Assembly (NCBI GenBank): GCA_039586365.1
Contig: JBDHKN010000006.1
Location: 32,001 to 96,000 of the forward strand
Source of the DNA: Gemmatimonadota bacterium
Lineage (GTDB): Bacteria; Gemmatimonadota; Gemmatimonadetes; Gemmatimonadales; GWC2-71-9
DNA length: 64,000 nt
Direction of reading: 5' to 3'
Shown: piece after piece, positions 1 to 64,000 of the stretch
How the letters are laid out: every line of letters begins with the position of its first letter
Numbering within the stretch: position 1 is the first letter of the stretch
Notes under the pieces: generated by a model
Database searches by the model: none
What the model saw: the letters and a program-made list of their open reading frames with translations, nothing else
What the model was told of the DNA's origin: nothing
Position numbers and translations under genes: made by a program

Positions 1-1
1 A

Positions 2-1264
2 TGTGAGCGTGCTGGCAAAGTGCTCGTGGGCGGAGTGAACAGTCCGGTGCGTGCCTTCCGAGCGGTGGGAGGCAAGCCGGTCTTCATAGACCGCATGGAG
101 GGTGCGTGCGTCCACGACGTGGATGGAAACACCTATGTAGATCTAGTGGGCAGTTGGGGGCCCTCGGTTGTGGGGCACGCGCACGCGGACGTGGTTGAGG
201 CGGTGCGAGAGGCGGCCGCACGGGGTCTGAGTTTTGGCGCTTGTTGTGCAGCGGAGGCTGAGTTGGCGGAACTCATCGTCGGGGCCGTGCCATCCATTGA
301 GCTGGTCCGGTTCGTCAACAGCGGTACCGAAGCTACCATGAGTGCGATCCGCCTCGCACGGGCCGCCACGGGTAGGTCCAAGATCCTCAAGTTCGTGGGG
401 TGCTACCATGGGCACGTCGACGGGCTGTTAGTGGCTGCCGGTTCGGGAGCGGCTACGTTTGGGGTGCCCGATTCGGCTGGTGTGCCTGCATCGTACACCC
501 GTGAAACCCTACTGGCTCAATTCAATGACTTGAAGGCAGTAGAACGGGTCATGAGCCGGCATGGCTCGGAGGTAGCCGCGATCTTGGTTGAGCCGGTGGC
601 GGGGAATATGGGCTACGTGGAGCCGGTTCGCGGATTCTTGGGGGGGCTGCGCACACTGTGCGATGAACATGGCAGCCTGTTGATCTTCGACGAAGTGATG
701 ACCGGCTTCAGGGTCGCGTGGGGCGGTTATCAGAACTCTTGTGGCATCAATCCCAATTTGACCTGCTTGGGCAAAGTCATTGGTGGTGGGATGCCGGTAG
801 CAGCCTATGGTGGTGCGAAGGAACTCATGGAGCTGGTGAGTCCTCTGGGGCCAACCTATCAAGCCGGTACGCTGAGCGGCAGCCCCGTCGGCATGGCTGC
901 CGGTATCGCGACTCTGAAGCTGTGCAAGGCGACCGGCTTCTACGATTCGCTACATGGCAAGTCCCTGCAACTTGCGCTGGGGCTCCAAGCAGCAGCAGCT
1001 GAGGCGGGTCTTACCGTGCAGACGGGTGCCACTGGAGGGATGTTGGGTATGGCTTTCCTGGACCGGCCGGTGCGCAACTTCGCTGACGCGCAGGCCTGCA
1101 ATCACGATCTGTTTGCTGCGTTCTTCCGAGCGATGCTGGACCGGGGCGTTTGGCTGCCACCCTCGGGATACGAAGCCATGTTCCTCTCCGCCGCGCACGA
1201 CGACGACGCGATCGGGCGGATTCTCGACGCAGCAAGAGAGAGCTTCCGAATTCGACTGCCATGA
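2..1264 (+). CDS. hemL: Glutamate-1-semialdehyde 2,1-aminomutase (5' end lies outside the window)
   Basis: GGVNSPVRAF, FVNSGTEATMSAIRLARA, YHGH, LIFDEVMTGFR and GKVIGGGMP (PLP lysine) motifs; frame is open back to the window start. Confidence 0.95.
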   Translation, partial: CERAGKVLVGGVNSPVRAFRAVGGKPVFIDRMEGACVHDVDGNTYVDLVGSWGPSVVGHAHADVVEAVREAAARGLSFGACCAAEAELAELIVGAVPSIELVRFVNSGTEATMSAIRLARAATGRSKILKFVGCYHGHVDGLLVAAGSGAATFGVPDSAGVPASYTRETLLAQFNDLKAVERVMSRHGSEVAAILVEPVAGNMGYVEPVRGFLGGLRTLCDEHGSLLIFDEVMTGFRVAWGGYQNSCGINPNLTCLGKVIGGGMPVAAYGGAKELMELVSPLGPTYQAGTLSGSPVGMAAGIATLKLCKATGFYDSLHGKSLQLALGLQAAAAEAGLTVQTGATGGMLGMAFLDRPVRNFADAQACNHDLFAAFFRAMLDRGVWLPPSGYEAMFLSAAHDDDAIGRILDAARESFRIRLP

Positions 1265-2151
1265 ACTCCCTACGTGTGGGAACTCGTGGCAGCGATCTGG
1301 CGCTATGGCAGGCGAACTGGATCTGTGATCGGTTGCGCGATACGCACTCAGGTGTGGCGGCCGAGCTAGTTGTCATCAAGACCCACGGTGACGTGACTGC
1401 GGATGAGAGGTTCGGTCGGACCTGGCCTGTAGGAGCGTTCGTCAGGGCGTTGGAAACGGCCCTGCTCGACGAGAGGATCGATGTCGCGGTGCACAGCTGC
1501 AAAGACCTGCAGACCACTCAGACGAGCGGGCTGCGGATTGCGGCAACGCCGGTGCGGGAAGTCGCGAACGACGTGCTCCTAACCAGCACGGGCGTACGAT
1601 TGGACAGCCTGCCTCCCCTCGCGCGCATCGGGACGAGCAGTCCGCGCCGGGCCGCCCAGATACTACAACTGGGGGACTTCGAGATCGTCCCTCTGCGGGG
1701 CAATGTTCCGACTCGTATAGCCAAGATGGAGCAGCAAGGTCTCGATGGGATCGTGCTGGCGGCGGCCGGGCTCAGGCGGTTGGGGATCGACTATCCCCAC
1801 GCGATCGACCTCCCCACGGATAGCTTCGTTCCCGCGCCGGGCCAGGGTGCGTTGGCGGTTCAGGTGCGTGCAGGGAGTGAAGCCTCGGAGCTAGTGACGG
1901 TCCTGGAGGATCCGCCGACGCGCGCAGCCGTTACCGCCGAGCGGTGTCTCCTCCGCGAGATCAACGCGGGCTGCCACACACCGGTCGGTGCGCTGGCCAC
2001 GGTGGATGCCGGGACGATATCACTCCAGGCGCAGTTGTTCAGTGACGATTACAGGCGCTGCGTGGCAGGTAGCGAGTCGGGTATGATTCCCGAGGTCATC
2101 GGAGCAAGCTTAGCCCGCAGACTGATGGAAGAGCTACGGGGCCGGCGGTAG
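1261..2151 (+). CDS. hemC: Hydroxymethylbilane synthase (porphobilinogen deaminase)
   Basis: ATG 1261 overlaps the hemL stop (ATGA); RVGTRGSDLALWQA, AVHSCKD, GTSSPRR, RGNVPTR, PAPGQGAL and AGCHTPVG (cofactor Cys). Confidence 0.95.
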   Translation: MNSLRVGTRGSDLALWQANWICDRLRDTHSGVAAELVVIKTHGDVTADERFGRTWPVGAFVRALETALLDERIDVAVHSCKDLQTTQTSGLRIAATPVREVANDVLLTSTGVRLDSLPPLARIGTSSPRRAAQILQLGDFEIVPLRGNVPTRIAKMEQQGLDGIVLAAAGLRRLGIDYPHAIDLPTDSFVPAPGQGALAVQVRAGSEASELVTVLEDPPTRAAVTAERCLLREINAGCHTPVGALATVDAGTISLQAQLFSDDYRRCVAGSESGMIPEVIGASLARRLMEELRGRR

Positions 2152-2158
2152 TAGCTGC

Positions 2159-3184
2159 TCAGCCGTGGGTTTCTTGCCACCAGCGGGCGTAGTCCAACGC
2201 TGCATAAGAGAATATCAGGTCTGCACCGGCGCGCGATATCCCCAAGAGCGCCTCTGTCATGCAGGCCCGGTAGTCGAGCCAACCCCTATCCGCCGCCGCT
2301 TTGATCATGGAGTATTCTCCGCTCACTTGGTATGCGGCGATTGGTAGTGCAGTACCTTTCCGGAGCCGGCTTATCACGTCGAGGTAGGGAAGAGCTGGTT
2401 TGACCATTAGGATGTCCGCACCCTCATCCTCGTCGAGCATGGCCTCGACTGACGCTTCGCGGGCGTTTGCCGGGTCAATCTGGTAAGTCTTTTTGTCCGT
2501 GGGGACGTTTGGGGCGGCAGCCGGGGCGGAATCGAGCGCCTCCCGAAATGGTCCGTAGTACCCCGAGGCATACTTTGCGGTGTAACTCAGAATAGCCACG
2601 TCAAACGCCTCTGCCGCGTCTAGGGCAGCGCGGATGGCGGCGACCCGCCCATCCATCATGTCGGACGGAGCGACCATGTCTGCACCGGCTTCCGCATGCA
2701 GCACGGCCATCCTGGCCAACATATCTACGGTTTCATCGTTGAGTATTGTCCCATCTGGAGAGACCAGTCCGTCGTGTCCATGACTCGAATAGGGGTCAAG
2801 AGCGATATCAGTGACAATGTAGGCTTCGGGGATCGCTTGCTTCAGAGTCTGAACCGCTTGGCAGAGCAGGTTGTCCGGATTCACCGCCTCCTGCGCATCA
2901 GGTGTCTTGCGAGATGGATCGATGGCAGGGAACAGAGCGAAAGCACCTAGGCCCAGCGAAAGGGCCTCCTTACATCGCTTGATGATTAGATCTACCGACA
3001 GGCGGGCATGGCCAGGCATCGCTTCGATCGGCTGGGATATGTTCCGACCAGCTACTGTGAACAGCGGCAGGACCAGGTGGTTGGGCCCGAGGTTGGCCTC
3101 CTGTACCAAGCCACGTATGACGGCGTTGCGTCGCAGTCGGCGGGGGCGACGCCACGGACGGGGAAGTTCGGACAGCGAATGCAT
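2159..3184 (-). CDS. hemB: Porphobilinogen synthase (ALA dehydratase)
   Basis: RPRRLRR, DIALDPYSSHGHDG, APSDMMDGRV, KYASGYYGPFREA, MVKPALPYLD and AYQVSGEY motifs. Confidence 0.96.
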   Translation of the reverse strand: MHSLSELPRPWRRPRRLRRNAVIRGLVQEANLGPNHLVLPLFTVAGRNISQPIEAMPGHARLSVDLIIKRCKEALSLGLGAFALFPAIDPSRKTPDAQEAVNPDNLLCQAVQTLKQAIPEAYIVTDIALDPYSSHGHDGLVSPDGTILNDETVDMLARMAVLHAEAGADMVAPSDMMDGRVAAIRAALDAAEAFDVAILSYTAKYASGYYGPFREALDSAPAAAPNVPTDKKTYQIDPANAREASVEAMLDEDEGADILMVKPALPYLDVISRLRKGTALPIAAYQVSGEYSMIKAAADRGWLDYRACMTEALLGISRAGADLIFSYAALDYARWWQETHG

Positions 3185-3310
3185 GCTACGTTCCTTTCGC
3201 CACTACAGTCAGTCAAGCTATCGCCTTCGAAAGTAATTGACCCACCGCCAAGCTCGAGCGATAGGGGGGAGTCTGTCCGTTGTGAGCTGCAGCACACCAA
3301 GACCCGTAAA

Positions 3311-3396
3311 CGTGACAAAAATCTCGCAAGGCCTTGACTCGGGTCCGCCGAGCGCTAAAATGAGAAAAGTCGCACAAACGTGACGAATATCTCGCA
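3311..3396 (+). promoter_or_regulatory. Putative sigma70 promoter of rex flanked by two GTGA-N8-TCGC operator copies
   Basis: TTGACT (3334-3339), 16 bp, TAAAAT (3356-3361); CGTGACAAAAATCTCGCA at 3311 and CGTGACGAATATCTCGCA at 3379. Confidence 0.75.
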
Positions 3397-3439
3397 AAGC
3401 GCCAGCGAAGGCAGTGTTCCGTCGCTGAGCGGAGGTGCT

Positions 3440-4075
3440 TTGGCACGCCTTAGAAGATTGGTACTCGAACGATTGATGCGGTACTATCGGTTCCTCTCGG
3501 GATCGACGGGCAGGAAGTCGCCCAAGACAGTCACGAGTGCTCAAATCGCCGAGGCTCTGGATCTCGATCCCACCCAAGTGCGCAAGGATTTCGGTGCCAT
3601 CGGTCTCCTCGGCATGGGCCGAGTCGGATTCGATAGATGTGAGGTATGCCGTTCTATCAGGGTGGTCATGGGTTTCGACCAGGAATATGAGGCAGTGGTG
3701 ATAGGCGCCGGTAACCTGGGTGCCGCACTCATGACTTATTCTGGGTTTGATTCCTATGGGTTGCGCATAGTGGCGGCCTTCGACAATGACCGGCGTGTCA
3801 TAGGCCGTAAAATCGCAGGACATAAGATTCAATCCACCAGGTCGCTCACGCCGTTCATCAAAAAGCATGCGATTCGCCTCGCTATCCTCACGACGCCGGT
3901 CGAGGTGTCTCAGAAGGTCACGGATCGTCTGGTAGCGACCGGCATAGAGGCGATCTGGAACTTCACTCCCACTCACCTCGTGGTACCGCCGAGCGTATTC
4001 GTGCGGAACGAGCACATTTCGCTGGGTTTGTCGGTGCTCGCGTACCATTTGAAGGAAGACGCGGCGGAGGAGTAG
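3440..4075 (+). CDS. rex: Redox-sensing transcriptional repressor Rex
   Basis: ERLMRYYRFL, QVRKDF wHTH, IGAGNLGAAL Rossmann fold, AIWNFTP; start placed at TTG 3440 because GGAGG lies at 3431-3435 (ORF track starts at 3380). Confidence 0.92.
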   Translation: MARLRRLVLERLMRYYRFLSGSTGRKSPKTVTSAQIAEALDLDPTQVRKDFGAIGLLGMGRVGFDRCEVCRSIRVVMGFDQEYEAVVIGAGNLGAALMTYSGFDSYGLRIVAAFDNDRRVIGRKIAGHKIQSTRSLTPFIKKHAIRLAILTTPVEVSQKVTDRLVATGIEAIWNFTPTHLVVPPSVFVRNEHISLGLSVLAYHLKEDAAEE

Positions 4076-4176
4076 GCGGCCGTGGCGTCCCCCGGGGATT
4101 TCCCGAAAATAATGCCAAGGATTTCTGAAGGGTCGTGCTGCCGCATTGCCCTTGGCGCCCAGTCCCAATGGTAAAT

Positions 4177-4393
4177 CGTGACGATAATCTCACATACTCA
4201 TGAGATATCGTGATAAATATCTCGTAATCCTTCGCAATGCACTTGCCTCCGCCGGACCGGGCTGCCAGATTGAATCGTGACAAAAATCTCACACTGAGCA
4301 GGTTTACCGTGACAAATATCTCACAAGGCCTTGACGGGGGTGTTTCACGAGCTAATATGAGCTTGAGCGTGAAATCGTGACAAAAATCTCACA
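4177..4393 (+). promoter_or_regulatory. aprB promoter region with five operator copies (4177, 4209, 4276, 4308, 4376) and a sigma70 promoter
   Basis: CGTGA-N8-TC(A/G)(C/T)A repeats; TTGACG (4331-4336), 16 bp, TAATAT (4353-4358). Confidence 0.8.
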
Positions 4394-4590
4394 ACCCAGG
4401 CGCAGTCGCTGCGCACCCGAATTGGACGTCTTTTGGTAGCGTGTCTGACGGGTAGAGCAGCTGTCGATGTGGTCCGCGCCGACTCTCTGTTGCTTGGCGC
4501 CTGTCGGCAGATGATGCCGGTGTGGATTTCCAATTGCAGGTTGGGTCGTATTCCCGGGATGCCCTATCTGAGTAGAAAGGAAGAAGGAAG

Positions 4591-5058
4591 ATGCCAAGTT
4601 TCGTAAACCCGGACAAATGTGACGGATGCAAGGCTCTCGACAAGACGGCCTGTCAGTTCATTTGCCCGAACGACCTCATGGTCTTGAACAAGGATACCAT
4701 GAAGGCCTTCAACCAGGATCCACAGATGTGCTGGGAGTGCTACAGCTGCGTGAAGATCTGTCCGACGCAGGCGATTGAGGTACGTGGGTACGCTGACTTC
4801 GTGCCGCTGGGAGCGAGTGTTACGGCGATGCGCAGTACCGAGGACATCATGTGGACGGTTCAGTTCCGCAGTAAGGAGATCAAGCCGAAGCGGTTCAAGT
4901 TTCCCCACCGTAGGGGTGTTGAGGAAGGCAAAGCACAGCCATTCGATCACTATCCGACGGGCGACGATGATATCAAGAGCCCGACCTTGATGTGTGAGCC
5001 AGCCGGACTGAATACCGATAGAGGTCCGGTGAAAATGGACAAGGTGCCGACGGTGTAG
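4591..5058 (+). CDS. aprB: Adenylylsulfate reductase beta subunit
   Basis: MPSFVNPDKCDGCK...CQFICPNDLM and CWECYSCVKICP ferredoxin motifs; VRGYADF. Confidence 0.97.
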   Translation: MPSFVNPDKCDGCKALDKTACQFICPNDLMVLNKDTMKAFNQDPQMCWECYSCVKICPTQAIEVRGYADFVPLGASVTAMRSTEDIMWTVQFRSKEIKPKRFKFPHRRGVEEGKAQPFDHYPTGDDDIKSPTLMCEPAGLNTDRGPVKMDKVPTV

Positions 5059-5122
5059 TCGAGCACGGTCATGCAAAGAACTTGTTTCTTCGGCTGAGGA
5101 AACTCCAAGGAGAAGAGCGAAA

Positions 5123-7015
5123 ATGCCGAAATTTGAAACCGTAACGGTTGAGACGGACCTGCTGATCTGCGGCGGCGGGATGGCCGCCTGCGGTGCAGCT
5201 GTGGAAGCGGCGTACTGGGCCAAAAGGCATGGGCTGAAGGTCACGGTGGTCGACAAGGCGGCGATGGACCGCTCTGGGGCTGTCGCGATGGGCCTCTCTG
5301 CCATCAACCAGTACGTGGACCTGAACAGCGGTAACAACACGCTGAACGATTACATCGACTACGTCCGCAACGACCTCATGGGTATCACGCGTGAGGATCT
5401 GGTAGCGAGCATCGCACGTCACGTGGACTCGACTGTCCACCTCTTCGAGAAGTGGGGTCTGCCCATCTGGAAGGACCAGGACGGCAACTATGTCCACGAG
5501 GGTCGTTGGCAGTTGATGATCAATGGTGAGTCGTACAAAGTCATCGTTGCCGAGGCAGCCAAGAACGCCCTGGCTGAGGCCGGTGGGGAGTACTTCGAGC
5601 GCGTCTTCATAACCCACCCACTGATGGACGGTGACAAGTGCGTGGGTGCGATTGGCTTCAGCGTCAGAGAGAACAAGGTGTATGTCTTCAAGGCCAAGGC
5701 CACGTTGGTGGCCATGGGTGGAGCGGTGCACGTGTTCAAGCCGCGCTCCACTGGTGAGGGCTTCGGCCGTTCCTGGTATCCGCCGTTCAACTCCGGCGCC
5801 AGCGCCTTTTTCACAATCTATGCCGGTGCCGAGATGACCTGTCAGGAAGTCCGGTTCATTCCGGTGCGCTTCAAAGACGCGTACGGACCGGTCGGTGCGT
5901 GGTTCCTGCTATTCAAGTCTATCGCAACGAATGCTTACGGCGGCAACTACATGCAGGACAACGCCGCAGAGCTCGACAAGTGGGAGCCCTACGGCAAGGT
6001 GAAGCCGCGTCCCGCCAACATCCGCAATTGGCTGATGATGTTGGATGTAATGGAAGGCAAGAGCCCCATCTACATGCAGACAGCCGATGCCATCAAGGCA
6101 ATTGCCGACAAAGCACCGGACGAGAAGGCCGCTAAGAAGAAGCTGAAGGAGCTGGAAGCAGAAGCTTGGGAGGACTTCCTCGACATGACGATCTCGCAGG
6201 CGATTCTCTGGGCTGCAACGAATGTCGAGCCCGAAAGGAAGCCGTCCGAGATCATGGCTTGTGATCCCTACTTCATCGGCTCCCACTCCGGTGCGTCCGG
6301 GGCTTGGGTCTCTGGACCGGAAGACCTCCAGACTGCGGAGACCAAGGCTGAGTACTTCTGGGGCTATCCGCACATGACGACGGTCAAAGGGATGTTCGCC
6401 GCGGGTGACGCCTCGGGAGCTTCGAGCCACAAGTTCTCATCCGGCTCGCACGCCGAAGGCCGTATTGCCGCCAAGGGAGCCATCTCCTACATCGTCGACA
6501 ACAACACCCCACCCAACGTGGACCAGAAGCAGGTCGACGCGTTGACAGAGGAGATCCTGAAGCCACTCGACACCTTTGAGCAGTTCAAGGGTGCCACGAC
6601 TGATCCGAACATCAATCCCAACTACATCCGCCCAACGCAGTTCATGTACCGGCTGCAGAAGATCATGGACGAGTATTCGGGTGGTGTGTCGAGTCAGTTC
6701 AAGACCAATGACAAGCTCCTCGAGAAGGGCATGGAGTTGCTGGGTTACCTCAAGGAAGATGCTGGTCAACTCGCGGCGGAGAACCTACACGAGCTGATGC
6801 GGTGCTGGGAGAACGTCCATCGGATGTTCCAGGCGGACGCGCACATGCGTTCCATTCTCTTTCGTGAGGAGACTCGTTGGCCAGGTTACTACTTCCGGGC
6901 TGACAAGCCAAGCATGGACGACAAGAATTGGCTCGCCTTCTGCAATTGTGTTTACAAGAAGGACACGGGCGAGTGGGAGATGATCAAGAGGCCTGTCAAG
7001 CGCATCACAGCGTAG
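5123..7015 (+). CDS. aprA: Adenylylsulfate reductase alpha subunit
   Basis: GGGMAACG, RSGAVAMGLSAIN, WQLMINGESYK, RFKDAYGPVGAWFL, HKFSSGSHAEGR and REETRWPGYY. Confidence 0.98.
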   Translation: MPKFETVTVETDLLICGGGMAACGAAVEAAYWAKRHGLKVTVVDKAAMDRSGAVAMGLSAINQYVDLNSGNNTLNDYIDYVRNDLMGITREDLVASIARHVDSTVHLFEKWGLPIWKDQDGNYVHEGRWQLMINGESYKVIVAEAAKNALAEAGGEYFERVFITHPLMDGDKCVGAIGFSVRENKVYVFKAKATLVAMGGAVHVFKPRSTGEGFGRSWYPPFNSGASAFFTIYAGAEMTCQEVRFIPVRFKDAYGPVGAWFLLFKSIATNAYGGNYMQDNAAELDKWEPYGKVKPRPANIRNWLMMLDVMEGKSPIYMQTADAIKAIADKAPDEKAAKKKLKELEAEAWEDFLDMTISQAILWAATNVEPERKPSEIMACDPYFIGSHSGASGAWVSGPEDLQTAETKAEYFWGYPHMTTVKGMFAAGDASGASSHKFSSGSHAEGRIAAKGAISYIVDNNTPPNVDQKQVDALTEEILKPLDTFEQFKGATTDPNINPNYIRPTQFMYRLQKIMDEYSGGVSSQFKTNDKLLEKGMELLGYLKEDAGQLAAENLHELMRCWENVHRMFQADAHMRSILFREETRWPGYYFRADKPSMDDKNWLAFCNCVYKKDTGEWEMIKRPVKRITA

Positions 7016-7030
7016 GCTAAATAGATCTGC

Positions 7031-7071
7031 CAGGATTCTTGGGCGTCGCGGTGCGGCGTCCGAGGGTCCTG
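7031..7071 (+). terminator. 19-bp RNA stem-loop 3' of aprA (mRNA-stabilising or attenuating hairpin)
   Basis: CAGGATTCTTGGGCGTCGC-GGT-GCGGCGTCCGAGGGTCCTG; all five non-Watson-Crick pairs are G-U on the + strand; no strong U-tract. Confidence 0.55.
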
Positions 7072-7198
7072 ACTCCTGAATCAACTTCGATTTTCCTTCG
7101 TGCAAGTCCGAAGGCGTCTTTACAGACTGTGGGGCCGTGAACGGATGATCGCGGTTCCCGGACCAATCCGAAGGACCGTTGAGCAACCGAGGAATCCC

Positions 7199-7483
7199 AT
7201 GGCAGACACACGTCGAACCTGCCCCCACTGCGGATCCCACCTCAAGAAGTGGTTGGTTCCGGCTGAGGCGAGCTGGAGCGAGGAGTTCTTCTTTGTCTGT
7301 TTCAATGACGACTGCTCCTACTATAAGGACGGCTGGCGCTGGATGAAAGAGAAGTACAACCAAGAAGCTTCCTATCGATACATGATCAATCCAACTACCG
7401 GTGCCGCATCGATGATACCAGTGTGGTCTGACTCCGCAACTCGGGAAATGGTGGTGGAGGATGCCGAAGGAGATGAAGCATGA
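7199..7483 (+). CDS. Small zinc-ribbon-like protein (CPHC...CFNDDC)
   Basis: ATG 7199 after GAGGA; four Cys; stop overlaps the next start (ATGA). Confidence 0.75.
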   Translation: MADTRRTCPHCGSHLKKWLVPAEASWSEEFFFVCFNDDCSYYKDGWRWMKEKYNQEASYRYMINPTTGAASMIPVWSDSATREMVVEDAEGDEA

Positions 7484-8370
7484 GCGACGGTCAGGACTCC
7501 CCGACCAGGGACCAACGTGAACAGCTGCAAGAGAAGATATTGACGGAATACCCTCGGCTCGGGCGGGACGACACGTTCCAGTTCTCTTGTCACCCCGGCG
7601 TGTCCTGCTTCAACAAGTGCTGCGGCGACGTCAACATATTCCTTTCTCCATATGATGTACTGCGAATGAAGCGGCGGCTCGGCATGAGTTCGACCGCTTT
7701 TCTGGACAAATACGCCCTCATGCCCGTTCAGAAGGACATGAAGACACCCGTCGTCATGCTGCGTATGAACGAGGACGATACTAAGAGTTGCCCTCACTTG
7801 ACGGGCGGGGGGTGCGGCATCTACTCGGACCGACCATGGCCTTGTCGCATGTATCCGTTGGGGTTGGCGGCACAAAAGGATACGTCAGATGGATGGCGGG
7901 GTGATCGGTTCTATTTCGTGCTGCAAGAAGAAGGGTGTAAGGGATTCGGGGAAGGGCAGCAGTGGACGGTGCAGCAGTGGCTCGATGACCAAGGCATCGG
8001 CGAGTACGACGAATGGGGAGAAGCGTTCAAGGAACTGGCGCTTCACAAGTTCTTCGAGGAAGGTGGCGTCCTTTCACCTGAGAAGATGCACATGTTCTTC
8101 ACTGCGTGCTACGACTTGGACAAGTTCCGGGAGTTCGTGTTCGGTAGCACGCTGTTGCAGCGGTTCGAGATGGACGAAGACTTCGTTGAAGAAATGCGCT
8201 ACGAGGATGAAGCGTTGTTGCGGTTCGCGTTCTTGTGGCTGCGATTCAGTCTCTTCGGCGAGCCAACAATGAAGGTGAAGAAGGGCGTTTTCGAAGCCTT
8301 CAAGGGAAGCGTCGACAAGAAGCGGTTGTTCGACAGAGAGTTGGTCAAGACCTCCGAAGGGGATGCATGA
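7480..8370 (+). CDS. YkgJ-like (CxxCxxCC) putative Zn/Fe-chelating cysteine-cluster protein
   Basis: CHPGVSCFNKCC, CPHL...CGIYSDRPWPCRMYPLG and a later EGCKG Cys. Confidence 0.8.
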   Translation: MSDGQDSPTRDQREQLQEKILTEYPRLGRDDTFQFSCHPGVSCFNKCCGDVNIFLSPYDVLRMKRRLGMSSTAFLDKYALMPVQKDMKTPVVMLRMNEDDTKSCPHLTGGGCGIYSDRPWPCRMYPLGLAAQKDTSDGWRGDRFYFVLQEEGCKGFGEGQQWTVQQWLDDQGIGEYDEWGEAFKELALHKFFEEGGVLSPEKMHMFFTACYDLDKFREFVFGSTLLQRFEMDEDFVEEMRYEDEALLRFAFLWLRFSLFGEPTMKVKKGVFEAFKGSVDKKRLFDRELVKTSEGDA

Positions 8371-9635
8371 TGAGCGGGCATGGCAAGAAGGGAAAGATCC
8401 TCGTGGTTGGTGGCGGGATCAGCGGTGTGACTGCAGCTGTGGAAGCAGCCGAGGCGGGTTGCGAGGTGGTGCTGGTGGAGAGGAATCCGTACTTGGGTGG
8501 CCGGGTGGCTCAAATGAACCAGTACTTCCCGAAACTCTGTCCGCCCAATTGCGGCTTGGAGATAAACTTCCGTCGCATGAAGACCAATCCGCGGATTCAA
8601 ATTCTAACGACGTCGGAAGTCGAGCAGATCACTGGTGCACCGGGCCACTACAAGGCAACGATCCGCCAGCATCCGCGGTTTGTAAACAGTAAATGCACCG
8701 GTTGCGGCGCATGCGTAGATGCTTGTCCAGTGGAGCGGCCCGACGCATTCAACTACGGAATGGGGTCGACCAAGGCAGTGTACCTGCCCTACGAGATGGC
8801 CTACCCGATGCGGTTCGTGATCGACGGCAGCGTGTGCCCCGGAGCAGAGTGCGGCAAGTGCGTACCGGCGTGTCCCTACGATGCCATCGACCTGGCCATG
8901 CAACCGGGGGTAATCGAACTGGAAGTCCAGGCGGTTGTCTGGGCCACCGGCTGGGACCCCTACGATGCGAAGAAGATCGAAGGTCTGGGTTTTGGGACAT
9001 ATCCGAACGTGATAACCAATGTCATGATGGAGCGGCTGGCTGCACTCGGTGGTCCCACTGCAGGAAAGATTCAGCGACCCTCGGATGCCAAGGAAATCGA
9101 GTCGGCAGCGTTCGTTCAGTGTGCCGGTTCTCGCGACGAAAACTACCTGAAGCACTGCTCTGGAGTGTGCTGTCTCGGATCGCTCAAGCAGGCCCGCTAC
9201 GTTCGCGAACAGTATCCCGAGGCGCAGATCTACATCTTCTACATCGACATCCGCGCACCAGGTCGGCTCGAGGATTTCTTCGTGGCGACCGAGGCAGACG
9301 AGAGACTCACTCTGATCAAAGGCAAAGTCGCTAAGATCGTCGAAGATTCGGCTAGTGGCGATCTGCAGGTCGAGGCGGAGGACACGCTCTCGGGTGAGCG
9401 GGTGATACAGAAGGTAGATCTCGTTGTGCTGGCGACAGGTTTGGTGCCAAACGGTGCCGGTGCCACACAGGTCGAGGGTGGCTTGTCGACCGATGAGGAC
9501 GGGTTCCTGCAGACCGAGCAGTCGCTTGGTGGACTGCTGGCCGCCGGATGTGCTAAGCGCCCGACGGAAGTGGCAACATGTGTTCGTGATGCCACCGGCG
9601 CTGTAGCAAAGGCTTTGCACTTCAGCGGGGAGTAG
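8367..9635 (+). CDS. qmoA: Quinone-interacting membrane oxidoreductase subunit A (HdrA-like)
   Basis: ILVVGGGISG, YFPKLCPPNCGLEIN, ferredoxin insert, QCAGSRDEN...CSGVCC; position after aprBA. Confidence 0.92.
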   Translation: MMSGHGKKGKILVVGGGISGVTAAVEAAEAGCEVVLVERNPYLGGRVAQMNQYFPKLCPPNCGLEINFRRMKTNPRIQILTTSEVEQITGAPGHYKATIRQHPRFVNSKCTGCGACVDACPVERPDAFNYGMGSTKAVYLPYEMAYPMRFVIDGSVCPGAECGKCVPACPYDAIDLAMQPGVIELEVQAVVWATGWDPYDAKKIEGLGFGTYPNVITNVMMERLAALGGPTAGKIQRPSDAKEIESAAFVQCAGSRDENYLKHCSGVCCLGSLKQARYVREQYPEAQIYIFYIDIRAPGRLEDFFVATEADERLTLIKGKVAKIVEDSASGDLQVEAEDTLSGERVIQKVDLVVLATGLVPNGAGATQVEGGLSTDEDGFLQTEQSLGGLLAAGCAKRPTEVATCVRDATGAVAKALHFSGE

Positions 9636-9639
9636 AGCG

Positions 9640-11883
9640 GTGGAAAAGAAAGTAGCCGTTTACATATGCCAAGGTTGCGATATCGGAGCCTCGTTGGATG
9701 TCGGGGCGCTGAGCAAGGTTGCCACTGGTGAGTGCAACGCGGCGATTTGCCGTGACCACGAATGTCTCTGCTGCGACGAAGGCCGCGAAATGATAAAGCA
9801 GGATGTCCGGGAGGGCGCCAACGCTCTGGTGGTCGCTGCCTGCTCACCGCGCTTCATGACTGACGTCTTCATGTTCGATGGGTGCCGGACGGAACGGGTG
9901 AACTTGCGGGAGCACGTGGTCTGGAGCCACGAGCCAAACGACGAAGACACCCAGATGCTCGCTGACGACTATCTGCGCATGGGGGTAGCGCGGGCAAAGA
10001 AAGCGGAACTGCCCGATTCCTTCGAGACAGAGATCAACAAGACTGTTCTCGTGGTAGGGGGCGGGGCGACGGGCATGACGGCAGCCTTGGACGCAGCTGG
10101 TGCTGGCTACGAAGTGGTGCTGGTGGAAAGAGAGGAACAACTGGGTGGCTGGGCCGGCAAGTTCAAGTATCGGTTCCCGCTGAGTGCACCCTACCGAGAG
10201 CTGGAGTTGGTCGATCTCAAGCCGCGCATTGAAGCGGTCGAGAGCAATGAACGGATCAAGGTCTACAAAGGTGCCACGATAGGGCGCATTGACGGACAGC
10301 CCGGACAGTTTGATGTCTCTGTCAAGGCCAATGGCTCGTCAGCCGAGTTCCGTGTCGGCGCTATCGTGCAGGCAACGGGCTGGAAGCCATACGACGCGTC
10401 CAAACTTGGCCACTTGGGATACGGTCGCTGCCCCAACGTGATCACCAACGTTGAGATGGAGGAGTTGATCGCTGCCGGCAAGATCAACCGTCCCTCCGAT
10501 GGTAAGCCCGCCCGTCGCATTGCCTTCATCCAGTGCGCGGGATCTCGCGATAAGGAACACTTGCCGTACTGCTCGGGAGTGTGTTGTCGCGTGACGATCA
10601 AGCAAGCGATGGTTGCCCGGCAGTACGACTCGGAGACTGAGGCCTACGTGCTCTACAAGGACATCCGCACGCCGGGTCAATACGAGGACTTTTATCGCCG
10701 GGCTCAAGAAGACAGCGGCATCTTCTTCACCAAGGCGGAGGTCGTGGGTGTCGAGGAGACGGGAGAGCACAACCTGCAGGTGGAAGCAAAGGACACGCTG
10801 CTCGGTGACAGGATCTTGGTCGAGGCCGACTTGGTCGTCTTGGCCACCGGTATGGTGCCCACCGCGGCTGATGGAGAGCTAATCCGCCGCTTCGTAGACG
10901 CCAAGGCGGTCGTCGCAAAAGGCGAAGCAGGTGCACAACTGGAAGCGGCCAAGAAGACGGTGGAGGAACTGCAGCATGTTGAGGGAACCTCGATTCTCAA
11001 TTTGACCTATCGGCAGGGACCGGACCTCCCGTCTCTCAAATACGACTTCCCCGACTCGCATTTCATCTGTTTCCCTTACGAGACACGACGCACCAGTATC
11101 TATACGGCCGGCTGCCTGCGCGCACCGAGTGATTCCCTGGTTTCTATGGAGGACGGTGCCGGTGCTGCGCTCAAGGCAATTCAGAGCCTAGAGTTGGCCG
11201 CCAAAGGAGAGGCGGTGCATCCTCGTTGGGGTGATGCTTCCTTTCCCGACTTCTTCCTGCAGCGGTGTACGCAGTGCAAGCGGTGCACTGAGGAATGCCC
11301 CTTTGGAACTCTGAACGAGGATGTCAAGGGCACGCCGCAACCCAATATCACTCGCTGCCGCCGGTGCGGCATTTGTATGGGCGCGTGTCCCGAACGGATC
11401 ATCTCGTTCAAAGACTACTCCGTAGAAATCATCTCCTCGATGATCAAATCGGTTGAGATCCCCGACGAGTTCGAGGAGAAGCCTCGTCTGCTCGGCCTGA
11501 TCTGTGAGAATGATGCCTATCCCACTCTTGACACAGCCGGCCTCAAGCGAATCAAGCACAGCGCGTTCATTCGCCTTATACCGGTGCGGTGCCTGGGATC
11601 CGTAAACATCGTCTGGATTGCCGACGCTTTGTCGCGTGGCTTTGACGGAATCCTGCTAGTCGGATGCAAGTCGGGCGACGACTACCAGTGCCATTTCATC
11701 CGCGGCAGCGAACTGATGGGCACGCGAAGCGACAACATCCGTGAGAAGCTCACCCAACTGGCCCTGGAAGAGGAACGCGTGCGGCTGGAGCAACTGCCTA
11801 TCTCCGAATACGAGAGGCTACCGCAAATCATCAACGAGTTTGCGGAGCAGATTGAAGAGATTGGATTGAACCCGTTCAAGTGA
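9640..11883 (+). CDS. qmoB: Qmo subunit B (HdrA-like plus MvhD domain)
   Basis: AACSPR, NLREHVVW, QCAGSRD, YRQGPDLP, SHFICFPYETRR, CTQCKRCTEECP, CENDAYP and GCKSGDDYQCHF. Confidence 0.95.
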   Translation: MEKKVAVYICQGCDIGASLDVGALSKVATGECNAAICRDHECLCCDEGREMIKQDVREGANALVVAACSPRFMTDVFMFDGCRTERVNLREHVVWSHEPNDEDTQMLADDYLRMGVARAKKAELPDSFETEINKTVLVVGGGATGMTAALDAAGAGYEVVLVEREEQLGGWAGKFKYRFPLSAPYRELELVDLKPRIEAVESNERIKVYKGATIGRIDGQPGQFDVSVKANGSSAEFRVGAIVQATGWKPYDASKLGHLGYGRCPNVITNVEMEELIAAGKINRPSDGKPARRIAFIQCAGSRDKEHLPYCSGVCCRVTIKQAMVARQYDSETEAYVLYKDIRTPGQYEDFYRRAQEDSGIFFTKAEVVGVEETGEHNLQVEAKDTLLGDRILVEADLVVLATGMVPTAADGELIRRFVDAKAVVAKGEAGAQLEAAKKTVEELQHVEGTSILNLTYRQGPDLPSLKYDFPDSHFICFPYETRRTSIYTAGCLRAPSDSLVSMEDGAGAALKAIQSLELAAKGEAVHPRWGDASFPDFFLQRCTQCKRCTEECPFGTLNEDVKGTPQPNITRCRRCGICMGACPERIISFKDYSVEIISSMIKSVEIPDEFEEKPRLLGLICENDAYPTLDTAGLKRIKHSAFIRLIPVRCLGSVNIVWIADALSRGFDGILLVGCKSGDDYQCHFIRGSELMGTRSDNIREKLTQLALEEERVRLEQLPISEYERLPQIINEFAEQIEEIGLNPFK

Positions 11884-11900
11884 CCCTAGGAGCGCCGAGG

Positions 11901-13072
11901 ATGTCCGAGGCCCTATTGTTGAAACCGGACCGGAAGTTCGTCGAGGCGATCGTCGCATCAGGTGGTGACGGATCTGGGCTCAGTGGGGTCTCAGAGACCG
12001 TCTAATGGCGGACCCTGACATCTGGCTTTGCCACCAGTGCAACGACTGTTCCAAGAAATGCCCGCGCGGGGCACGACCGGGTGACGTGCTCGCAGCGGTA
12101 CGCAAACAAGCGGTGCAGTACCATTCGGCTCCGCGGTTTCTTGGCAACTTGGTGAATCGCACCAAGTACTTCCCGCTGCTGTTCATGGCTTTGCCGGCAA
12201 TACTACTGGCGCTGGCACTTACGGTTCGCGAGCCCCTGGAGCAGTTGCTCTCGCTCGGTGAGCCCCACGAAGCTCTGTACGCTGCGTTTTTCCCCCATTG
12301 GCTGCTGATCGGGTTCTACGCGTCCTTCACGGGTTTGGCCTTCATCGGTGCTGTGGTAGGCGTTGTGCGGTTCTGGCAAGCGATGCGAGTTGCTGACGCA
12401 GGTACCGATTCGGGACCACAGACTCTCGGAGTTGTACCCAGTATGGTACGGACCCTCAGATCGATCCTCTTCCATGACAAGTTCGCCAAGTGTACGGATC
12501 AAGCCTCTCGGCGCTGGACGCATTTGCTGGCTTTCTACGGTTTCGTAGCGTTGTTCGTGGTCACGATCTGGGCGACCATCGACCTTTACTTAATGCCCGT
12601 ATTTGGAGTGGATTCGCTCTATCCCTTTGACCTTCTTCACCCTATGAAGCTGCTCGCGAACGTAGGTGGTGTGGTGTTGGTGGTCGGGTGTGTGAAGGCG
12701 ATAACTGACCGCAGGCGTAGCCAATCGTCGGTCACCACGGCATTCGACAATCTCTTTGTTTGGTTGCTGCTGGGTGTGGCCGTTACGGGGTTCCTGACTG
12801 AGGTGTTCCGGTTCGCAATAGAGGGCGCAGGGCAATCAGGACTGACATTCAGCGCCTATTTCACGTATTTCGTACACCTGGTACTGGTGTTCGGGCTGCT
12901 GGTTTACCTGCCCTATTCGAAGTTCGCTCACTTGATATACCGCACGGTTGCTCTGGTTTACGCCGAGCATTCTGGACGGAACTTAGACGGTCGCCAACTG
13001 CTGCCGGCGGCAGGCGCCCGGCCGCAGATTGAATCTCATGCTGACAAGGCCATCGAGGCCGCAAACGCGTGA
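11901..13072 (+). pseudogene. qmoC: qmoC interrupted by an internal deletion and frameshift near 11970
   Basis: Frame from ATG 11901 gives MSEALLLKPDRKFVEAIVASGGD then stops at 12005; another frame resumes IWAQWGLRDRLMADPDIWLCHQCNDC and continues into a cytochrome b membrane domain; the first CxxCxxCxxxC is missing. Confidence 0.8.
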
Positions 13073-13086
13073 CAGGGGAACAAAAC

Positions 13087-14319
13087 ATGGATCAGCTAGT
13101 CAAGCCACATGGCAAAGAAAAGAAGCTCAAGCCCCTTATTCTCAAGGGCAAGGAGCTTGGTGAGGAACAGAAGAAAGCCGAGTCTCTCAAGAAGATCACC
13201 ATGACTTCACGCGAGACGGGAGATGCCATCATGATGGGCATCGGCGGGTTCACACCGCTCGATGGCTTCATGGGCAGTGCCGACTGGAAGGGTGTCTGCA
13301 CGGACATGAAGCTGAGCGACGGAACGTTCTGGCCGATTCCCGTGACTGTGTCGGCTACGAAGCATGACGCCGACTCGATCAAAGAGGGTCAGGAAGTGAC
13401 CCTGGTCGACGAAGAGACCGGGACCAACATGGCCACAATGAAGGTGACGGAAAAGTACACCATCGATAAGCAGTTGGAGTGCAAAGAAGTGTACAGGACG
13501 GATGATTCGGAACATCCCGGCGTAGCGATGGTGATGGCGCAGGAGGACTTCAATCTGGGCGGGCCAATCAAGGTTCTGAGTGAGAGTTACTTCCCAGAGG
13601 AGTTCAAAGATGTCTACATGCGGCCCGCTGAGTCGCGGCAGCTGTTCAATGAGAAGGGGTGGCGGACCGTAGCTGCGTTGCAGTTGCGCAACCCGATGCA
13701 CCGCTCGCACGAGTACCTGGCCAAGATCGCTTTGGAAGTTCTGGACGGCCTGTTTATCCATCAATTGGTCGGCAAACTGAAACCGGGCGACATACCGGCC
13801 GATGTTCGAGTCAACTGTATCAACACTTTGGTGGAGAACTACTTCCTGAAGGACTCGGTTGTTCAGGGCGGTTACCCACTCGACATGCGCTACGCTGGGC
13901 CACGCGAGGCCCTACTCCACGCGGTGTTTCGGCAGAACTATGGATGCAGTCACTTGATTGTGGGCCGTGACCACGCTGGAGTAGGTAGCTACTACGGACC
14001 GTTCGACGCGCAAGAGATCTTCCATGAGATACCGGCGGGAGCACTCGAGACCCAACCGCTGAAGATCGACTGGACCTTCTACTGCTTCAAGTGTCGCGGC
14101 ATGGCTTCCATGAAGACCTGCCCGCATGGCAAGGATGACCGGCTTCTATTGAGCGGCACGGTTCTGAGAAAGACTCTCTCGGAGGGTGGAGATCCACCAG
14201 ATGACTTCAGCCGTCCTGAGGTGTTGGCCATTCTGAAGGACTACTACTCCGGTCTGGAAGAGAAGGTCGAGATAAAGCTACACCAGTTCGCAACGGGGGA
14301 TGTGAAGAAGAAGAAGTGA
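13087..14319 (+). CDS. sat: Sulfate adenylyltransferase (dissimilatory ATP sulfurylase)
   Basis: [42 protein letters not shown] and CFKC...TCPH zinc site. Confidence 0.97.
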
Positions 14320-14485
14320 AGGATTGGCCGTACGTGAAGACCGTGCCACAGTACACGGCTGACCTGTGAGCGTATCGCTCGAGTGAACGGCTTCGCCGCG
14401 GGCAACTAACAGCGACATGTAGACCGCAACCAGGCCATGATGAGCGGCCAGATGTGAAACGTGGGCCCAAGAACGGAGGACGTAG

Positions 14486-14803
14486 ATGGAACAGAAGGAA
14501 TTCGGTGGTAGGCTGCTAGAAATCGACGAGGACGGATTCATCCAGGATCCCGATGCTTGGGATCAGGCCGTTGCCGCCGATCTTGCGAAGACCGAAGGCG
14601 TTGACAACATGACGGACGATCACTGGAAGGTCGTCAACTATTTGAGGGAGTACTATCTCGAGTACAACATGGCTCCCATGATCCGCAAGCTTTGCAAGCA
14701 GACGGGCTTCAAGCTGAAGGAGATCTACGATCTGTTTCCCAGCGGCCCGGCGAAGGGTGCCTGTAAGGTGGCTGGACTTCCCAAGCCTACCGGCTGTGTG
14801 TGA
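14486..14803 (+). CDS. dsrC: Sulfur relay protein DsrC
   Basis: IDEDGF, HWKVV and C-terminal GPAKGACKVAGLPKPTGCV retaining both Cys (CX10C). Confidence 0.96.
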   Translation: MEQKEFGGRLLEIDEDGFIQDPDAWDQAVAADLAKTEGVDNMTDDHWKVVNYLREYYLEYNMAPMIRKLCKQTGFKLKEIYDLFPSGPAKGACKVAGLPKPTGCV

Positions 14804-14812
14804 TCTGAGTGA

Positions 14813-14855
14813 CTCGCGGGCCGGACTAATGCCGCACGCGTTGTCCGGCCGCGAG
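14813..14855 (+). terminator. GC-rich stem-loop immediately 3' of dsrC
   Basis: CTCGCGGGCCGGAC...GTCCGGCCGCGAG with a one-base bulge. Confidence 0.5.
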
Positions 14856-14936
14856 CCGCAATAGGAGCAACTTGGATCGCTCAGCCAGCTGGCCGCTGGC
14901 TGACACTCACTGGCAACAAAGGAGGAGGGCAGGATC

Positions 14937-15470
14937 TTGTCTCTGGACGTACTGTTGCGCAACAGTGAAGATGCCATCCTTTCGAGATGGTTAGACGACG
15001 CATTGGCTGTGTATCCCGGAGATTCAGCTGCAATATTCAAGCGCGAGAAGGATCCCTTCGCCAACCCCATTGGACGCAGCCTCCGGGAAGGAACGCGAGG
15101 AATTCTCCGTGCCCTAGTGAACGGAAAGAATGCCGAAGTGGTGCGCCAACATGTGTCCGAGATCATGAGGATCGGGGCGGTGCAACAGCATTCGCCCTCC
15201 CGGGCAATCGGTTTCCTGTTTTCTCTCAAGGGTGCGATCCGAGCTGAACTGCATGGAGCAGTCACGCAAGCCGAATATTCGTCCGCGTTGGCGGAACTAG
15301 ACAACCAGATCGATCAGATTGGTCTGATGGCCTTCGACATCTACGTCCAGTACAGAGAGCAAGTGTGCGAGCTACGCATCAACGAAGTCAAGCGGCAGGT
15401 CTCTCGGATTGTGGACAAGATGAACAGGCGTGTTCCTGATCAGGAATTGGTCCAGATCGATCACCCATGA
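14937..15470 (+). CDS. dsrT: DsrT (RsbRD N-terminal-like domain)
   Basis: KDPFANPIG, IMRIGAVQ and AFDIYVQYREQVCELRINEVK; GGAGG RBS; directly upstream of dsrM. Confidence 0.88.
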   Translation: MSLDVLLRNSEDAILSRWLDDALAVYPGDSAAIFKREKDPFANPIGRSLREGTRGILRALVNGKNAEVVRQHVSEIMRIGAVQQHSPSRAIGFLFSLKGAIRAELHGAVTQAEYSSALAELDNQIDQIGLMAFDIYVQYREQVCELRINEVKRQVSRIVDKMNRRVPDQELVQIDHP

Positions 15471-15510
15471 GAGTGTCGGTGGGAGTGAACGTGAGAAGGA
15501 AGGGTTTCTG

Positions 15511-16500
15511 ATGAACATCCTGGTGCCCCTCTTAGGTGTGGGTGGGCTCTTCCTGCTGGGCTTACTCGGTGCAGCAGCCGGAATGCAGTGGCTTTTCGGT
15601 ATTCTGTTACCCTACGTTGCCCTGGCTCTCTTTCTCGGCGGTCTGATATACCGGGTCATTAGTTGGGCGAACATCCCCGTTCCTTTCCGGATCCCGACAA
15701 CATGTGGGCAGCAGAAGTCACTGCCTTGGATTAGGCAGCAAAAGCTGGACAATCCCAGCACCACGCTTGGTGTCGTAGGGAGAATGGCGCTGGAGGTACT
15801 CTTCTTCCGCTCGTTGCTGAGGAACACCAAGACCGCATTGGTCGATGGCGACAAGCTTGCCTATGGAACTGATCTATCGCTTTGGCTCGGAGCCATGGCG
15901 ATGCACTGGTCGCTGTTGATAGTCCTGATCAGACACCTGCGGTTTTTCACCAATCCGGTCCCCTCCCTTGTGACATTTATTGAACAGACTGACGGGTTCA
16001 TGGAGGTGGGTCTGCCGGTCATCTTCGCGACCACAATCGTATTCGCTGTGGCATTGGCATATCTGCTATACAGGAGGGTCGCCAATCCCCAGGTGAGATA
16101 CATCTCACTGGCCGGCGACTACTTCGCGCTGTTTCTGCTGTTGGGAATCGGTATGAGCGGATTCTGGCTCAGGCACCTGGCCAAGACAGACGTAACAGCA
16201 GTCAAAGAACTCGTCCTGGGATTGACGTATTTCGCGCCCAGCGTCCCAGACGGAATAAGCCCACTGTTCTTTGGGCACCTCTTTCTGGTGTCTGTGCTGC
16301 TGAGCTACTTCCCGGTCAGTAAGCTGCTGCACATGCCCGGTGTGTTTCTGAGCCCGACTCGGAACATGGCAAACAACAATCGAGCGGTTAGGCACGTGAA
16401 CCCGTGGGATTACCCCGTCAAAGTGCACAGCTACGAAGAGTATGAGGATGAACTCAGGGACAAGATGAAAGCGGCCGGCATCCCGGTCGAGAGGCAATAG
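15511..16500 (+). CDS. dsrM: DsrM cytochrome b subunit
   Basis: PVPFRIPTTCGQQKSL, LEVLFFRSL, heme His residues and FPVSKLLHMPGVFLSPTRN. Confidence 0.95.
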   Translation: MNILVPLLGVGGLFLLGLLGAAAGMQWLFGILLPYVALALFLGGLIYRVISWANIPVPFRIPTTCGQQKSLPWIRQQKLDNPSTTLGVVGRMALEVLFFRSLLRNTKTALVDGDKLAYGTDLSLWLGAMAMHWSLLIVLIRHLRFFTNPVPSLVTFIEQTDGFMEVGLPVIFATTIVFAVALAYLLYRRVANPQVRYISLAGDYFALFLLLGIGMSGFWLRHLAKTDVTAVKELVLGLTYFAPSVPDGISPLFFGHLFLVSVLLSYFPVSKLLHMPGVFLSPTRNMANNNRAVRHVNPWDYPVKVHSYEEYEDELRDKMKAAGIPVERQ

Positions 16501-16504
16501 ATCG

Positions 16505-18148
16505 ATGTCAAAGCCGGACGAATCAGACTATTACAGGCAGGAAGACCTGCTGAAGCTGGACTGGCGCCCCCCCAATACGGCGTGGATGGACACTCCTGTG
16601 GACATCAGGCCGGGTTCGTTCATATATCCCGGCAAAGCCAAGAATCTCAAGGTTCTGGACTTGCCGAATCCGAGGGACTGGGCGGTAACGGACGACGACT
16701 GGAAGCTTCCTGAGGGCTGGAAGCGGACTGTCTTGGAGGGGATGGCGGAGCGGCTGAAGCGATATCGCACGTTCAGGATCTTCATGGACACCTGTGTACG
16801 TTGCGGGGCCTGCGCAGATAAGTGCCACTTCTTCATCGGTAGTGGTGACCCAAAGAACATGCCGGTACTCCGGGCCGAACTGCTGCGGTCCATCTACCGC
16901 AAGGATTTCACGGCGCTGGGTAGGGTCTTCGGCAGGCTGGCTGGCGGCCGCGAACTCACCGAAGACGTGATCAAGGAGTGGTTTTACTACTTCTTCCAGT
17001 GTACTGAGTGTAGGCGTTGCTCGGTCTTCTGTCCTTACGGCATCGACACGGCCGAGATCACTATGATCGGGAGGGAGCTGCTGGGCCTCCTCGGGGTTTA
17101 CGTAAACTGGGTGATCGAGCCGGTCGCAAACTGCTACAAGGTGGGAAACCACTTGGGAATACAGCCACACGGCCTGGCGGACACCTTGGAGTTCATGGCG
17201 GGTGACATCGAAGAAGCGACTGGCATCAAAGTCGACATCCCGATCAACAAGAAGGGCGCTGAGATCCTTTTCGTCACCCCGTCGGGCGATTTCGTGGCCG
17301 ATCCTGGAATCTACACGTGTATGTCCTATATGCTGCTGTTCCATGAACTGGGGATCGACTACACCTGGAGTACGTACGCTTCTGATGGGGGCAATTTCGG
17401 GCTGTTCACATCACATGAGATGATGAAACGCCTCAACGCCAAGATCTACGCCGAGGCCAAGCGTTTGGGAGTAAAGTGGATCTTGGGAGGCGAGTGCGGC
17501 CACATGTGGAGGGTAATCCATCAGTACATGGATACCATGAATGGTCCGGCTGACTTCCTGGAGGTGCCTCAGTCTCCCATAACAGGAACCGTGTTCGAGA
17601 ACGCTCGATCCACAAAGATGACGCACCTGATGGAGTTCACTGCTGACCTAATCCGGCATGGAAAGCTGAAGCTCGATCCCTCACGCAATGACCACATCAG
17701 GGTCACCTTCCACGACTCGTGTAACCCGGCCCGAGCCATGGGCATCTTTGAAGAACCACGCTACGTCTTGCGAAATGTGTGCAACAACTTCTTCGAGATG
17801 CCCGAGAACACCATACGGGAGCAAACGTTTTGCTGTGGAGGTGGTGCCGGGCTGGGAACGGACGAGAACATGGAGATGCGGTTGCGCGGTGGCCTTCCGA
17901 GGGGTAACGCGGTGAGGTACGTGCAAGAGAAGCACGGGGTGAATCAGCTTGCCGCGATGTGTGCTATCGACCGGGCAACCCTGGTGACCGTGTGTGACTA
18001 CTGGGCACCTGGAGTCAAGGTGACCGGTATCAGCGAGCTGGTTGCAAATGCCATGATCTTCCGGGGTGAGAACAAGCGGACGCACAACCTACGTTTGGAA
18101 CCGATCCCTGGGATGGGAGCTGAGGAGGGGGAACCCAGCGATGACTGA
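16505..18148 (+). CDS. dsrK: DsrK Fe-S/CCG catalytic subunit
   Basis: CVRCGACADKCH, CTECRRCSVFCP, GECGHMWR, HDSCNPAR, FCCGGG and CAID. Confidence 0.96.
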   Translation: MSKPDESDYYRQEDLLKLDWRPPNTAWMDTPVDIRPGSFIYPGKAKNLKVLDLPNPRDWAVTDDDWKLPEGWKRTVLEGMAERLKRYRTFRIFMDTCVRCGACADKCHFFIGSGDPKNMPVLRAELLRSIYRKDFTALGRVFGRLAGGRELTEDVIKEWFYYFFQCTECRRCSVFCPYGIDTAEITMIGRELLGLLGVYVNWVIEPVANCYKVGNHLGIQPHGLADTLEFMAGDIEEATGIKVDIPINKKGAEILFVTPSGDFVADPGIYTCMSYMLLFHELGIDYTWSTYASDGGNFGLFTSHEMMKRLNAKIYAEAKRLGVKWILGGECGHMWRVIHQYMDTMNGPADFLEVPQSPITGTVFENARSTKMTHLMEFTADLIRHGKLKLDPSRNDHIRVTFHDSCNPARAMGIFEEPRYVLRNVCNNFFEMPENTIREQTFCCGGGAGLGTDENMEMRLRGGLPRGNAVRYVQEKHGVNQLAAMCAIDRATLVTVCDYWAPGVKVTGISELVANAMIFRGENKRTHNLRLEPIPGMGAEEGEPSDD

Positions 18149-18521
18149 CAAGGCAAAGGCAATTGCCGGTCTGGCTGTCTTCGTCGTTCTGGTGACATAT
18201 CCCTTCTGGTCCGGGCTGGGATCTGATGCAGAAGCTGGCGCACCCGAGCTGGAGCTGCCCGAGGACGAAGCCAATTGTGTGGAAGAGACGCAGTTTATGA
18301 CGGCGAACCACATGGACTTGTTGAACCAATGGCGGAACGCGGTAGTGCGCGACGGCGAAAGGGAGTACATGTCGACCTCAGGTGAACGGCACGTGATGAG
18401 CCTGACCGGTACGTGTATGGGATGTCACAGCAACAGGGACGCGTTTTGCACGCGGTGTCATGACTACTCGGACGTGTCACCGGCCTGCTGGGATTGTCAT
18501 GTCGAGCCGGAAGGGAGCTGA
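18141..18521 (+). CDS. dsrJ: DsrJ triheme cytochrome c
   Basis: N-terminal TM helix, HMDLLNQWR and three CxxCH (CMGCH, CTRCH, CWDCH). Confidence 0.93.
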   Translation: MTDKAKAIAGLAVFVVLVTYPFWSGLGSDAEAGAPELELPEDEANCVEETQFMTANHMDLLNQWRNAVVRDGEREYMSTSGERHVMSLTGTCMGCHSNRDAFCTRCHDYSDVSPACWDCHVEPEGS

Positions 18522-18524
18522 ACG

Positions 18525-19328
18525 ATGGGGGTGAGCCGACGCGATTTTCTCAAGGAGGCCGGATCCGCTGCATTGGGCGTGGGCTGTGGCTTGCCGTTCC
18601 TGGGCACTGGGTGCAGGGCCGGGAGTGAAGAGCCACATGAAGCTGAATCGTCTGCAAGCCAATGGGCGATGGTGGTTGATATCGAGAAGTGCCGCAGCGA
18701 GGAAGTGCGGCGAGTCTGTACGGAAGCCTGCAATATCGCGCACAATGTTCCTGCGATCCCTGATCCGGCAGAAGAGATCAAATGGATCTGGGCAGAGCAT
18801 TATGAGAACGTTTTTCCCGATCAAGTCCACAACCGCACGGCCGCCTTCATAAGACAGACACCGGTGCTCGTGCTCTGCAACCATTGTGACAACCCACCCT
18901 GCGTAAGGGTATGTCCCACCCAGGCTACTTGGAAGCGGGAGGCGGATGGAATCGTAATGATGGACATGCACCGGTGCATAGGCTGTCGCTATTGCATGGC
19001 GGCATGTCCCTACGGATCCAGGAGCTTCAACTGGGGTGACCCGCGTGAGTACATCCCGACGGACGAGAACGGCCAGTTTCTGTCGGATTACCCGACACGG
19101 TCGAAGGGTGTGGTGGAAAAGTGCAACTTCTGCGCAGAGAGATTGCGGGAGGGACTTCGGCCGGCCTGTGTGGAAGCGGTGAACCAGATACCGGGTGGGG
19201 AGGGGGCACTGACGTTCGGGGATCTGAGTGATCCGGAGTCAGAGGTCAGTCGTATGTTGAGTGAGACTAATACGATCAGCAGAAGAGTAAACCTAGGAAC
19301 CGGCCCAAATGTGTACTATAAGATCTAA
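18525..19328 (+). CDS. dsrO: DsrO periplasmic polyferredoxin
   Basis: Tat signal SRRDFLK; CNHCDNPPCVRVCP, CIGCRYCMAACP and KCNFC. Confidence 0.95.
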   Translation: MGVSRRDFLKEAGSAALGVGCGLPFLGTGCRAGSEEPHEAESSASQWAMVVDIEKCRSEEVRRVCTEACNIAHNVPAIPDPAEEIKWIWAEHYENVFPDQVHNRTAAFIRQTPVLVLCNHCDNPPCVRVCPTQATWKREADGIVMMDMHRCIGCRYCMAACPYGSRSFNWGDPREYIPTDENGQFLSDYPTRSKGVVEKCNFCAERLREGLRPACVEAVNQIPGGEGALTFGDLSDPESEVSRMLSETNTISRRVNLGTGPNVYYKI

Positions 19329-19370
19329 CTTGCTACGCGCGACAATCGGGAGAACCAAGAGGTAGCCGCT

Positions 19371-20531
19371 ATGCTGGAAACCGCATTCCGCGGGGGTAGG
19401 AAGTATTGGATTCTCCTAGGGGTCTGGGGATTGTTGATCCTTGTTGGCTTGGGAGCCTATGGCAGGCAGTTGGTGGAAGGTCTGCGTATCACCGGTATGA
19501 GCCAAGACGTGACTTGGGGATTGTACATCGCGCAATTCACTTTCCTCGTCGGTGTGGCAGCTTCTGCAGTAATGGTGGTTTTGCCGTACTACCTGCACAA
19601 CTACAAGGCGTTCGGCAAGATGGTGATTCTGGGCGAGTTTCTCGCCATTTCGGCGGTGCTCATGTGCATGTTGTTCGTCTTCGTCGACATGGGTCAGCCC
19701 AGGAGGGTGCTCAACGTACTGCTCCACCCTACCCTCAACTCCGTGATGTTCTGGGATTTCCTGGTCCTTGGAGGCTACGGCATCATAAACTTCGTTGTCG
19801 GGGCCGTGACATTTGACGCCGAGCGGAAGGGAACCCCTGCGCCCAGGTGGATCAAGCCGCTAATCTACCTTTCGATCCCTTGGGCGGTCAGCATCCATAC
19901 GGTCACGGCCTTTCTCTATTCAGGGCTTGAAGCCAGGTCATTCTGGATGACCGCTATATTGGCTCCCCGTTTCTTGGCTTCGGCATTTGCGTCGGGCCCC
20001 AGCCTGTTGATCGTGCTGGCTCTGATTCTGCGGAGGTTCACCAAGTTCGACCCCGGCAAGGAAGCTATTCAGAAGCTGGCTCTGATAGTCACCTATGCGA
20101 TGGTGATTAACGTCTTCTTCGTAGGCGTCGAGCTGTTTTCCGGCCTATACAGTGACATGCCGCACCATGTGCATGCGTTCGAGTATCTGTTCGTTGGCCT
20201 GCACGGGCATGCCGCTCTCACTCCTTGGGTGTGGGTTGGCGAGGTCTTCACGGTGTGTTGTGTTGTGGGTCTGTTGATCCCCAAGGTACGTAGGCAGGAG
20301 AAGTACTTGGCAGTGCTTGCCGTTGGGGTGATCACCGCCATTTGGATCGAGAAGGGTGTCGCAATGGTGGTGACTGGCTTCATTCCGTCGCCACTGGGCA
20401 GGATAACGGAGTATGCGCCAACAGCGCCGGAGATCGCAATCACGATCGGTGTCTACGCGTTGGGGTTCTTCGTGCTTACAGTGCTTTACAAGATGGTTGT
20501 GAGTGTTAGAGAACAGTTGGATCTAGCTTGA
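19371..20531 (+). CDS. dsrP: DsrP NrfD-family membrane subunit
   Basis: [37 protein letters not shown] and APRFLASAF. Confidence 0.95.
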
Positions 20532-20574
20532 AAGAAGGAGCGGTAACAACGCCATCATTCCAAGACCAAAGGAG

Positions 20575-21801
20575 ATGACGATGGCAGACTTAGGTAGCAA
20601 CGGTACGCCGTTACTGGACGAACTGGAGAAAGGGCCGTGGCCCAGTTTTGTCACGGAAATCAAGCAGACTGCCGGGTTTAGCAAACCAGCCGAGCAGTTG
20701 TTGGCGTTGCTGGAACGGTCCTACAGAGAGAGAATTGGTCACTGGAAGCACGGCGGTATTGTGGGTGTGATGGGATACGGTGGAGGCGTGATCGGCCGCT
20801 ACAACGATCTACCTGAGGAATATCCGGAGATCGCCCATTTCCACACTCTGCGGGTCAACATGCCTACCGGTTGGTTCTACACGTCCGAGGCGTTGAGAAC
20901 GATCTGTGACATTTGGGAGAGACACGGCTCCGGATTGACAAACATGCATGGGTCCACGGGTGACATCATCTTGTTGGGCACCACGACGGACGAGCTCGAG
21001 CCGACTTTTGCCGAGTTGACTGCCAACAGTTTCGACCTGGGTGGATCCGGTTCCGATATGCGCACGCCTAGCGCGTGTGTGGGTCCTGCCCGGTGCGAAT
21101 GGGCTTGCTACGACACGCTACACCTGTGCAATGACCTTACACAACATTTCCAAGACGAGCTGCACCGCCCAGCATTTCCCTACAAGTTCAAGTTCAAGTG
21201 TGCGGGCTGTCCGAACGACTGTGTGGCGTCAGTAGCCAGAGCAGATATGTCGATTATCGGCACCTGGCGGGACGAGATCCAGATCGATCAGGCAGAGGTG
21301 AAAGCTGCGGCCAAGACGGGACTCGACATCCAGAAGGATGTCTGCTTCCTTTGCCCCACCAAATGCATCGAGTGGGATGGCAAGAAGCTGGAGATCGACG
21401 ACGAGAACTGCGTGAAGTGCATGCACTGTATCAACGTTATGCCCAAGGCGTTGCGCCCCGGCAAAGATCGTGGGGCGACGATTCTGCTCGGTGCCAAAGC
21501 ACCGATTGTCGAAGGTGCATTGTTATCCTCGGTGTTGGTCCCGTTCATGAAACTCGAACCACCGTATGATGAGCTCAAGGACCTCGTGGAGAGGATTTGG
21601 GATTTCTGGGGCGAGCACGGCAAGAACCGAGAGCGTGTGGGAGAGCTGATGCAGCGTGTGGGGCTGGGGAACTTCTTGGAGGCGATCGAGGTGGAGCCGA
21701 TTCCGGAAATGATCGCGTATCCGCGAGAGAACCCATACGTATTCTACGAAGAGTACTATGAAGAAGGCGAAGAAGGGGAAGAAGCGGAGGAGGACGAGTA
21801 A
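20575..21801 (+). CDS. dsrA: Dissimilatory sulfite reductase alpha subunit
   Basis: [37 protein letters not shown] and [14 protein letters not shown] siroheme-[4Fe-4S] site. Confidence 0.98.
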
Positions 21802-21863
21802 AGCAACCGGATCAGTGGATCCGACAGAGCATTAAAAAACAATCGTTCTTGGGAGATATATCG

Positions 21864-22940
21864 ATGGCAACCGAGAGAATAACTGATATCGGGCCTCCGC
21901 ATTACGAAAAATTCCTACCACCCGTGATAAAGCAAAACTACGGGAAGTGGAAATACCACGAGATCCTCAGGCCCGGCGTGATGGTTCACGTGGCCGAATC
22001 CGGCGACAAGCTCTTCACGGTGCGTGCGGCCTCACCACGGCTGCTCGGCATCAAGAAGATCCGCGAGTTCGCGGATCTGGCGGACAAGTATTGTGGTGGG
22101 CACCTCCGCTTCACTAGCCGCAACAACGTCGAATTCCTGCTTACGGACGATTCGAAGATCAACGATCTCATCGCCGACCTGAAGAAATTGGGACATCCGG
22201 TGGGCGGCATAGGCAACGCGATCTCCAACATCGTTCACACGCAGGGATGGGTACACTGCCACTCAGCTGCGACGGATGCATCCGGTGTTGTGAAAGCGGT
22301 GATGGACGATCTGTGTGGGTACTTCACTGGCGATATCGAACTGCCAGGCAAGCTGCGGGTCGCCCTTGCGTGCTGTCTCAATATGTGTGGTGCGGTGCAC
22401 TGTTCGGACATCGCGATCCTAGGTATACACCGCAGGCCGCCAAGAATCCAAGCTGGTCTGAATAAGGTATGCGAAATCCCCAACGTGGTGGCTTCCTGTC
22501 CCACGGCAGCAATCCGGCCGGCAACAGTTGACGGTGCTCCCACGGTAGAGATAGATGAAGAGAACTGCATGTTCTGCGCGAACTGTTTCTCGGTCTGCCC
22601 GGCACTACCAATGGCTGACGCGCTCAACGACGGTGTATCCATCTGGGTCGGGGGGAAAGTCTCGAACGCCCGCAAGGAACCAACCTTCTCCAAGCTGGCT
22701 ATTCCGTTCTTGCCCAACAATCCGCCGCGGTGGCCGGAGGTGACTGAGGCTGTGCGGAACATAGTGGAAGTATGGGTCAAGAACGCCCGCAAGTTCGAGC
22801 GGATGGGTGAGTTCATCGAGCGTATCGGCTGGCCCCGTTTCTTCAAGATGACGGGCATTGAGTTCGCTAAAGAGCATATTGACGATTACAAATACGCGGG
22901 CCTTTCGTACAAACGGTCTGCACAGCTCAGACACAACTAG
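21864..22940 (+). CDS. dsrB: Dissimilatory sulfite reductase beta subunit
   Basis: [41 protein letters not shown] and PNNPPRWPE. Confidence 0.98.
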
Positions 22941-22950
22941 GAGGTGTACG

Positions 22951-23196
22951 GTGGCCGTCACGCCCGAAGAAGTAGCGGACGCCATGTACGAGTTGGTCAA
23001 GGAGTATCAGGGCAAGAAGAAGCTCAAAGCCGGTGACTTGACCAAGGCGATGATCCAGAAGTATGGCGAAGGCGAAGTGGACAAGAAGCTGTGCAAGGCC
23101 GCCATCCGGACTCTGATGGATTCGGGAAGGTGTGTCTACACGTACTTCGGCGGCAGCTTCATAGAACTCCCGCCCGAGGAAGGCGTTGAGAGGTAG
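22951..23196 (+). CDS. dsrD: DsrD (small winged-helix activator of DsrAB)
   Basis: GTG after AGGAGG; 81 aa, KKKLKAGDL...LMDSGRCVYTYFGGSFI; directly after dsrB. Confidence 0.85.
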   Translation: MAVTPEEVADAMYELVKEYQGKKKLKAGDLTKAMIQKYGEGEVDKKLCKAAIRTLMDSGRCVYTYFGGSFIELPPEEGVER

Positions 23197-23308
23197 GCTG
23201 TCTCCCGGGGGGAAAGTGATGTCAGATGCATGCACTCTCCGCTCCCAGCGGGCGGAAGAGGCGTGTGTCTGTGACGATAGATAATCACGTGTCACGCGAG
23301 GTGATCGT

Positions 23309-24985
23309 ATGGCTATGAAGAAGGTCAAGAAAAAGAAGAAGTCTTTCGGTTCGAGGGGCGGCGCCTCGCGTGACCAATCGCCACTGCGACCCAAACACGT
23401 GGAGAAGAAGCCCCCATGTAGGGATACATGTCCGAGCGGCAACGATATTCGCAAGTTTCTGACGACGCTCGCTCATGCTGAGCGGCTAGGAAAGACGGCG
23501 GAGCAAGCACTCCAAGAAGCTTGGGAGGTCTACACGGACACTAGTCCGTTTCCGTCGGTGTGTGGCCGGGTATGTCCGGCTCCATGTGAAACCGGATGCA
23601 ACCGGAAGGACCTCGATGGTGCGGTGAGTATCAATAAGGTCGAACGGGCCATCGGCGACTTCGGTCTGGCGAGGGGTCTCAAGCTGAAGGCCCTCTCTGA
23701 TGAGAAGAAACCGCAGAAGATAGCCGTCGTAGGCGCGGGTCCCAGTGGCCTTTCCTGTGCCTACCAGCTGGCTCGGCGCGGATATGGCGTAACCGTCTTC
23801 GAGTCCACGGAGAAGACTGGCGGCATGTTGCGGTGGGGCATCCCCGGGTATCGGCTACCCGAATCGGTACTCGACGGAGAGATCCAGAAGATCCTCGACC
23901 TGGGAGTGGAACTCAAGTGCGGCGTGAAGGTGGGCAAGGACATCACCGTTGATGAGCTGAAGCAGTCATACGATGCCGTATACGTCGCGCTCGGCGCCCA
24001 GCAGGGAGTCACTCTGGGCGTTGAAGGTGAGGATGCTCCCAACGTGTTCTCCGGAGTGGATTTCCTCAGCCGTTTCCACCACGGTGAAAAGCTGGACCTG
24101 GGCAAGGATGTGGTGGTAATCATCGTCGGTGGAGGTGACACCGCCATCGACGCGGCGCGGATCTGCAAACGGCTGGGCGCCAATGTAACGATCCTATACC
24201 GCCGAACCCGCAAGGAGATGCCGGCGATCGATGAGGAAGTCGATGAGGCGATCAAAGAAGGCATCACAATCGAGTTTCTGGCCGCACCAATAGGTTTCCG
24301 CAAAGAGGGCGACCTCGTCGTAGCGATGCGAGCTATCCGCATGGAGTTGGGTGAGCCGGACTCGTCAGGTCGTCGTCGACCGGTTCCCATCGAGGGTTCG
24401 GAGTTCGAGATACCCGCCAGCGCAGTCATCTCTGCGGTGAGTCAGGCACCCGATTTCGGCGGCTTCGAGGATCTCATCGAAGGCAAGGATTGGATCAAGG
24501 TCGACAACCAGGGGGCAACCAAGGTGGCAGGAATATGGGCTGGTGGCGACGTGACAGCCCTGGATCTAGTCACGACTGCCGTAGGTCACGGTCGGCGCGC
24601 AGCCGAGGCGATCGAACGCAAATTCCTGGGCAGGCAATTCGAAGAAGACAGGATGACGGTGATCAGAAGTGATCGTATGCTGTTGGATCACTACGACAAG
24701 ATAGACCGTCAAGAACCTGCAGCCCTGGATGTTGGCGAGCGTTTGACCTCGATCGAAACGGAAGTCAACTTGGGTCTAACCGATGACCAAGTGCTGACTG
24801 AAGCGCGGCGCTGCATGAGCTGCGGATACTGCATCGATTGCGAGAAGTGCTGGATGTACTGTCAGGACCAGGCGATTGACAAGCCGCTGCAGAAGGGATT
24901 GCTGTATCCGTTCAAGATGCAGAACTGCACAGGCTGCAGTAAGTGTGCGGAAATATGCCCTTGTGGCTTCATAGAGATGCACTGA
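23309..24985 (+). CDS. dsrL: DsrL NAD(P)H:acceptor oxidoreductase (DsrL-2-like)
   Basis: PPCRDTCP, CGRVCPAPCE, GAGPSG, GGGDTAID, YRR (NADP-type) and C-terminal RCMSCGYC / CTGCSKCAEICPCG ferredoxin; inside the dsr operon. Confidence 0.9.
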   Translation: MAMKKVKKKKKSFGSRGGASRDQSPLRPKHVEKKPPCRDTCPSGNDIRKFLTTLAHAERLGKTAEQALQEAWEVYTDTSPFPSVCGRVCPAPCETGCNRKDLDGAVSINKVERAIGDFGLARGLKLKALSDEKKPQKIAVVGAGPSGLSCAYQLARRGYGVTVFESTEKTGGMLRWGIPGYRLPESVLDGEIQKILDLGVELKCGVKVGKDITVDELKQSYDAVYVALGAQQGVTLGVEGEDAPNVFSGVDFLSRFHHGEKLDLGKDVVVIIVGGGDTAIDAARICKRLGANVTILYRRTRKEMPAIDEEVDEAIKEGITIEFLAAPIGFRKEGDLVVAMRAIRMELGEPDSSGRRRPVPIEGSEFEIPASAVISAVSQAPDFGGFEDLIEGKDWIKVDNQGATKVAGIWAGGDVTALDLVTTAVGHGRRAAEAIERKFLGRQFEEDRMTVIRSDRMLLDHYDKIDRQEPAALDVGERLTSIETEVNLGLTDDQVLTEARRCMSCGYCIDCEKCWMYCQDQAIDKPLQKGLLYPFKMQNCTGCSKCAEICPCGFIEMH

Positions 24986-24989
24986 CCTT

Positions 24990-26399
24990 GTGAGCACACC
25001 GCGAGTACTGATCGCAGGGCTACGCGGAGGCAGCGGCAAGACGGTAATATCTCTGGGACTCGTGGCAACCTGGCGCAAGCAAGGTTGTCACGTTTCGCCC
25101 TTCAAGAAGGGACCAGACTACATCGATGCAGCCTGGCTATCGGCTGCGGCAGGCAAACCCTGCCGGAACCTCGATCTCTTCCTCATGACCCCAGATACGG
25201 TCCTGCGCTCGTTCGCAGCTGCGGCCGGGCCGGCCGACGTGGCTGTCATAGAGGGCAATCGCGGGTTGTTCGACGGCATGGACGCCCGGGGCAGCTACAG
25301 CACGGCCGAGTTGGCCAAGTTGCTGAAGAGCCCGGTGTTGCTCGCTGTCGATTGCACAAAGGCAACGCGTACCATCGCGGCAATGGTCCTAGGTTGTCAG
25401 AGACTCGATCCCAGCGTCTCGCTTCGCGGTGTCATTCTGAACAATGTGGCCGGTCCTCGGCACGAGTCGGTGCTGCGTGAAGCAATGGCTGAGATCAGCG
25501 GGCTGCCCGTGGTGGGTGCGCTGGGCCGAATCCCCGGAGAGCTCTTTCCAGAACGGCACCTTGGGCTCGTGCCACCCCAAGAGCACGAGCAATTGTCTCC
25601 AGCGATACAACAGGCCGCCAGTGCGGTCGAACAGCAGTTGGACTTGGCCGCCATCTGGGACATTGCGCGCCAAGCTCCAGAGCTCGACCCCCACGACTCG
25701 AATCCGACTGCCACAGGTGACGAGGGGCGGAATGCCGTCAGGATCGGTGTGTTCCGCGACGCTGCATTTCAGTTCTACTATCCCGAGAACCTCGAGGCCC
25801 TGGTTCGGCAGGGGGCGATCTTGCTGGAGGTTTCTCCGCTCCACGATACTGCGCTACCGGACGTGGATGCCCTGTACCTCGGGGGAGGATTTCCGGAGAC
25901 AGCAGCACCGGCGTTGGCAGACAACAGGCAATTCCTGGACTCGCTACGTGACTCAGTCAACAGTGGCTTGCCGGTATACGCAGAGTGCGGGGGAGCGGTC
26001 TTTCTGGGGGAGAAGCTCCTCTACAATCATAGAGAATACCCGATGGCGGGCATACTACCAGTCGTTTTCTGCTTCGAGGCAAAACCGCGGGGGCACGGCT
26101 ACGCCGTACTCGAAACCGTGGAGAACAACCCGTTTTTCACAGTCGGGGAATGTCTCCAAGGGCATGAGTTCCACTACACCCACATGCAGTCGTCTGCGGT
26201 GGAGGATCTGAAGTTCGCATTCCGGGTCCGTCGCGGCTATGGATTCGATGGCCAAAGGGACGGCTTGTGTTATCGCAATGTGCTCGCGTCCTACACTCAC
26301 CTGCATGCGTTGGGGACGGAGAGTTGGGCTCCGTCCGTGGTTCGGGCCGCCACCCGGTTCAAGTCGCGGAGCGCGAGCCATACTGGCGTTGGCCTCTAG
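24990..26399 (+). CDS. dsrN: DsrN siroheme amidase (cobyrinate a,c-diamide synthase family)
   Basis: GGSGKT, FKKGPDYID, PERHLGL, FQFYYPEN, YAECGG and GHEFHY; dsr context. Confidence 0.9.
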   Translation: MSTPRVLIAGLRGGSGKTVISLGLVATWRKQGCHVSPFKKGPDYIDAAWLSAAAGKPCRNLDLFLMTPDTVLRSFAAAAGPADVAVIEGNRGLFDGMDARGSYSTAELAKLLKSPVLLAVDCTKATRTIAAMVLGCQRLDPSVSLRGVILNNVAGPRHESVLREAMAEISGLPVVGALGRIPGELFPERHLGLVPPQEHEQLSPAIQQAASAVEQQLDLAAIWDIARQAPELDPHDSNPTATGDEGRNAVRIGVFRDAAFQFYYPENLEALVRQGAILLEVSPLHDTALPDVDALYLGGGFPETAAPALADNRQFLDSLRDSVNSGLPVYAECGGAVFLGEKLLYNHREYPMAGILPVVFCFEAKPRGHGYAVLETVENNPFFTVGECLQGHEFHYTHMQSSAVEDLKFAFRVRRGYGFDGQRDGLCYRNVLASYTHLHALGTESWAPSVVRAATRFKSRSASHTGVGL

Positions 26400-26411
26400 G
26401 AGGACGGAACC

Positions 26412-27065
26412 GTGCCGATCATCACAATCTCGCGGGGGACGTTGAGTGGCGGACAAGCGGTGGCTGAGTGTCTCGCTGGTAGACTTGGGTACCCGTGTGT
26501 CGGTCGCGAGATCGTTCAAGAAGCGGCCCGAAAGCTGGGTGTATCTGAGGAGACCCTGAGTGGGAAGTTCGAGACCCCCCCTGGACGATGGCATCGGCTG
26601 ACTAACGAGCGTAGGCTGTACCTTCACGCGGTTCAGGCTGCCCTAGCGGACCAGTGTGTGACTGGGGAGCTGGTTTACCACGGTCTGGCTGGGCAGCTGC
26701 TGCTGCGGGGCCAGCCCGGAGTGCTGCGAGCCCGGCTTATTGCACCATTGGATATGCGAGTGCGTGCCTTGACGGAAGCACACCATAGAATGAGCCCCAA
26801 GGCTGCGGAGGAATTCATCGAGAGCGTGGATGAAGACCGCAGGCGTTGGGTCAGACTGATGTACGGAGCCGACGTCGAGGACCCATCTCTGTACGATCTA
26901 ACGATCAACCTACAGTCCATTTCCACTGAGACAGCGTGTACGAGCATTGCGGAAGCGGTTGCACAGCCACAGTACAAGATAACGGACGAAGTAAGGGCGA
27001 AGCTGGAGGCGTTCGCGGCCCAATGCCACGAACAACTGCAGGCGGCTGCGTCGCAGCGCTCATGA
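26412..27065 (+). CDS. Cytidylate-kinase-like family protein
   Basis: IITISRGTLSGG, LVYHGLAG, RARLIAP and DPSLYDLTIN. Confidence 0.8.
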   Translation: MPIITISRGTLSGGQAVAECLAGRLGYPCVGREIVQEAARKLGVSEETLSGKFETPPGRWHRLTNERRLYLHAVQAALADQCVTGELVYHGLAGQLLLRGQPGVLRARLIAPLDMRVRALTEAHHRMSPKAAEEFIESVDEDRRRWVRLMYGADVEDPSLYDLTINLQSISTETACTSIAEAVAQPQYKITDEVRAKLEAFAAQCHEQLQAAASQRS

Positions 27066-27154
27066 GGCGGATGAACTGTTCATGCCGCTTGCAGGCACAA
27101 AGTTGGCTAGCAGGGCGAACTAGCGCCGTCGCCGACGTTAAAGAGGGCTGAAGA

Positions 27155-27973
27155 GTGGCGATCATTACCATCAGTCGAGGAAGCAAGAGTGGCGGGCAGG
27201 AAATGGCGGAATGTCTGGCCGCGCAACTGCAGTATCGCATCGTTGGACGAGAGATTGTACAGGAAGCGGCTACCAGGCTCGACGTTTCAGAGGAGGCCTT
27301 GAGCCACCAGATGGAGCACACACCCAAGCTGTGGGATAGGCATGCTGCGACGCGGCGGCTATATGTGGCGGCCGTGCAAGCGGCCCTCGCCGAGTATGTG
27401 GCCGAGGGAGATCTGGTGTACCATGGCTTGGCGGGACAACTACTCCTGAGGGGCCTACCGGCTGTGCTGCGGGTGCGGCTCATCGCACCGAGAGAGAGGC
27501 GGGTCCGAACGCTGGTGGAGACGCGTCAGATGGATGAGGCCTCGGCCGAAGAGTTCATTCAGCATGTCGATGGAGCACGTGCTCGCTGGGTCAAAATGAT
27601 GTACGGCGAAAACATCGAGGACCCGGCACTTTATGACATGGTGGTAAACCTGGAGACCATGTCTGTGCCCGGTGCCTGTGCTGCACTCGCGACTGTGGCA
27701 AAGCGGCCGGACTTTGCGGTTACTGGTGAGGTAAAGGCGTGTCTACGGGACTTTCGCTTGGCGTCCAACGTCAAAGTCGCGCTAGCGAGAGCACGTGAGA
27801 CACGGCCTCACATTCTGGACGTGTGGGTCAGAGGGGGCGTCGTCGAGATATCCGGCAGCGTTCCCGTCCTCAAAACAGGCCGGATGGGGGATCGTATCAG
27901 CGAGGTAGCACGTTCTGTCCCCGGCGTTGAGGAAGTCCGTATGAAGCTGCAGTGGTACGACCCGTATCCTTAG
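27155..27973 (+). CDS. Cytidylate-kinase-like protein with a C-terminal BON-like domain
   Basis: Paralogue of the preceding ORF (IITISRGSKSGG, DPALYDMVVN) plus V..GVVEISG...ARSVPGVEEV. Confidence 0.78.
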   Translation: MAIITISRGSKSGGQEMAECLAAQLQYRIVGREIVQEAATRLDVSEEALSHQMEHTPKLWDRHAATRRLYVAAVQAALAEYVAEGDLVYHGLAGQLLLRGLPAVLRVRLIAPRERRVRTLVETRQMDEASAEEFIQHVDGARARWVKMMYGENIEDPALYDMVVNLETMSVPGACAALATVAKRPDFAVTGEVKACLRDFRLASNVKVALARARETRPHILDVWVRGGVVEISGSVPVLKTGRMGDRISEVARSVPGVEEVRMKLQWYDPYP

Positions 27974-28012
27974 GACAGAATCGCGCGTTGGACGAGTGAA
28001 GGTGAGGGGTGA

Positions 28013-29083
28013 GTGTCCGACTCTACTGAACAGCCTATGCCTACTATCGCGAGCACACCTGCCACAACAGGGCAGGTGCTCATAGATCCGGGAACAGCGG
28101 AAGGTCCTCAGCGGTTGCGCGTACTTCCTGCGGTGATCCGCCTAGCGGTGTTGCTCTTTGTCATCATGTTGCTCAACCCGACGGAGGTGCACGCGTGCCA
28201 GGAAGCAGCAGTGGCGGCCGACACCAGTATGACCTCATGGTGGGTGTGGCCGCTTGTTCTCTTCCTAATCACGTTTGTCATGGGGATCCTGGCTGCTCTA
28301 GGTGGTGTTGGAGGGGGAGTGCTCTTCGTGCCAATTGTCAGCGGTTTCTTCCCATTTCACCTCGACTTCGTTCGCGGCTGCGGACTGTTAGTGGCGCTGA
28401 GCGGTGCACTTGCCGCGGGTCCGGGTTTCTTGAAGATGAACTTGGCCAGTCTGCGCTTGGCCATGCCTGTGGCGTTGATTGCATCCACTTGTGCCATTAT
28501 CGGCGCCATGATCGGGCTCGCGCTCCCGACGAACGTTGTGCAGACGGCGCTAGGTGCCACCATCCTGGGGATAGTCGCCCTAATGATGGCAGCGAAGAAG
28601 TCAGAGTTCCCCGAAGTCGCCGAAGCGGACCGCCTCTCTTCAGCGCTCAAGATCTATGGTGTGTATACTGAGGCCAGTCTGGGCCGGGCGATAGACTGGA
28701 AAGTGCACCGGACGGTATACGGTCTACTTCTATTCATCATCATCGGTGTCATGGCAGGCATGTTTGGGCTCGGCGCGGGTTGGGCCAACGTTCCGGTTCT
28801 GAACCTGGTTATGGGTGCCCCGCTCAAGATCAGCGTGGCCACCAGCAAGTTTCTCCTCTCCATAACGGATACGTCGGCGGCTTGGATCTATGTTAACAAT
28901 GGTGCTGTGATCCCGATGATGGTTGTCCCCTCGCTGGTCGGCATCATGCTGGGCTCTTTCATCGGCGTGCGAATTTTGCGGGTCGCCAAGCCGGCGTTTG
29001 TTCGCAAGATGGTGATCGGACTGTTGCTTTTCGCCGGTGCCAAAGCGATCACCAAAGGACTAGACCTCCCGTTCATCGTCTAG
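28013..29083 (+). CDS. TSUP (TauE/SafE) family sulfur-compound transporter
   Basis: Two repeats GVGGGVLFVP and GLGAGWANVP; multiple TM helices. Confidence 0.88.
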   Translation: MSDSTEQPMPTIASTPATTGQVLIDPGTAEGPQRLRVLPAVIRLAVLLFVIMLLNPTEVHACQEAAVAADTSMTSWWVWPLVLFLITFVMGILAALGGVGGGVLFVPIVSGFFPFHLDFVRGCGLLVALSGALAAGPGFLKMNLASLRLAMPVALIASTCAIIGAMIGLALPTNVVQTALGATILGIVALMMAAKKSEFPEVAEADRLSSALKIYGVYTEASLGRAIDWKVHRTVYGLLLFIIIGVMAGMFGLGAGWANVPVLNLVMGAPLKISVATSKFLLSITDTSAAWIYVNNGAVIPMMVVPSLVGIMLGSFIGVRILRVAKPAFVRKMVIGLLLFAGAKAITKGLDLPFIV

Positions 29084-29102
29084 CAGAACATGAGGCATCG
29101 CA

Positions 29103-29549
29103 ATGTCTGAGGACGCAATAGAGTCGAGACCCAACGAAGAACAGTTGCTGTACGCCAAGATCCTGGAGATTGGCATGTTCGTTGGGCTGGGGCTTCTGCT
29201 CGTAACGTTCTTCCTCTATGTCTCTGGCATAGTCGCGCCGGCGGTGCCGGTTGAGGAATTGCCCAAGTATTGGGAAATGAGCGTCCACGATTATTTGGAA
29301 GCCACAAACCACGACTATGTACACCGGGAACACGCCATCACGGGTTGGTCTTGGCTCTCTGTACTTGGAAAGGGAGACTACCTCAATTTTCTGGGGATCG
29401 CCCTACTATCTGGAGTGACGGTCGTCTGCTATTTGGGGATTGTGCCGACGCTAATCAAGAAGAGGGATCTTGTCTTCGCTGCCATCTCCTTGATGGAAGT
29501 CGTGATCCTGACGCTCGCGGCGAGCGGCATCCTCAGTGTCGGGCACTAG
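29103..29549 (+). CDS. DUF1634-like small membrane protein (TSUP partner)
   Basis: Three hydrophobic helices, EQLLYAKIL...GWSWL...GDYLNF; follows TSUP. Confidence 0.7.
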   Translation: MSEDAIESRPNEEQLLYAKILEIGMFVGLGLLLVTFFLYVSGIVAPAVPVEELPKYWEMSVHDYLEATNHDYVHREHAITGWSWLSVLGKGDYLNFLGIALLSGVTVVCYLGIVPTLIKKRDLVFAAISLMEVVILTLAASGILSVGH

Positions 29550-29574
29550 CACTTGGGTTTCTGAAGGCGGCAGT

Positions 29575-30072
29575 GTGACTACTGATTCTAGCGGAACCAT
29601 GCGGTTCCTTCCGATAGGACTTGACGTCCGTGGCAGGGTTTGCCTGGTTGTTGGCGGTGGGAGTGTAGGGACTCGCAAGGCAGTGACACTTGCTCAGGCG
29701 GGTGCAGCCGTAACGGTAGTCTCGCCTGTCGTCACTGCTGAACTTGCCGAGCAGATACGCGCTGGCCGCATCAATTGGGTGGAGGGAAAGTTCCGAGACG
29801 GGCATCTGTCTGGTGTCTTCCTCGCGGTTGCTGCTACGGATGACGATGCCTTGAATGCCATAGTCGTCAGGGTCGCGGGGGAGCGTGGTGCCCTGGTCTG
29901 CGATGCCTCGTCAGCCGAGCGCTCTCAAGTGATCTTCGGCGCTGTGCTGGAGAGTGATGAAGCCACCGTTGCCGTCTTCACGGATGGCCGAAATCCAGCA
30001 CAGGCTAGGCGGACACGCGACCAGATTGCAGGTTTCATTGCCGCGGAACGCAAGGTTGGGCCTCAGTCCTGA
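29575..30072 (+). CDS. sirC: Precorrin-2 dehydrogenase (SirC/Met8/CysG-N-like), short form
   Basis: FLPIGLDVRGRVCLVVGGGSVGTRK, AVAATDD and AVFTDGRNP; start uncertain (GTG 29575 or ATG 29599). Confidence 0.75.
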   Translation: MTTDSSGTMRFLPIGLDVRGRVCLVVGGGSVGTRKAVTLAQAGAAVTVVSPVVTAELAEQIRAGRINWVEGKFRDGHLSGVFLAVAATDDDALNAIVVRVAGERGALVCDASSAERSQVIFGAVLESDEATVAVFTDGRNPAQARRTRDQIAGFIAAERKVGPQS

Positions 30073-30258
30073 TTTGCCTGTGTCGACGAACTTGATCGGA
30101 TTGGAGAGAGGAGCGGTGAGCAAGACGCTGGATTAGATTCAAGACGCAGTCCCCCTGCAGGCAATCTCGCTCGGATGTCTTAGACACTCCACCGAAACAT
30201 CTTGCCATGAGAAGGCTGTGAGCGAGGTGCCTGTAGTGAATTTGTCGCAGAGTGAGCC

Positions 30259-32505
30259 ATGTCCACGTTCACCACAGACAGCTCGGCAACATCACCCATG
30301 CACCAGGGGCGTAGCTCGCTAGTGCCGGGGCGGCGGGGAGTGTTGTTGCTCAATCTGGGAATGCCTGGCCGAAGTGACCCTTCTTCCGTGCGCCAGTTCC
30401 TCTTGCAGTTTCTTGACGATCCTCTCGTCATCGGCTCGCTCCCGGAACTCAGGTGGCTCCGACGGGGTCTGCGCAGTTGGATGCTCCGCTTGCGGGCAGC
30501 GCGCCTGGTGGATTCCTGCCGCACATACAGGGAGGATAGCGGGTCTCAGCCGAACATCATTGCGGAACAGGCTGCTGCGCTGGGTGCTGTTCTTCCAGAG
30601 CACTGGCGGGTATTCACGGGTACACGCTATGGGGAACCATCGATCTCTGCAGTGCTGAAGCAGATGCAGGACGAGGGTATCGAGCGAATCGTGGCAGTAC
30701 CGCTGTATCCGCAATTCGACCAGGCGACCACAGGCACGATCATGCGCGAACTGTACCGTGTCGTGGGTGAAACGGCACGAAGTATGAGCCTTGCCACTCG
30801 TGCTGCGTGGCACGACGACAGCGGCTACGTGAGTGCCCAAGCGAGATTGATTGCGGAATGGGCACAGTCCCATGATCTGTGGCCGGATGACTCGCACTTG
30901 CTCTTCACGGCCTACGGTCCACCCGGTTCCGGCGTGCAGCGCGAAGATACGTACGCGCCACAGATGAGGAGAACGGTCGATCTGGTGGCTCAACGGTTAG
31001 GCTGGTCTGCGGATCTAGTGTCATTAGCCTTCCAGGGACGGTTCGGTATGGAGCCGGGCCCCGCATGTAGGCCCATCGCCGGCGACGAGCTGGAGCGACT
31101 TGCTCGTTTGGGTGTCAAGAAGGTGCTCGTCTGCCACCTCACCTTTGCCGAGCAGGGTGTGGGTGCCGTGCGGCAGATAGATGGGCAGTCCCAGAAGTTG
31201 TTCGCAGCAAGCGGAGGTCGTCTCCACAATTGCCCGACTCTCTACACACAGAGACCGTTTATCTCCGCGTTGCGAAGCTTGGTAATAGGAGGTCCTAGGC
31301 CGGCTTCGGGCCGAGGGGCTAAACCTCTTCTGGTGCCCAGACTCGACACGGGTCTGACGGACGACGATCCGAAGGCTCTGGTGATGATCGGGACGTCGCT
31401 GGCAAGGCGGCTGCGGTCCGGGCGCGGTCCGCATCTGAAGCACAACCACCCTGGCGTGTTCGCCAAGGTACGCAAGTCACGGAAGACCTTGCTGGGATTC
31501 CTGGATTGGGTCCGTGAGGAGGGGATTGTCAAGGAGGCGTTCGTCTGGAACACGTGCCAGCGGCTCGAGTTCTACGGATGGCTCGCGGATCCGGATGACT
31601 CCGTCGACCGCGAGTGGGTCGTCGCGACAGTGCGGAGCAGACTGTTCGAGACCGAACCAGAAGACCTCCATGTCAACGTGTTGTTTGGCGTCAACGCCTG
31701 GCATCACCTAATGCGCACAGCGTCTGGATTGAATAGCGCGCTGCCAGGGGACACGGACGTGGTGGCACAACTGCAAACGTCCTGCCAGATAGCCGAACGT
31801 GCGAGGGTTGCGGGCCCAATCGCAGCTCGACTGGTAAGGAGCGCAGTGGAGCTGACCCACAAAGTACGCGCTGAAACTGCGTGGGGCCAGTTCAGCTCTG
31901 GGTACTGCCTCGCTGCTCTGTCCCACGTTCGTGCAGTGAGCGGCGTCGATCTAGACGCGTGTCGCCACCTCGTCATTGGTGGCTCAGCCACGTCACGTTC
32001 AGTGCTGTCCACACTGTCTCAGGAGTTCGCTGTCCCCCAACATAGAATGACGTTGGCTTATCGAGACCACCATGGTCAGATGAAGCTATTGCGGGCGGCT
32101 CTCGGCCACGGCAAACGCCAGCGCGTGCATTCGTATTCAGAGGAAAGTGTCCTGCGCGCGATCGCTGACGCAGACTTTGTGTTTTTCGGTATCGATCACC
32201 CACAACCGGTATTGGACGCTGAGGTGATCGGTGGTTTGCGGGATTTCACGAAGCGACCTCTGACGATCGTCGATTTCAATAGCTATGGTTCAATGCGCTA
32301 CTCGAGTATCCCTGATGGTGTGAGAGTGTGGACCGAAGCAGAGTTGGATCGAGCAGTTGCGGCGTATGCCGACCTGATGTGCTCTCGGGCCGAGTTCTCC
32401 GCGGCCGTAGAAGCCATGGAAACGTGGATAGAAGACCGCCTACCGGTGTCCGATGTGGATGCTGACTCCAAGACTGAAATCAGTGCAGCCAAGAGTACTA
32501 TATGA
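30259..32505 (+). CDS. Fusion of a degenerate ferrochelatase (HemH-like) domain and a glutamyl-tRNA-reductase (HemA-like) domain
   Basis: N half: GVLLLNLG.P, VRQFL..FL.DP.VI, RYGEPSI, VPLYPQF. C half: NTCQRLEFY, HLMRTASGLNS, KVRAET and a Rossmann-like segment; one uninterrupted 748-aa ORF. Confidence 0.85.
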   Translation: MSTFTTDSSATSPMHQGRSSLVPGRRGVLLLNLGMPGRSDPSSVRQFLLQFLDDPLVIGSLPELRWLRRGLRSWMLRLRAARLVDSCRTYREDSGSQPNIIAEQAAALGAVLPEHWRVFTGTRYGEPSISAVLKQMQDEGIERIVAVPLYPQFDQATTGTIMRELYRVVGETARSMSLATRAAWHDDSGYVSAQARLIAEWAQSHDLWPDDSHLLFTAYGPPGSGVQREDTYAPQMRRTVDLVAQRLGWSADLVSLAFQGRFGMEPGPACRPIAGDELERLARLGVKKVLVCHLTFAEQGVGAVRQIDGQSQKLFAASGGRLHNCPTLYTQRPFISALRSLVIGGPRPASGRGAKPLLVPRLDTGLTDDDPKALVMIGTSLARRLRSGRGPHLKHNHPGVFAKVRKSRKTLLGFLDWVREEGIVKEAFVWNTCQRLEFYGWLADPDDSVDREWVVATVRSRLFETEPEDLHVNVLFGVNAWHHLMRTASGLNSALPGDTDVVAQLQTSCQIAERARVAGPIAARLVRSAVELTHKVRAETAWGQFSSGYCLAALSHVRAVSGVDLDACRHLVIGGSATSRSVLSTLSQEFAVPQHRMTLAYRDHHGQMKLLRAALGHGKRQRVHSYSEESVLRAIADADFVFFGIDHPQPVLDAEVIGGLRDFTKRPLTIVDFNSYGSMRYSSIPDGVRVWTEAELDRAVAAYADLMCSRAEFSAAVEAMETWIEDRLPVSDVDADSKTEISAAKSTI

Positions 32506-32548
32506 CTTCATTGAGTGATCCACTCGTTGTGTTGGCGCTCCGATCTCG

Positions 32549-32905
32549 ATGCTGATCTTGATTGCACACGGCAGCCGGCGGTCAGAATGGAGAGCGTCTG
32601 CAGAGGGTCTGGTCAAATCGCTGCAAACGGACATAGGTCGCGACGCTGTACAGCTCGCTTACATGGATTGTACACCGCCGACGCTCATGGAAGTAGTATC
32701 CAAAGCGGTACAGCAAGGAATCAAACGAATTCGAGTGCTGCCACTATTTCTAACAGCCGAAGGACACGTGACCCGTGATATTCACCCTCTTGTGGAGGAG
32801 GCACGTGAGTCATATGCCGATGTTGTGTTGGAGCTGCTACCACCAGTTGGCCAGCATCCGATGTTCCTGGAACTACTGAAGACAATTGCCATCCGGGAGC
32901 CGTGA
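32549..32905 (+). CDS. Sirohydrochlorin chelatase (CbiX-S/SirB family)
   Basis: ILIAHGSRR and PLFLTAEGHVTRDI metal-binding His motifs. Confidence 0.85.
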   Translation: MLILIAHGSRRSEWRASAEGLVKSLQTDIGRDAVQLAYMDCTPPTLMEVVSKAVQQGIKRIRVLPLFLTAEGHVTRDIHPLVEEARESYADVVLELLPPVGQHPMFLELLKTIAIREP

Positions 32906-32909
32906 ATAC

Positions 32910-34457
32910 ATGACGACCGACGGAAGCAAACGGCCACCTGGTATCGTCTATCTAGTGGGTGCCGGTCCTGGGGATCCCGGTCTAATCACGCTGCGCGCTG
33001 TTGAGTGTCTTGGACGGGCCGATGTGGTCATATACGATTATCTCGTCAACCCGGTCCTAGTCAGGCACGCCGCGGCTGCTGCGGAACTCGTCTGTCTTGG
33101 TCGCCCAACTACAGGACGCACTGTCTCCCAGGCAGAGATCAACCAACTAATGCTGGAGGCGGCTCAGGACGGCAAGATAGTCGTGCGGTTGAAGGGTGGG
33201 GATCCCTCGGTATTTGGCCGTGGGGCCGACGAGACAGGAGCCCTGCGGGAGGCAGGAATCCCCTTCGAGGTTATTCCGGGCATCACAGCTGGCCTAGCGG
33301 TCGGAGCCTACTGCGAAATCCCAATTACCCATCACGAGGATGCATCAGCTATCGCGTTGATAACGGGTCGGGAACGTGACGAGAAAGGGGAGTCTGCCAT
33401 TGATCACGCTGCGCTGGCCCGCTTCCCTGGCACACTCGTCTTCTACATGGGAGTCGAAAAGGTGACTCAGTGGAGCCAAGGCTTGATCGGACACGGAAAG
33501 CCACCCGAGACTCCCGTTGCAGTCGTTCGGTGGTGCACGCGTGCCCAGCAGCAAGAGATCCGCTGCACGCTGGGTACGGTTGCCGATACCATTAGGGACC
33601 ACGCGCTGCGTCCACCGGCACTGTTCGTAGTAGGCAAAGCGGTGGACCGCGCGCCTGTGCGCTCCTGGTTCACAGAGCGACCGCTGTTCGGGCAGCGAAT
33701 TCTCGTACCGGGATCGCAGACAACGTCTGACAGACTGCGCGACAGACTTGCAGAACTCGGGGCGGATGCGATCACGCAGCCGGCGATTCGGATTAGCGAA
33801 CCGGCTGACTGGGCAGCCGTGGATGATGCACTGGACAAGCTTGGCCAATACGATTGGCTGGTGTTCTCGAGTGGAAACGGCGTTGACTACTTGCTCAGAA
33901 GAATTGAATACCGGGGTGGGGATGTGCGCTGGCTAGGACGCATCAAGCTTGCGGCTATGGGCTCGGGCACTGCCGAGCGGTTGGCCCACTATCACCTCAA
34001 AGCAGATCTGGTCCCTGCGCAGTTCGTGGCGGAATCCCTGGCGGGTACACTTGTGGGAGAAGCTGAACGCAGGCGATTTCTGCTGGCCCGGGCTAGCAGG
34101 GGTCGGGAAGTGCTGGCAATGGAGCTGAGAGAGGCTGGGGCCCACGTCGATCAGATTGTTGTGTACGACAGTGTTGATGTTGAGGAACCCGACCCTGACG
34201 TAGCCGCTCAGCTCACGGCTGGGGCGATCCATTGGATCACAGTCACGAGTTCGGCCGTAGCCCGCTCCCTGGTGAACCTCTACGGTGACGACCTTGCAGC
34301 GGCGAGAATCGCCAGCATCGGTCCAGTGACCTCTGGTACACTACGCGATTTGGGTCACGAACCTTCAGTCGAGGCCACGCCACAATCGATCGAGGGTCTG
34401 GTGGAGGCGATTCAGCGTTTGTCGACTGTCGACCGACGACTGACGATGCACGATTGA
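32910..34457 (+). CDS. cobA: Uroporphyrinogen-III C-methyltransferase / uroporphyrinogen-III synthase fusion (CobA-HemD)
   Basis: VYLVGAGPGDPGLIT, VVRLKGGDP..FGRG and PGITA, then WF..RPLFG, WLVFSSGNGV and SIGPVTS. Confidence 0.93.
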   Translation: MTTDGSKRPPGIVYLVGAGPGDPGLITLRAVECLGRADVVIYDYLVNPVLVRHAAAAAELVCLGRPTTGRTVSQAEINQLMLEAAQDGKIVVRLKGGDPSVFGRGADETGALREAGIPFEVIPGITAGLAVGAYCEIPITHHEDASAIALITGRERDEKGESAIDHAALARFPGTLVFYMGVEKVTQWSQGLIGHGKPPETPVAVVRWCTRAQQQEIRCTLGTVADTIRDHALRPPALFVVGKAVDRAPVRSWFTERPLFGQRILVPGSQTTSDRLRDRLAELGADAITQPAIRISEPADWAAVDDALDKLGQYDWLVFSSGNGVDYLLRRIEYRGGDVRWLGRIKLAAMGSGTAERLAHYHLKADLVPAQFVAESLAGTLVGEAERRRFLLARASRGREVLAMELREAGAHVDQIVVYDSVDVEEPDPDVAAQLTAGAIHWITVTSSAVARSLVNLYGDDLAAARIASIGPVTSGTLRDLGHEPSVEATPQSIEGLVEAIQRLSTVDRRLTMHD

Positions 34458-34523
34458 CTAATGGCAAAGGGCGATCCGTGGCCGATCTCCCGAGCTACGT
34501 CGTCAACGCTGAATGATCAGTCG

Positions 34524-35186
34524 TCAATAGTCAGTCGTCAATCGGCTGGCTAGTTGGGCCACAGTAGTTCGCTTGAGCACTCTGTCTTCGTACAAATCCA
34601 CCGGACCCTCGTCAGAGAGCAAGTCCTGCCTTCCTGTCAGGATGGCGGCCTGCCCCAGCTCTCCCAGACACCAGACAGCCATGCCGCGAGACTGCGGCTT
34701 GGGGTCCTTCAGGGCTGCGGCAATCGCCGGCATGACTTCCTGAACATGATCGCCTGCTAGAGCGCCAACACGACCTATGGCCCAGAGTGCGCCAGGTCTG
34801 AAGTGCTCGAGATCCTCCTCAGCTAGCTCCAAAATCAGTGTCACTACTATTGGTATGTACTCGCCGAAGAGCGCCGGCATGTGGTGAACAACTTCGGCAA
34901 TTGCCTCCGGTGCGTGCCAGCAGATGCCGCCAGACTCTTCGGTTATCAGCCAGAACAAGCGCCGCAGGTGTTCTCGGACGTAGGCGGGATCGTCGTTCGC
35001 GATGCGGACGGCCGCCAATGCCTGTGCCTCGACGGCACGCCAGCAGATTTGTGGATCCTCGTCATAGGTGAGAGAAATGAGGACTTTGAGGATACGCCTC
35101 CTCGTCGCCGCCATTTCAGCAATCTGTTCAAGTTGCCCTTGATCGAGCAGCTGTCGCAGGGTGTGTTTGAGTGCGATGTGTGCCAT
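34524..35186 (-). CDS. HEAT/PBS-lyase-like repeat protein (DVU0298-like)
   Basis: LISLTYDED..ICWRAV, RRLFWLITEESGGICWHAPEAIAE and RGMAVWCLGELG; start placed at ATG 35186. Confidence 0.7.
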   Translation of the reverse strand: MAHIALKHTLRQLLDQGQLEQIAEMAATRRRILKVLISLTYDEDPQICWRAVEAQALAAVRIANDDPAYVREHLRRLFWLITEESGGICWHAPEAIAEVVHHMPALFGEYIPIVVTLILELAEEDLEHFRPGALWAIGRVGALAGDHVQEVMPAIAAALKDPKPQSRGMAVWCLGELGQAAILTGRQDLLSDEGPVDLYEDRVLKRTTVAQLASRLTTDY

Positions 35187-35402
35187 CCGTAGTAATCCTA
35201 GATTGTCGCCGGCCCTACTCCCGGGAGATACCCCACGAAGCATACCGTGTCTATCTGCGACGTCAATTTCAGTATAGTGCAACCTGTGTGACTGTTGTCT
35301 GATTGCTCTTTCATCACGGAGTGCTATACTGAAAAACCAGTGTGGGTTGGAGAACCGAGGTGCATGGATTGCGGGAGACACGTACTGGAAGGAGGATGTC
35401 GC

Positions 35403-36746
35403 ATGAGCGACCGTGAGGGCATAGCAGCTCTTTGGACCAAGGAAGACTGGTGGGCGGTCTGGCTCGGGTTGGGGATCATCGCCTGTGCGATCGTCTTCTT
35501 TGTGGCAGGAGGCACGCTCAGACCATTGGCCGTCAGCCCTCCGAGGGATTGGACGGTATTTTCAAGGGTAACATCACATTTTGCTGAGAACTGGATCTGG
35601 TACGTTCTGCTCTACCTGGTGTTCGGCGGCGTATTCACGTTGAGTACGTCTGTCATGGGCCACAAGGCGAAGCAATACGTACCCGGCTTCACGCTGATAT
35701 TCCTGGTCTCAGTTTTCATCCTAGTAGTCAGCCAGAGTCAGTTCTTCCACTACTACAGTCTGGAGGCGCCGTTGGTGGCGCTCATCCTGGGCCTTTTCGT
35801 CGGGAACTTCGCCAGGCTGCCCGATTGGCTCGACAGTTCTCTCAGGACCGAGTACTACATCAAGACAGGCATTGTTTTGCTGGGTGCAACCTTGCCGCTG
35901 ACCTTGATCGTCACCGCTGGGCCGATCGCCTTTCTTCAAGCTACTATTGTATCGCTCTGCACATGGCTGGCAATGTTTTTCTTCGCGACCCGCGTGTTCA
36001 AACTCGACAAGCGCTTCGGAGCGGTACTTGGAGCCGGTGGTGCTGTGTGTGGAGTCTCTGCATCCATCGCGGTTGGTGGAGCGGTGAAGGCAGACAAGGA
36101 ACACGTGGCAATCAGCATATCGATTGTATCTCTGTGGGCACTCGTCATGATCTTCTTCCTGCCACTGGCGAGCAAGGCTCTGGGCCTTCATCCGGGCGTG
36201 GCGGGAGCCTGGATAGGAACCAGCGAGTTTGCTGACGCCGCGGGCTACGCGGCCGCGCAGACTATTGCTTCGAACTCCGGCAACGAAGCTGCCATCCAGA
36301 CCTTCACTCTCATGAAAGTGATCGGACGGGATATCTGGATCGGGATCTGGGCGTTCGTGCTGTCGATCGTCTCTGTGGCCCTGTGGGAGCGAGGGTCCAA
36401 CACGGGGGGCTCGACGGTGGGAGTAGGGGTCATATGGTCACGATTCCCGAAGTTCGTTATCGGGTTCTTCCTCGCCTCAGTAATCATGAGCATCCTGGTG
36501 GCGAGTTCCTCGGCCGACTACGCAGCCGACATTACACCGAGGCTCATTACGCCCATCAAGACACTGCGGACTTGGACGTTTGTCTTCACGTTCCTTTGCA
36601 TCGGTCTCACCACACGATTTCGTGATCTGGCCAAGTTTGGAATGCCACCCTTCTGGGCATTTACTGTCGGTGTTCTCGTGAATGTTCCACTGGGCTACTT
36701 CTTGTCCACAGTGGTTTTCGGTGACTACTGGATGGCTGTGCAGTGA
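35403..36746 (+). CDS. YeiH/UPF0324 putative sulfate transporter
   Basis: EDWWAVWLG, EYYIKTGIVLLG, GAVCGVSASIA, AGAWIGTSE and RFPKFVIGF; GGAGG RBS before 35403. Confidence 0.88.
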   Translation: MSDREGIAALWTKEDWWAVWLGLGIIACAIVFFVAGGTLRPLAVSPPRDWTVFSRVTSHFAENWIWYVLLYLVFGGVFTLSTSVMGHKAKQYVPGFTLIFLVSVFILVVSQSQFFHYYSLEAPLVALILGLFVGNFARLPDWLDSSLRTEYYIKTGIVLLGATLPLTLIVTAGPIAFLQATIVSLCTWLAMFFFATRVFKLDKRFGAVLGAGGAVCGVSASIAVGGAVKADKEHVAISISIVSLWALVMIFFLPLASKALGLHPGVAGAWIGTSEFADAAGYAAAQTIASNSGNEAAIQTFTLMKVIGRDIWIGIWAFVLSIVSVALWERGSNTGGSTVGVGVIWSRFPKFVIGFFLASVIMSILVASSSADYAADITPRLITPIKTLRTWTFVFTFLCIGLTTRFRDLAKFGMPPFWAFTVGVLVNVPLGYFLSTVVFGDYWMAVQ

Positions 36747-36765
36747 AGCAATCGCTGTGATCTAG

Positions 36766-36802
36766 GCAATCAGCTGCCAGCAGATTGCTGGCAGCTGATT
36801 GC
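36766..36802. terminator. Perfect 17-bp inverted repeat between convergent genes
   Basis: GCAATCAGCTGCCAGCA-GAT-TGCTGGCAGCTGATTGC. Confidence 0.7.
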
Positions 36803-36810
36803 TGATGGCT

Positions 36811-38430
36811 CTAATGCATCTCCCACTCGATGAACCCAGGTTCCACATCAGTCATGCAGTTCACAATCAACTCAACCAGGCCGTCATAGAGAATGGAGTG
36901 TTTCTCCCATAGGTCGTAGTAGTTGAACAGGTCGCGCAACTGACCTTTACAGTTCGAGCATGGTGCACAAACGTATTTCTGAATTGACGGATCGAGCTCG
37001 TCCTTGAAGGCATTCAGGATCTGCTCCATCTTCTTGCGGCCGCTGACCTGGGCCCGCCAATCAGCGAAGTTGTGGCCCGACATGATCGCAAATCCACTGC
37101 CCCCTCCGCAGCAATAATTGTCCACGCCGTGGGGCGTCATCTCCCTGAACCGCGGAGCGATCTTCCTGATGACACGTCGCTGTGGCTCAACTATACCCAT
37201 CAGCCTGACAACGTTGCACGGATCGTGCAAGGTGACGGGGAAATCGTTGCGCAACGGATCGACCTTGACCCTCCCAGAAGAAACGAGATTCTCCAGTGTC
37301 ACGAAACAGCTTTCCCGTGGGATGTTGAGGTCGCCGGTCAACACGCGGTCAGCGATTACCGTGAGGGCTTTGTGGGCGTGTCCACACTCCCCGAGCACGA
37401 TCTTCTTTACTCCGAGCTTCTTGGCGATCTGAGCATGCTGGATGGCGACACGGGCAAACTGAGCGTCGTCATACCAAACACCATAGTTGACGCTGTCGTA
37501 ACCAGCAAGTTCGCTCGACATGGTCCAGTTCAAGCCAGCTGACTCGAATATTACTGCAAACGCCCCGGGATTCATGGGCCAAGACAGGATTTCGCCGGCG
37601 TTGTGGATCAGCAGTATGTCGGCGCCCTCCTTGTCCCACGGAGTCTCGATCGTCAAGCCCGTTTTCTCAGAGACGTCCTCATCTATGAACTCCATATTGT
37701 CCTTGACCACGATGGCGTTCATACCCGTAGAAGATCCGACCTTGAGTTGCTGGACGGAGCCGGCCTCGTGCAGTTCTTTGGGGGCTATACCCATCTCCAT
37801 GCTGAAGACCTTGCGGATCTCGTGTGCGATCAATGCATTGTCGACGCCGATCGGGCAGGTCTGGGCACAACGCCGGCATAGGTTGCAGCGATAGGCTAGC
37901 TCTGCCAGACGAGCAACCGTGGTCCAGTTCAGCTCTATCTCTCCGTCCTGCCAGGCCTGAAGCATTCCGCCATTTCCCTTGTGCTTGACGTGTTTCTTGT
38001 ACAAGCGGCGAAAAACCTCTGAGCGATAGGCAGGTCGATAGACAGGATTGTTCCCGCTTGCCTCATAGATGTGACATGCATCCGAGCAAGTGTGGCAGGT
38101 GGCACAGTGCTCCATCGACATCAGGAGCGGCTGCAGGAAAGTCCAGTTGTTCTCCTTGGTGAACAGCTTCTGCAGTCCAGAGAGGAACTGCGCAACCAGC
38201 TTGTCCTCCTCTTCTTTGGTCTTGGGCTTCGGGATGCTGACGGCAATCGTGTCGTCCATTGAGGACTCGTATGTCTCCTCAGCCTTTTCGCTCAAGGGCT
38301 TGAAGTCCGGCGTAGCCTCAGGAGTCTGGAATGGTTCTGGGAGAGGCTTGAAATCCTCTTTTCTCAGCTCGGTCAGCTTCGCCGACGGCTTGGATATATC
38401 TTCGATTCTTACCCGCTTCCTCGTTTGCAT
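36811..38430 (-). CDS. DsrK-like (HdrD-family) Fe-S/CCG protein, second copy
   Basis: CATCHTCSDACH, CNLCRRCAQTCP, GECGHAHK, HDPCN, YCCGGG and APCSNCK. Confidence 0.88.
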   Translation of the reverse strand: MQTRKRVRIEDISKPSAKLTELRKEDFKPLPEPFQTPEATPDFKPLSEKAEETYESSMDDTIAVSIPKPKTKEEEDKLVAQFLSGLQKLFTKENNWTFLQPLLMSMEHCATCHTCSDACHIYEASGNNPVYRPAYRSEVFRRLYKKHVKHKGNGGMLQAWQDGEIELNWTTVARLAELAYRCNLCRRCAQTCPIGVDNALIAHEIRKVFSMEMGIAPKELHEAGSVQQLKVGSSTGMNAIVVKDNMEFIDEDVSEKTGLTIETPWDKEGADILLIHNAGEILSWPMNPGAFAVIFESAGLNWTMSSELAGYDSVNYGVWYDDAQFARVAIQHAQIAKKLGVKKIVLGECGHAHKALTVIADRVLTGDLNIPRESCFVTLENLVSSGRVKVDPLRNDFPVTLHDPCNVVRLMGIVEPQRRVIRKIAPRFREMTPHGVDNYCCGGGSGFAIMSGHNFADWRAQVSGRKKMEQILNAFKDELDPSIQKYVCAPCSNCKGQLRDLFNYYDLWEKHSILYDGLVELIVNCMTDVEPGFIEWEMH

Positions 38431-38432
38431 GC

Positions 38433-39368
38433 CTAGTTCTCCTCGACACCGGAGGTTGCCACGTCGACCCAATTCTTCTTTCCGTCCCCTCGAATGTGGG
38501 GCGCTGACCAACTCACCGGATACTGCAAGGCCTCGGACACCTTACGTTCGATCTTTCCGCCTTTGAAGCTCGGCTCGTCACTCCACCTGATATCATGCCA
38601 CATGAAGTACTTGGTAAAGAAATGCGACATATGAGTGAGAGGGATGTAAGCCACCAGGAGACAGCCCAGCACAATCTCGAGTGCAACCAAGACTGACGGG
38701 GCGTCGAGGCTCGAAAGGTTGAACGTCACGAGCTGGGTGAAGAACGCCCTGAGACCAGAGAAAGTCGGATCTACGGTAGCGTGCGCTAACAAGGCCACGG
38801 CCAACGTCACGATGAAGAAGGCAAGATTGAAGAAATCGGAGTGCTTGGTGTACTCGCGGTAGTCCGCATTGAAGGTTCGTCGCACGAGAAGTGCAACGGA
38901 ACCCACCAGACCAAGGCCCAATCCCACATACCCAACCAAGTAGGTCAGGTGGTAGACGGTCCGTCCCAGCACTCCTCCATCGGCTGAGATGTCCATGCCA
39001 GCGGCACCGGCAATCCCTCCCAAAACCAACAAGCCAACCAGACCACCGAGCAGGTACAAACCGAAATGGAACGGAAACGAGCGGAGCCATTGTTGCAGGT
39101 TGTGTTCGCGAACGCCGGCAAGCAATAGAATTTCGGGAACCATGAACTTCAGTTCGCCAAGCATGGATGACTCACGTGGCTTGGTCCACCAATCAGATTC
39201 CTCGAGGTACGAACCACCGTAGCTTGCCCGACCCTTCTCGTGAGCGACAGGGTAGAGCTCCCAACGCAAGTGAATGGGCAACCGGACAATCTTCACGCCG
39301 CGCCAGACGACTGCCGCGACAAACACGGCAACTGCAGCGTACGGCAGAATGAGCAGCATTAAACCCAC
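38433..39368 (-). CDS. DsrM/NarI-like cytochrome b membrane subunit, second copy
   Basis: PIHLRWELYPVAHE, FPFHFGLYL and YIPLTHMSHFF. Confidence 0.85.
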   Translation of the reverse strand: MGLMLLILPYAAVAVFVAAVVWRGVKIVRLPIHLRWELYPVAHEKGRASYGGSYLEESDWWTKPRESSMLGELKFMVPEILLLAGVREHNLQQWLRSFPFHFGLYLLGGLVGLLVLGGIAGAAGMDISADGGVLGRTVYHLTYLVGYVGLGLGLVGSVALLVRRTFNADYREYTKHSDFFNLAFFIVTLAVALLAHATVDPTFSGLRAFFTQLVTFNLSSLDAPSVLVALEIVLGCLLVAYIPLTHMSHFFTKYFMWHDIRWSDEPSFKGGKIERKVSEALQYPVSWSAPHIRGDGKKNWVDVATSGVEEN

Positions 39369-39370
39369 CT

Positions 39371-39913
39371 TCAGTCCTCCGTTCGGGACCGCCTCTTGCG
39401 GTCCATGAGTTCTCTGATAGCACCGCTAGTATCAGCGGAATCGGTCTGGTCGTGCACGAGACTCTTGATCTCTTCGGTGCACAATGAGCCGAACCGGTAA
39501 ACCACGCACCTGCGGCACTCGTTCCCCTGAGGAGCGCAGTTGAGTCCCTTGATCATCCAGCATGGTCGGGTGGTCTCCTTGTACGCGGGACAGCTCTCGC
39601 GAGTCTCAGCCTTGCAGGGCAGCAAGTCCCAACACGGGAGCAGCGCTTGCATCCTGCGGATCGCTTCGACATTGAGACCGGAGTTCTGGATCAGGTGGTG
39701 GACGTTATTCACTCGGCTGATGTCTTCGTGCGAGAAGAGACGATGCTTGGAGGCGGTCCGGTGGGCGATTATGAGACCTTCATTCTCGTACTTTCGGACA
39801 GCAGAGACGGAGAGGCCCACCTTCTGCGCCAAGACCCCGATTGAGATTACGGGGTCCTCGATCTGTGGTGGATCTATTTCGCTAGGCGTTTGCCCGTCGT
39901 AGTCGTATCCCAT
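39371..39913 (-). CDS. MerR-family regulator with a Cys-rich (CW...CW) C-terminal domain
   Basis: SIGVLAQKVGLSVSAVRKYENEGLI...HRLFS HTH; PCW...C...CPAY...PCW...C...CRRC.VY. Confidence 0.85.
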   Translation of the reverse strand: MGYDYDGQTPSEIDPPQIEDPVISIGVLAQKVGLSVSAVRKYENEGLIIAHRTASKHRLFSHEDISRVNNVHHLIQNSGLNVEAIRRMQALLPCWDLLPCKAETRESCPAYKETTRPCWMIKGLNCAPQGNECRRCVVYRFGSLCTEEIKSLVHDQTDSADTSGAIRELMDRKRRSRTED

Positions 39914-39946
39914 CAGGCAGACCGCTCCATAGAAGGAAATCTATTA

Positions 39947-39975
39947 TCTACAGTGCAGGAAATCTGTACGGTAGA
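39947..39975. promoter_or_regulatory. Imperfect dyad upstream of the MerR gene (candidate operator)
   Basis: TCTACAGTGCAG-GAAAT-CTGTACGGTAGA, 10 of 12 positions symmetric, in an AT-rich patch. Confidence 0.4.
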
Positions 39976-40217
39976 ATTAAGTTTTCTTTAGGCCGCGTAC
40001 TGACTGGTGGGTGTAGGGGCAGCGGGACTCGTTGATCGAACGATCGTTCGCCATCAACGGTCGGCTCAATCGTCTCGGCGAAGTGACTCGTTACGACTCG
40101 TGACGGCGCAGTCTCTCGTCCATATAGCGCTGCACGGGACTGTAGTCGAGATATCCTGTGGTCAAGATCATAAAAGAAATTGTTGACGTGCTAGCCTGCT
40201 GCACCTCAAAAGACCAA

Positions 40218-40247
40218 TCGGTCTTCGCCTGGCGTGGCGAAGACCGA
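40218..40247 (-). terminator. Probable intrinsic terminator after the kinase/receiver operon
   Basis: 12-bp perfect stem TCGGTCTTCGCC / GGCGAAGACCGA followed on the minus strand by TTGGTCTTTT. Confidence 0.6.
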
Positions 40248-40288
40248 CTCACTCACTCTGTTGAGCAGCAGAGGACCCCCGAGCTGGC

Positions 40289-40672
40289 CTAGGCGAGCAA
40301 CTCAGTGACCATGTCGACCAATTTCTGATGGTCCACGGGCTTGCTGATGTAGCCCTCAGGCGGAGGTACCTGACGTCGGGAAGAGATGAACTTCTCGAAC
40401 TCGTCCGAGATGCCGGTGATGATAATGACGGGGATGCTCTTCAGATGATCGTCCTGTTTCAGCCTGCGGTAGACTGCAACCCCCGACTTCTCAGGCATGG
40501 TGATATCCAATGCGACCAAGTCCGGTGCTGCCTGTTCGATCATAGCAATCGCTTCAGCCCCATCGTTGGCCGTGGCAGTGACAAACCCGTGGTCTTGCAG
40601 GACGGTGGTTAGGAATTCGCGTGCATCGGGATCATCATCTACTACCAAGACGGTCTTCGCGTCGTCAGGCAT
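40289..40672 (-). CDS. Single-domain response regulator (receiver)
   Basis: VLVVDDD, PDLVALDITMP, IITG and ISKPV. Confidence 0.9.
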   Translation of the reverse strand: MPDDAKTVLVVDDDPDAREFLTTVLQDHGFVTATANDGAEAIAMIEQAAPDLVALDITMPEKSGVAVYRRLKQDDHLKSIPVIIITGISDEFEKFISSRRQVPPPEGYISKPVDHQKLVDMVTELLA

Positions 40673-42119
40673 GTGGCCCATCCTTTTCGGTCAGATCAGA
40701 ACTGTCCGGCTCATGCTGCGTCGGTCGCACCCTAGGTAGTTTTACGACAAACTTCGTCCCGACGCCAGGTTGGGACTCCAATTCGATGGTTCCTCCATGG
40801 GCCTGCGCGATGCGGTCGGAGATGAACAACCCCAGCCCGGTGCCCGTTCCCTTCGAGGAGAAGAACAGAGTGAAAGCCCGCTCCTGCGTCTCTTGATCCA
40901 TCCCGATCCCATTGTCCTCGATCTCGTACCTGATGTGGTCCGCTAATCCTTGTAGCCTCACCACTACCTGAGGGGTCGCCTGCTTATCGTCCAACCTGCA
41001 TGCATCCAGCGAGTTCTCGATCAGATTCACCAGCAGGGAACGAACGGCTTGGGCGTCCGCCTCGAACTCGCCGGCTGATTGATCGACCGACGTGATCAGC
41101 TGTACCTGGAGATCCTTGGCTCGAGATTCCATCAGACCGCAGACCTCTTCTGCAACCAGCGGAGCTGAAAGTGGTTCCCAATTGGGCACTCTATCCTTCG
41201 CGTAGTAAAGGATGTCTGACACCATGCTGCGGATCCTGGCCACGTTCCGATTGACCGTCGCCCAACCCTTCTTCACTCGTTCTTCGTTGCCCTTCGTAAA
41301 ACCGGAGTCGACCAAATACATGCCACCGGCCAATCCGTTGAGGAGACCCTTGAGACCGTGAGATACTGAGCCGATCAACAACCCAAGCTGAGTCAAGCGG
41401 TCCTCCAACTCCCGAACATCGGTTATGTCGGCGCTCATCTCCATCACACCTGTCGTGCCACCCTCTCCGTCGGGAATCGGTGCAGTCGTAACGAGCACGT
41501 TCCTGTGCTTACCGTCCAGCGACGTGACCACCTCCTCCCTGGTGTGGGGTTGGCCGTCATCGAGAGTTTCCTGGACGGGGCACAGTGCACACGGTTCGCT
41601 GCGATGCTTGTACGCCTGGTAACATTTGCGGCCAAGACCGTTGCCGAAGTTCTCCTGGAAGGCGCGATTGGCATCGACGATGTTCAGGTCAGGATCCTGA
41701 ATCGTGATGTAGCAGGGCACTTCGTCAAACAGCGTGTGATAACGGCGTTGGCTCCGGCGCAGCAACTTCTCCATGTTCGTGTGGTGGGTGATGTCGGTAG
41801 ACATCTCCATCACCGTGGTGATCTTGCCCGCCTCGTCGCGAATGGGGGTGGTTTGTACCATGACCGAGAGTTCGTCTCCATCCAGCGTGCGGATCTGCTC
41901 TTCGCTCTCGTGCCGCTCACCGTCACGAAAGGTCCGCGCCACAGGACACACCTCACACCTCTCGGAGCGCTTCTTGTAAACCTGATAGCAATAGCGTCCT
42001 TCGAAGTCGCCGAAGTCCTTCCGGAACCGCTGGTTAGCGTCGACGATCCGGAATTCTCGATCCTGAACCGTGAGGTAACACGGCATAGCCTCGAAGTAAT
42101 GTCGATACTGAGAGTCCAT
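40665..42119 (-). CDS. Soluble PAS-PAS histidine kinase
   Basis: Two tandem PAS repeats, H-box SVSHGLKG, NLIENSLDA, DNGIGM and GTGLGL; no TM segment. Confidence 0.92.
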   Translation of the reverse strand: MDSQYRHYFEAMPCYLTVQDREFRIVDANQRFRKDFGDFEGRYCYQVYKKRSERCEVCPVARTFRDGERHESEEQIRTLDGDELSVMVQTTPIRDEAGKITTVMEMSTDITHHTNMEKLLRRSQRRYHTLFDEVPCYITIQDPDLNIVDANRAFQENFGNGLGRKCYQAYKHRSEPCALCPVQETLDDGQPHTREEVVTSLDGKHRNVLVTTAPIPDGEGGTTGVMEMSADITDVRELEDRLTQLGLLIGSVSHGLKGLLNGLAGGMYLVDSGFTKGNEERVKKGWATVNRNVARIRSMVSDILYYAKDRVPNWEPLSAPLVAEEVCGLMESRAKDLQVQLITSVDQSAGEFEADAQAVRSLLVNLIENSLDACRLDDKQATPQVVVRLQGLADHIRYEIEDNGIGMDQETQERAFTLFFSSKGTGTGLGLFISDRIAQAHGGTIELESQPGVGTKFVVKLPRVRPTQHEPDSSDLTEKDGPHA

Positions 42120-42227
42120 GGCTCACTCCCGGACACTCAGACGGTGCGAGCTCTGTGTGTCAACAGTGAGATGTCGATCCAGCCCAGCCTGCGGGCGGGC
42201 GGAACATTATTCCTACAAGCCCACTGG

Positions 42228-43994
42228 CTACACCTTCTTGCTTTCGTGGGCCAACTCGAGAACCTTCCGCACGTTGAGTAAGAGCCTCTCTTCGTCCACG
42301 GGCTTGTCCAAGTAGCCCTCGGGTCGCCTGACCGAGCGGTCGTATATGAGCCTACGTAGTTCGGGCCTGCCTGTAATGATGCAGATCTTGAGATCCTCGA
42401 GTTCGGGATCCTTCCGTAGGATCTCGAAGACCTCACCCACGTCCCGACCAGGCATATGCAGGTCGAGCGTCAATAGATCTGGTTTCTCCCGCCGCGACAG
42501 TTCCAGGGCCTCGTCGCCGCTCATGGCCCTGAACACGGTTGCGCCGTTGTCCTCTAGCACGGTGGCGAGAAACTCCACCTGATCGGGCTCGTCATCGGCA
42601 ACCACCAAGGTCCGACCCGCCAGCGGAAGTCCCTCGACTACGGCCGGCTCTGCAGCGATCGGCTCTGCAACAGGCACGGCTACCTTCTCCTCGATCACCA
42701 GCGCGTTGGCCACCAGGTTGACCAGCTGTGTCACCTCCATGCCGAGTTCGTAGTGGCGTATCACGTCGGTGAGCCCGTCCACGCAATTGTGGCAAGACGT
42801 TACGACCGCTTGAGCACCGGTGTCCTTGAGTTGGTTTGCCTTGACAATGGCTGACTTGAGCCGTTGCGGCGTGTACTCAGACATGGACATAGCACCGCCG
42901 CCACCGGTACAGCAGTAGTTCTCGGTCCGGTTCGGGTACATCTCGCGAAAGTCCTCACATACTAGCTGTAGCAGCTCACGCGGTTCCTCGAACAGGCCGC
43001 AGCTCCGAGCGTTGTTGCAGGAGTCATGAAAAGTGACCGGCTTGGTGTTGCGGCTCTTGTCCACCTTGATCCGACCCTCCTTGATGTAGCGGAGCATAGT
43101 GAGGACAGAACTCTCCATCTCGAACGGCACATCGAACTTGGCCCAATTGGGGCCCTCGCAGCGAGTGGATCGGTAGCCGTGGCCACATTCAGAGATGACG
43201 AGCCTTTTGCCGCGAAATTCCTCGACCTTCTCATACAGGCGCTGGGCAACCGACCCGCCCAAGGCGTCGTCGCCCGAAAAAAGGCCGAAGTTGGTCATGT
43301 CCCAGCCTTCACTCGGCATGGTCCAATTCTCACCCGCTGCATGGAAAATCTTGGCCGCGTCCGCGATGCTGCGCGGGTCGTATTTCACCTCGCGTGGATT
43401 GATGGAATAGACAACCTCGCAGTCCATCTGATCGATCGGTATGGCAACCGAAGGATCATCCAGTTCGTCCTGCAGCTCTTCCTCCATCCACTCGAGCGTC
43501 TCGAGATAATCTTCCTTGAGAACGCCCATCTGATTCCCGATCTCCCATTGGTCCTTGCTGACCACTGCCACACCCTCTGGCATGATCCCGACTGAGACTA
43601 GGAGGCCTCTTGCCATCCGGTTGAACGTGGCGAAATCGACACCCATGGGGCAGTTGATCGAGCAACGCCGGCAGTTGGTGCACTTGCCGAACACGATGTC
43701 CTTGAGTTCTTCCAGCTCTTCATCCGTGTAGACGCTCCCGGCCTTCACCCACCAGGGGACGACCCGGCCGGTCCAGTCGAAGTGCTTCTTGAACAGCTTA
43801 CGAATCCTGTCCGCCTTGTAGGGTGGTGCGTAGGTCGGGTCGCCGGGATTCGCCAACACGTAGTGGCAACAGTCGATGCACATTCCGCAGTGCACGCAGG
43901 CTATCATCGATCCGGCTATCTGACGGTTGAGCTTTTGGCCCATCCGCTCTATGACCTTCTCGGCCTTATGAGATCTCGTTCTTGTCTGGCTCAT
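42228..43994 (-). CDS. TmcB/HmcF/DsrK-family Fe-S/CCG protein fused to a C-terminal receiver domain
   Basis: CVHCGMCIDCCH, CTNCRRCSINCP, ECGHGYRS, HDSCN, YCCTGGG and SCHNC, then VVADDEPD...LTLDLHMP...IITG...LDKPV. Confidence 0.9.
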   Translation of the reverse strand: MSQTRTRSHKAEKVIERMGQKLNRQIAGSMIACVHCGMCIDCCHYVLANPGDPTYAPPYKADRIRKLFKKHFDWTGRVVPWWVKAGSVYTDEELEELKDIVFGKCTNCRRCSINCPMGVDFATFNRMARGLLVSVGIMPEGVAVVSKDQWEIGNQMGVLKEDYLETLEWMEEELQDELDDPSVAIPIDQMDCEVVYSINPREVKYDPRSIADAAKIFHAAGENWTMPSEGWDMTNFGLFSGDDALGGSVAQRLYEKVEEFRGKRLVISECGHGYRSTRCEGPNWAKFDVPFEMESSVLTMLRYIKEGRIKVDKSRNTKPVTFHDSCNNARSCGLFEEPRELLQLVCEDFREMYPNRTENYCCTGGGGAMSMSEYTPQRLKSAIVKANQLKDTGAQAVVTSCHNCVDGLTDVIRHYELGMEVTQLVNLVANALVIEEKVAVPVAEPIAAEPAVVEGLPLAGRTLVVADDEPDQVEFLATVLEDNGATVFRAMSGDEALELSRREKPDLLTLDLHMPGRDVGEVFEILRKDPELEDLKICIITGRPELRRLIYDRSVRRPEGYLDKPVDEERLLLNVRKVLELAHESKKV

Positions 43995-44030
43995 GGAATC
44001 TGTCTTTCACTCGCTTGGTAGTCCCTTCGG

Positions 44031-44702
44031 CTATCCGTGCTGGAGCGGATAGACACCCCGGTAGCCCATGCTCTTACCGAAGTAGTAGCGTGTGAAGGGG
44101 TAGTAGAGATAGTGAGAGATCTTGCTGAACGGAACGTACACCAGGAAAAACGCCGTCAGTATGAAGTAAGTTACCAGATGCCACTCCCCGTTTGCGGTGG
44201 AGTTGGGCACGGCCAGGACTGCGAAGAAGAACCACACCGTCAGCAATGTCAGCGAGAAGTAGTCGTCCGGGGAGCTGATGGCCCTCATGTAAGGGTTGGT
44301 CACCCTCCGGATCATCCGCACAACCCCGACCAGACAAGCGGCTCCTATCACCAATTGCAGCAGTACTGTAACCGTGGAGCTCTGCAGCAGACCCGCGCTG
44401 TACGGAATGATGAACGACAACGCGATCGCAGCCGTGACCCCGAGATGGAAGATTGCGAACTGTACATACATGAGCGGCTTGGACCTGGTGCTCTCCATCG
44501 CCCAAGGCATAGCAATGTTGGCCCATGAGTAGAGGATTCCCTTTGCCTTAGTGGTGTTCAGTCTTCCGGTTGGCGCTTGGCGCTCTGTTCCTGCCTTGAA
44601 ACGTCGCAGGAACCAGGTGATGCGCATGACATAGACCAGAGCCATGAACCCCAGGGCAACTTCCTGGAGAGTGTGCTCCGCAAAGTGTAACAGGTCGCTC
44701 AT
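44031..44702 (-). CDS. TmcC/HmcE-like (NarI-family) cytochrome b membrane subunit
   Basis: MPWAMESTR, IFHLGV, ISSPDDYFS and YVPFSKISHY. Confidence 0.82.
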   Translation of the reverse strand: MSDLLHFAEHTLQEVALGFMALVYVMRITWFLRRFKAGTERQAPTGRLNTTKAKGILYSWANIAMPWAMESTRSKPLMYVQFAIFHLGVTAAIALSFIIPYSAGLLQSSTVTVLLQLVIGAACLVGVVRMIRRVTNPYMRAISSPDDYFSLTLLTVWFFFAVLAVPNSTANGEWHLVTYFILTAFFLVYVPFSKISHYLYYPFTRYYFGKSMGYRGVYPLQHG

Positions 44703-44717
44703 CGCGTGCTCTCTCGG

Positions 44718-45260
44718 TTAATCCAAGGCCGCCAGTGCAGCCTTGAAGGAGTTGTATTGCGGCGTGTCCAAAACACAGATGACAATTTCTTTGATGCTGC
44801 ATTCGCCGGCCAGGCGGTTCTTGAACACGTCCATCATCACTCGGGCGCTGACTTCAGGCAAAATCCCGTAGTAGCCCGCTCCCATAGCCGGGAAGGCGAT
44901 CTGCTCGATGCCCTTTTCTTCGGCCCGTTTCAGGCAGTTGAGGACGGTGGTGTATAGTTTCGTCTCCGTGTCTTGTTCTTGGAACCGCGGTCCCACGGCG
45001 TGAATGATGTGCTGAGCCTTGAGATTTCCAGCGGCCGAGACCACGGCCTCACCGGTCGCTACCGGTGCCAGCTGCTCGAGTTCCTTTTGAATAGTGGGTC
45101 CACCCCTCACTGCGATAGCCCCGCCAAAACCCGAACCCAAGGTCAAATCAGGCTGGGCGTAGAAGACAAAGGCTTCGATGTCCAGGTCGGTGATGTCGTA
45201 CTTGATGAGGCGGATGGTGGTGCGGTTGATTCGGATGCCGTCTGACACTGCCTGGGTCAT
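44718..45260 (-). CDS. Macro (ADP-ribose-binding) domain protein
   Basis: DITD, GSGFGGAI, GEAVVSAAGNLKAQHIIHAVGP and AFPAMGAGYYG; AAGGAG RBS before 45260. Confidence 0.88.
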   Translation of the reverse strand: MTQAVSDGIRINRTTIRLIKYDITDLDIEAFVFYAQPDLTLGSGFGGAIAVRGGPTIQKELEQLAPVATGEAVVSAAGNLKAQHIIHAVGPRFQEQDTETKLYTTVLNCLKRAEEKGIEQIAFPAMGAGYYGILPEVSARVMMDVFKNRLAGECSIKEIVICVLDTPQYNSFKAALAALD

Positions 45261-45498
45261 TGCGACCTCTCCTTGGCGCCAGCCTAATCCCTTAGTCAAT
45301 CGTGTGGCGGTCGCTCTCCATGCGATCCCCCGTGGTGACCTGAGGGACAGCCAATCAGGAGCGAGACTGCACAGGAAAACTGCACACCTGTCATGGCTGG
45401 CAGGCTGCAGACGTGGTTCCTACACCTTGTATCATAGAGGAGTTGGCTGAAGTTATCCTGAAGAATAGGTGAATTAGTGCCAGGGCAAGAGGCACCTT

Positions 45499-45513
45499 TG
45501 GCACATTGGTTGC
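45499..45513 (+). promoter_or_regulatory. Possible sigma54 -24/-12 element
   Basis: Exact TGGCAC-N5-TTGC in the long 45261-45875 intergenic region. Confidence 0.35.
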
Positions 45514-45875
45514 CGAGGACACCAGAGGCTGCCACCTGCTCCAACTTCTCACGATTTCCCTCTGGTCAGAACGTTTCGCCATGCTCGAGGAGCCGAGCGA
45601 GGGCGACTGCCTAGCACTCTGCCTTGGCGAGGTGTGAAGGGCTGGAACGGTGACGGGACCGGTTGTGCATGGCGTCCGCTGAGGTCATGTTCCCATTGCT
45701 GTTAGACCGAGAGATCCAATGCGTCGCATGTTCCCAAAGACGGGTAGCGGTCTCGGATTACTCATCTTGAGGGTTCCGGGGTGAACCGGATGCTCACAAC
45801 CGTCGGTTACTCTCGGGCACGACCGTGCCGCAGCACCGTTTGCGGTACCCCTGTCCTTAGGCTCCCAGCAACAGA

Positions 45876-46925
45876 ATGAACCGCTCCAGAGCCACACGAA
45901 GTTCACTGGGATTGGGCGGGTTCTGGTGCATGGGGATGACCCTGGTTCTGGCAACGTCCTGTCCCCCGGACTCCAGGGTCGCTCAGCCCCTACAGCTGCA
46001 TGCTTGGGTAGTGTACTTCGATGCCGCACGCGGGTTGGTCGAACTGCGGCGCCACGGATCACTGTTCGACCGGGTCTCGTTGTTTGCCTACGAACTGGAT
46101 CCCGAGGGCATCCCGCAACCGGCACCAGACATGGAACAGATGATCGCACCGTTCCTAGGACTTGCGGCAGAGAAGGGATTCAGCCCGTGGGTGACCGTTG
46201 TCAATGACACTAGACACAGTGTTGACAGCGCCACAGCCAAGGATCCCGATCTGATACACGGATTGATCGCAGATGCTGAGCGACGCGCGACCCATGCGAA
46301 GGAACTCGCCGAGCGCGTTGCGGCCGACGGTTTCAAGGGACTTCATTTGGACTACGAACGTCTGCCTGAGACCGATGCGCAGTATTTCCAGGAGTTCGTT
46401 CGAGCCTTGCATCAGGAGCTGGAGCTCCGAGGGCTGGGGCTGGAGACTGTGGTCGAGCCAGAGCGGGGGCCTCTGCCTGAGGCCCGCAGCACGAGCGTAA
46501 CCGTCATGGCGTATGATCTGTTCGGCGCCCATTCCGGACCCGGTCCGAGGTCAACGCCAGCCTACGTTTCCCTGCTCGGCTCACGAGCGGCGGTCGACGC
46601 TGACAGCGCCGCTACATTGGCGCTCGCGGTACGTGGGTTTGCTTGGAAACCCGGTGGGGAAGTGAGCAGCTTGGATTGGGCTGTCGCTCAACAGCTTGCT
46701 GACCGGACACCTCACATGAGCCGTGGCATGCTTGACCGAGTACCGAGCGCACGGCTGGCTGATGGTACTGAGCTGTGGTTTGAGGATCCTGAGAGCCTGC
46801 TCAGCAAGTGGCAGGCTGCCTGGGGAAGCGGCTTTCGGCGACTCGCTATCTGGCGGCTAGGGGGCAACGACGAGAGGCTGTTCAACCTGCTGAGCGACGT
46901 GCGACGGGGCTCTGCCAGGCGGTAG
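45876..46925 (+). CDS. Glycoside hydrolase family 18-like protein
   Basis: GFKGLHLDYE, VMAYD, PGPRS, LWFEDPESL..K and LAIWRLG; possible lipoprotein signal (VLATSC). Confidence 0.75.
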   Translation: MNRSRATRSSLGLGGFWCMGMTLVLATSCPPDSRVAQPLQLHAWVVYFDAARGLVELRRHGSLFDRVSLFAYELDPEGIPQPAPDMEQMIAPFLGLAAEKGFSPWVTVVNDTRHSVDSATAKDPDLIHGLIADAERRATHAKELAERVAADGFKGLHLDYERLPETDAQYFQEFVRALHQELELRGLGLETVVEPERGPLPEARSTSVTVMAYDLFGAHSGPGPRSTPAYVSLLGSRAAVDADSAATLALAVRGFAWKPGGEVSSLDWAVAQQLADRTPHMSRGMLDRVPSARLADGTELWFEDPESLLSKWQAAWGSGFRRLAIWRLGGNDERLFNLLSDVRRGSARR

Positions 46926-47044
46926 TCACGTGTGAACCGAGCGCTCTGGGTGAACACCTTGGCCATACCGCTGCACCTCAGCCCGTTCGTCTCGCTGCGA
47001 TGTGAGTTCTACGCGTCAGGCTCTGGCCGTTCTCGCCGGTTAGC

Positions 47045-48223
47045 TCAGCGGTACAGCAGGTGGGGCTCAATGACTTCCTCGAAACCGGCCAGGTCGGCGT
47101 TGGCCTGCCGCATGATCTCTTGGGGTGGTACATCCGATTCCGTGGCAGCTCGCAGTGCCTTGCTACCCCAGAGAATGTCAATCGGCTGCTTTTCCTCTTC
47201 GTACTCGTACGGTGGCGGACGCCACGCGAACTCATCTGGCGCCAACCGGCGAACCGTGTGCAGGATGGCCACAGCTGCCTCGACTGGACGAAACGCCGCT
47301 CGGTCCACGATGTGCAGTTGAGCGCCACCACATAGCTGCCCCGCGTGTTTCTGAAAGGCCGGCTCGAAATGACAGGGCCGGAATTTCACTCCGGGCAGGG
47401 CATGCCGGTCCAATTGCAGAGTTAGCTCGTGCGGATCGACAAAGGGTGCGCCGAACAGCTCGAACGGGCGGGTGGTGCCACGTCCTTCGGATAGGTTGGT
47501 ACCCTCGAGCAGCACCATCCCCGGGTAGACCGTACACGAATCGAGCGTTGGGAGGTTGGGGCTCGGAGAGACGAAGGGTAGACCAGTCTCATCGAACCAG
47601 TAGCTGCGTGCCAATCCCTTGCAGGGTACGACGTCGAGCTCGCAGCCAATGCCAAATCGGTCATTCGCAAGACGGGCGGCCTCTCCCAGCGTGAGTCCAT
47701 GACGCAAGGGCAAGGGCTGGAGACCTACGAAGGACTCGAATCCCGCTCGGAGTATCGGTCCCTCGCGTGTCATCCCGTTGATCGGATTGGGACGGTCGAG
47801 TACGACGAACCTCACGCCTGCTTCCCTGCAGGCGGCCATCGCTAGCATCATCGTCCACACGAAGGTGTAGACTCGTACCCCAACGTCCTGGAGGTCGAAC
47901 ACCACCGCGTCGAGTCCGTCCAACATCTCGGGTGTCGGTTTGCGCACCGCACCGTACAGTGAGTGTACTGGGATGCCGAGCCGCGGGTCGGCGAACGAAG
48001 CGCTGGCGACCATGTTGTCCTGCTTCTCGCCCTTGATACCGTGTTGCGGACCGAAGAGGGCGTGGATGTTGAAGCCACTCTCCCGTAACGCATCGACAGT
48101 TGCAGTCAAGTCAGGGCTGACGGATGCTGGGTGCGCTATCAGGCCAAGCTTGGCATTGTGTAGGTCCGGCCGTGCGCCCGAAAGCAATTCTGATAGGCCG
48201 GTGCGGACATTCGGTGAGATCAT
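47045..48223 (-). CDS. namZ: Exo-beta-N-acetylmuramidase NamZ (DUF1343/YbbC family)
   Basis: LFGPQHG, VFDLQDVGVRVYTF, VLDRPNPING, PSPNLPT and EGTNLSEGRGTTRPFE. Confidence 0.9.
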   Translation of the reverse strand: MISPNVRTGLSELLSGARPDLHNAKLGLIAHPASVSPDLTATVDALRESGFNIHALFGPQHGIKGEKQDNMVASASFADPRLGIPVHSLYGAVRKPTPEMLDGLDAVVFDLQDVGVRVYTFVWTMMLAMAACREAGVRFVVLDRPNPINGMTREGPILRAGFESFVGLQPLPLRHGLTLGEAARLANDRFGIGCELDVVPCKGLARSYWFDETGLPFVSPSPNLPTLDSCTVYPGMVLLEGTNLSEGRGTTRPFELFGAPFVDPHELTLQLDRHALPGVKFRPCHFEPAFQKHAGQLCGGAQLHIVDRAAFRPVEAAVAILHTVRRLAPDEFAWRPPPYEYEEEKQPIDILWGSKALRAATESDVPPQEIMRQANADLAGFEEVIEPHLLYR

Positions 48224-48369
48224 GAACGGTCAAGCATTCGTCAGAGATTGCCAGCGTGGCAATTCCGTTTGTTTTCTATCGACCCGGTGCACAGGCTTCG
48301 TTCAGTGACGAACCTGCTGCTCGGTGTGTGGGTGAGGTACGAACAGCCTATGATTGGCACCACGTGGTC

Positions 48370-48807
48370 TCAGCTGGAGACAGACTCGAATCCCTGAGTT
48401 GCATAGACCATAGCACGGTCAAAGAAGAGAACGACGTGGTTACTCAGCTCCAGGGCCTGATTCAAGTCCAGAGCCGTATCCAGGAAGCCCTCCGACAGGA
48501 CCTTGGACCACAATACTCGCCTGGTGATAATGAGAGCCTGAAGCAACTCTGAGAGTCTGAAACCCTCCTTGTGCCGCCGTTCTCCCAGTGCTGTGTAAAT
48601 GTCTCTTATCTCTTCCTTGGTGGTTTCGGAGGAGACCCATCTGCCAAGCTGGCTGTATACACTGTATGCACGCTCGTACAGCTCGCCTTCGTCGTATGTG
48701 TGGTAGGTTGGCGTGCTTTCGTGGGTGCGGACGATCTCCATCCATCTGCGGGTAAGCGGGTCAGCATTGCGCTGAATGAGATCCACGAGCTTGTTTGATA
48801 GGACCAT
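48370..48807 (-). CDS. Small helical protein, RsbRD-N/globin-like
   Basis: LVDLIQRNADPLTRRW, LGERRHKEGFRLSEL..AL and FFDRA; GGAGG RBS before 48807. Confidence 0.6.
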   Translation of the reverse strand: MVLSNKLVDLIQRNADPLTRRWMEIVRTHESTPTYHTYDEGELYERAYSVYSQLGRWVSSETTKEEIRDIYTALGERRHKEGFRLSELLQALIITRRVLWSKVLSEGFLDTALDLNQALELSNHVVLFFDRAMVYATQGFESVSS

Positions 48808-48918
48808 TGATCCGACCTCCTTCCCACAGAGAACTCGGTCAACCGCTGTAAACGCTGCATATATCGTATCTGGGTTCGCAGCGTAGTGCAACGAAGGGCG
48901 CTGGCCGAGTCCTAAGAA

Positions 48919-48945
48919 ACAGGGGCCGTGTCAGACGGCCCCTGT
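48919..48945 (-). terminator. Intrinsic terminator of hppA
   Basis: 11-bp stem ACAGGGGCCGT / ACGGCCCCTGT followed on the minus strand by TTCTT. Confidence 0.65.
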
Positions 48946-49004
48946 GGTGAAATTCCTGTTAGCTGCGCTCGGTCTGTGCCGACCGGCAGGAAACTCAGAC
49001 GCTC

Positions 49005-51083
49005 TCAGAGTGTGAGGAGCGGCGCAATCACCAGGCTCACTACAGCCATGAGCTTGATGAGAATGTTGAGTGAGGGCCCGGCAGTGTCCTTGAACGGGTC
49101 GCCCACGGTGTCTCCTACGACCGCTGCTTTGTGCGGATCGGAGCCTTTGCCACCGAAGTGACCGGCTTCAATGTGTTTCTTGGCGTTGTCCCAGGCACCA
49201 CCCGAGTTGGCCATGAAGAGCGCCATGAGCACGCCGGATGCAGTCACGCCAGCGAGCAGGCCGCCCAGCATCTCGGGCCTGCCTATGAATCCGACGACCA
49301 CAGGTACCAGCACGGCCAACAAGCCGGGCACAATCATTTGCTTGATGGCAGCCGCCGTGGAGATGTCCACGCAGCGGCGGAAATCGGCCTTGGCTTTGCC
49401 CTCCATCAAACCCGGAATGGTCTTGAACTGGTGCCGGACCTCTTCGATCATGGAAAACGCAGCCCTGCCCACGGCGGCCATCGCGAAACTCGAGAACAGG
49501 AACGGCATCGCGGAGCCGAGCAGGATGCCGACCATGACTTTGGGCACCATCACGTCGATGCTCTCCAGGCCCACGGTGGTGGTGAAGGCACTGAACAGGG
49601 CCAGTGCGGTGAGGGCGGCGGAACCTATCGCGAAGCCCTTACCGATTGCGGCGGTAGTGTTCCCCACCGCGTCCAGCTTGTCGGTGCGCGAACGCACCTC
49701 CGGACCCAGTCCGGCCATCTCGGAGATACCGCCTGCGTTGTCTGCGATCGGACCGTATGCGTCGACGGCGAGTTGGATGCCTGTGGTGGACAGCATGCCG
49801 AGGGCCGCGATGGCGATGCCGTACAGACCGGCAGTCTGGAAGGCGATGAGGACTGCGGCGCTGAGCGCGATGATCGGTAATGCGGTGCTCCTCATGCCGA
49901 GTGCTAGACCGGCGATGATGTTAGTGGCCGCGCCGGTCTCCGAAGCCTTGGAGATACGCTGCGCCGGGGAACGGTTTTCCGCGGTGTAGTACTCGGTGAT
50001 CAGACCGATGGCAATACCGCCTGCCAGGCCGGCTATGGCAGCCCAGAAAACGCCGATGGCGCTGTAGTCGCGCCCGGCAAAGGTCCATGTCTCGGGAAGG
50101 ACCATCCTGATCACGAAGAAGGAGACGACCAACATCAGAATTCCGGCGCCGAAGGTGCCAATGTTGAGAGCTGCCTGAGGGTTACCGCCTTCCTTTGTCC
50201 GTACGAAGAAGGTTCCGACGATTGATACAACGATTCCGATGCCGGCCAAGATCAGCGGCAGGAATACGGCGCTGAGCCCGCTGAACCCGTCGTTGGCCAT
50301 GACCGGAATAAAGGTGGCCCCCAGGATCATGGATCCCACGATCGAGCCGACATACGACTCGAACAGATCGGCGCCCATTCCGGCCACGTCACCGACATTG
50401 TCGCCCACATTGTCGGCGATGACGGCGGGATTGCGGGGGTCGTCTTCAGGGATGCCGGCTTCGACTTTGCCCACCAGGTCGGCACCGACGTCAGCAGCTT
50501 TGGTGTAGATCCCGCCGCCCACACGGGCGAACAGCGCGATCGACGAAGCTCCGAGCGAGAATCCCGTCACGACCTGCAGCACCCTGACCCAATCCCATCC
50601 CACGTCTCCGATAAAGAGGTTGCTGTAGACGATCAGGAGTAAGCTGAGACCGATCACAGCGAGGCCTACTACGGACATGCCCATGACGGCGCCGCCGGAG
50701 AAAGCCACACCCAGCGCGCCGTTTAGGCCGTCGCGTGCCTTGCTGGTCGTACGCACATTGGCTTTGGTGGCGATCCTCATGCCAAAGAACCCGGCGAGGG
50801 CCGAGCATGTGGCGCCAAACACGAAGGAGACCCCTATGAGCCAGTGGCTGGTCTCCTGACCCGCATTGCCTGCCGCCAGAAGCACTGCAACAATGACTAC
50901 GAATATCGAGAGGACCTTGTACTCTCTGGCCAGGAAGGCCATGGCCCCCTCATGGATATGGCCGGCGATTTCCTGCATGAGCTCGCTGCCGGCATCCTGC
51001 TTGCCGATCCATGCGGACTTCGCCAACGCGAACAGCAGGGCTAGAACACCCGCTGCCGGAATTAAGTAAAACCAACTCCCCAT
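49005..51083 (-). CDS. hppA: Membrane-bound ion-pumping pyrophosphatase (K+-dependent, probably Na+-translocating)
   Basis: [40 protein letters not shown] (Ala is the K+-dependent signature) and [10 protein letters not shown]. Confidence 0.95.
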
Positions 51084-51452
51084 TGCCCACTCCTTTCATG
51101 ACCACACGGGGTGGCTGTCACAACAACTGAGCCATCATTCGGTTTGCGTGAAAATGCTGTCCCCGAAAGGGACGGAGAAATGTGGTTGGAGGACCAGTGG
51201 CTCCATGGCACCCGTGGTGCCAAGACGCCACCGGAACACCGGGGGGAATGCCTCCAACCGTTCTGAAGATGTATCTACCAAGTCTGGACCGTCTGCCAGA
51301 TCTGAGGAATGCCGTGTCTATCAGAGAGCCTGCAAACGTAGGAATATACCCTACTGGACCGGACATTTTGAGGGTCACAAGCCCGATTCGGCGCTGCGAA
51401 TTTCACATTCCGATCTGGCCGAGGTTGCACCCGCCATGCTCGCACTTCGGAC

Positions 51453-52085
51453 CTACCCGAGCCTGTCCAATACCTGGGCTACGACGTCGTCCGGCGTGCC
51501 AGATCCATCGACTGTCACGAGCACGCCGGCCTTCTCATAGTAGTCGGCGATCGGGATTGTCTCACTACGGTAGATGGCTAGACGTTCCTTGATTGCCTCA
51601 GGCTTATCGTCGTCGCGCTGGTACAACTCGCCACCGCACCTGTCGCAGATACCCTCTCGCTTGGGAGGAACGAACTTGAGGTGGAAGATCGTGCTGCAAT
51701 CGCGACACTGACGTCTGCCCGACAGCCGCTCGAGCGAGACCTCCTCAGGTACGTCGATCAGAACCGCCGTGTCGATCTGCGCGATCCCGGATAGTGCCTC
51801 GGCCTGTTTCAGGTTCCGCGGGAATCCATCGAGCATGAAGCCGTTCACGCAGTCATCCTTGGCGGTCCGTTCCTGCACCATTCCACACGTCACGTCGTCG
51901 GGCACCAGCTCACCTCGGTTCATGTACTCTTGAGCCTTCCTGCCAAACTCGGTCCCTTGTTTGAGCGCGTCACGGAACATGTCGCCGGTGGAGATGTGCG
52001 GAACTCCGAATCTATCCTTGATCTTGCCAATAACGGTGCCTTTGCCCGACCCTTGGGGGCCCAGGAATACCATGTTTCTAGCCAT
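51453..52085 (-). CDS. adk: Adenylate kinase with a zinc LID
   Basis: GPQGSGKGT, HISTGDMFR, LDGFPR, CRDC...CDRC and QRDDD. Confidence 0.96.
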   Translation of the reverse strand: MARNMVFLGPQGSGKGTVIGKIKDRFGVPHISTGDMFRDALKQGTEFGRKAQEYMNRGELVPDDVTCGMVQERTAKDDCVNGFMLDGFPRNLKQAEALSGIAQIDTAVLIDVPEEVSLERLSGRRQCRDCSTIFHLKFVPPKREGICDRCGGELYQRDDDKPEAIKERLAIYRSETIPIADYYEKAGVLVTVDGSGTPDDVVAQVLDRLG

Positions 52086-52452
52086 TGAGATTTCCTTTAA
52101 GCGGTCGCAGGAAAACAGTTGTTGGGAGGGAGCAGGTCAGGATGCCGCTGTTACTGCCGTACCATAGACGAACGAACGTACGATTGTTGAGTGGGAACGC
52201 CGTTGGATGTTGGCCCGGCACCGGTCCGCCTGTCTGAAGTGCTAGGAATTGTACGCATCGCAGTTGTTTCGACAAGTGTCCACTGAATAGCGCCACTACG
52301 ACCGGAACGGCGAGCGCGGATGTACACGTGCCGACAAGCGCCTAGCGACAGCGTTCGCTGCTGTCGTTGCACCGCTCATGACGTTGTGCGAGACAGCGCA
52401 CACCGCCTATAGCATATAGATGCAGGCTGGGGACACTGTCGTCGTCCGAACG

Positions 52453-52917
52453 TCAGCCCGATTCGATCGGAATGTTCATCACGATTGCTTGCAGTTTCTC
52501 CATAGTCTCTATGTAGCGCGTGAAATAGATCTCGCTTATTCGCGTAGCCAAGGCGTATCCCATCACCAGATCCTTGTCCATGAGGCTTTTCAGCGCGCTG
52601 CTGCTGACCTTGAGCAGATCGGAGTCTTCGGTGCACTGAGCGGTCAGCGCGTATGTATCTCTCCGGAAGCAGACACAGGAGCCAAACATCGCCCCTTTTC
52701 CCAACTGGTCGATGACGATGTTGACACCGCCTCGGCCAGGTAATCGCAGCGTGACCTCACCGTCGAGTATTGTGAAAAAGTGATCGGCCTTGGCCCCTTT
52801 TTGGTACACGATGTCTCCGGCCTTGTAGTCCACTCTCTCGGCAGCCTCGCTGATTGCGTGGACCTGTTCCGGACGCAGAAACCCGAACATGTCCTGTGAT
52901 ATGAGTTGTACAGCCAT
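52453..52917 (-). CDS. Stand-alone cyclic-nucleotide-binding domain protein
   Basis: YKAGDIVYQKG..ADHFFTILDGEV and LGKGAMFG; no HTH. Confidence 0.8.
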   Translation of the reverse strand: MAVQLISQDMFGFLRPEQVHAISEAAERVDYKAGDIVYQKGAKADHFFTILDGEVTLRLPGRGGVNIVIDQLGKGAMFGSCVCFRRDTYALTAQCTEDSDLLKVSSSALKSLMDKDLVMGYALATRISEIYFTRYIETMEKLQAIVMNIPIESG

Positions 52918-53069
52918 GATCATCCTCCTTGTCCTCTGTGAGGACTGAGATTGGACGTGATGACAGAAGTTGTCTCCTCAGGCGGTGCGGAGCCCCGAGA
53001 CTACTCGCACCACCTTGCTCTTGGGTTCTTCAGCCCCTTGTGACGCGCCCACATCGACGTTGGGCCAAC

Positions 53070-53918
53070 CTAGCCGTTTTCGTTGCCGCGGGTGGGGACC
53101 GGGAACCTGCCGCAAATGAGACCGGCCCCCACCAGGGTCAGGCCAAAGACGCAGACGATGAGTGGGCCTGTCGGCAGATCGAATTGGAACGACAGGCCGA
53201 GCCCCGCGGCTGATGCAAGAGCGGACGTCAGCCAACTGATCGCGAGCAACAGCACCATTTTCCGGGTGAACAGAAACGCGACAACCGCTGGCACTACCAA
53301 GAAAGTGAAGACGAGCAACACCCCTGCTATGGGTACCGCCATCGTAATGGCAACGCCGAAGGAAACGTAGAACAGGAAGTCCCACCACCTGATGTTCCAG
53401 CCGCGTTGCTCGGCGGAGCGCTCGTCCAGCGAGATCGTGACAAAACGCTCGCGGAAGAACCACTGAAACAGGCCCACAGCGAGGAACACCAGGGCCAGGT
53501 TGATTATCCCGGGCCAGTTGACCCAGAGAATGCTTCCCACCAGGATGTCTTTGACGGCCTCGGCCCCGGTGGCAGCGCCATGAGCCGCCAGCATGGTAGC
53601 GGCCGATGCCACGACGAACACGATCCCGATGATGGCTTCCTGTGGAACGCGGCGGCGTTCCAGCTTGGTCCGAGTCATGGCGAAGATGAGGGCTCCCAGG
53701 ACAGTGAACGCGAGTGCGAAGCCGTAGCCGTACCGCGAGTCGGGTGAGACCCCGGTGAGCAGCGCGCAGGTGCTGCCCAGCGCTGCCATCTGTGCGAGCG
53801 AGAGATCGACGAAGATCACCTCGCGCGCAATGATGTGAATCCCAAGATACCCGAACATGGCGACGAGCACCATGCAGGCTACAAAGGGGCCGATCATTAG
53901 CTGGATTAGATCTGACAT
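53070..53918 (-). CDS. Metal ABC transporter permease (ZnuB/MntB family)
   Basis: REVIFVDLSLAQMAALG, QEAIIG, ILVGSIL and GVLLVFTFLVVPA. Confidence 0.9.
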   Translation of the reverse strand: MSDLIQLMIGPFVACMVLVAMFGYLGIHIIAREVIFVDLSLAQMAALGSTCALLTGVSPDSRYGYGFALAFTVLGALIFAMTRTKLERRRVPQEAIIGIVFVVASAATMLAAHGAATGAEAVKDILVGSILWVNWPGIINLALVFLAVGLFQWFFRERFVTISLDERSAEQRGWNIRWWDFLFYVSFGVAITMAVPIAGVLLVFTFLVVPAVVAFLFTRKMVLLLAISWLTSALASAAGLGLSFQFDLPTGPLIVCVFGLTLVGAGLICGRFPVPTRGNENG

Positions 53919-53939
53919 TGGTTACCAGTTGGGTTCAGG

Positions 53940-55028
53940 TCATGTCCCACTTGCGGCGAGCGCCGCCGTTACTTCTTTCACCCAGAGGTCCATCAAGTCG
54001 ATGAACGTCTCGACCCCGGGGGTACCGGGAAGGACACTCGCCGGCACGATCACTGCTTCTGCTCCTGTCCTGCGTGCAACCAGCTCGACCTGGTCACGGG
54101 GAAAGTGAGCCGCTGACAGCAATACTCTGATGTTCCTGGACTGCATCAACGAGATGACTCTGGCGACGTGACGCGGTGTGGGTGGAATGCCAGGTTTGGG
54201 TTCGATGAACTCCGCACAGGGGATGCCAAACGCACGGGCGAAGTAGCTCCACGCCTTGTGGTAGCAGACGATTTCCCTCCCGCGGAATGGAGCTGTCTCT
54301 GCGAGCCACCCACCGATTCGGTCTGTCAGGGGATGTCCCTGATAGCTTTGTCGGGAGATGAATGACCAGAGTTCTCCGTCTCTATCGACTTCGGAAATGA
54401 GGTCTGTCCCCAGGAGGTCCACTAGCTCGTCCCCAACGTAGGCCCGCACGACCCGCTCTTTCCAGACCGCAAAGCGTTCGTCGTAGATGGCAGAGTTTTC
54501 TGGATCGATCCGCTTGAGTCCCGTCAGGATGTTCTCGCCTATGATGATGCCGTTGGCCGGCTCGTTCCAGATGTGCGGGCAGCCGTAGATGTGCGAGTCA
54601 CCCTCGGACCGACTGACTGTTTCGGGCACGTCTGCGAGCCGAATCCCGGTCGCCACGGCGACAAAACCTGGTGAGCCGCTGGCGACCCTGGGGTTGTTGG
54701 CTTTGTCCATCACCGCGGGCATCCACATCTCCAGATCGAGCCCGGTGGTGATCAGTAGGTCGGCCCGCCGCAGCGTCAGAGCGAGGCTCGGTTTCGGCTG
54801 CACGAAATGGGGATCTTCGGGGCCCTCTGCAAGTGACGCTATTTCGACCAGGTCACCCGCCACCTGGCGTGCAATATCGGCGTACGTCGTGAGTGACGTC
54901 ACAACGCGAAGCTGGCCGCGCCTGTGGCGGTGCCGGGACTGGGCATGCAGCAATGAGGCTGGCAGTGTCAGAGCTAGCGTCAGGGTCGCCACTGCCAGGA
55001 TGAACTGAGGTCGGCTGTTGTACTTCAT
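53940..55028 (-). CDS. Metal ABC transporter substrate-binding protein (ZnuA/TroA family)
   Basis: Signal peptide, RVVTS, DPHFVQPKP, GLDLEMW, PHIWNEP, YHKAWSYF and EPKPGIPPTPRH. Confidence 0.9.
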   Translation of the reverse strand: MKYNSRPQFILAVATLTLALTLPASLLHAQSRHRHRRGQLRVVTSLTTYADIARQVAGDLVEIASLAEGPEDPHFVQPKPSLALTLRRADLLITTGLDLEMWMPAVMDKANNPRVASGSPGFVAVATGIRLADVPETVSRSEGDSHIYGCPHIWNEPANGIIIGENILTGLKRIDPENSAIYDERFAVWKERVVRAYVGDELVDLLGTDLISEVDRDGELWSFISRQSYQGHPLTDRIGGWLAETAPFRGREIVCYHKAWSYFARAFGIPCAEFIEPKPGIPPTPRHVARVISLMQSRNIRVLLSAAHFPRDQVELVARRTGAEAVIVPASVLPGTPGVETFIDLMDLWVKEVTAALAASGT

Positions 55029-55029
55029 G

Positions 55030-56286
55030 TCAGTAGCTCTCGTGTTTGTGTGGACCAATTGACCAGACGATTTGGATCACGAACAGATCGGAGGTGTCCT
55101 TCCCGATCGCTGTTGCCGGCTCGGACAGGTGTCGCCACTCGGCTCTCAAGAAGACCCACTCGGATTGCCACCAGGTGAGTTGAGGTACGACGGCCCAGAC
55201 ATGCTCGTCGGAGTCGAGCCGCTCGACGTAGTCGAATCGGCCGCCGAGGTGGACTCTGCGAGAGGTCTGATAGTCGGCCGACACGTAACCGCCGTAGCGG
55301 ATGGTTCCGACACCACCAATCTTGCGCCGGACGCCGAAACCCTCGCCACGCAGAGTGAACGACCGGTACAGTGCCCGTTCCGGGGGTCGCCAGGTTATCC
55401 GCAGGTCGGTGCCAAACGCGGCTGTCGTCAGGTCCGCGTCCGGGTTTTCCCCGTATAGCGCGGTACCTCCGATCTGGAAGTAGGTTGACCGGTTCAGCTG
55501 CCAGAAGTTGTTCAGGTGACCCAAGACGGAGAGGCGTTTGCCACCGTCGAATAGCACGGCGTTGTTGGCCAGAGTGACCTGTCCCCAAGCTTCATGTACT
55601 CCACCCCCGACCGTGCTGATGGGAGCAAGCCAATAGAGGCTCATTCCTTCGCTTGCCAGGCCCTCGTCGCCGAAATACTCCGTGAGTACCAGGGGGTACT
55701 CGCTCTCCGGCAAAGCGTGCAAGTGCCACCGGTTCAGCTCGCCTGCCTGGAGGCGGAATCTGCCGATGTCGAGGCGTAGTCCACCGGGCAAGCCGGTCCA
55801 GTAGGCGTACGCCTCCTCGAGACCGACGTGGCCTTCACCGAAGGAGAAGAAGATCTTGGTGTTGGAGTAGGGATCGAGGGCCGATTGAAATCCGAAGGAG
55901 AACTCCCTGACGGCGATGTTGTTCTCCTGCGGACCAGGCCGGTTGCCCTGAAGTCTGACGTCGCCGGTGACACTGATTTCTGGATTCAAGCGGTTCAGGC
56001 TTCGGGAGCGGATAACGTGCTGCTCCGGTGTGGTGTCCGCCGGCTGTTCGGGGATTACCGCTCTGGCAGCGGCACGTAATGCGGCGAGTTCGTCCACCAC
56101 CTCGGTGGTGTCCTCGCCGGCCCGGACTAGCCGCTCCAGTACTTGCTGGAGCGAGTCCAGCCTGGCCTTGAGGATCCGAATCTCCTGCTCGAGCGAGTCG
56201 GCCCGCTCGGTGACCTCCTGTGCCTGTACGGGCAGCGGGATGATCCAGACGGCGAAAACCGCCAGGTAACGCAATCCGGTACGCAT
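55030..56286 (-). CDS. Outer-membrane beta-barrel protein associated with metal uptake
   Basis: Signal peptide, coiled coil, LNPEISV, EEAY, NRWHLHALP, amphipathic strands and C-terminal GPHKHESY. Confidence 0.75.
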   Translation of the reverse strand: MRTGLRYLAVFAVWIIPLPVQAQEVTERADSLEQEIRILKARLDSLQQVLERLVRAGEDTTEVVDELAALRAAARAVIPEQPADTTPEQHVIRSRSLNRLNPEISVTGDVRLQGNRPGPQENNIAVREFSFGFQSALDPYSNTKIFFSFGEGHVGLEEAYAYWTGLPGGLRLDIGRFRLQAGELNRWHLHALPESEYPLVLTEYFGDEGLASEGMSLYWLAPISTVGGGVHEAWGQVTLANNAVLFDGGKRLSVLGHLNNFWQLNRSTYFQIGGTALYGENPDADLTTAAFGTDLRITWRPPERALYRSFTLRGEGFGVRRKIGGVGTIRYGGYVSADYQTSRRVHLGGRFDYVERLDSDEHVWAVVPQLTWWQSEWVFLRAEWRHLSEPATAIGKDTSDLFVIQIVWSIGPHKHESY

Positions 56287-56379
56287 GTTTGTGCATCCTC
56301 GCTAGCGTCAAATGGAACACGCGGTCGCAGGCCCGACATTCGGGCCGCGTCCGTCAGTGCGTGAGGTCGATTTTGATCG

Positions 56380-56769
56380 CTAGTAGGACGGCGGTGCCCG
56401 AGCTGCGTTTGCGGGGGAGTCGCTGAGGGGTGAGGTACGGGGTTCTGCGCAGTTCAACGGTAGCTGCCAGGAGGTGACGTGTCCTACTGAGAACGTGTGG
56501 TCCGTCGCTGCCGAGAACTCCTGGCCAGCCCCGCAGATGAAACAGAAGGTCGCGACGCAGGAGACCGGATCCTGGTCGTGACCTGGTTGCGTGACCGATT
56601 CGGCTGTGTAAGGTGGCGGTTCGTCGGGATGGATAATGGGGTGGATGACAGGGAGCCAAGTGACTGTGGCGAGTTGCAGCCATGCCACCGCGAAGGGCAC
56701 CACCCTGCTGTGCCGACTGCAGCTGCGACCCTGGCTCCACATGGTTAACCAATCAAACAATTGAGCCAT
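56380..56769 (-). CDS. DUF2946/CruR-like leader ORF (hydrophobic N-terminus, His residues, CxxC, terminal RAPP)
   Basis: VVPFAVAWLQLATVTWLPVIHPIIH...CFIC...NAARAPPSY*; start uncertain (56769 or 56742). Confidence 0.65.
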   Translation of the reverse strand: MAQLFDWLTMWSQGRSCSRHSRVVPFAVAWLQLATVTWLPVIHPIIHPDEPPPYTAESVTQPGHDQDPVSCVATFCFICGAGQEFSAATDHTFSVGHVTSWQLPLNCAEPRTSPLSDSPANAARAPPSY

Positions 56770-56874
56770 TTCGCGGCATAGACTTCTCCGCTCTTCTTTC
56801 GGACGTGGCGACGCACAGATCAAAGGCGTGCTCAGCATCACGCTGGAGTCCCTGCCACCGAGTTGGTTGAGCGC

Positions 56875-57285
56875 TCAGACTAGAAGTTCCCTGACTTTCT
56901 CCAGGAACGCGTCTTTGTCGATCGGCTTGGGGAAGAAGCCGTTAGGCGCTGGTACCGAGCGACGACCGCTGATGAATTTCTCGTATCCGTACGGATCACC
57001 AGCGTATCCCTTTACAGCCGTGACGATGACCACCGGTATGGAGGCCAGCTCCGGATCAGTTCTAATCTCCTTGTAGAATCTCGCGCCGGTTGTCTCGGGC
57101 ATCAGAATGTCGAGCGTCACCAGGTCCGGTCTCTCTTGTCGCGCCATCGCGATGCCCTCTTTCCCATCACTTGCAGTGACGGTCGTGTAGCCCGCGTCGC
57201 TCAGCAGCATCTCGAGGTAACTAGCTACGTTTGGCTCGTCTTCTACAATGAGGATCTTCTTGGTGTTGTTTGCAGTTGTACTCAT
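56875..57285 (-). CDS. Single-domain response regulator (receiver)
   Basis: ILIVEDE, PDLVTLDILMP, IVTA and FPKPI. Confidence 0.9.
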   Translation of the reverse strand: MSTTANNTKKILIVEDEPNVASYLEMLLSDAGYTTVTASDGKEGIAMARQERPDLVTLDILMPETTGARFYKEIRTDPELASIPVVIVTAVKGYAGDPYGYEKFISGRRSVPAPNGFFPKPIDKDAFLEKVRELLV

Positions 57286-57336
57286 AGCGGGCCTCCTTCG
57301 GCCCAGAGTCAATCCAGGTTCGGTATCAAGGGACGC

Positions 57337-57882
57337 CTACCCGGATTCATCGGTTCCCGGTGGCGGTTTCTTCTTCAACATCGCGAGGGCACGACGTAGT
57401 GCGTGCGGATCCGCACCCTGAATCTCCTGTTCCAGTTCCTCTTTGAGGCTAATCCTGTCCGTAGTGTGCACCGTCTCTTCCACCCCCAAGGCCTCCTGGA
57501 CGATTCGTACGTAATCCAGCGGCCTCACCGGTTTTTCTAGGTAGACGCCGGTGCCGGACAATACCTTGCCTTCCATGATGTCTTCCATATCGTGCTGGCC
57601 AAGCTCATCCTGCGCATGTGCAGTAACGATCAGCACTGGAATCCGCGACAGGTCCTTGTCCTTGCGTAGCTCGTACAGCAGCCGGCGTCCACTCTTCCGT
57701 GGCATGACAAGGTCAAGCGAGATGAAGTCGGGCCGCCGCTCCTGAATCAGCTTGAGGGCTTGGTCGCCATCGGAAGCCCTGAGGACGTTGAAACCAGCGT
57801 CTTCGAGAATCTGAGCCAGGTAGGTCTGTACGTTCGGTTCGTCGTCGACTACTAGAACGATCTTGTCCTGGGCTCGTGCCAT
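57337..57882 (-). CDS. Response regulator receiver with a short C-terminal extension
   Basis: VLVVDDE, PDFISLDLVMP, IVTA and LEKPV. Confidence 0.9.
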   Translation of the reverse strand: MARAQDKIVLVVDDEPNVQTYLAQILEDAGFNVLRASDGDQALKLIQERRPDFISLDLVMPRKSGRRLLYELRKDKDLSRIPVLIVTAHAQDELGQHDMEDIMEGKVLSGTGVYLEKPVRPLDYVRIVQEALGVEETVHTTDRISLKEELEQEIQGADPHALRRALAMLKKKPPPGTDESG

Positions 57883-57912
57883 GGTATTGCCTCTTCGTAC
57901 ATTTGTCGTCCA

Positions 57913-59022
57913 TCAGTCATGGCGTTCGCCATGCGCGAGTTCCCCTGGTTTGGGCAGCTTGTCGCGCGGCAGCTCGATGCGAAACACGGAGCCCTCACCT
58001 TCCTCAGATCTGAATGAGACCGTGCCGCCGTGCTGGTGCACGGCCTTTCTGGTTGTGAGTAGCCCTAGCCCGACACCCTTGTCGGAGCCCTTGGTAGTAA
58101 CGAACCTCGTGAACACCTTTCTTCTGATTTCGTATTCCATCCCCCGACCATTGTCAGCGACTTCATACACCAGCATGCCGTTGCTTTCTCGTGTCGACAG
58201 TGTCACGACGAACTTCCGGTTCTTGTCAGTCACACCACAGGCATCCAAGGCGTTTGACACCAGGTTGGCTAGGCACGTGTGGATGCCTTCTTCATCCAGA
58301 GGCGCCGGAGGGATACCGTCTTGCAGATCTATCCGCAGTTCGATTCCCAGTTGGGTCGCTCGTTCCCGAAACAGCTCCACGACCTTGCGTGCGGGGTTGT
58401 TAGGGTCGACCAGCGTCACTTGTGCCACACCACCCTTGGCAAAGTCCAGAAATTCCTTTACGAACTCCGAGATCCGAGCGATGTTTTCCTCCAGCATGGT
58501 CCACCCCCGGGCAACACGTTCATCATCTTCCCGCTCTATCCCGGTGTTGACCGCGTAGATGCCCCCTTCCAAGCCCATGAGTACGTTCTTGATGCCATGG
58601 GCGATCCCTGCCACGGTCTCTCCCACGGTAGCCAGCCGCTCAGCTTCGCGTTTCTCGTTTTCCAGTTGTTTCACCAAGGTGATGTCCGTGGACATCTCAA
58701 TGACATAGGGGATTTCACCATCGACGCGAGTGATGGGAATCATCTGCACCAAGTAGTGGCTCTTCCCACCTCTGCTATAGGTCCCCTCCTCCTCGCGGGT
58801 GCGGATCCTTCCGTCAGTGAAGGCCTCCGACGCGGCGCACCGCAAGCAACGATCTGACCGACCTTTGTAGATCTCGAAACACTGACGGCCCTCCCAGGGT
58901 CCGTACTCCTCGCTGAAGCGCCGGTTCGCTCGGACGATATTGAAGTCCTTGTCGATGACACAGATGCCCACTGGTACCTCGTTGAACAGGTTTGCCTTGA
59001 GCCAAGCATCGATCGTCTTCAT
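57913..59022 (-). CDS. Soluble PAS histidine kinase
   Basis: PAS domain, H-box GIAHGIKN, NLVSNALDA, DNGRGM and GVGLGL. Confidence 0.92.
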   Translation of the reverse strand: MKTIDAWLKANLFNEVPVGICVIDKDFNIVRANRRFSEEYGPWEGRQCFEIYKGRSDRCLRCAASEAFTDGRIRTREEEGTYSRGGKSHYLVQMIPITRVDGEIPYVIEMSTDITLVKQLENEKREAERLATVGETVAGIAHGIKNVLMGLEGGIYAVNTGIEREDDERVARGWTMLEENIARISEFVKEFLDFAKGGVAQVTLVDPNNPARKVVELFRERATQLGIELRIDLQDGIPPAPLDEEGIHTCLANLVSNALDACGVTDKNRKFVVTLSTRESNGMLVYEVADNGRGMEYEIRRKVFTRFVTTKGSDKGVGLGLLTTRKAVHQHGGTVSFRSEEGEGSVFRIELPRDKLPKPGELAHGERHD

Positions 59023-61004
59023 GACGGATCACGGACCATCGACTGAATGGCTGAAGGCGTATCGCTGTACGCGCGGGACACCTCGGTGCCAGGGGCCATG
59101 CGGCGCAATTCCAGACTGCGGTCCACGTCGTGGCATGTATCGCAACGGTCCAGCGTGGGCGGATGACTTCCTGGATCTTCCGCTAATCGTCGTTCGTGGC
59201 AACTTTCGCACAGACCATGCATCGCGTGCATATAGCCGACGGCTGCCTGCCAGCGGTCCTGTGGTGGCTCGACGAAGGAAGCCACTGCCACCAATTCCTC
59301 GTGGCACTCGGCACAGGGAGCAGCTGTCTCGTAGCTCTTCGCGGCCTCAGGATCCTGATGGCACTCAAGGCATGCAGCGTTGCCTCCTAGCTTCTGTACG
59401 TGAGACATGTGGTTGAAGACCGATGTCGGCTCGTACATGTCACGGTGGCACTCATAGCACGCCGTGTTTCGGTCGTACGGCTTGTTGATGTGGTGACACA
59501 CTGTGCATGAACCTTCGTCTTCCAGGCGCGCTTTGTGTGCTTCGTGATCCAAGAGTACGGGATAGCCGTTTCTATTGCCGTCAATCATCAGGAGCGGCAT
59601 GGTCGCTCCGTCGCTCGGCCCCGTGCCAACATGATCTGGGAGTTCGAGTCTCCTGCCGGGACCACTCTGTCGGGGGACTGCAATACCGTCCACCGTGCGC
59701 GCCGGCGAGACGGGTGTTCTTGCGGGTACCAGGCCCAGTATCGCCTTGTCGGGAAGGAGCAGTACGGCAACCGCCGCCGCGGCAATGGTGATCAAGGAGA
59801 ATCTGCGGGGGGCAACTAGTTTGTGAGGCAGCAGGCCGTGCAGGGTGGCCGGATCAAATGAAGGTCTCGTCACGCGACCGGCATCCGGTTCTGCTTCGTA
59901 GACGTTGAAGCGTTCCACGAAGAAGAGGAAGATCAGGACAGCGCCCGATACGATGCCCAAGCTCACTGCGAACTCCATCCAACTCGGGAAGTACGCCAGA
60001 TCCTCCGGCCGGGCGAACGCCACGATGCAGACGTCGAGCCTGTAGAGTACCATGCCGAGGATTGTCAGTGCCGAACACAGTCCCAGGCCCGCAATGCTGG
60101 ATCGCACTGGCTTCAGCAGTAGGAGGCCAGCCGGGATGACAGCGCTAATCCCGAGTTCGGCAACGAACAGCAGGCTTTGCCAGGAACCGTCCAGGAAAGG
60201 GATCAATACACCGCGGAGGGCCAGATCACCAATGCGTAGTAGGACATACAATCCCAGAACCACCGCAGCTACCTTCCCCAGGCCGGACAATAGCTTTGCG
60301 TGGGTCCTGTGACCGAGGAAGAACGCGGCCAACAGCGACTCCATCACGACCATCATGAGTCCGAGTGCCACAGCCGACACGAAGAAGAGCACATACATGA
60401 TGGGGCTGTACCATAGCGGGTGAAGCCGATACGGTGTGATGAGAAACAGTGATCCGAGTGACGACTGGTGCAGTGTGGAGAGGATGATTCCCGCGATGAC
60501 CAGCGGGATGGTGATCCTCTTCAGAGCCTTGAGCGGCTTGTGCAGCGCCGAGCCTGTGAAGCGTGGGTGTTCCAGTACGACGGGTGCGAATTCCAGGGTG
60601 AGCACCGCCAGGTACAGCATCACGCAGGCCGCCACTTCGAACAGCACGGAGTGGTACTGCCAGTAGATTGCAGGATGCCAGATGTGCCAGGGCACGCCGA
60701 GGTCGTAGAACAGCCCCACCGCCACGGCGATGTATCCGAGGAAAGCAGTGAGGATCGCGGGTCGCACGAAAGGCCTGTACTTCTCGATGCCGAAGATGTA
60801 TACGGTCGCTGCCAGCACGAACCCACCTGCCGCCAGCGCCACTCCGCCCATGACGTCGAATCCTATCCAAAGCCCCCACGGCGCGGCGTCGGACAAGTTG
60901 GTGACAGCGCCGAGGCCATGGATGAAGCGCACCGCAGTGATGGCGGTGAGCACACCAACCAAAGCCCATAGAACTGACTTGAGAGCGTAGAGTCGCTTAT
61001 TCAT
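59019..61004 (-). CDS. HmcC/HybB (NrfD-family) membrane subunit fused to a hexaheme cytochrome c3-like domain
   Basis: GLGAVTNLSD..PWGLWIGFD, SVLFEVA and LSTLHQSSLG; six C-terminal CxxCH motifs. Confidence 0.88.
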   Translation of the reverse strand: MNKRLYALKSVLWALVGVLTAITAVRFIHGLGAVTNLSDAAPWGLWIGFDVMGGVALAAGGFVLAATVYIFGIEKYRPFVRPAILTAFLGYIAVAVGLFYDLGVPWHIWHPAIYWQYHSVLFEVAACVMLYLAVLTLEFAPVVLEHPRFTGSALHKPLKALKRITIPLVIAGIILSTLHQSSLGSLFLITPYRLHPLWYSPIMYVLFFVSAVALGLMMVVMESLLAAFFLGHRTHAKLLSGLGKVAAVVLGLYVLLRIGDLALRGVLIPFLDGSWQSLLFVAELGISAVIPAGLLLLKPVRSSIAGLGLCSALTILGMVLYRLDVCIVAFARPEDLAYFPSWMEFAVSLGIVSGAVLIFLFFVERFNVYEAEPDAGRVTRPSFDPATLHGLLPHKLVAPRRFSLITIAAAAVAVLLLPDKAILGLVPARTPVSPARTVDGIAVPRQSGPGRRLELPDHVGTGPSDGATMPLLMIDGNRNGYPVLLDHEAHKARLEDEGSCTVCHHINKPYDRNTACYECHRDMYEPTSVFNHMSHVQKLGGNAACLECHQDPEAAKSYETAAPCAECHEELVAVASFVEPPQDRWQAAVGYMHAMHGLCESCHERRLAEDPGSHPPTLDRCDTCHDVDRSLELRRMAPGTEVSRAYSDTPSAIQSMVRDPS

Positions 61005-61824
61005 CGCGTCCCTCGCCGTCACCTGCGTCGTCAGTCTTCGCACCGTGGTCTGCGGCGGACGAAACCCCCAAGGCCGTCTGCGAAGCTAGCTTGATCCGCC
61101 GACCGATGATCCAGTAGATCCCGGTCATTAGACCGCCGACCCCAAGCATCAGTGGGGGCACCTTGTGGAGGGCGGCCCAAGTGCGTTCGGGAAGGGGTTG
61201 CGGTCCCAGGTCGGGATGCCAGGCGAGAAAATCGAGCGGAATATCCGAGATGTAGAGCACGGATGTGCCACCGACCTCGTGTTCTCCAAATACCCGTGGG
61301 TAGTATTGCCCGGGATTTGCATCCAGACGGCGATGTGCCTCTTCTAGCAGCTCCGAACGTGACCCAAAAACGGTTGCTTCTTCAGGACATGCCTCCACAC
61401 ACGCTGGAATTCCTCCCTCTCTAATCCTGTGAATGCAGAAAGTGCACTTGCGTACATAGGAAACCCGCTCGTGCCATTCGTACCGCGGGATGCTGTAGGG
61501 ACAGGCAGCCAGACAATAGCGACAGCCCATGCATTTGTCGGGATCGTAGGTAACCGGACCCTCAGGAATCTTCTGCATGGCGCCAACCAGGCACGCGCTC
61601 ACGCAGGCCGGTTCCAGACAGTGGCGGCACTGCTGACGGACGTAGTGCTCGTTCGGGCGCCTGATGATCGTGCAGAAGCGCGTGGACGATAGGTCACTGA
61701 CCGCTGCTTGTCCCCGCCAGGGATGATCACGACCGAGTTCGTTTTCCTCCTTGCAGGCAGCAACACACTTCTCGCAACCAGTACAACGTGTTGTGTCGGT
61801 GAGGATAGCAACGGGTTGCGTCAT
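60997..61824 (-). CDS. HmcB/HybA-like 4x[4Fe-4S] protein with a C-terminal TM anchor
   Basis: CTGCEKCVAAC, CRHCLEPACVSAC, CMGCRYCLAACP, KCTFC...PACVEACP and GEHEVGGTS. Confidence 0.88.
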   Translation of the reverse strand: MTQPVAILTDTTRCTGCEKCVAACKEENELGRDHPWRGQAAVSDLSSTRFCTIIRRPNEHYVRQQCRHCLEPACVSACLVGAMQKIPEGPVTYDPDKCMGCRYCLAACPYSIPRYEWHERVSYVRKCTFCIHRIREGGIPACVEACPEEATVFGSRSELLEEAHRRLDANPGQYYPRVFGEHEVGGTSVLYISDIPLDFLAWHPDLGPQPLPERTWAALHKVPPLMLGVGGLMTGIYWIIGRRIKLASQTALGVSSAADHGAKTDDAGDGEGRDE

Positions 61825-62522
61825 ATTGGTTGCTCCTCTTTTCCGAGCATCGTACCGACCCTGCGGCCGGCATCTGGCGGGAAGTGCCAGGCCAGCTCGG
61901 ATACGAATTGAGTTTCTGGGAGCAGAATCATGTGGCTCAGCTTGGTGAGCGGAATCAAAATCAATAGCACATCGGCGCTCATTGCGTGGATGAAAACCGT
62001 CACATCGTATGGAATGGGATTCAACTGTGGATGGAGGATTAGGAATCCAGATATGAACGGCAGCGCGATCACCACTGGCAATGCGTAGTCCTGGAAGCGG
62101 CTCAGGCTCCTGGAATCACGGGCTGTGGCCCGCTGTATCACGAGGATTGCTGCTGTAACGATAGCCATTATGGTCAGAACGTCTGCGAAGCCGTTGGAAA
62201 TGGCCGGCCAGGACAGGCCCGTGCCCGATTCCCATAGCGCGATGTGGCCTGCCAGGAAGACCGGGACTACGATGATCGAGATATGAAAGACAAGGGTGGT
62301 CAGACTGTAATGGAAGCGCTGTCTGATCTGGCCTAAAGGAAGCAACCACTTGATGGTTGCAATGAGGGCCATCCGATACGGAATAGTCTTGTCACCGGCC
62401 CGGCTCACAATCCTCTTCATCTCCCAGACGGTCATCATTGCATGTCGCAACAGACCCAGCACCATGAACACGAAGGCTGCGCGGAAGAGCGGCCCACGAG
62501 CAAACTCAATCCAGGCTTCCAA
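61821..62522 (-). CDS. HmcE-like (NarI-family) cytochrome b subunit
   Basis: FARGPLFR, VFHISIIVVPVFLAGHI, IHAMSAD and IPLTKLSHM. Confidence 0.85.
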   Translation of the reverse strand: MEAWIEFARGPLFRAAFVFMVLGLLRHAMMTVWEMKRIVSRAGDKTIPYRMALIATIKWLLPLGQIRQRFHYSLTTLVFHISIIVVPVFLAGHIALWESGTGLSWPAISNGFADVLTIMAIVTAAILVIQRATARDSRSLSRFQDYALPVVIALPFISGFLILHPQLNPIPYDVTVFIHAMSADVLLILIPLTKLSHMILLPETQFVSELAWHFPPDAGRRVGTMLGKEEQPI

Positions 62523-62534
62523 TCTCTGCTCTCC

Positions 62535-63971
62535 TTATGTTTTTTCGGAGCGCAGCGGCAGCTGCCCGTCCGTTTGTTGGCTCATGTCTTCGCCGCTCCG
62601 GTCTTCTCCGTTCCCGTTCTCAGGGACTCCGAAGTCAATCACCTTCAGTAACAGGTCATGTAGGCCCACTACCTCCACCTCCTCCAGATCGTTGTCCTCG
62701 CAGACTTCGCGCAGTTGTTTCTTACAGTTAGCGCAAGGAGATACCAGGATTTGTGCCCCAGTGGCCCGGATCTGGTCAGCCTTGCGCTTTCCCATCGGCC
62801 CCGTTCGGAATGCGCGGATTTCATCGATGGACACTGTGCCCCCTCCTCCACCGCAGCAGTAGTTCTTGGTGCGGTTTGGGACCATGTCCACGAAATCCCT
62901 GCAAATAGCTTTGAGAATCTCTCTTGGCTCCTCAGTTATCCGTCCACTACGAGCAATGTTGCAGGGATCGTGATAGGTCACGCGCTCTTCGATGCGGCTA
63001 TTCTTGAGTGGTATTCTGCCCGCCTCAAGCATCTCATGGGTGTACTGCATGCAGTTGACTACTTGGGGGGCGTCCGGACCGCAGAAGGTGGGTATGTACC
63101 AAGCGCTTCGTGTCGCGTGGCCGCATTCTCCCACCAGGACTTTGCTACTTCCGAGACGGCGGACTTCAGAGACCACGTTGTGGACAATTCGTTCCATCAT
63201 CCGGTCACTGTAGAACAACCCGTAGTTGATTCCATCATAGTTGCCGGTACCGATGGTCCAGGATCCGCCAGAGACGTGCATTACCGCTGCATTCCCCATG
63301 AGGGTGTCTGCTTCGAGTAGGTAGTCGGACACCGCCGGGAAGAAGACGTATTCTGCTCCTTCAACGTCGAACGGGAATTTGACGGCGGCGCGGTAGATCT
63401 CCTCGAGTTCCTCTTCCAAGAATTCACAAGTGTCTTTGAGCGCTGGCACTGGGATCGCAGAGGTGTTACCTACGCCTTCGAGTTGCTCTCGTACGGAAGC
63501 CAGCAGTGCCTTGGGAATGACGTCGATCTCAGCCAGCAGCCAACGAGCCAAGTGCGTGATTAGGGCGTGGTCGATTCCTATGGGGCAGGTTGCCTTGCAC
63601 CGGCGGCAGGCAGTGCACCGGTAGTATTCCTCGGCCATTTCGTCCAGGTACTCATTTGTCAGAGCAAACCCTCCGAACAGCCTGGCCTTGGCGACACCAC
63701 TCTGCATGAAGTACCGTCGATACACGCGGAGCAGCAATTCGGAGCGACGACAAGGGATATCGCGCTCTTCCTGCGTGGTTTCGTATAGCTGACAGGATGC
63801 TCCGCAGCGGGCGCACTTGGCGCTCAACCGGGCATAGGTATCCAGAGCAAGGCCATAGTTACCTGCGTCAAGCACGGCCGCGAACGCCTCGAGGAACTTG
63901 CGGGGACGCTCCGTCACTTCGAGCGCCCTGGACTCGACATAGTAGCTGTATTTGTCCCGACCACTCACCAT
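62535..63971 (-). CDS. HmcF-like Fe-S/CCG protein (frame stays open to the window end, so the true start may lie outside)
   Basis: SAKCARCGASC, CTACRRCKATCP, GECGHA, YHDPCN, YCCGGGG and SPCANCK. Confidence 0.88.
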   Translation of the reverse strand: MVSGRDKYSYYVESRALEVTERPRKFLEAFAAVLDAGNYGLALDTYARLSAKCARCGASCQLYETTQEERDIPCRRSELLLRVYRRYFMQSGVAKARLFGGFALTNEYLDEMAEEYYRCTACRRCKATCPIGIDHALITHLARWLLAEIDVIPKALLASVREQLEGVGNTSAIPVPALKDTCEFLEEELEEIYRAAVKFPFDVEGAEYVFFPAVSDYLLEADTLMGNAAVMHVSGGSWTIGTGNYDGINYGLFYSDRMMERIVHNVVSEVRRLGSSKVLVGECGHATRSAWYIPTFCGPDAPQVVNCMQYTHEMLEAGRIPLKNSRIEERVTYHDPCNIARSGRITEEPREILKAICRDFVDMVPNRTKNYCCGGGGGTVSIDEIRAFRTGPMGKRKADQIRATGAQILVSPCANCKKQLREVCEDNDLEEVEVVGLHDLLLKVIDFGVPENGNGEDRSGEDMSQQTDGQLPLRSEKT

Positions 63972-64000
63972 TATCTTCTTCTTCCTCTGTGTTTTCCCAT

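Follow-up and report, generated by a model that had tools for sequence, protein, structure and literature searches.

A ferrochelatase-like domain joined to a probable short glutamyl-tRNA reductase in a siroheme gene cluster of Gemmatimonadota

What is the function of a protein in which a ferrochelatase-like domain, the last step of haem synthesis, is joined to a glutamyl-tRNA reductase-like domain, the first step? Such a gene lies within the window, the 64,000-nucleotide stretch of a Gemmatimonadota genome analysed here. An earlier note, made from the letters alone, described one 748-aa open reading frame with a HemH-like N half and a HemA-like C half, and proposed that the inactive chelatase acts as a built-in tetrapyrrole sensor or dimerisation module gating ALA synthesis, or alternatively that the HemA domain has a changed substrate.

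A single gene with both domains

The description of the gene itself is borne out. The frame (30259..32505, plus strand) encodes 748 aa from an ATG start and contains no internal stops. The Pfam Ferrochelatase family matches residues 26-342 (E 9e-55) and GlutR_N (PF05201) residues 409-540 (E 1e-18). Against the NCBIfam profiles, the protein scores 143.1 bits with hemH (TIGR00109; cut-off 124.6; residues 25-343) and 76.9 bits with hemA (TIGR01035), below the cut-off of 209.55. Its features are as follows.

30259..32505, plus: fusion open reading frame, ferrochelatase-like N half and short glutamyl-tRNA-reductase-like C half (ORF, NCBIfam and Pfam matches, alignment with L104)
30334..31284, plus: ferrochelatase-fold domain, residues 26-342, likely catalytically dead (PF00762, residue map to human FECH)
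30913..30915, plus: Tyr219 at the catalytic His position, human H263 (residue map to human FECH)
31153..31176, plus: QGVGAVRQ (299-306) at the pi-helix motif DCLETLEE, with Gly302 at the position of human E343 (alignment)
31372..31893, plus: glutamyl-tRNA reductase (GluTR) catalytic domain, residues about 372-545, with T432, C433, R435, E437, H483, S493, G497, D498, D500 and Q504 (Pfam, 1gpj alignment, conservation)
31894..32358, plus: divergent Rossmann domain, predicted to bind NADPH, with GGSATS (574-579), R602 and DFN (672-674) (profile alignment to 1gpj and 4n7r, conservation)
32359..32448, plus: likely spinal-helix stub, followed by no dimerisation domain (profile alignment to 1gpj)

Further motifs are found at residues 214-220 (LLFTAYG), 431-437 (NTCQRLE), 483-493 (HLMRTASGLNS) and 497-504 (GDTDVVAQ). 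The homologue L104 aligns with the fusion protein over residues 1-748 at 83% identity, and the linker between the halves is overlapped by contigs of three other runs with no indels; contig X1, which may be from the source sample, spans 31135-32052 of the window. An assembly chimera or a frameshift read-through was rejected on the basis of the homologues with both domains, the end-to-end alignment with L104 and the linker-overlapping contigs. It is confirmed that one real, conserved gene joins the last-step and first-step domains of the haem pathway. A promoter and terminator scan of the sequence gave counts at chance level.

The fusion is not unique to this assembly, and its conservation is supported by over 70 full-length relatives in Gemmatimonadota and Phycisphaerae. 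Among the matches listed, with 8000 candidates scored, 74 of 75 homologues carry both Pfam domains, the window's own protein included. A scan of GTDB genomes gave 375 confirmed stretches, the best 80 of which were kept as 74 loci; the named loci among these best 80 of 375 belong to Gemmatimonadota or Planctomycetota, mostly Phycisphaerae. The family is rare: it was found in 4/301 sampled genomes of the window's phylum and 9/301 of the class of genome G024, counting the centre genome in each case and scoring six candidates per genome. At 50% clustering, 95 representatives match the reductase-half profile (E up to 1e-30), and one Atlas cluster of 143 members, named automatically, has both domains. 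For homologues, the two domains are already visible in database labels. In a tree of the reductase half, the fusion protein falls within a clade of named Gemmatimonadota records (the trees used here are quick trees with no bootstrap, and L055, which is too short, was left out of this one).

The surroundings of the gene point to siroheme. A dsr/apr/qmo-type cluster precedes it, and its neighbours are a SirC-type dehydrogenase on one side and, on the other, a CbiX chelatase followed by CobA-HemD; hemL, hemC and hemB stand at the start of the window. The dsr, apr and qmo names were assigned partly from characteristic sequence features and gene order.

20..1264, plus: HemL, glutamate-1-semialdehyde aminomutase, 3' part in the window (TIGR00713, above cut-off)
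1150..2151, plus: HemC (PF01379, PF03900)
2159..3184, minus: HemB (PF00490)
20575..26399, plus: dsrA, dsrB, a small ORF, a dsrL-like gene and dsrN, which is CobB-like (ORFs; NCBIfam cobB, PRK12771)
29536..30072, plus: SirC/CysG-N precorrin-2 dehydrogenase, whose true start may be later (TIGR01470, 103 bits, above cut-off)
32549..32905, plus: CbiX-type chelatase, likely a sirohydrochlorin ferrochelatase (PF01903, E 2e-23)
32886..34457, plus: CobA-HemD fusion, uroporphyrinogen III methyltransferase and synthase (NCBIfam and profile matches)

The cluster of DsrAB and dsrN is likely the siroheme consumer and modifier. The fusion had been noted as the only hemA-like gene of the window; a search of the window's genome (G000, 86% complete) found no canonical hemA elsewhere, and the fusion is both its sole hemA-like and its sole ferrochelatase-like gene. 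Neither hemE, hemN, hemY, hemJ and chdC nor AhbA/B, AhbC and AhbD were found in this 86%-complete genome, and an alternative haem route through the Ahb enzymes, ChdC, HemY, HemJ, HemN or HemE was rejected on that ground. The genome does contain weak radical-SAM and URO-D-family matches. It also encodes likely cytochrome b and c proteins, though no protohaem route was found. The genomes compared here and below are incomplete metagenome assemblies, and kin among them are not independent.

The reductase half

The odd motifs of the reductase half turned out to be near-invariant traits of the family in 117 aligned sequences. T432, C433, E437, H483, S493, P496 and G497 are invariant in 117/117, as are G574, S576, T578 and DFN, while R435 and Q504 are present in 116/117 and R602 in 115/117. 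In the alignment, T432, C433, R435, H483, S493 and Q504 fall on T47, C48, R50, H84, S94 and Q105 of 1gpj, residues that we take to have the substrate and catalytic roles of the canonical GluTR. The claim that this half keeps the catalytic Cys, Arg and His therefore stands (C433, R435 and H483 in 116-117 of 117 sequences), and the family profile matches 1gpj at E 3e-19. The replacement of GAGEMG by GGSATS was also correctly observed: the GxGxxG NADPH motif is absent, and in its place the family has an invariant G-x-S-x-T, with R602 and D672 kept. The reported change of the substrate motif to GDTDVVAQ is present, with GDTD at the canonical GExQ/E motif. D498 aligns with E99 of Methanopyrus kandleri and is Asp in 98/117 and Glu in 19/117 sequences. 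D500 aligns with E101 of the same protein (which reads GEQEILRQ), so an acidic residue at this second site is not unusual.

The dimerisation domain, most of which was said to be missing, is wholly missing: PF00745 gave no match at E 0.01 in the fusion protein, and the match between 1gpj and a profile built from 53 reductase halves ends at residue 293 of 404. The short form is found outside the fusion as well. Stand-alone relatives of 348-403 aa, some of them on contigs of 38-235 kb and one named Cyanobacteriota, have neither the chelatase nor the dimerisation domain, and a quick tree rooted on canonical HemA, which carries a long-branch warning, places their branching ahead of the fusions. This sister clade of the fusions has a GSGS(T)A-like sequence that forms a bridge to the canonical NADPH motif, and short HemA-family clusters without the dimerisation domain are common in the Atlas. 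A C-terminal Cys tail was considered as a general Fe-S site and rejected, with CxxC in only 12/41 intact tails, in 0/25 siroheme-type tails and not in the query.

The genomic context of other carriers bears on activity. Fifty carrier genomes, corresponding to 50 of the 74 loci, were searched for canonical HemA, which scored over the cut-off in 15, just under it in one and was not found in 34. The fusion is thus sometimes redundant, as a canonical HemA accompanies it in 16/50 carriers. An alternative entry through ALA synthase was rejected: the matches in 51 carrier genomes are lower-scoring relatives, and in 0/51 is one over the cut-off, while HemL is over the cut-off in 44/51. In Phycisphaerae, the fusion stands first in an operon containing hemN, hemE, hemY and hemB, often with hemD, hemC and hemL, and in 25 Planctomycetota genomes with such a fusion-headed haem operon no other HemA or ALA synthase was found.

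It is very unlikely that the HemA-like half has changed its substrate to another aminoacyl-tRNA or a thioester, or is not a reductase, as the alternative in the earlier note would have it. The Asp in 98/117 sequences at the M. kandleri E99 position, the non-canonical invariant Pro496 and GGS(T/A)TS motif, and the canonical HemA of the redundant carriers speak for such a change. However, Glu is retained at the E99 site in 19/117, the second acidic site matches E101, the sister clade bridges to the canonical motif, and the same motifs head the complete hemN-hemE-hemY-hemB-hemD-hemC-hemL operons of genomes with no other HemA or ALA synthase found. On account of the residue conservation, the sole HemA candidates and the haem-operon position, the reductase half is likeliest to be a working GluTR, with a changed substrate unlikely. 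The general mechanism and three-domain dimer of GluTR are described in the available part of PMC6399207.

The chelatase half in haem and siroheme settings

The statement that the chelatase half lacks its catalytic residues holds for both: Tyr219, present also in P0002, P0003 and L104, replaces the His of human H263, and Gly302 replaces the Glu of human E343. The register given for the second motif does not hold, as QGVGAVRQ rather than EQGVGAVRQ aligns with DCLETLEE, and Gly302, not E298, stands at the catalytic Glu. Overall, the half keeps 8/16 scored pocket and interface residues. At the propionate-binding positions R115, Y123 and S130, R79 and S96 are kept and Y123 has become Cys87. The query's own sub-clade keeps N32, R79, S96, R123, Y124, Y150 and F296.

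Whether the chelatase is intact follows the neighbourhood, tabulated in 75 rows (the 74 loci and the query). In 38/75 rows hemN, hemE or hemY is nearby; 37 of these are evaluable, and 36/37 have the His and the full acidic motif, the remaining row having Glu changed to Asp. Siroheme or dsr neighbours occur in 30/75, none of which (0/30) has the full chelatase motif: His or Glu is missing from 19, another 6 retain these two residues but not the remainder of the motif, the chelatase domain is absent from 3, and 2 are cut off. The other 7/75 have no informative neighbours. In the three loci L039, L042 and L049, a profile search found HemH to be wholly absent, with no remnant, the siroheme neighbours being the same; in L042, SirC is fused in place of the HemH domain. 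In genome G015, the copy within a haem operon is intact and the one behind dsrN is decayed. An exception to the pattern is the second copy of G032, which lies beside cbiX/cobA and is nearly intact.

Rates of change agree with this division. The median ratio of HemH to GluTR distances is 0.64 for intact copies and 1.76 for siroheme-type copies, so that the chelatase part is slower than the reductase in the former and faster in the latter. Between the query and L104, dN/dS is 0.41 for residues 26-109, 0.28 for 110-342 and 0.14 for 372-730. The chelatase core exceeds the reductase in dN/dS in 8/10 evaluable siroheme-type pairs, as against 1/7 intact pairs (a simple counting method, with pairs that are not independent and with the saturated pair L017-L020 dropped). 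All dN/dS intervals for the HemH half lie below 1, which indicates purifying selection, so neutral evolution of the gene, raised earlier, is not what was found, and neutral decay of the whole gene was rejected. Selection on the chelatase half is relaxed but not neutral. About 34 chelatase positions are at least 85% conserved in the siroheme group, and the fold positions R181, W184, D187, Y190 and W249 are invariant or nearly so in decayed copies.

Loss appears to have happened more than once. In the reductase-half tree, a decayed Gemmatimonadota clade sits within the intact fusions of Phycisphaerae (SH-aLRT 100); L024 and L048 form another decayed group elsewhere in the tree. The first of these clades includes P0004, which shares a cluster with a Gemmatimonadales record and keeps 14/16 scored residues, while its other sub-clades keep from 1 to 10 and lose different ones.

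Remaining activity of the chelatase half, on sirohydrochlorin for instance, is extremely improbable. The score above the TIGR00109 cut-off and the position of the gene between sirC and cobA could be read in that way, but the catalytic His and Glu are lost, a CbiX chelatase directly follows the fusion gene, and all tested human H263 variants are inactive (PMC9133952, in excerpt).

A sensor is another possibility, and an unlikely one. On this view the dead chelatase would be built in to sense a tetrapyrrole, or to hold haem, and would gate the attached reductase; Tyr219 might bind the iron. Organisms with the C5 pathway regulate it at ALA synthesis (PMC13564367, in excerpt). In human ferrochelatase, R115, Y123 and S130 allow a dead enzyme to retain protoporphyrin, and the dead E343K variant co-purifies with it (in the part available of PMC9133952). 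Tyr219 is common to the query and its three closest relatives; these relatives retain most of the upper-pocket residues, and two of them all three propionate binders. Purifying selection on the HemH half persists. On the other hand, only 3/61 sequences lacking His or Glu keep the equivalents of R115, Y123 and S130, and one of these is an intact-type E-to-D case. The N-terminal segment is shortened in 53/61 such sequences, although part of these could be incomplete gene calls. At the Y123 position, the four close kin have C, Y, R and Y. Within the query, dN/dS is highest in the N-terminal pocket segment (0.41), and full deletion of the chelatase is tolerated in three loci. A broader form of this idea is likewise doubtful. 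It would have the family couple both ends of the tetrapyrrole pathway, the haem product throttling the reductase in Phycisphaerae and the dead chelatase here serving as a Tyr219-ligated sensor of haem or siroheme.

It is improbable that the chelatase fold stands in for the dimerisation domain and keeps two reductase halves so arranged that HemL can dock. The canonical dimerisation domain is indeed absent, human ferrochelatase is a homodimer (PMC9133952, in excerpt), and the invariant or nearly invariant R181, W184, D187, Y190 and W249 persist in decayed copies. Yet stand-alone relatives with neither domain branch earlier (subject to the long-branch warning), HemH-free copies sit in siroheme clusters, short HemA-family clusters lacking the dimerisation domain are common, and Cys270 takes the place of L311, a residue of the human dimer whose equivalent only 40% of the siroheme group retains. 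The proposal of a sensor or dimerisation module thus finds little support: the closest kin do share Tyr219 and part of the pocket, but the domain is intact in haem operons, is lost in varied ways and is accompanied by relatives with neither domain, so a dead chelatase is not a fixed design of the family.

The gene probably encodes, judging from these comparisons, an active, short, dimerisation-domain-free GluTR for siroheme supply that carries a vestigial, decaying chelatase rather than a sensor. By analogy with the canonical enzyme, Cys433 would attack Glu-tRNA, and NADPH, bound by the divergent Rossmann domain, would reduce the thioester. HemL would make ALA from the glutamate semialdehyde supplied by the reductase half, and HemB, HemC, CobA-HemD, SirC and CbiX would go on to make siroheme for DsrAB. 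As to its history, a short stand-alone GluTR clade may have fused to an intact protoporphyrin ferrochelatase at the head of a Phycisphaerae haem operon. The fusion gene would then have entered dsr/siroheme clusters on two or more occasions, in one of which it passed to Gemmatimonadota. In the siroheme setting, the active site of the chelatase would erode because CbiX performs the chelation and no protoporphyrin route is found, and the fused fold would remain under moderate selection until deletion. The decay pattern fits a loss of function after the move to a pathway with CbiX as chelatase, with the fold kept while fused, and the window's copy is most likely one point on a decay series. The activity, the direction of transfer and the reason for the persistence of the remnant are inferred.

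Meaning and comparison with known systems

The family points to an apparently undescribed clade of dimerisation-domain-free GluTR that is missed by annotation because its members score under the hemA cut-off and mostly carry a ferrochelatase label. Despite these labels, it is the sole ALA-entry candidate in 34/50 carrier genomes. The clade could test the need for the V-shaped dimer and the GAGEMG motif in GluTR activity and in HemL channelling. The intact Phycisphaerae form, a natural fusion of the first and last enzymes of a feedback-controlled pathway, is the better object for a test of regulation. The siroheme-type copies provide a clean natural record of enzyme-domain decay after a change of pathway, running from intact, through His/Glu kept, His/Glu lost and N-terminus deleted, to domain deleted or swapped for SirC.

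The earlier note knew of no described example, and likewise no paper on a HemH-HemA fusion was found in the full-text literature searched, a search that most subscription papers and supplements fall outside; the available part of a 2026 review (PMC13564367) names only the HemH-HemQ fusion. Compared with canonical HemA/GluTR (TIGR01035; 1gpj, 4n7r), the fusion shares GlutR_N, the Thr-Cys-x-Arg, His, Ser and Gln residues, the position of the Rossmann domain and the presence of HemL in the same genomes. It differs in having about 28% identity at best, below the family cut-off, in reading PG(D/E)x(D/E) for GExQ/E and GGS(T/A)TS for GAGEMG, and in the lack of a dimerisation domain and the presence of an N-terminal ferrochelatase. 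With HemH/PpfC (TIGR00109; human FECH 1hrk/2qd3), it shares a full-length fold match over residues 25-343 and the equivalents of human N75, R115, S130, R164, Y165, Y191, Q302 and F337. The changes are H263 to Tyr, E343 to Gly, D340 to Gln, E347 to Gln, Y123 to Cys, S303 to Gly, W310 to Ala and L311 to Cys, and the protoporphyrin pathway was not found in the fusion's 86%-complete genome. Haem feedback on GluTR through plant GBP provides the concept of a tetrapyrrole-binding partner that controls GluTR (PMC6597238, in excerpt), but GBP is a separate protein of another fold. A further precedent is CpfC-ChdC (HemH-HemQ) of Cutibacterium acnes, also a natural ferrochelatase fusion within the haem pathway; it differs in joining consecutive last steps, with both halves taken as active (PMC13564367, in excerpt).

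Likely haem proteins and the search for a protohaem route in G000

In the genome of the query organism (G000, 86% complete), searches covering the steps from uroporphyrinogen III to protohaem found no known route: none of hemE, hemN, hemY, hemJ, chdC, ahbABCD or an active hemH was detected. Genome searches of eight other carriers of the fusion family likewise gave no canonical HemA, no HemE and no HemH separate from the fusion. Although no such route was found, the window encodes likely haem b and c proteins:

12005-13072, QmoC-like protein
15430-16500, DsrM-like protein
18066-18521, DsrJ-like protein

This negative result could reflect haem uptake, an unrecognised route, or gaps in the assembly.

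Relatives of the fusion and of its short GluTR half

The short GluTR has a stand-alone sister clade (P0194, P0195, P0197, P0202, P0204, P0206, P0207, P0209 and P0211-P0213), whose members are 348-378 aa long, carry a GSG(S/N/G)T(A/T) motif and are without the dimerisation domain; one is labelled in the database as a hypothetical protein of a Cyanobacteriota bacterium. The same short GluTR as in the query family is elsewhere fused to SirC in place of the chelatase (L042:8265-10013; P0075, P0107, P0110, P0111, P0116). HemH-HemA-HemN triple fusions were seen in some Planctomycetota (L064:8945-13141, L073:9905-13246, P0128), and these could be products of read-through or sequencing errors.

In 23 Planctomycetota loci, fusions with an intact chelatase motif are directly preceded by a conserved ORF, roughly 180 aa long (e.g., L035:4312-4851), that had no match in Pfam and NCBIfam searches. 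A Cys-rich C-terminal tail with CxxC is present in 12 of 41 intact fusions (e.g., at loci L013, L036, L043 and L046), as opposed to 0 of 25 siroheme-type fusions; this tail is a possible metal site.

Gene neighbourhood and possible exchange between phyla

Between dsrN and sirC, the window holds a tandem cytidylate-kinase-like pair followed by a TauE exporter gene, a block also found in many Gemmatimonadota loci; the coordinates of this block and of the SirC-like gene are:

26412-27973 (+), cytidylate-kinase-like pair, with a BON domain in its second member (Pfam), then the TauE exporter gene
29536-30072 (+), SirC-like protein

Because its match to the NCBIfam CysG N-terminal model ends at position 145 of 205 (1-145 covered), the SirC-like protein is without its C-terminal part, as is the GluTR half of the query fusion.

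Window regions 20-3184 and 16505-26399 were compared with relatives' loci L132, L133 and L126. HemL, HemC and HemB share 77, 57 and 72% identity with their counterparts in the siroheme cluster of a Phycisphaerales record (G032), but 54, 48 and 46% with those in a haem operon from Gemmatimonadota. For DsrK, DsrA and DsrB, identity to a Phycisphaeraceae record (G015) is 88, 84 and 90%. These identities suggest that the whole cluster was exchanged between phyla.

A second aprA-like gene lies elsewhere in the genome (G000:C16:820-2703), with 75% identity to that of the window. Within the dsr genes, a small ORF (22957-23196, +) between dsrB and dsrL, conserved in 14 loci and with no match in a Pfam search, occupies the position usual for dsrD.
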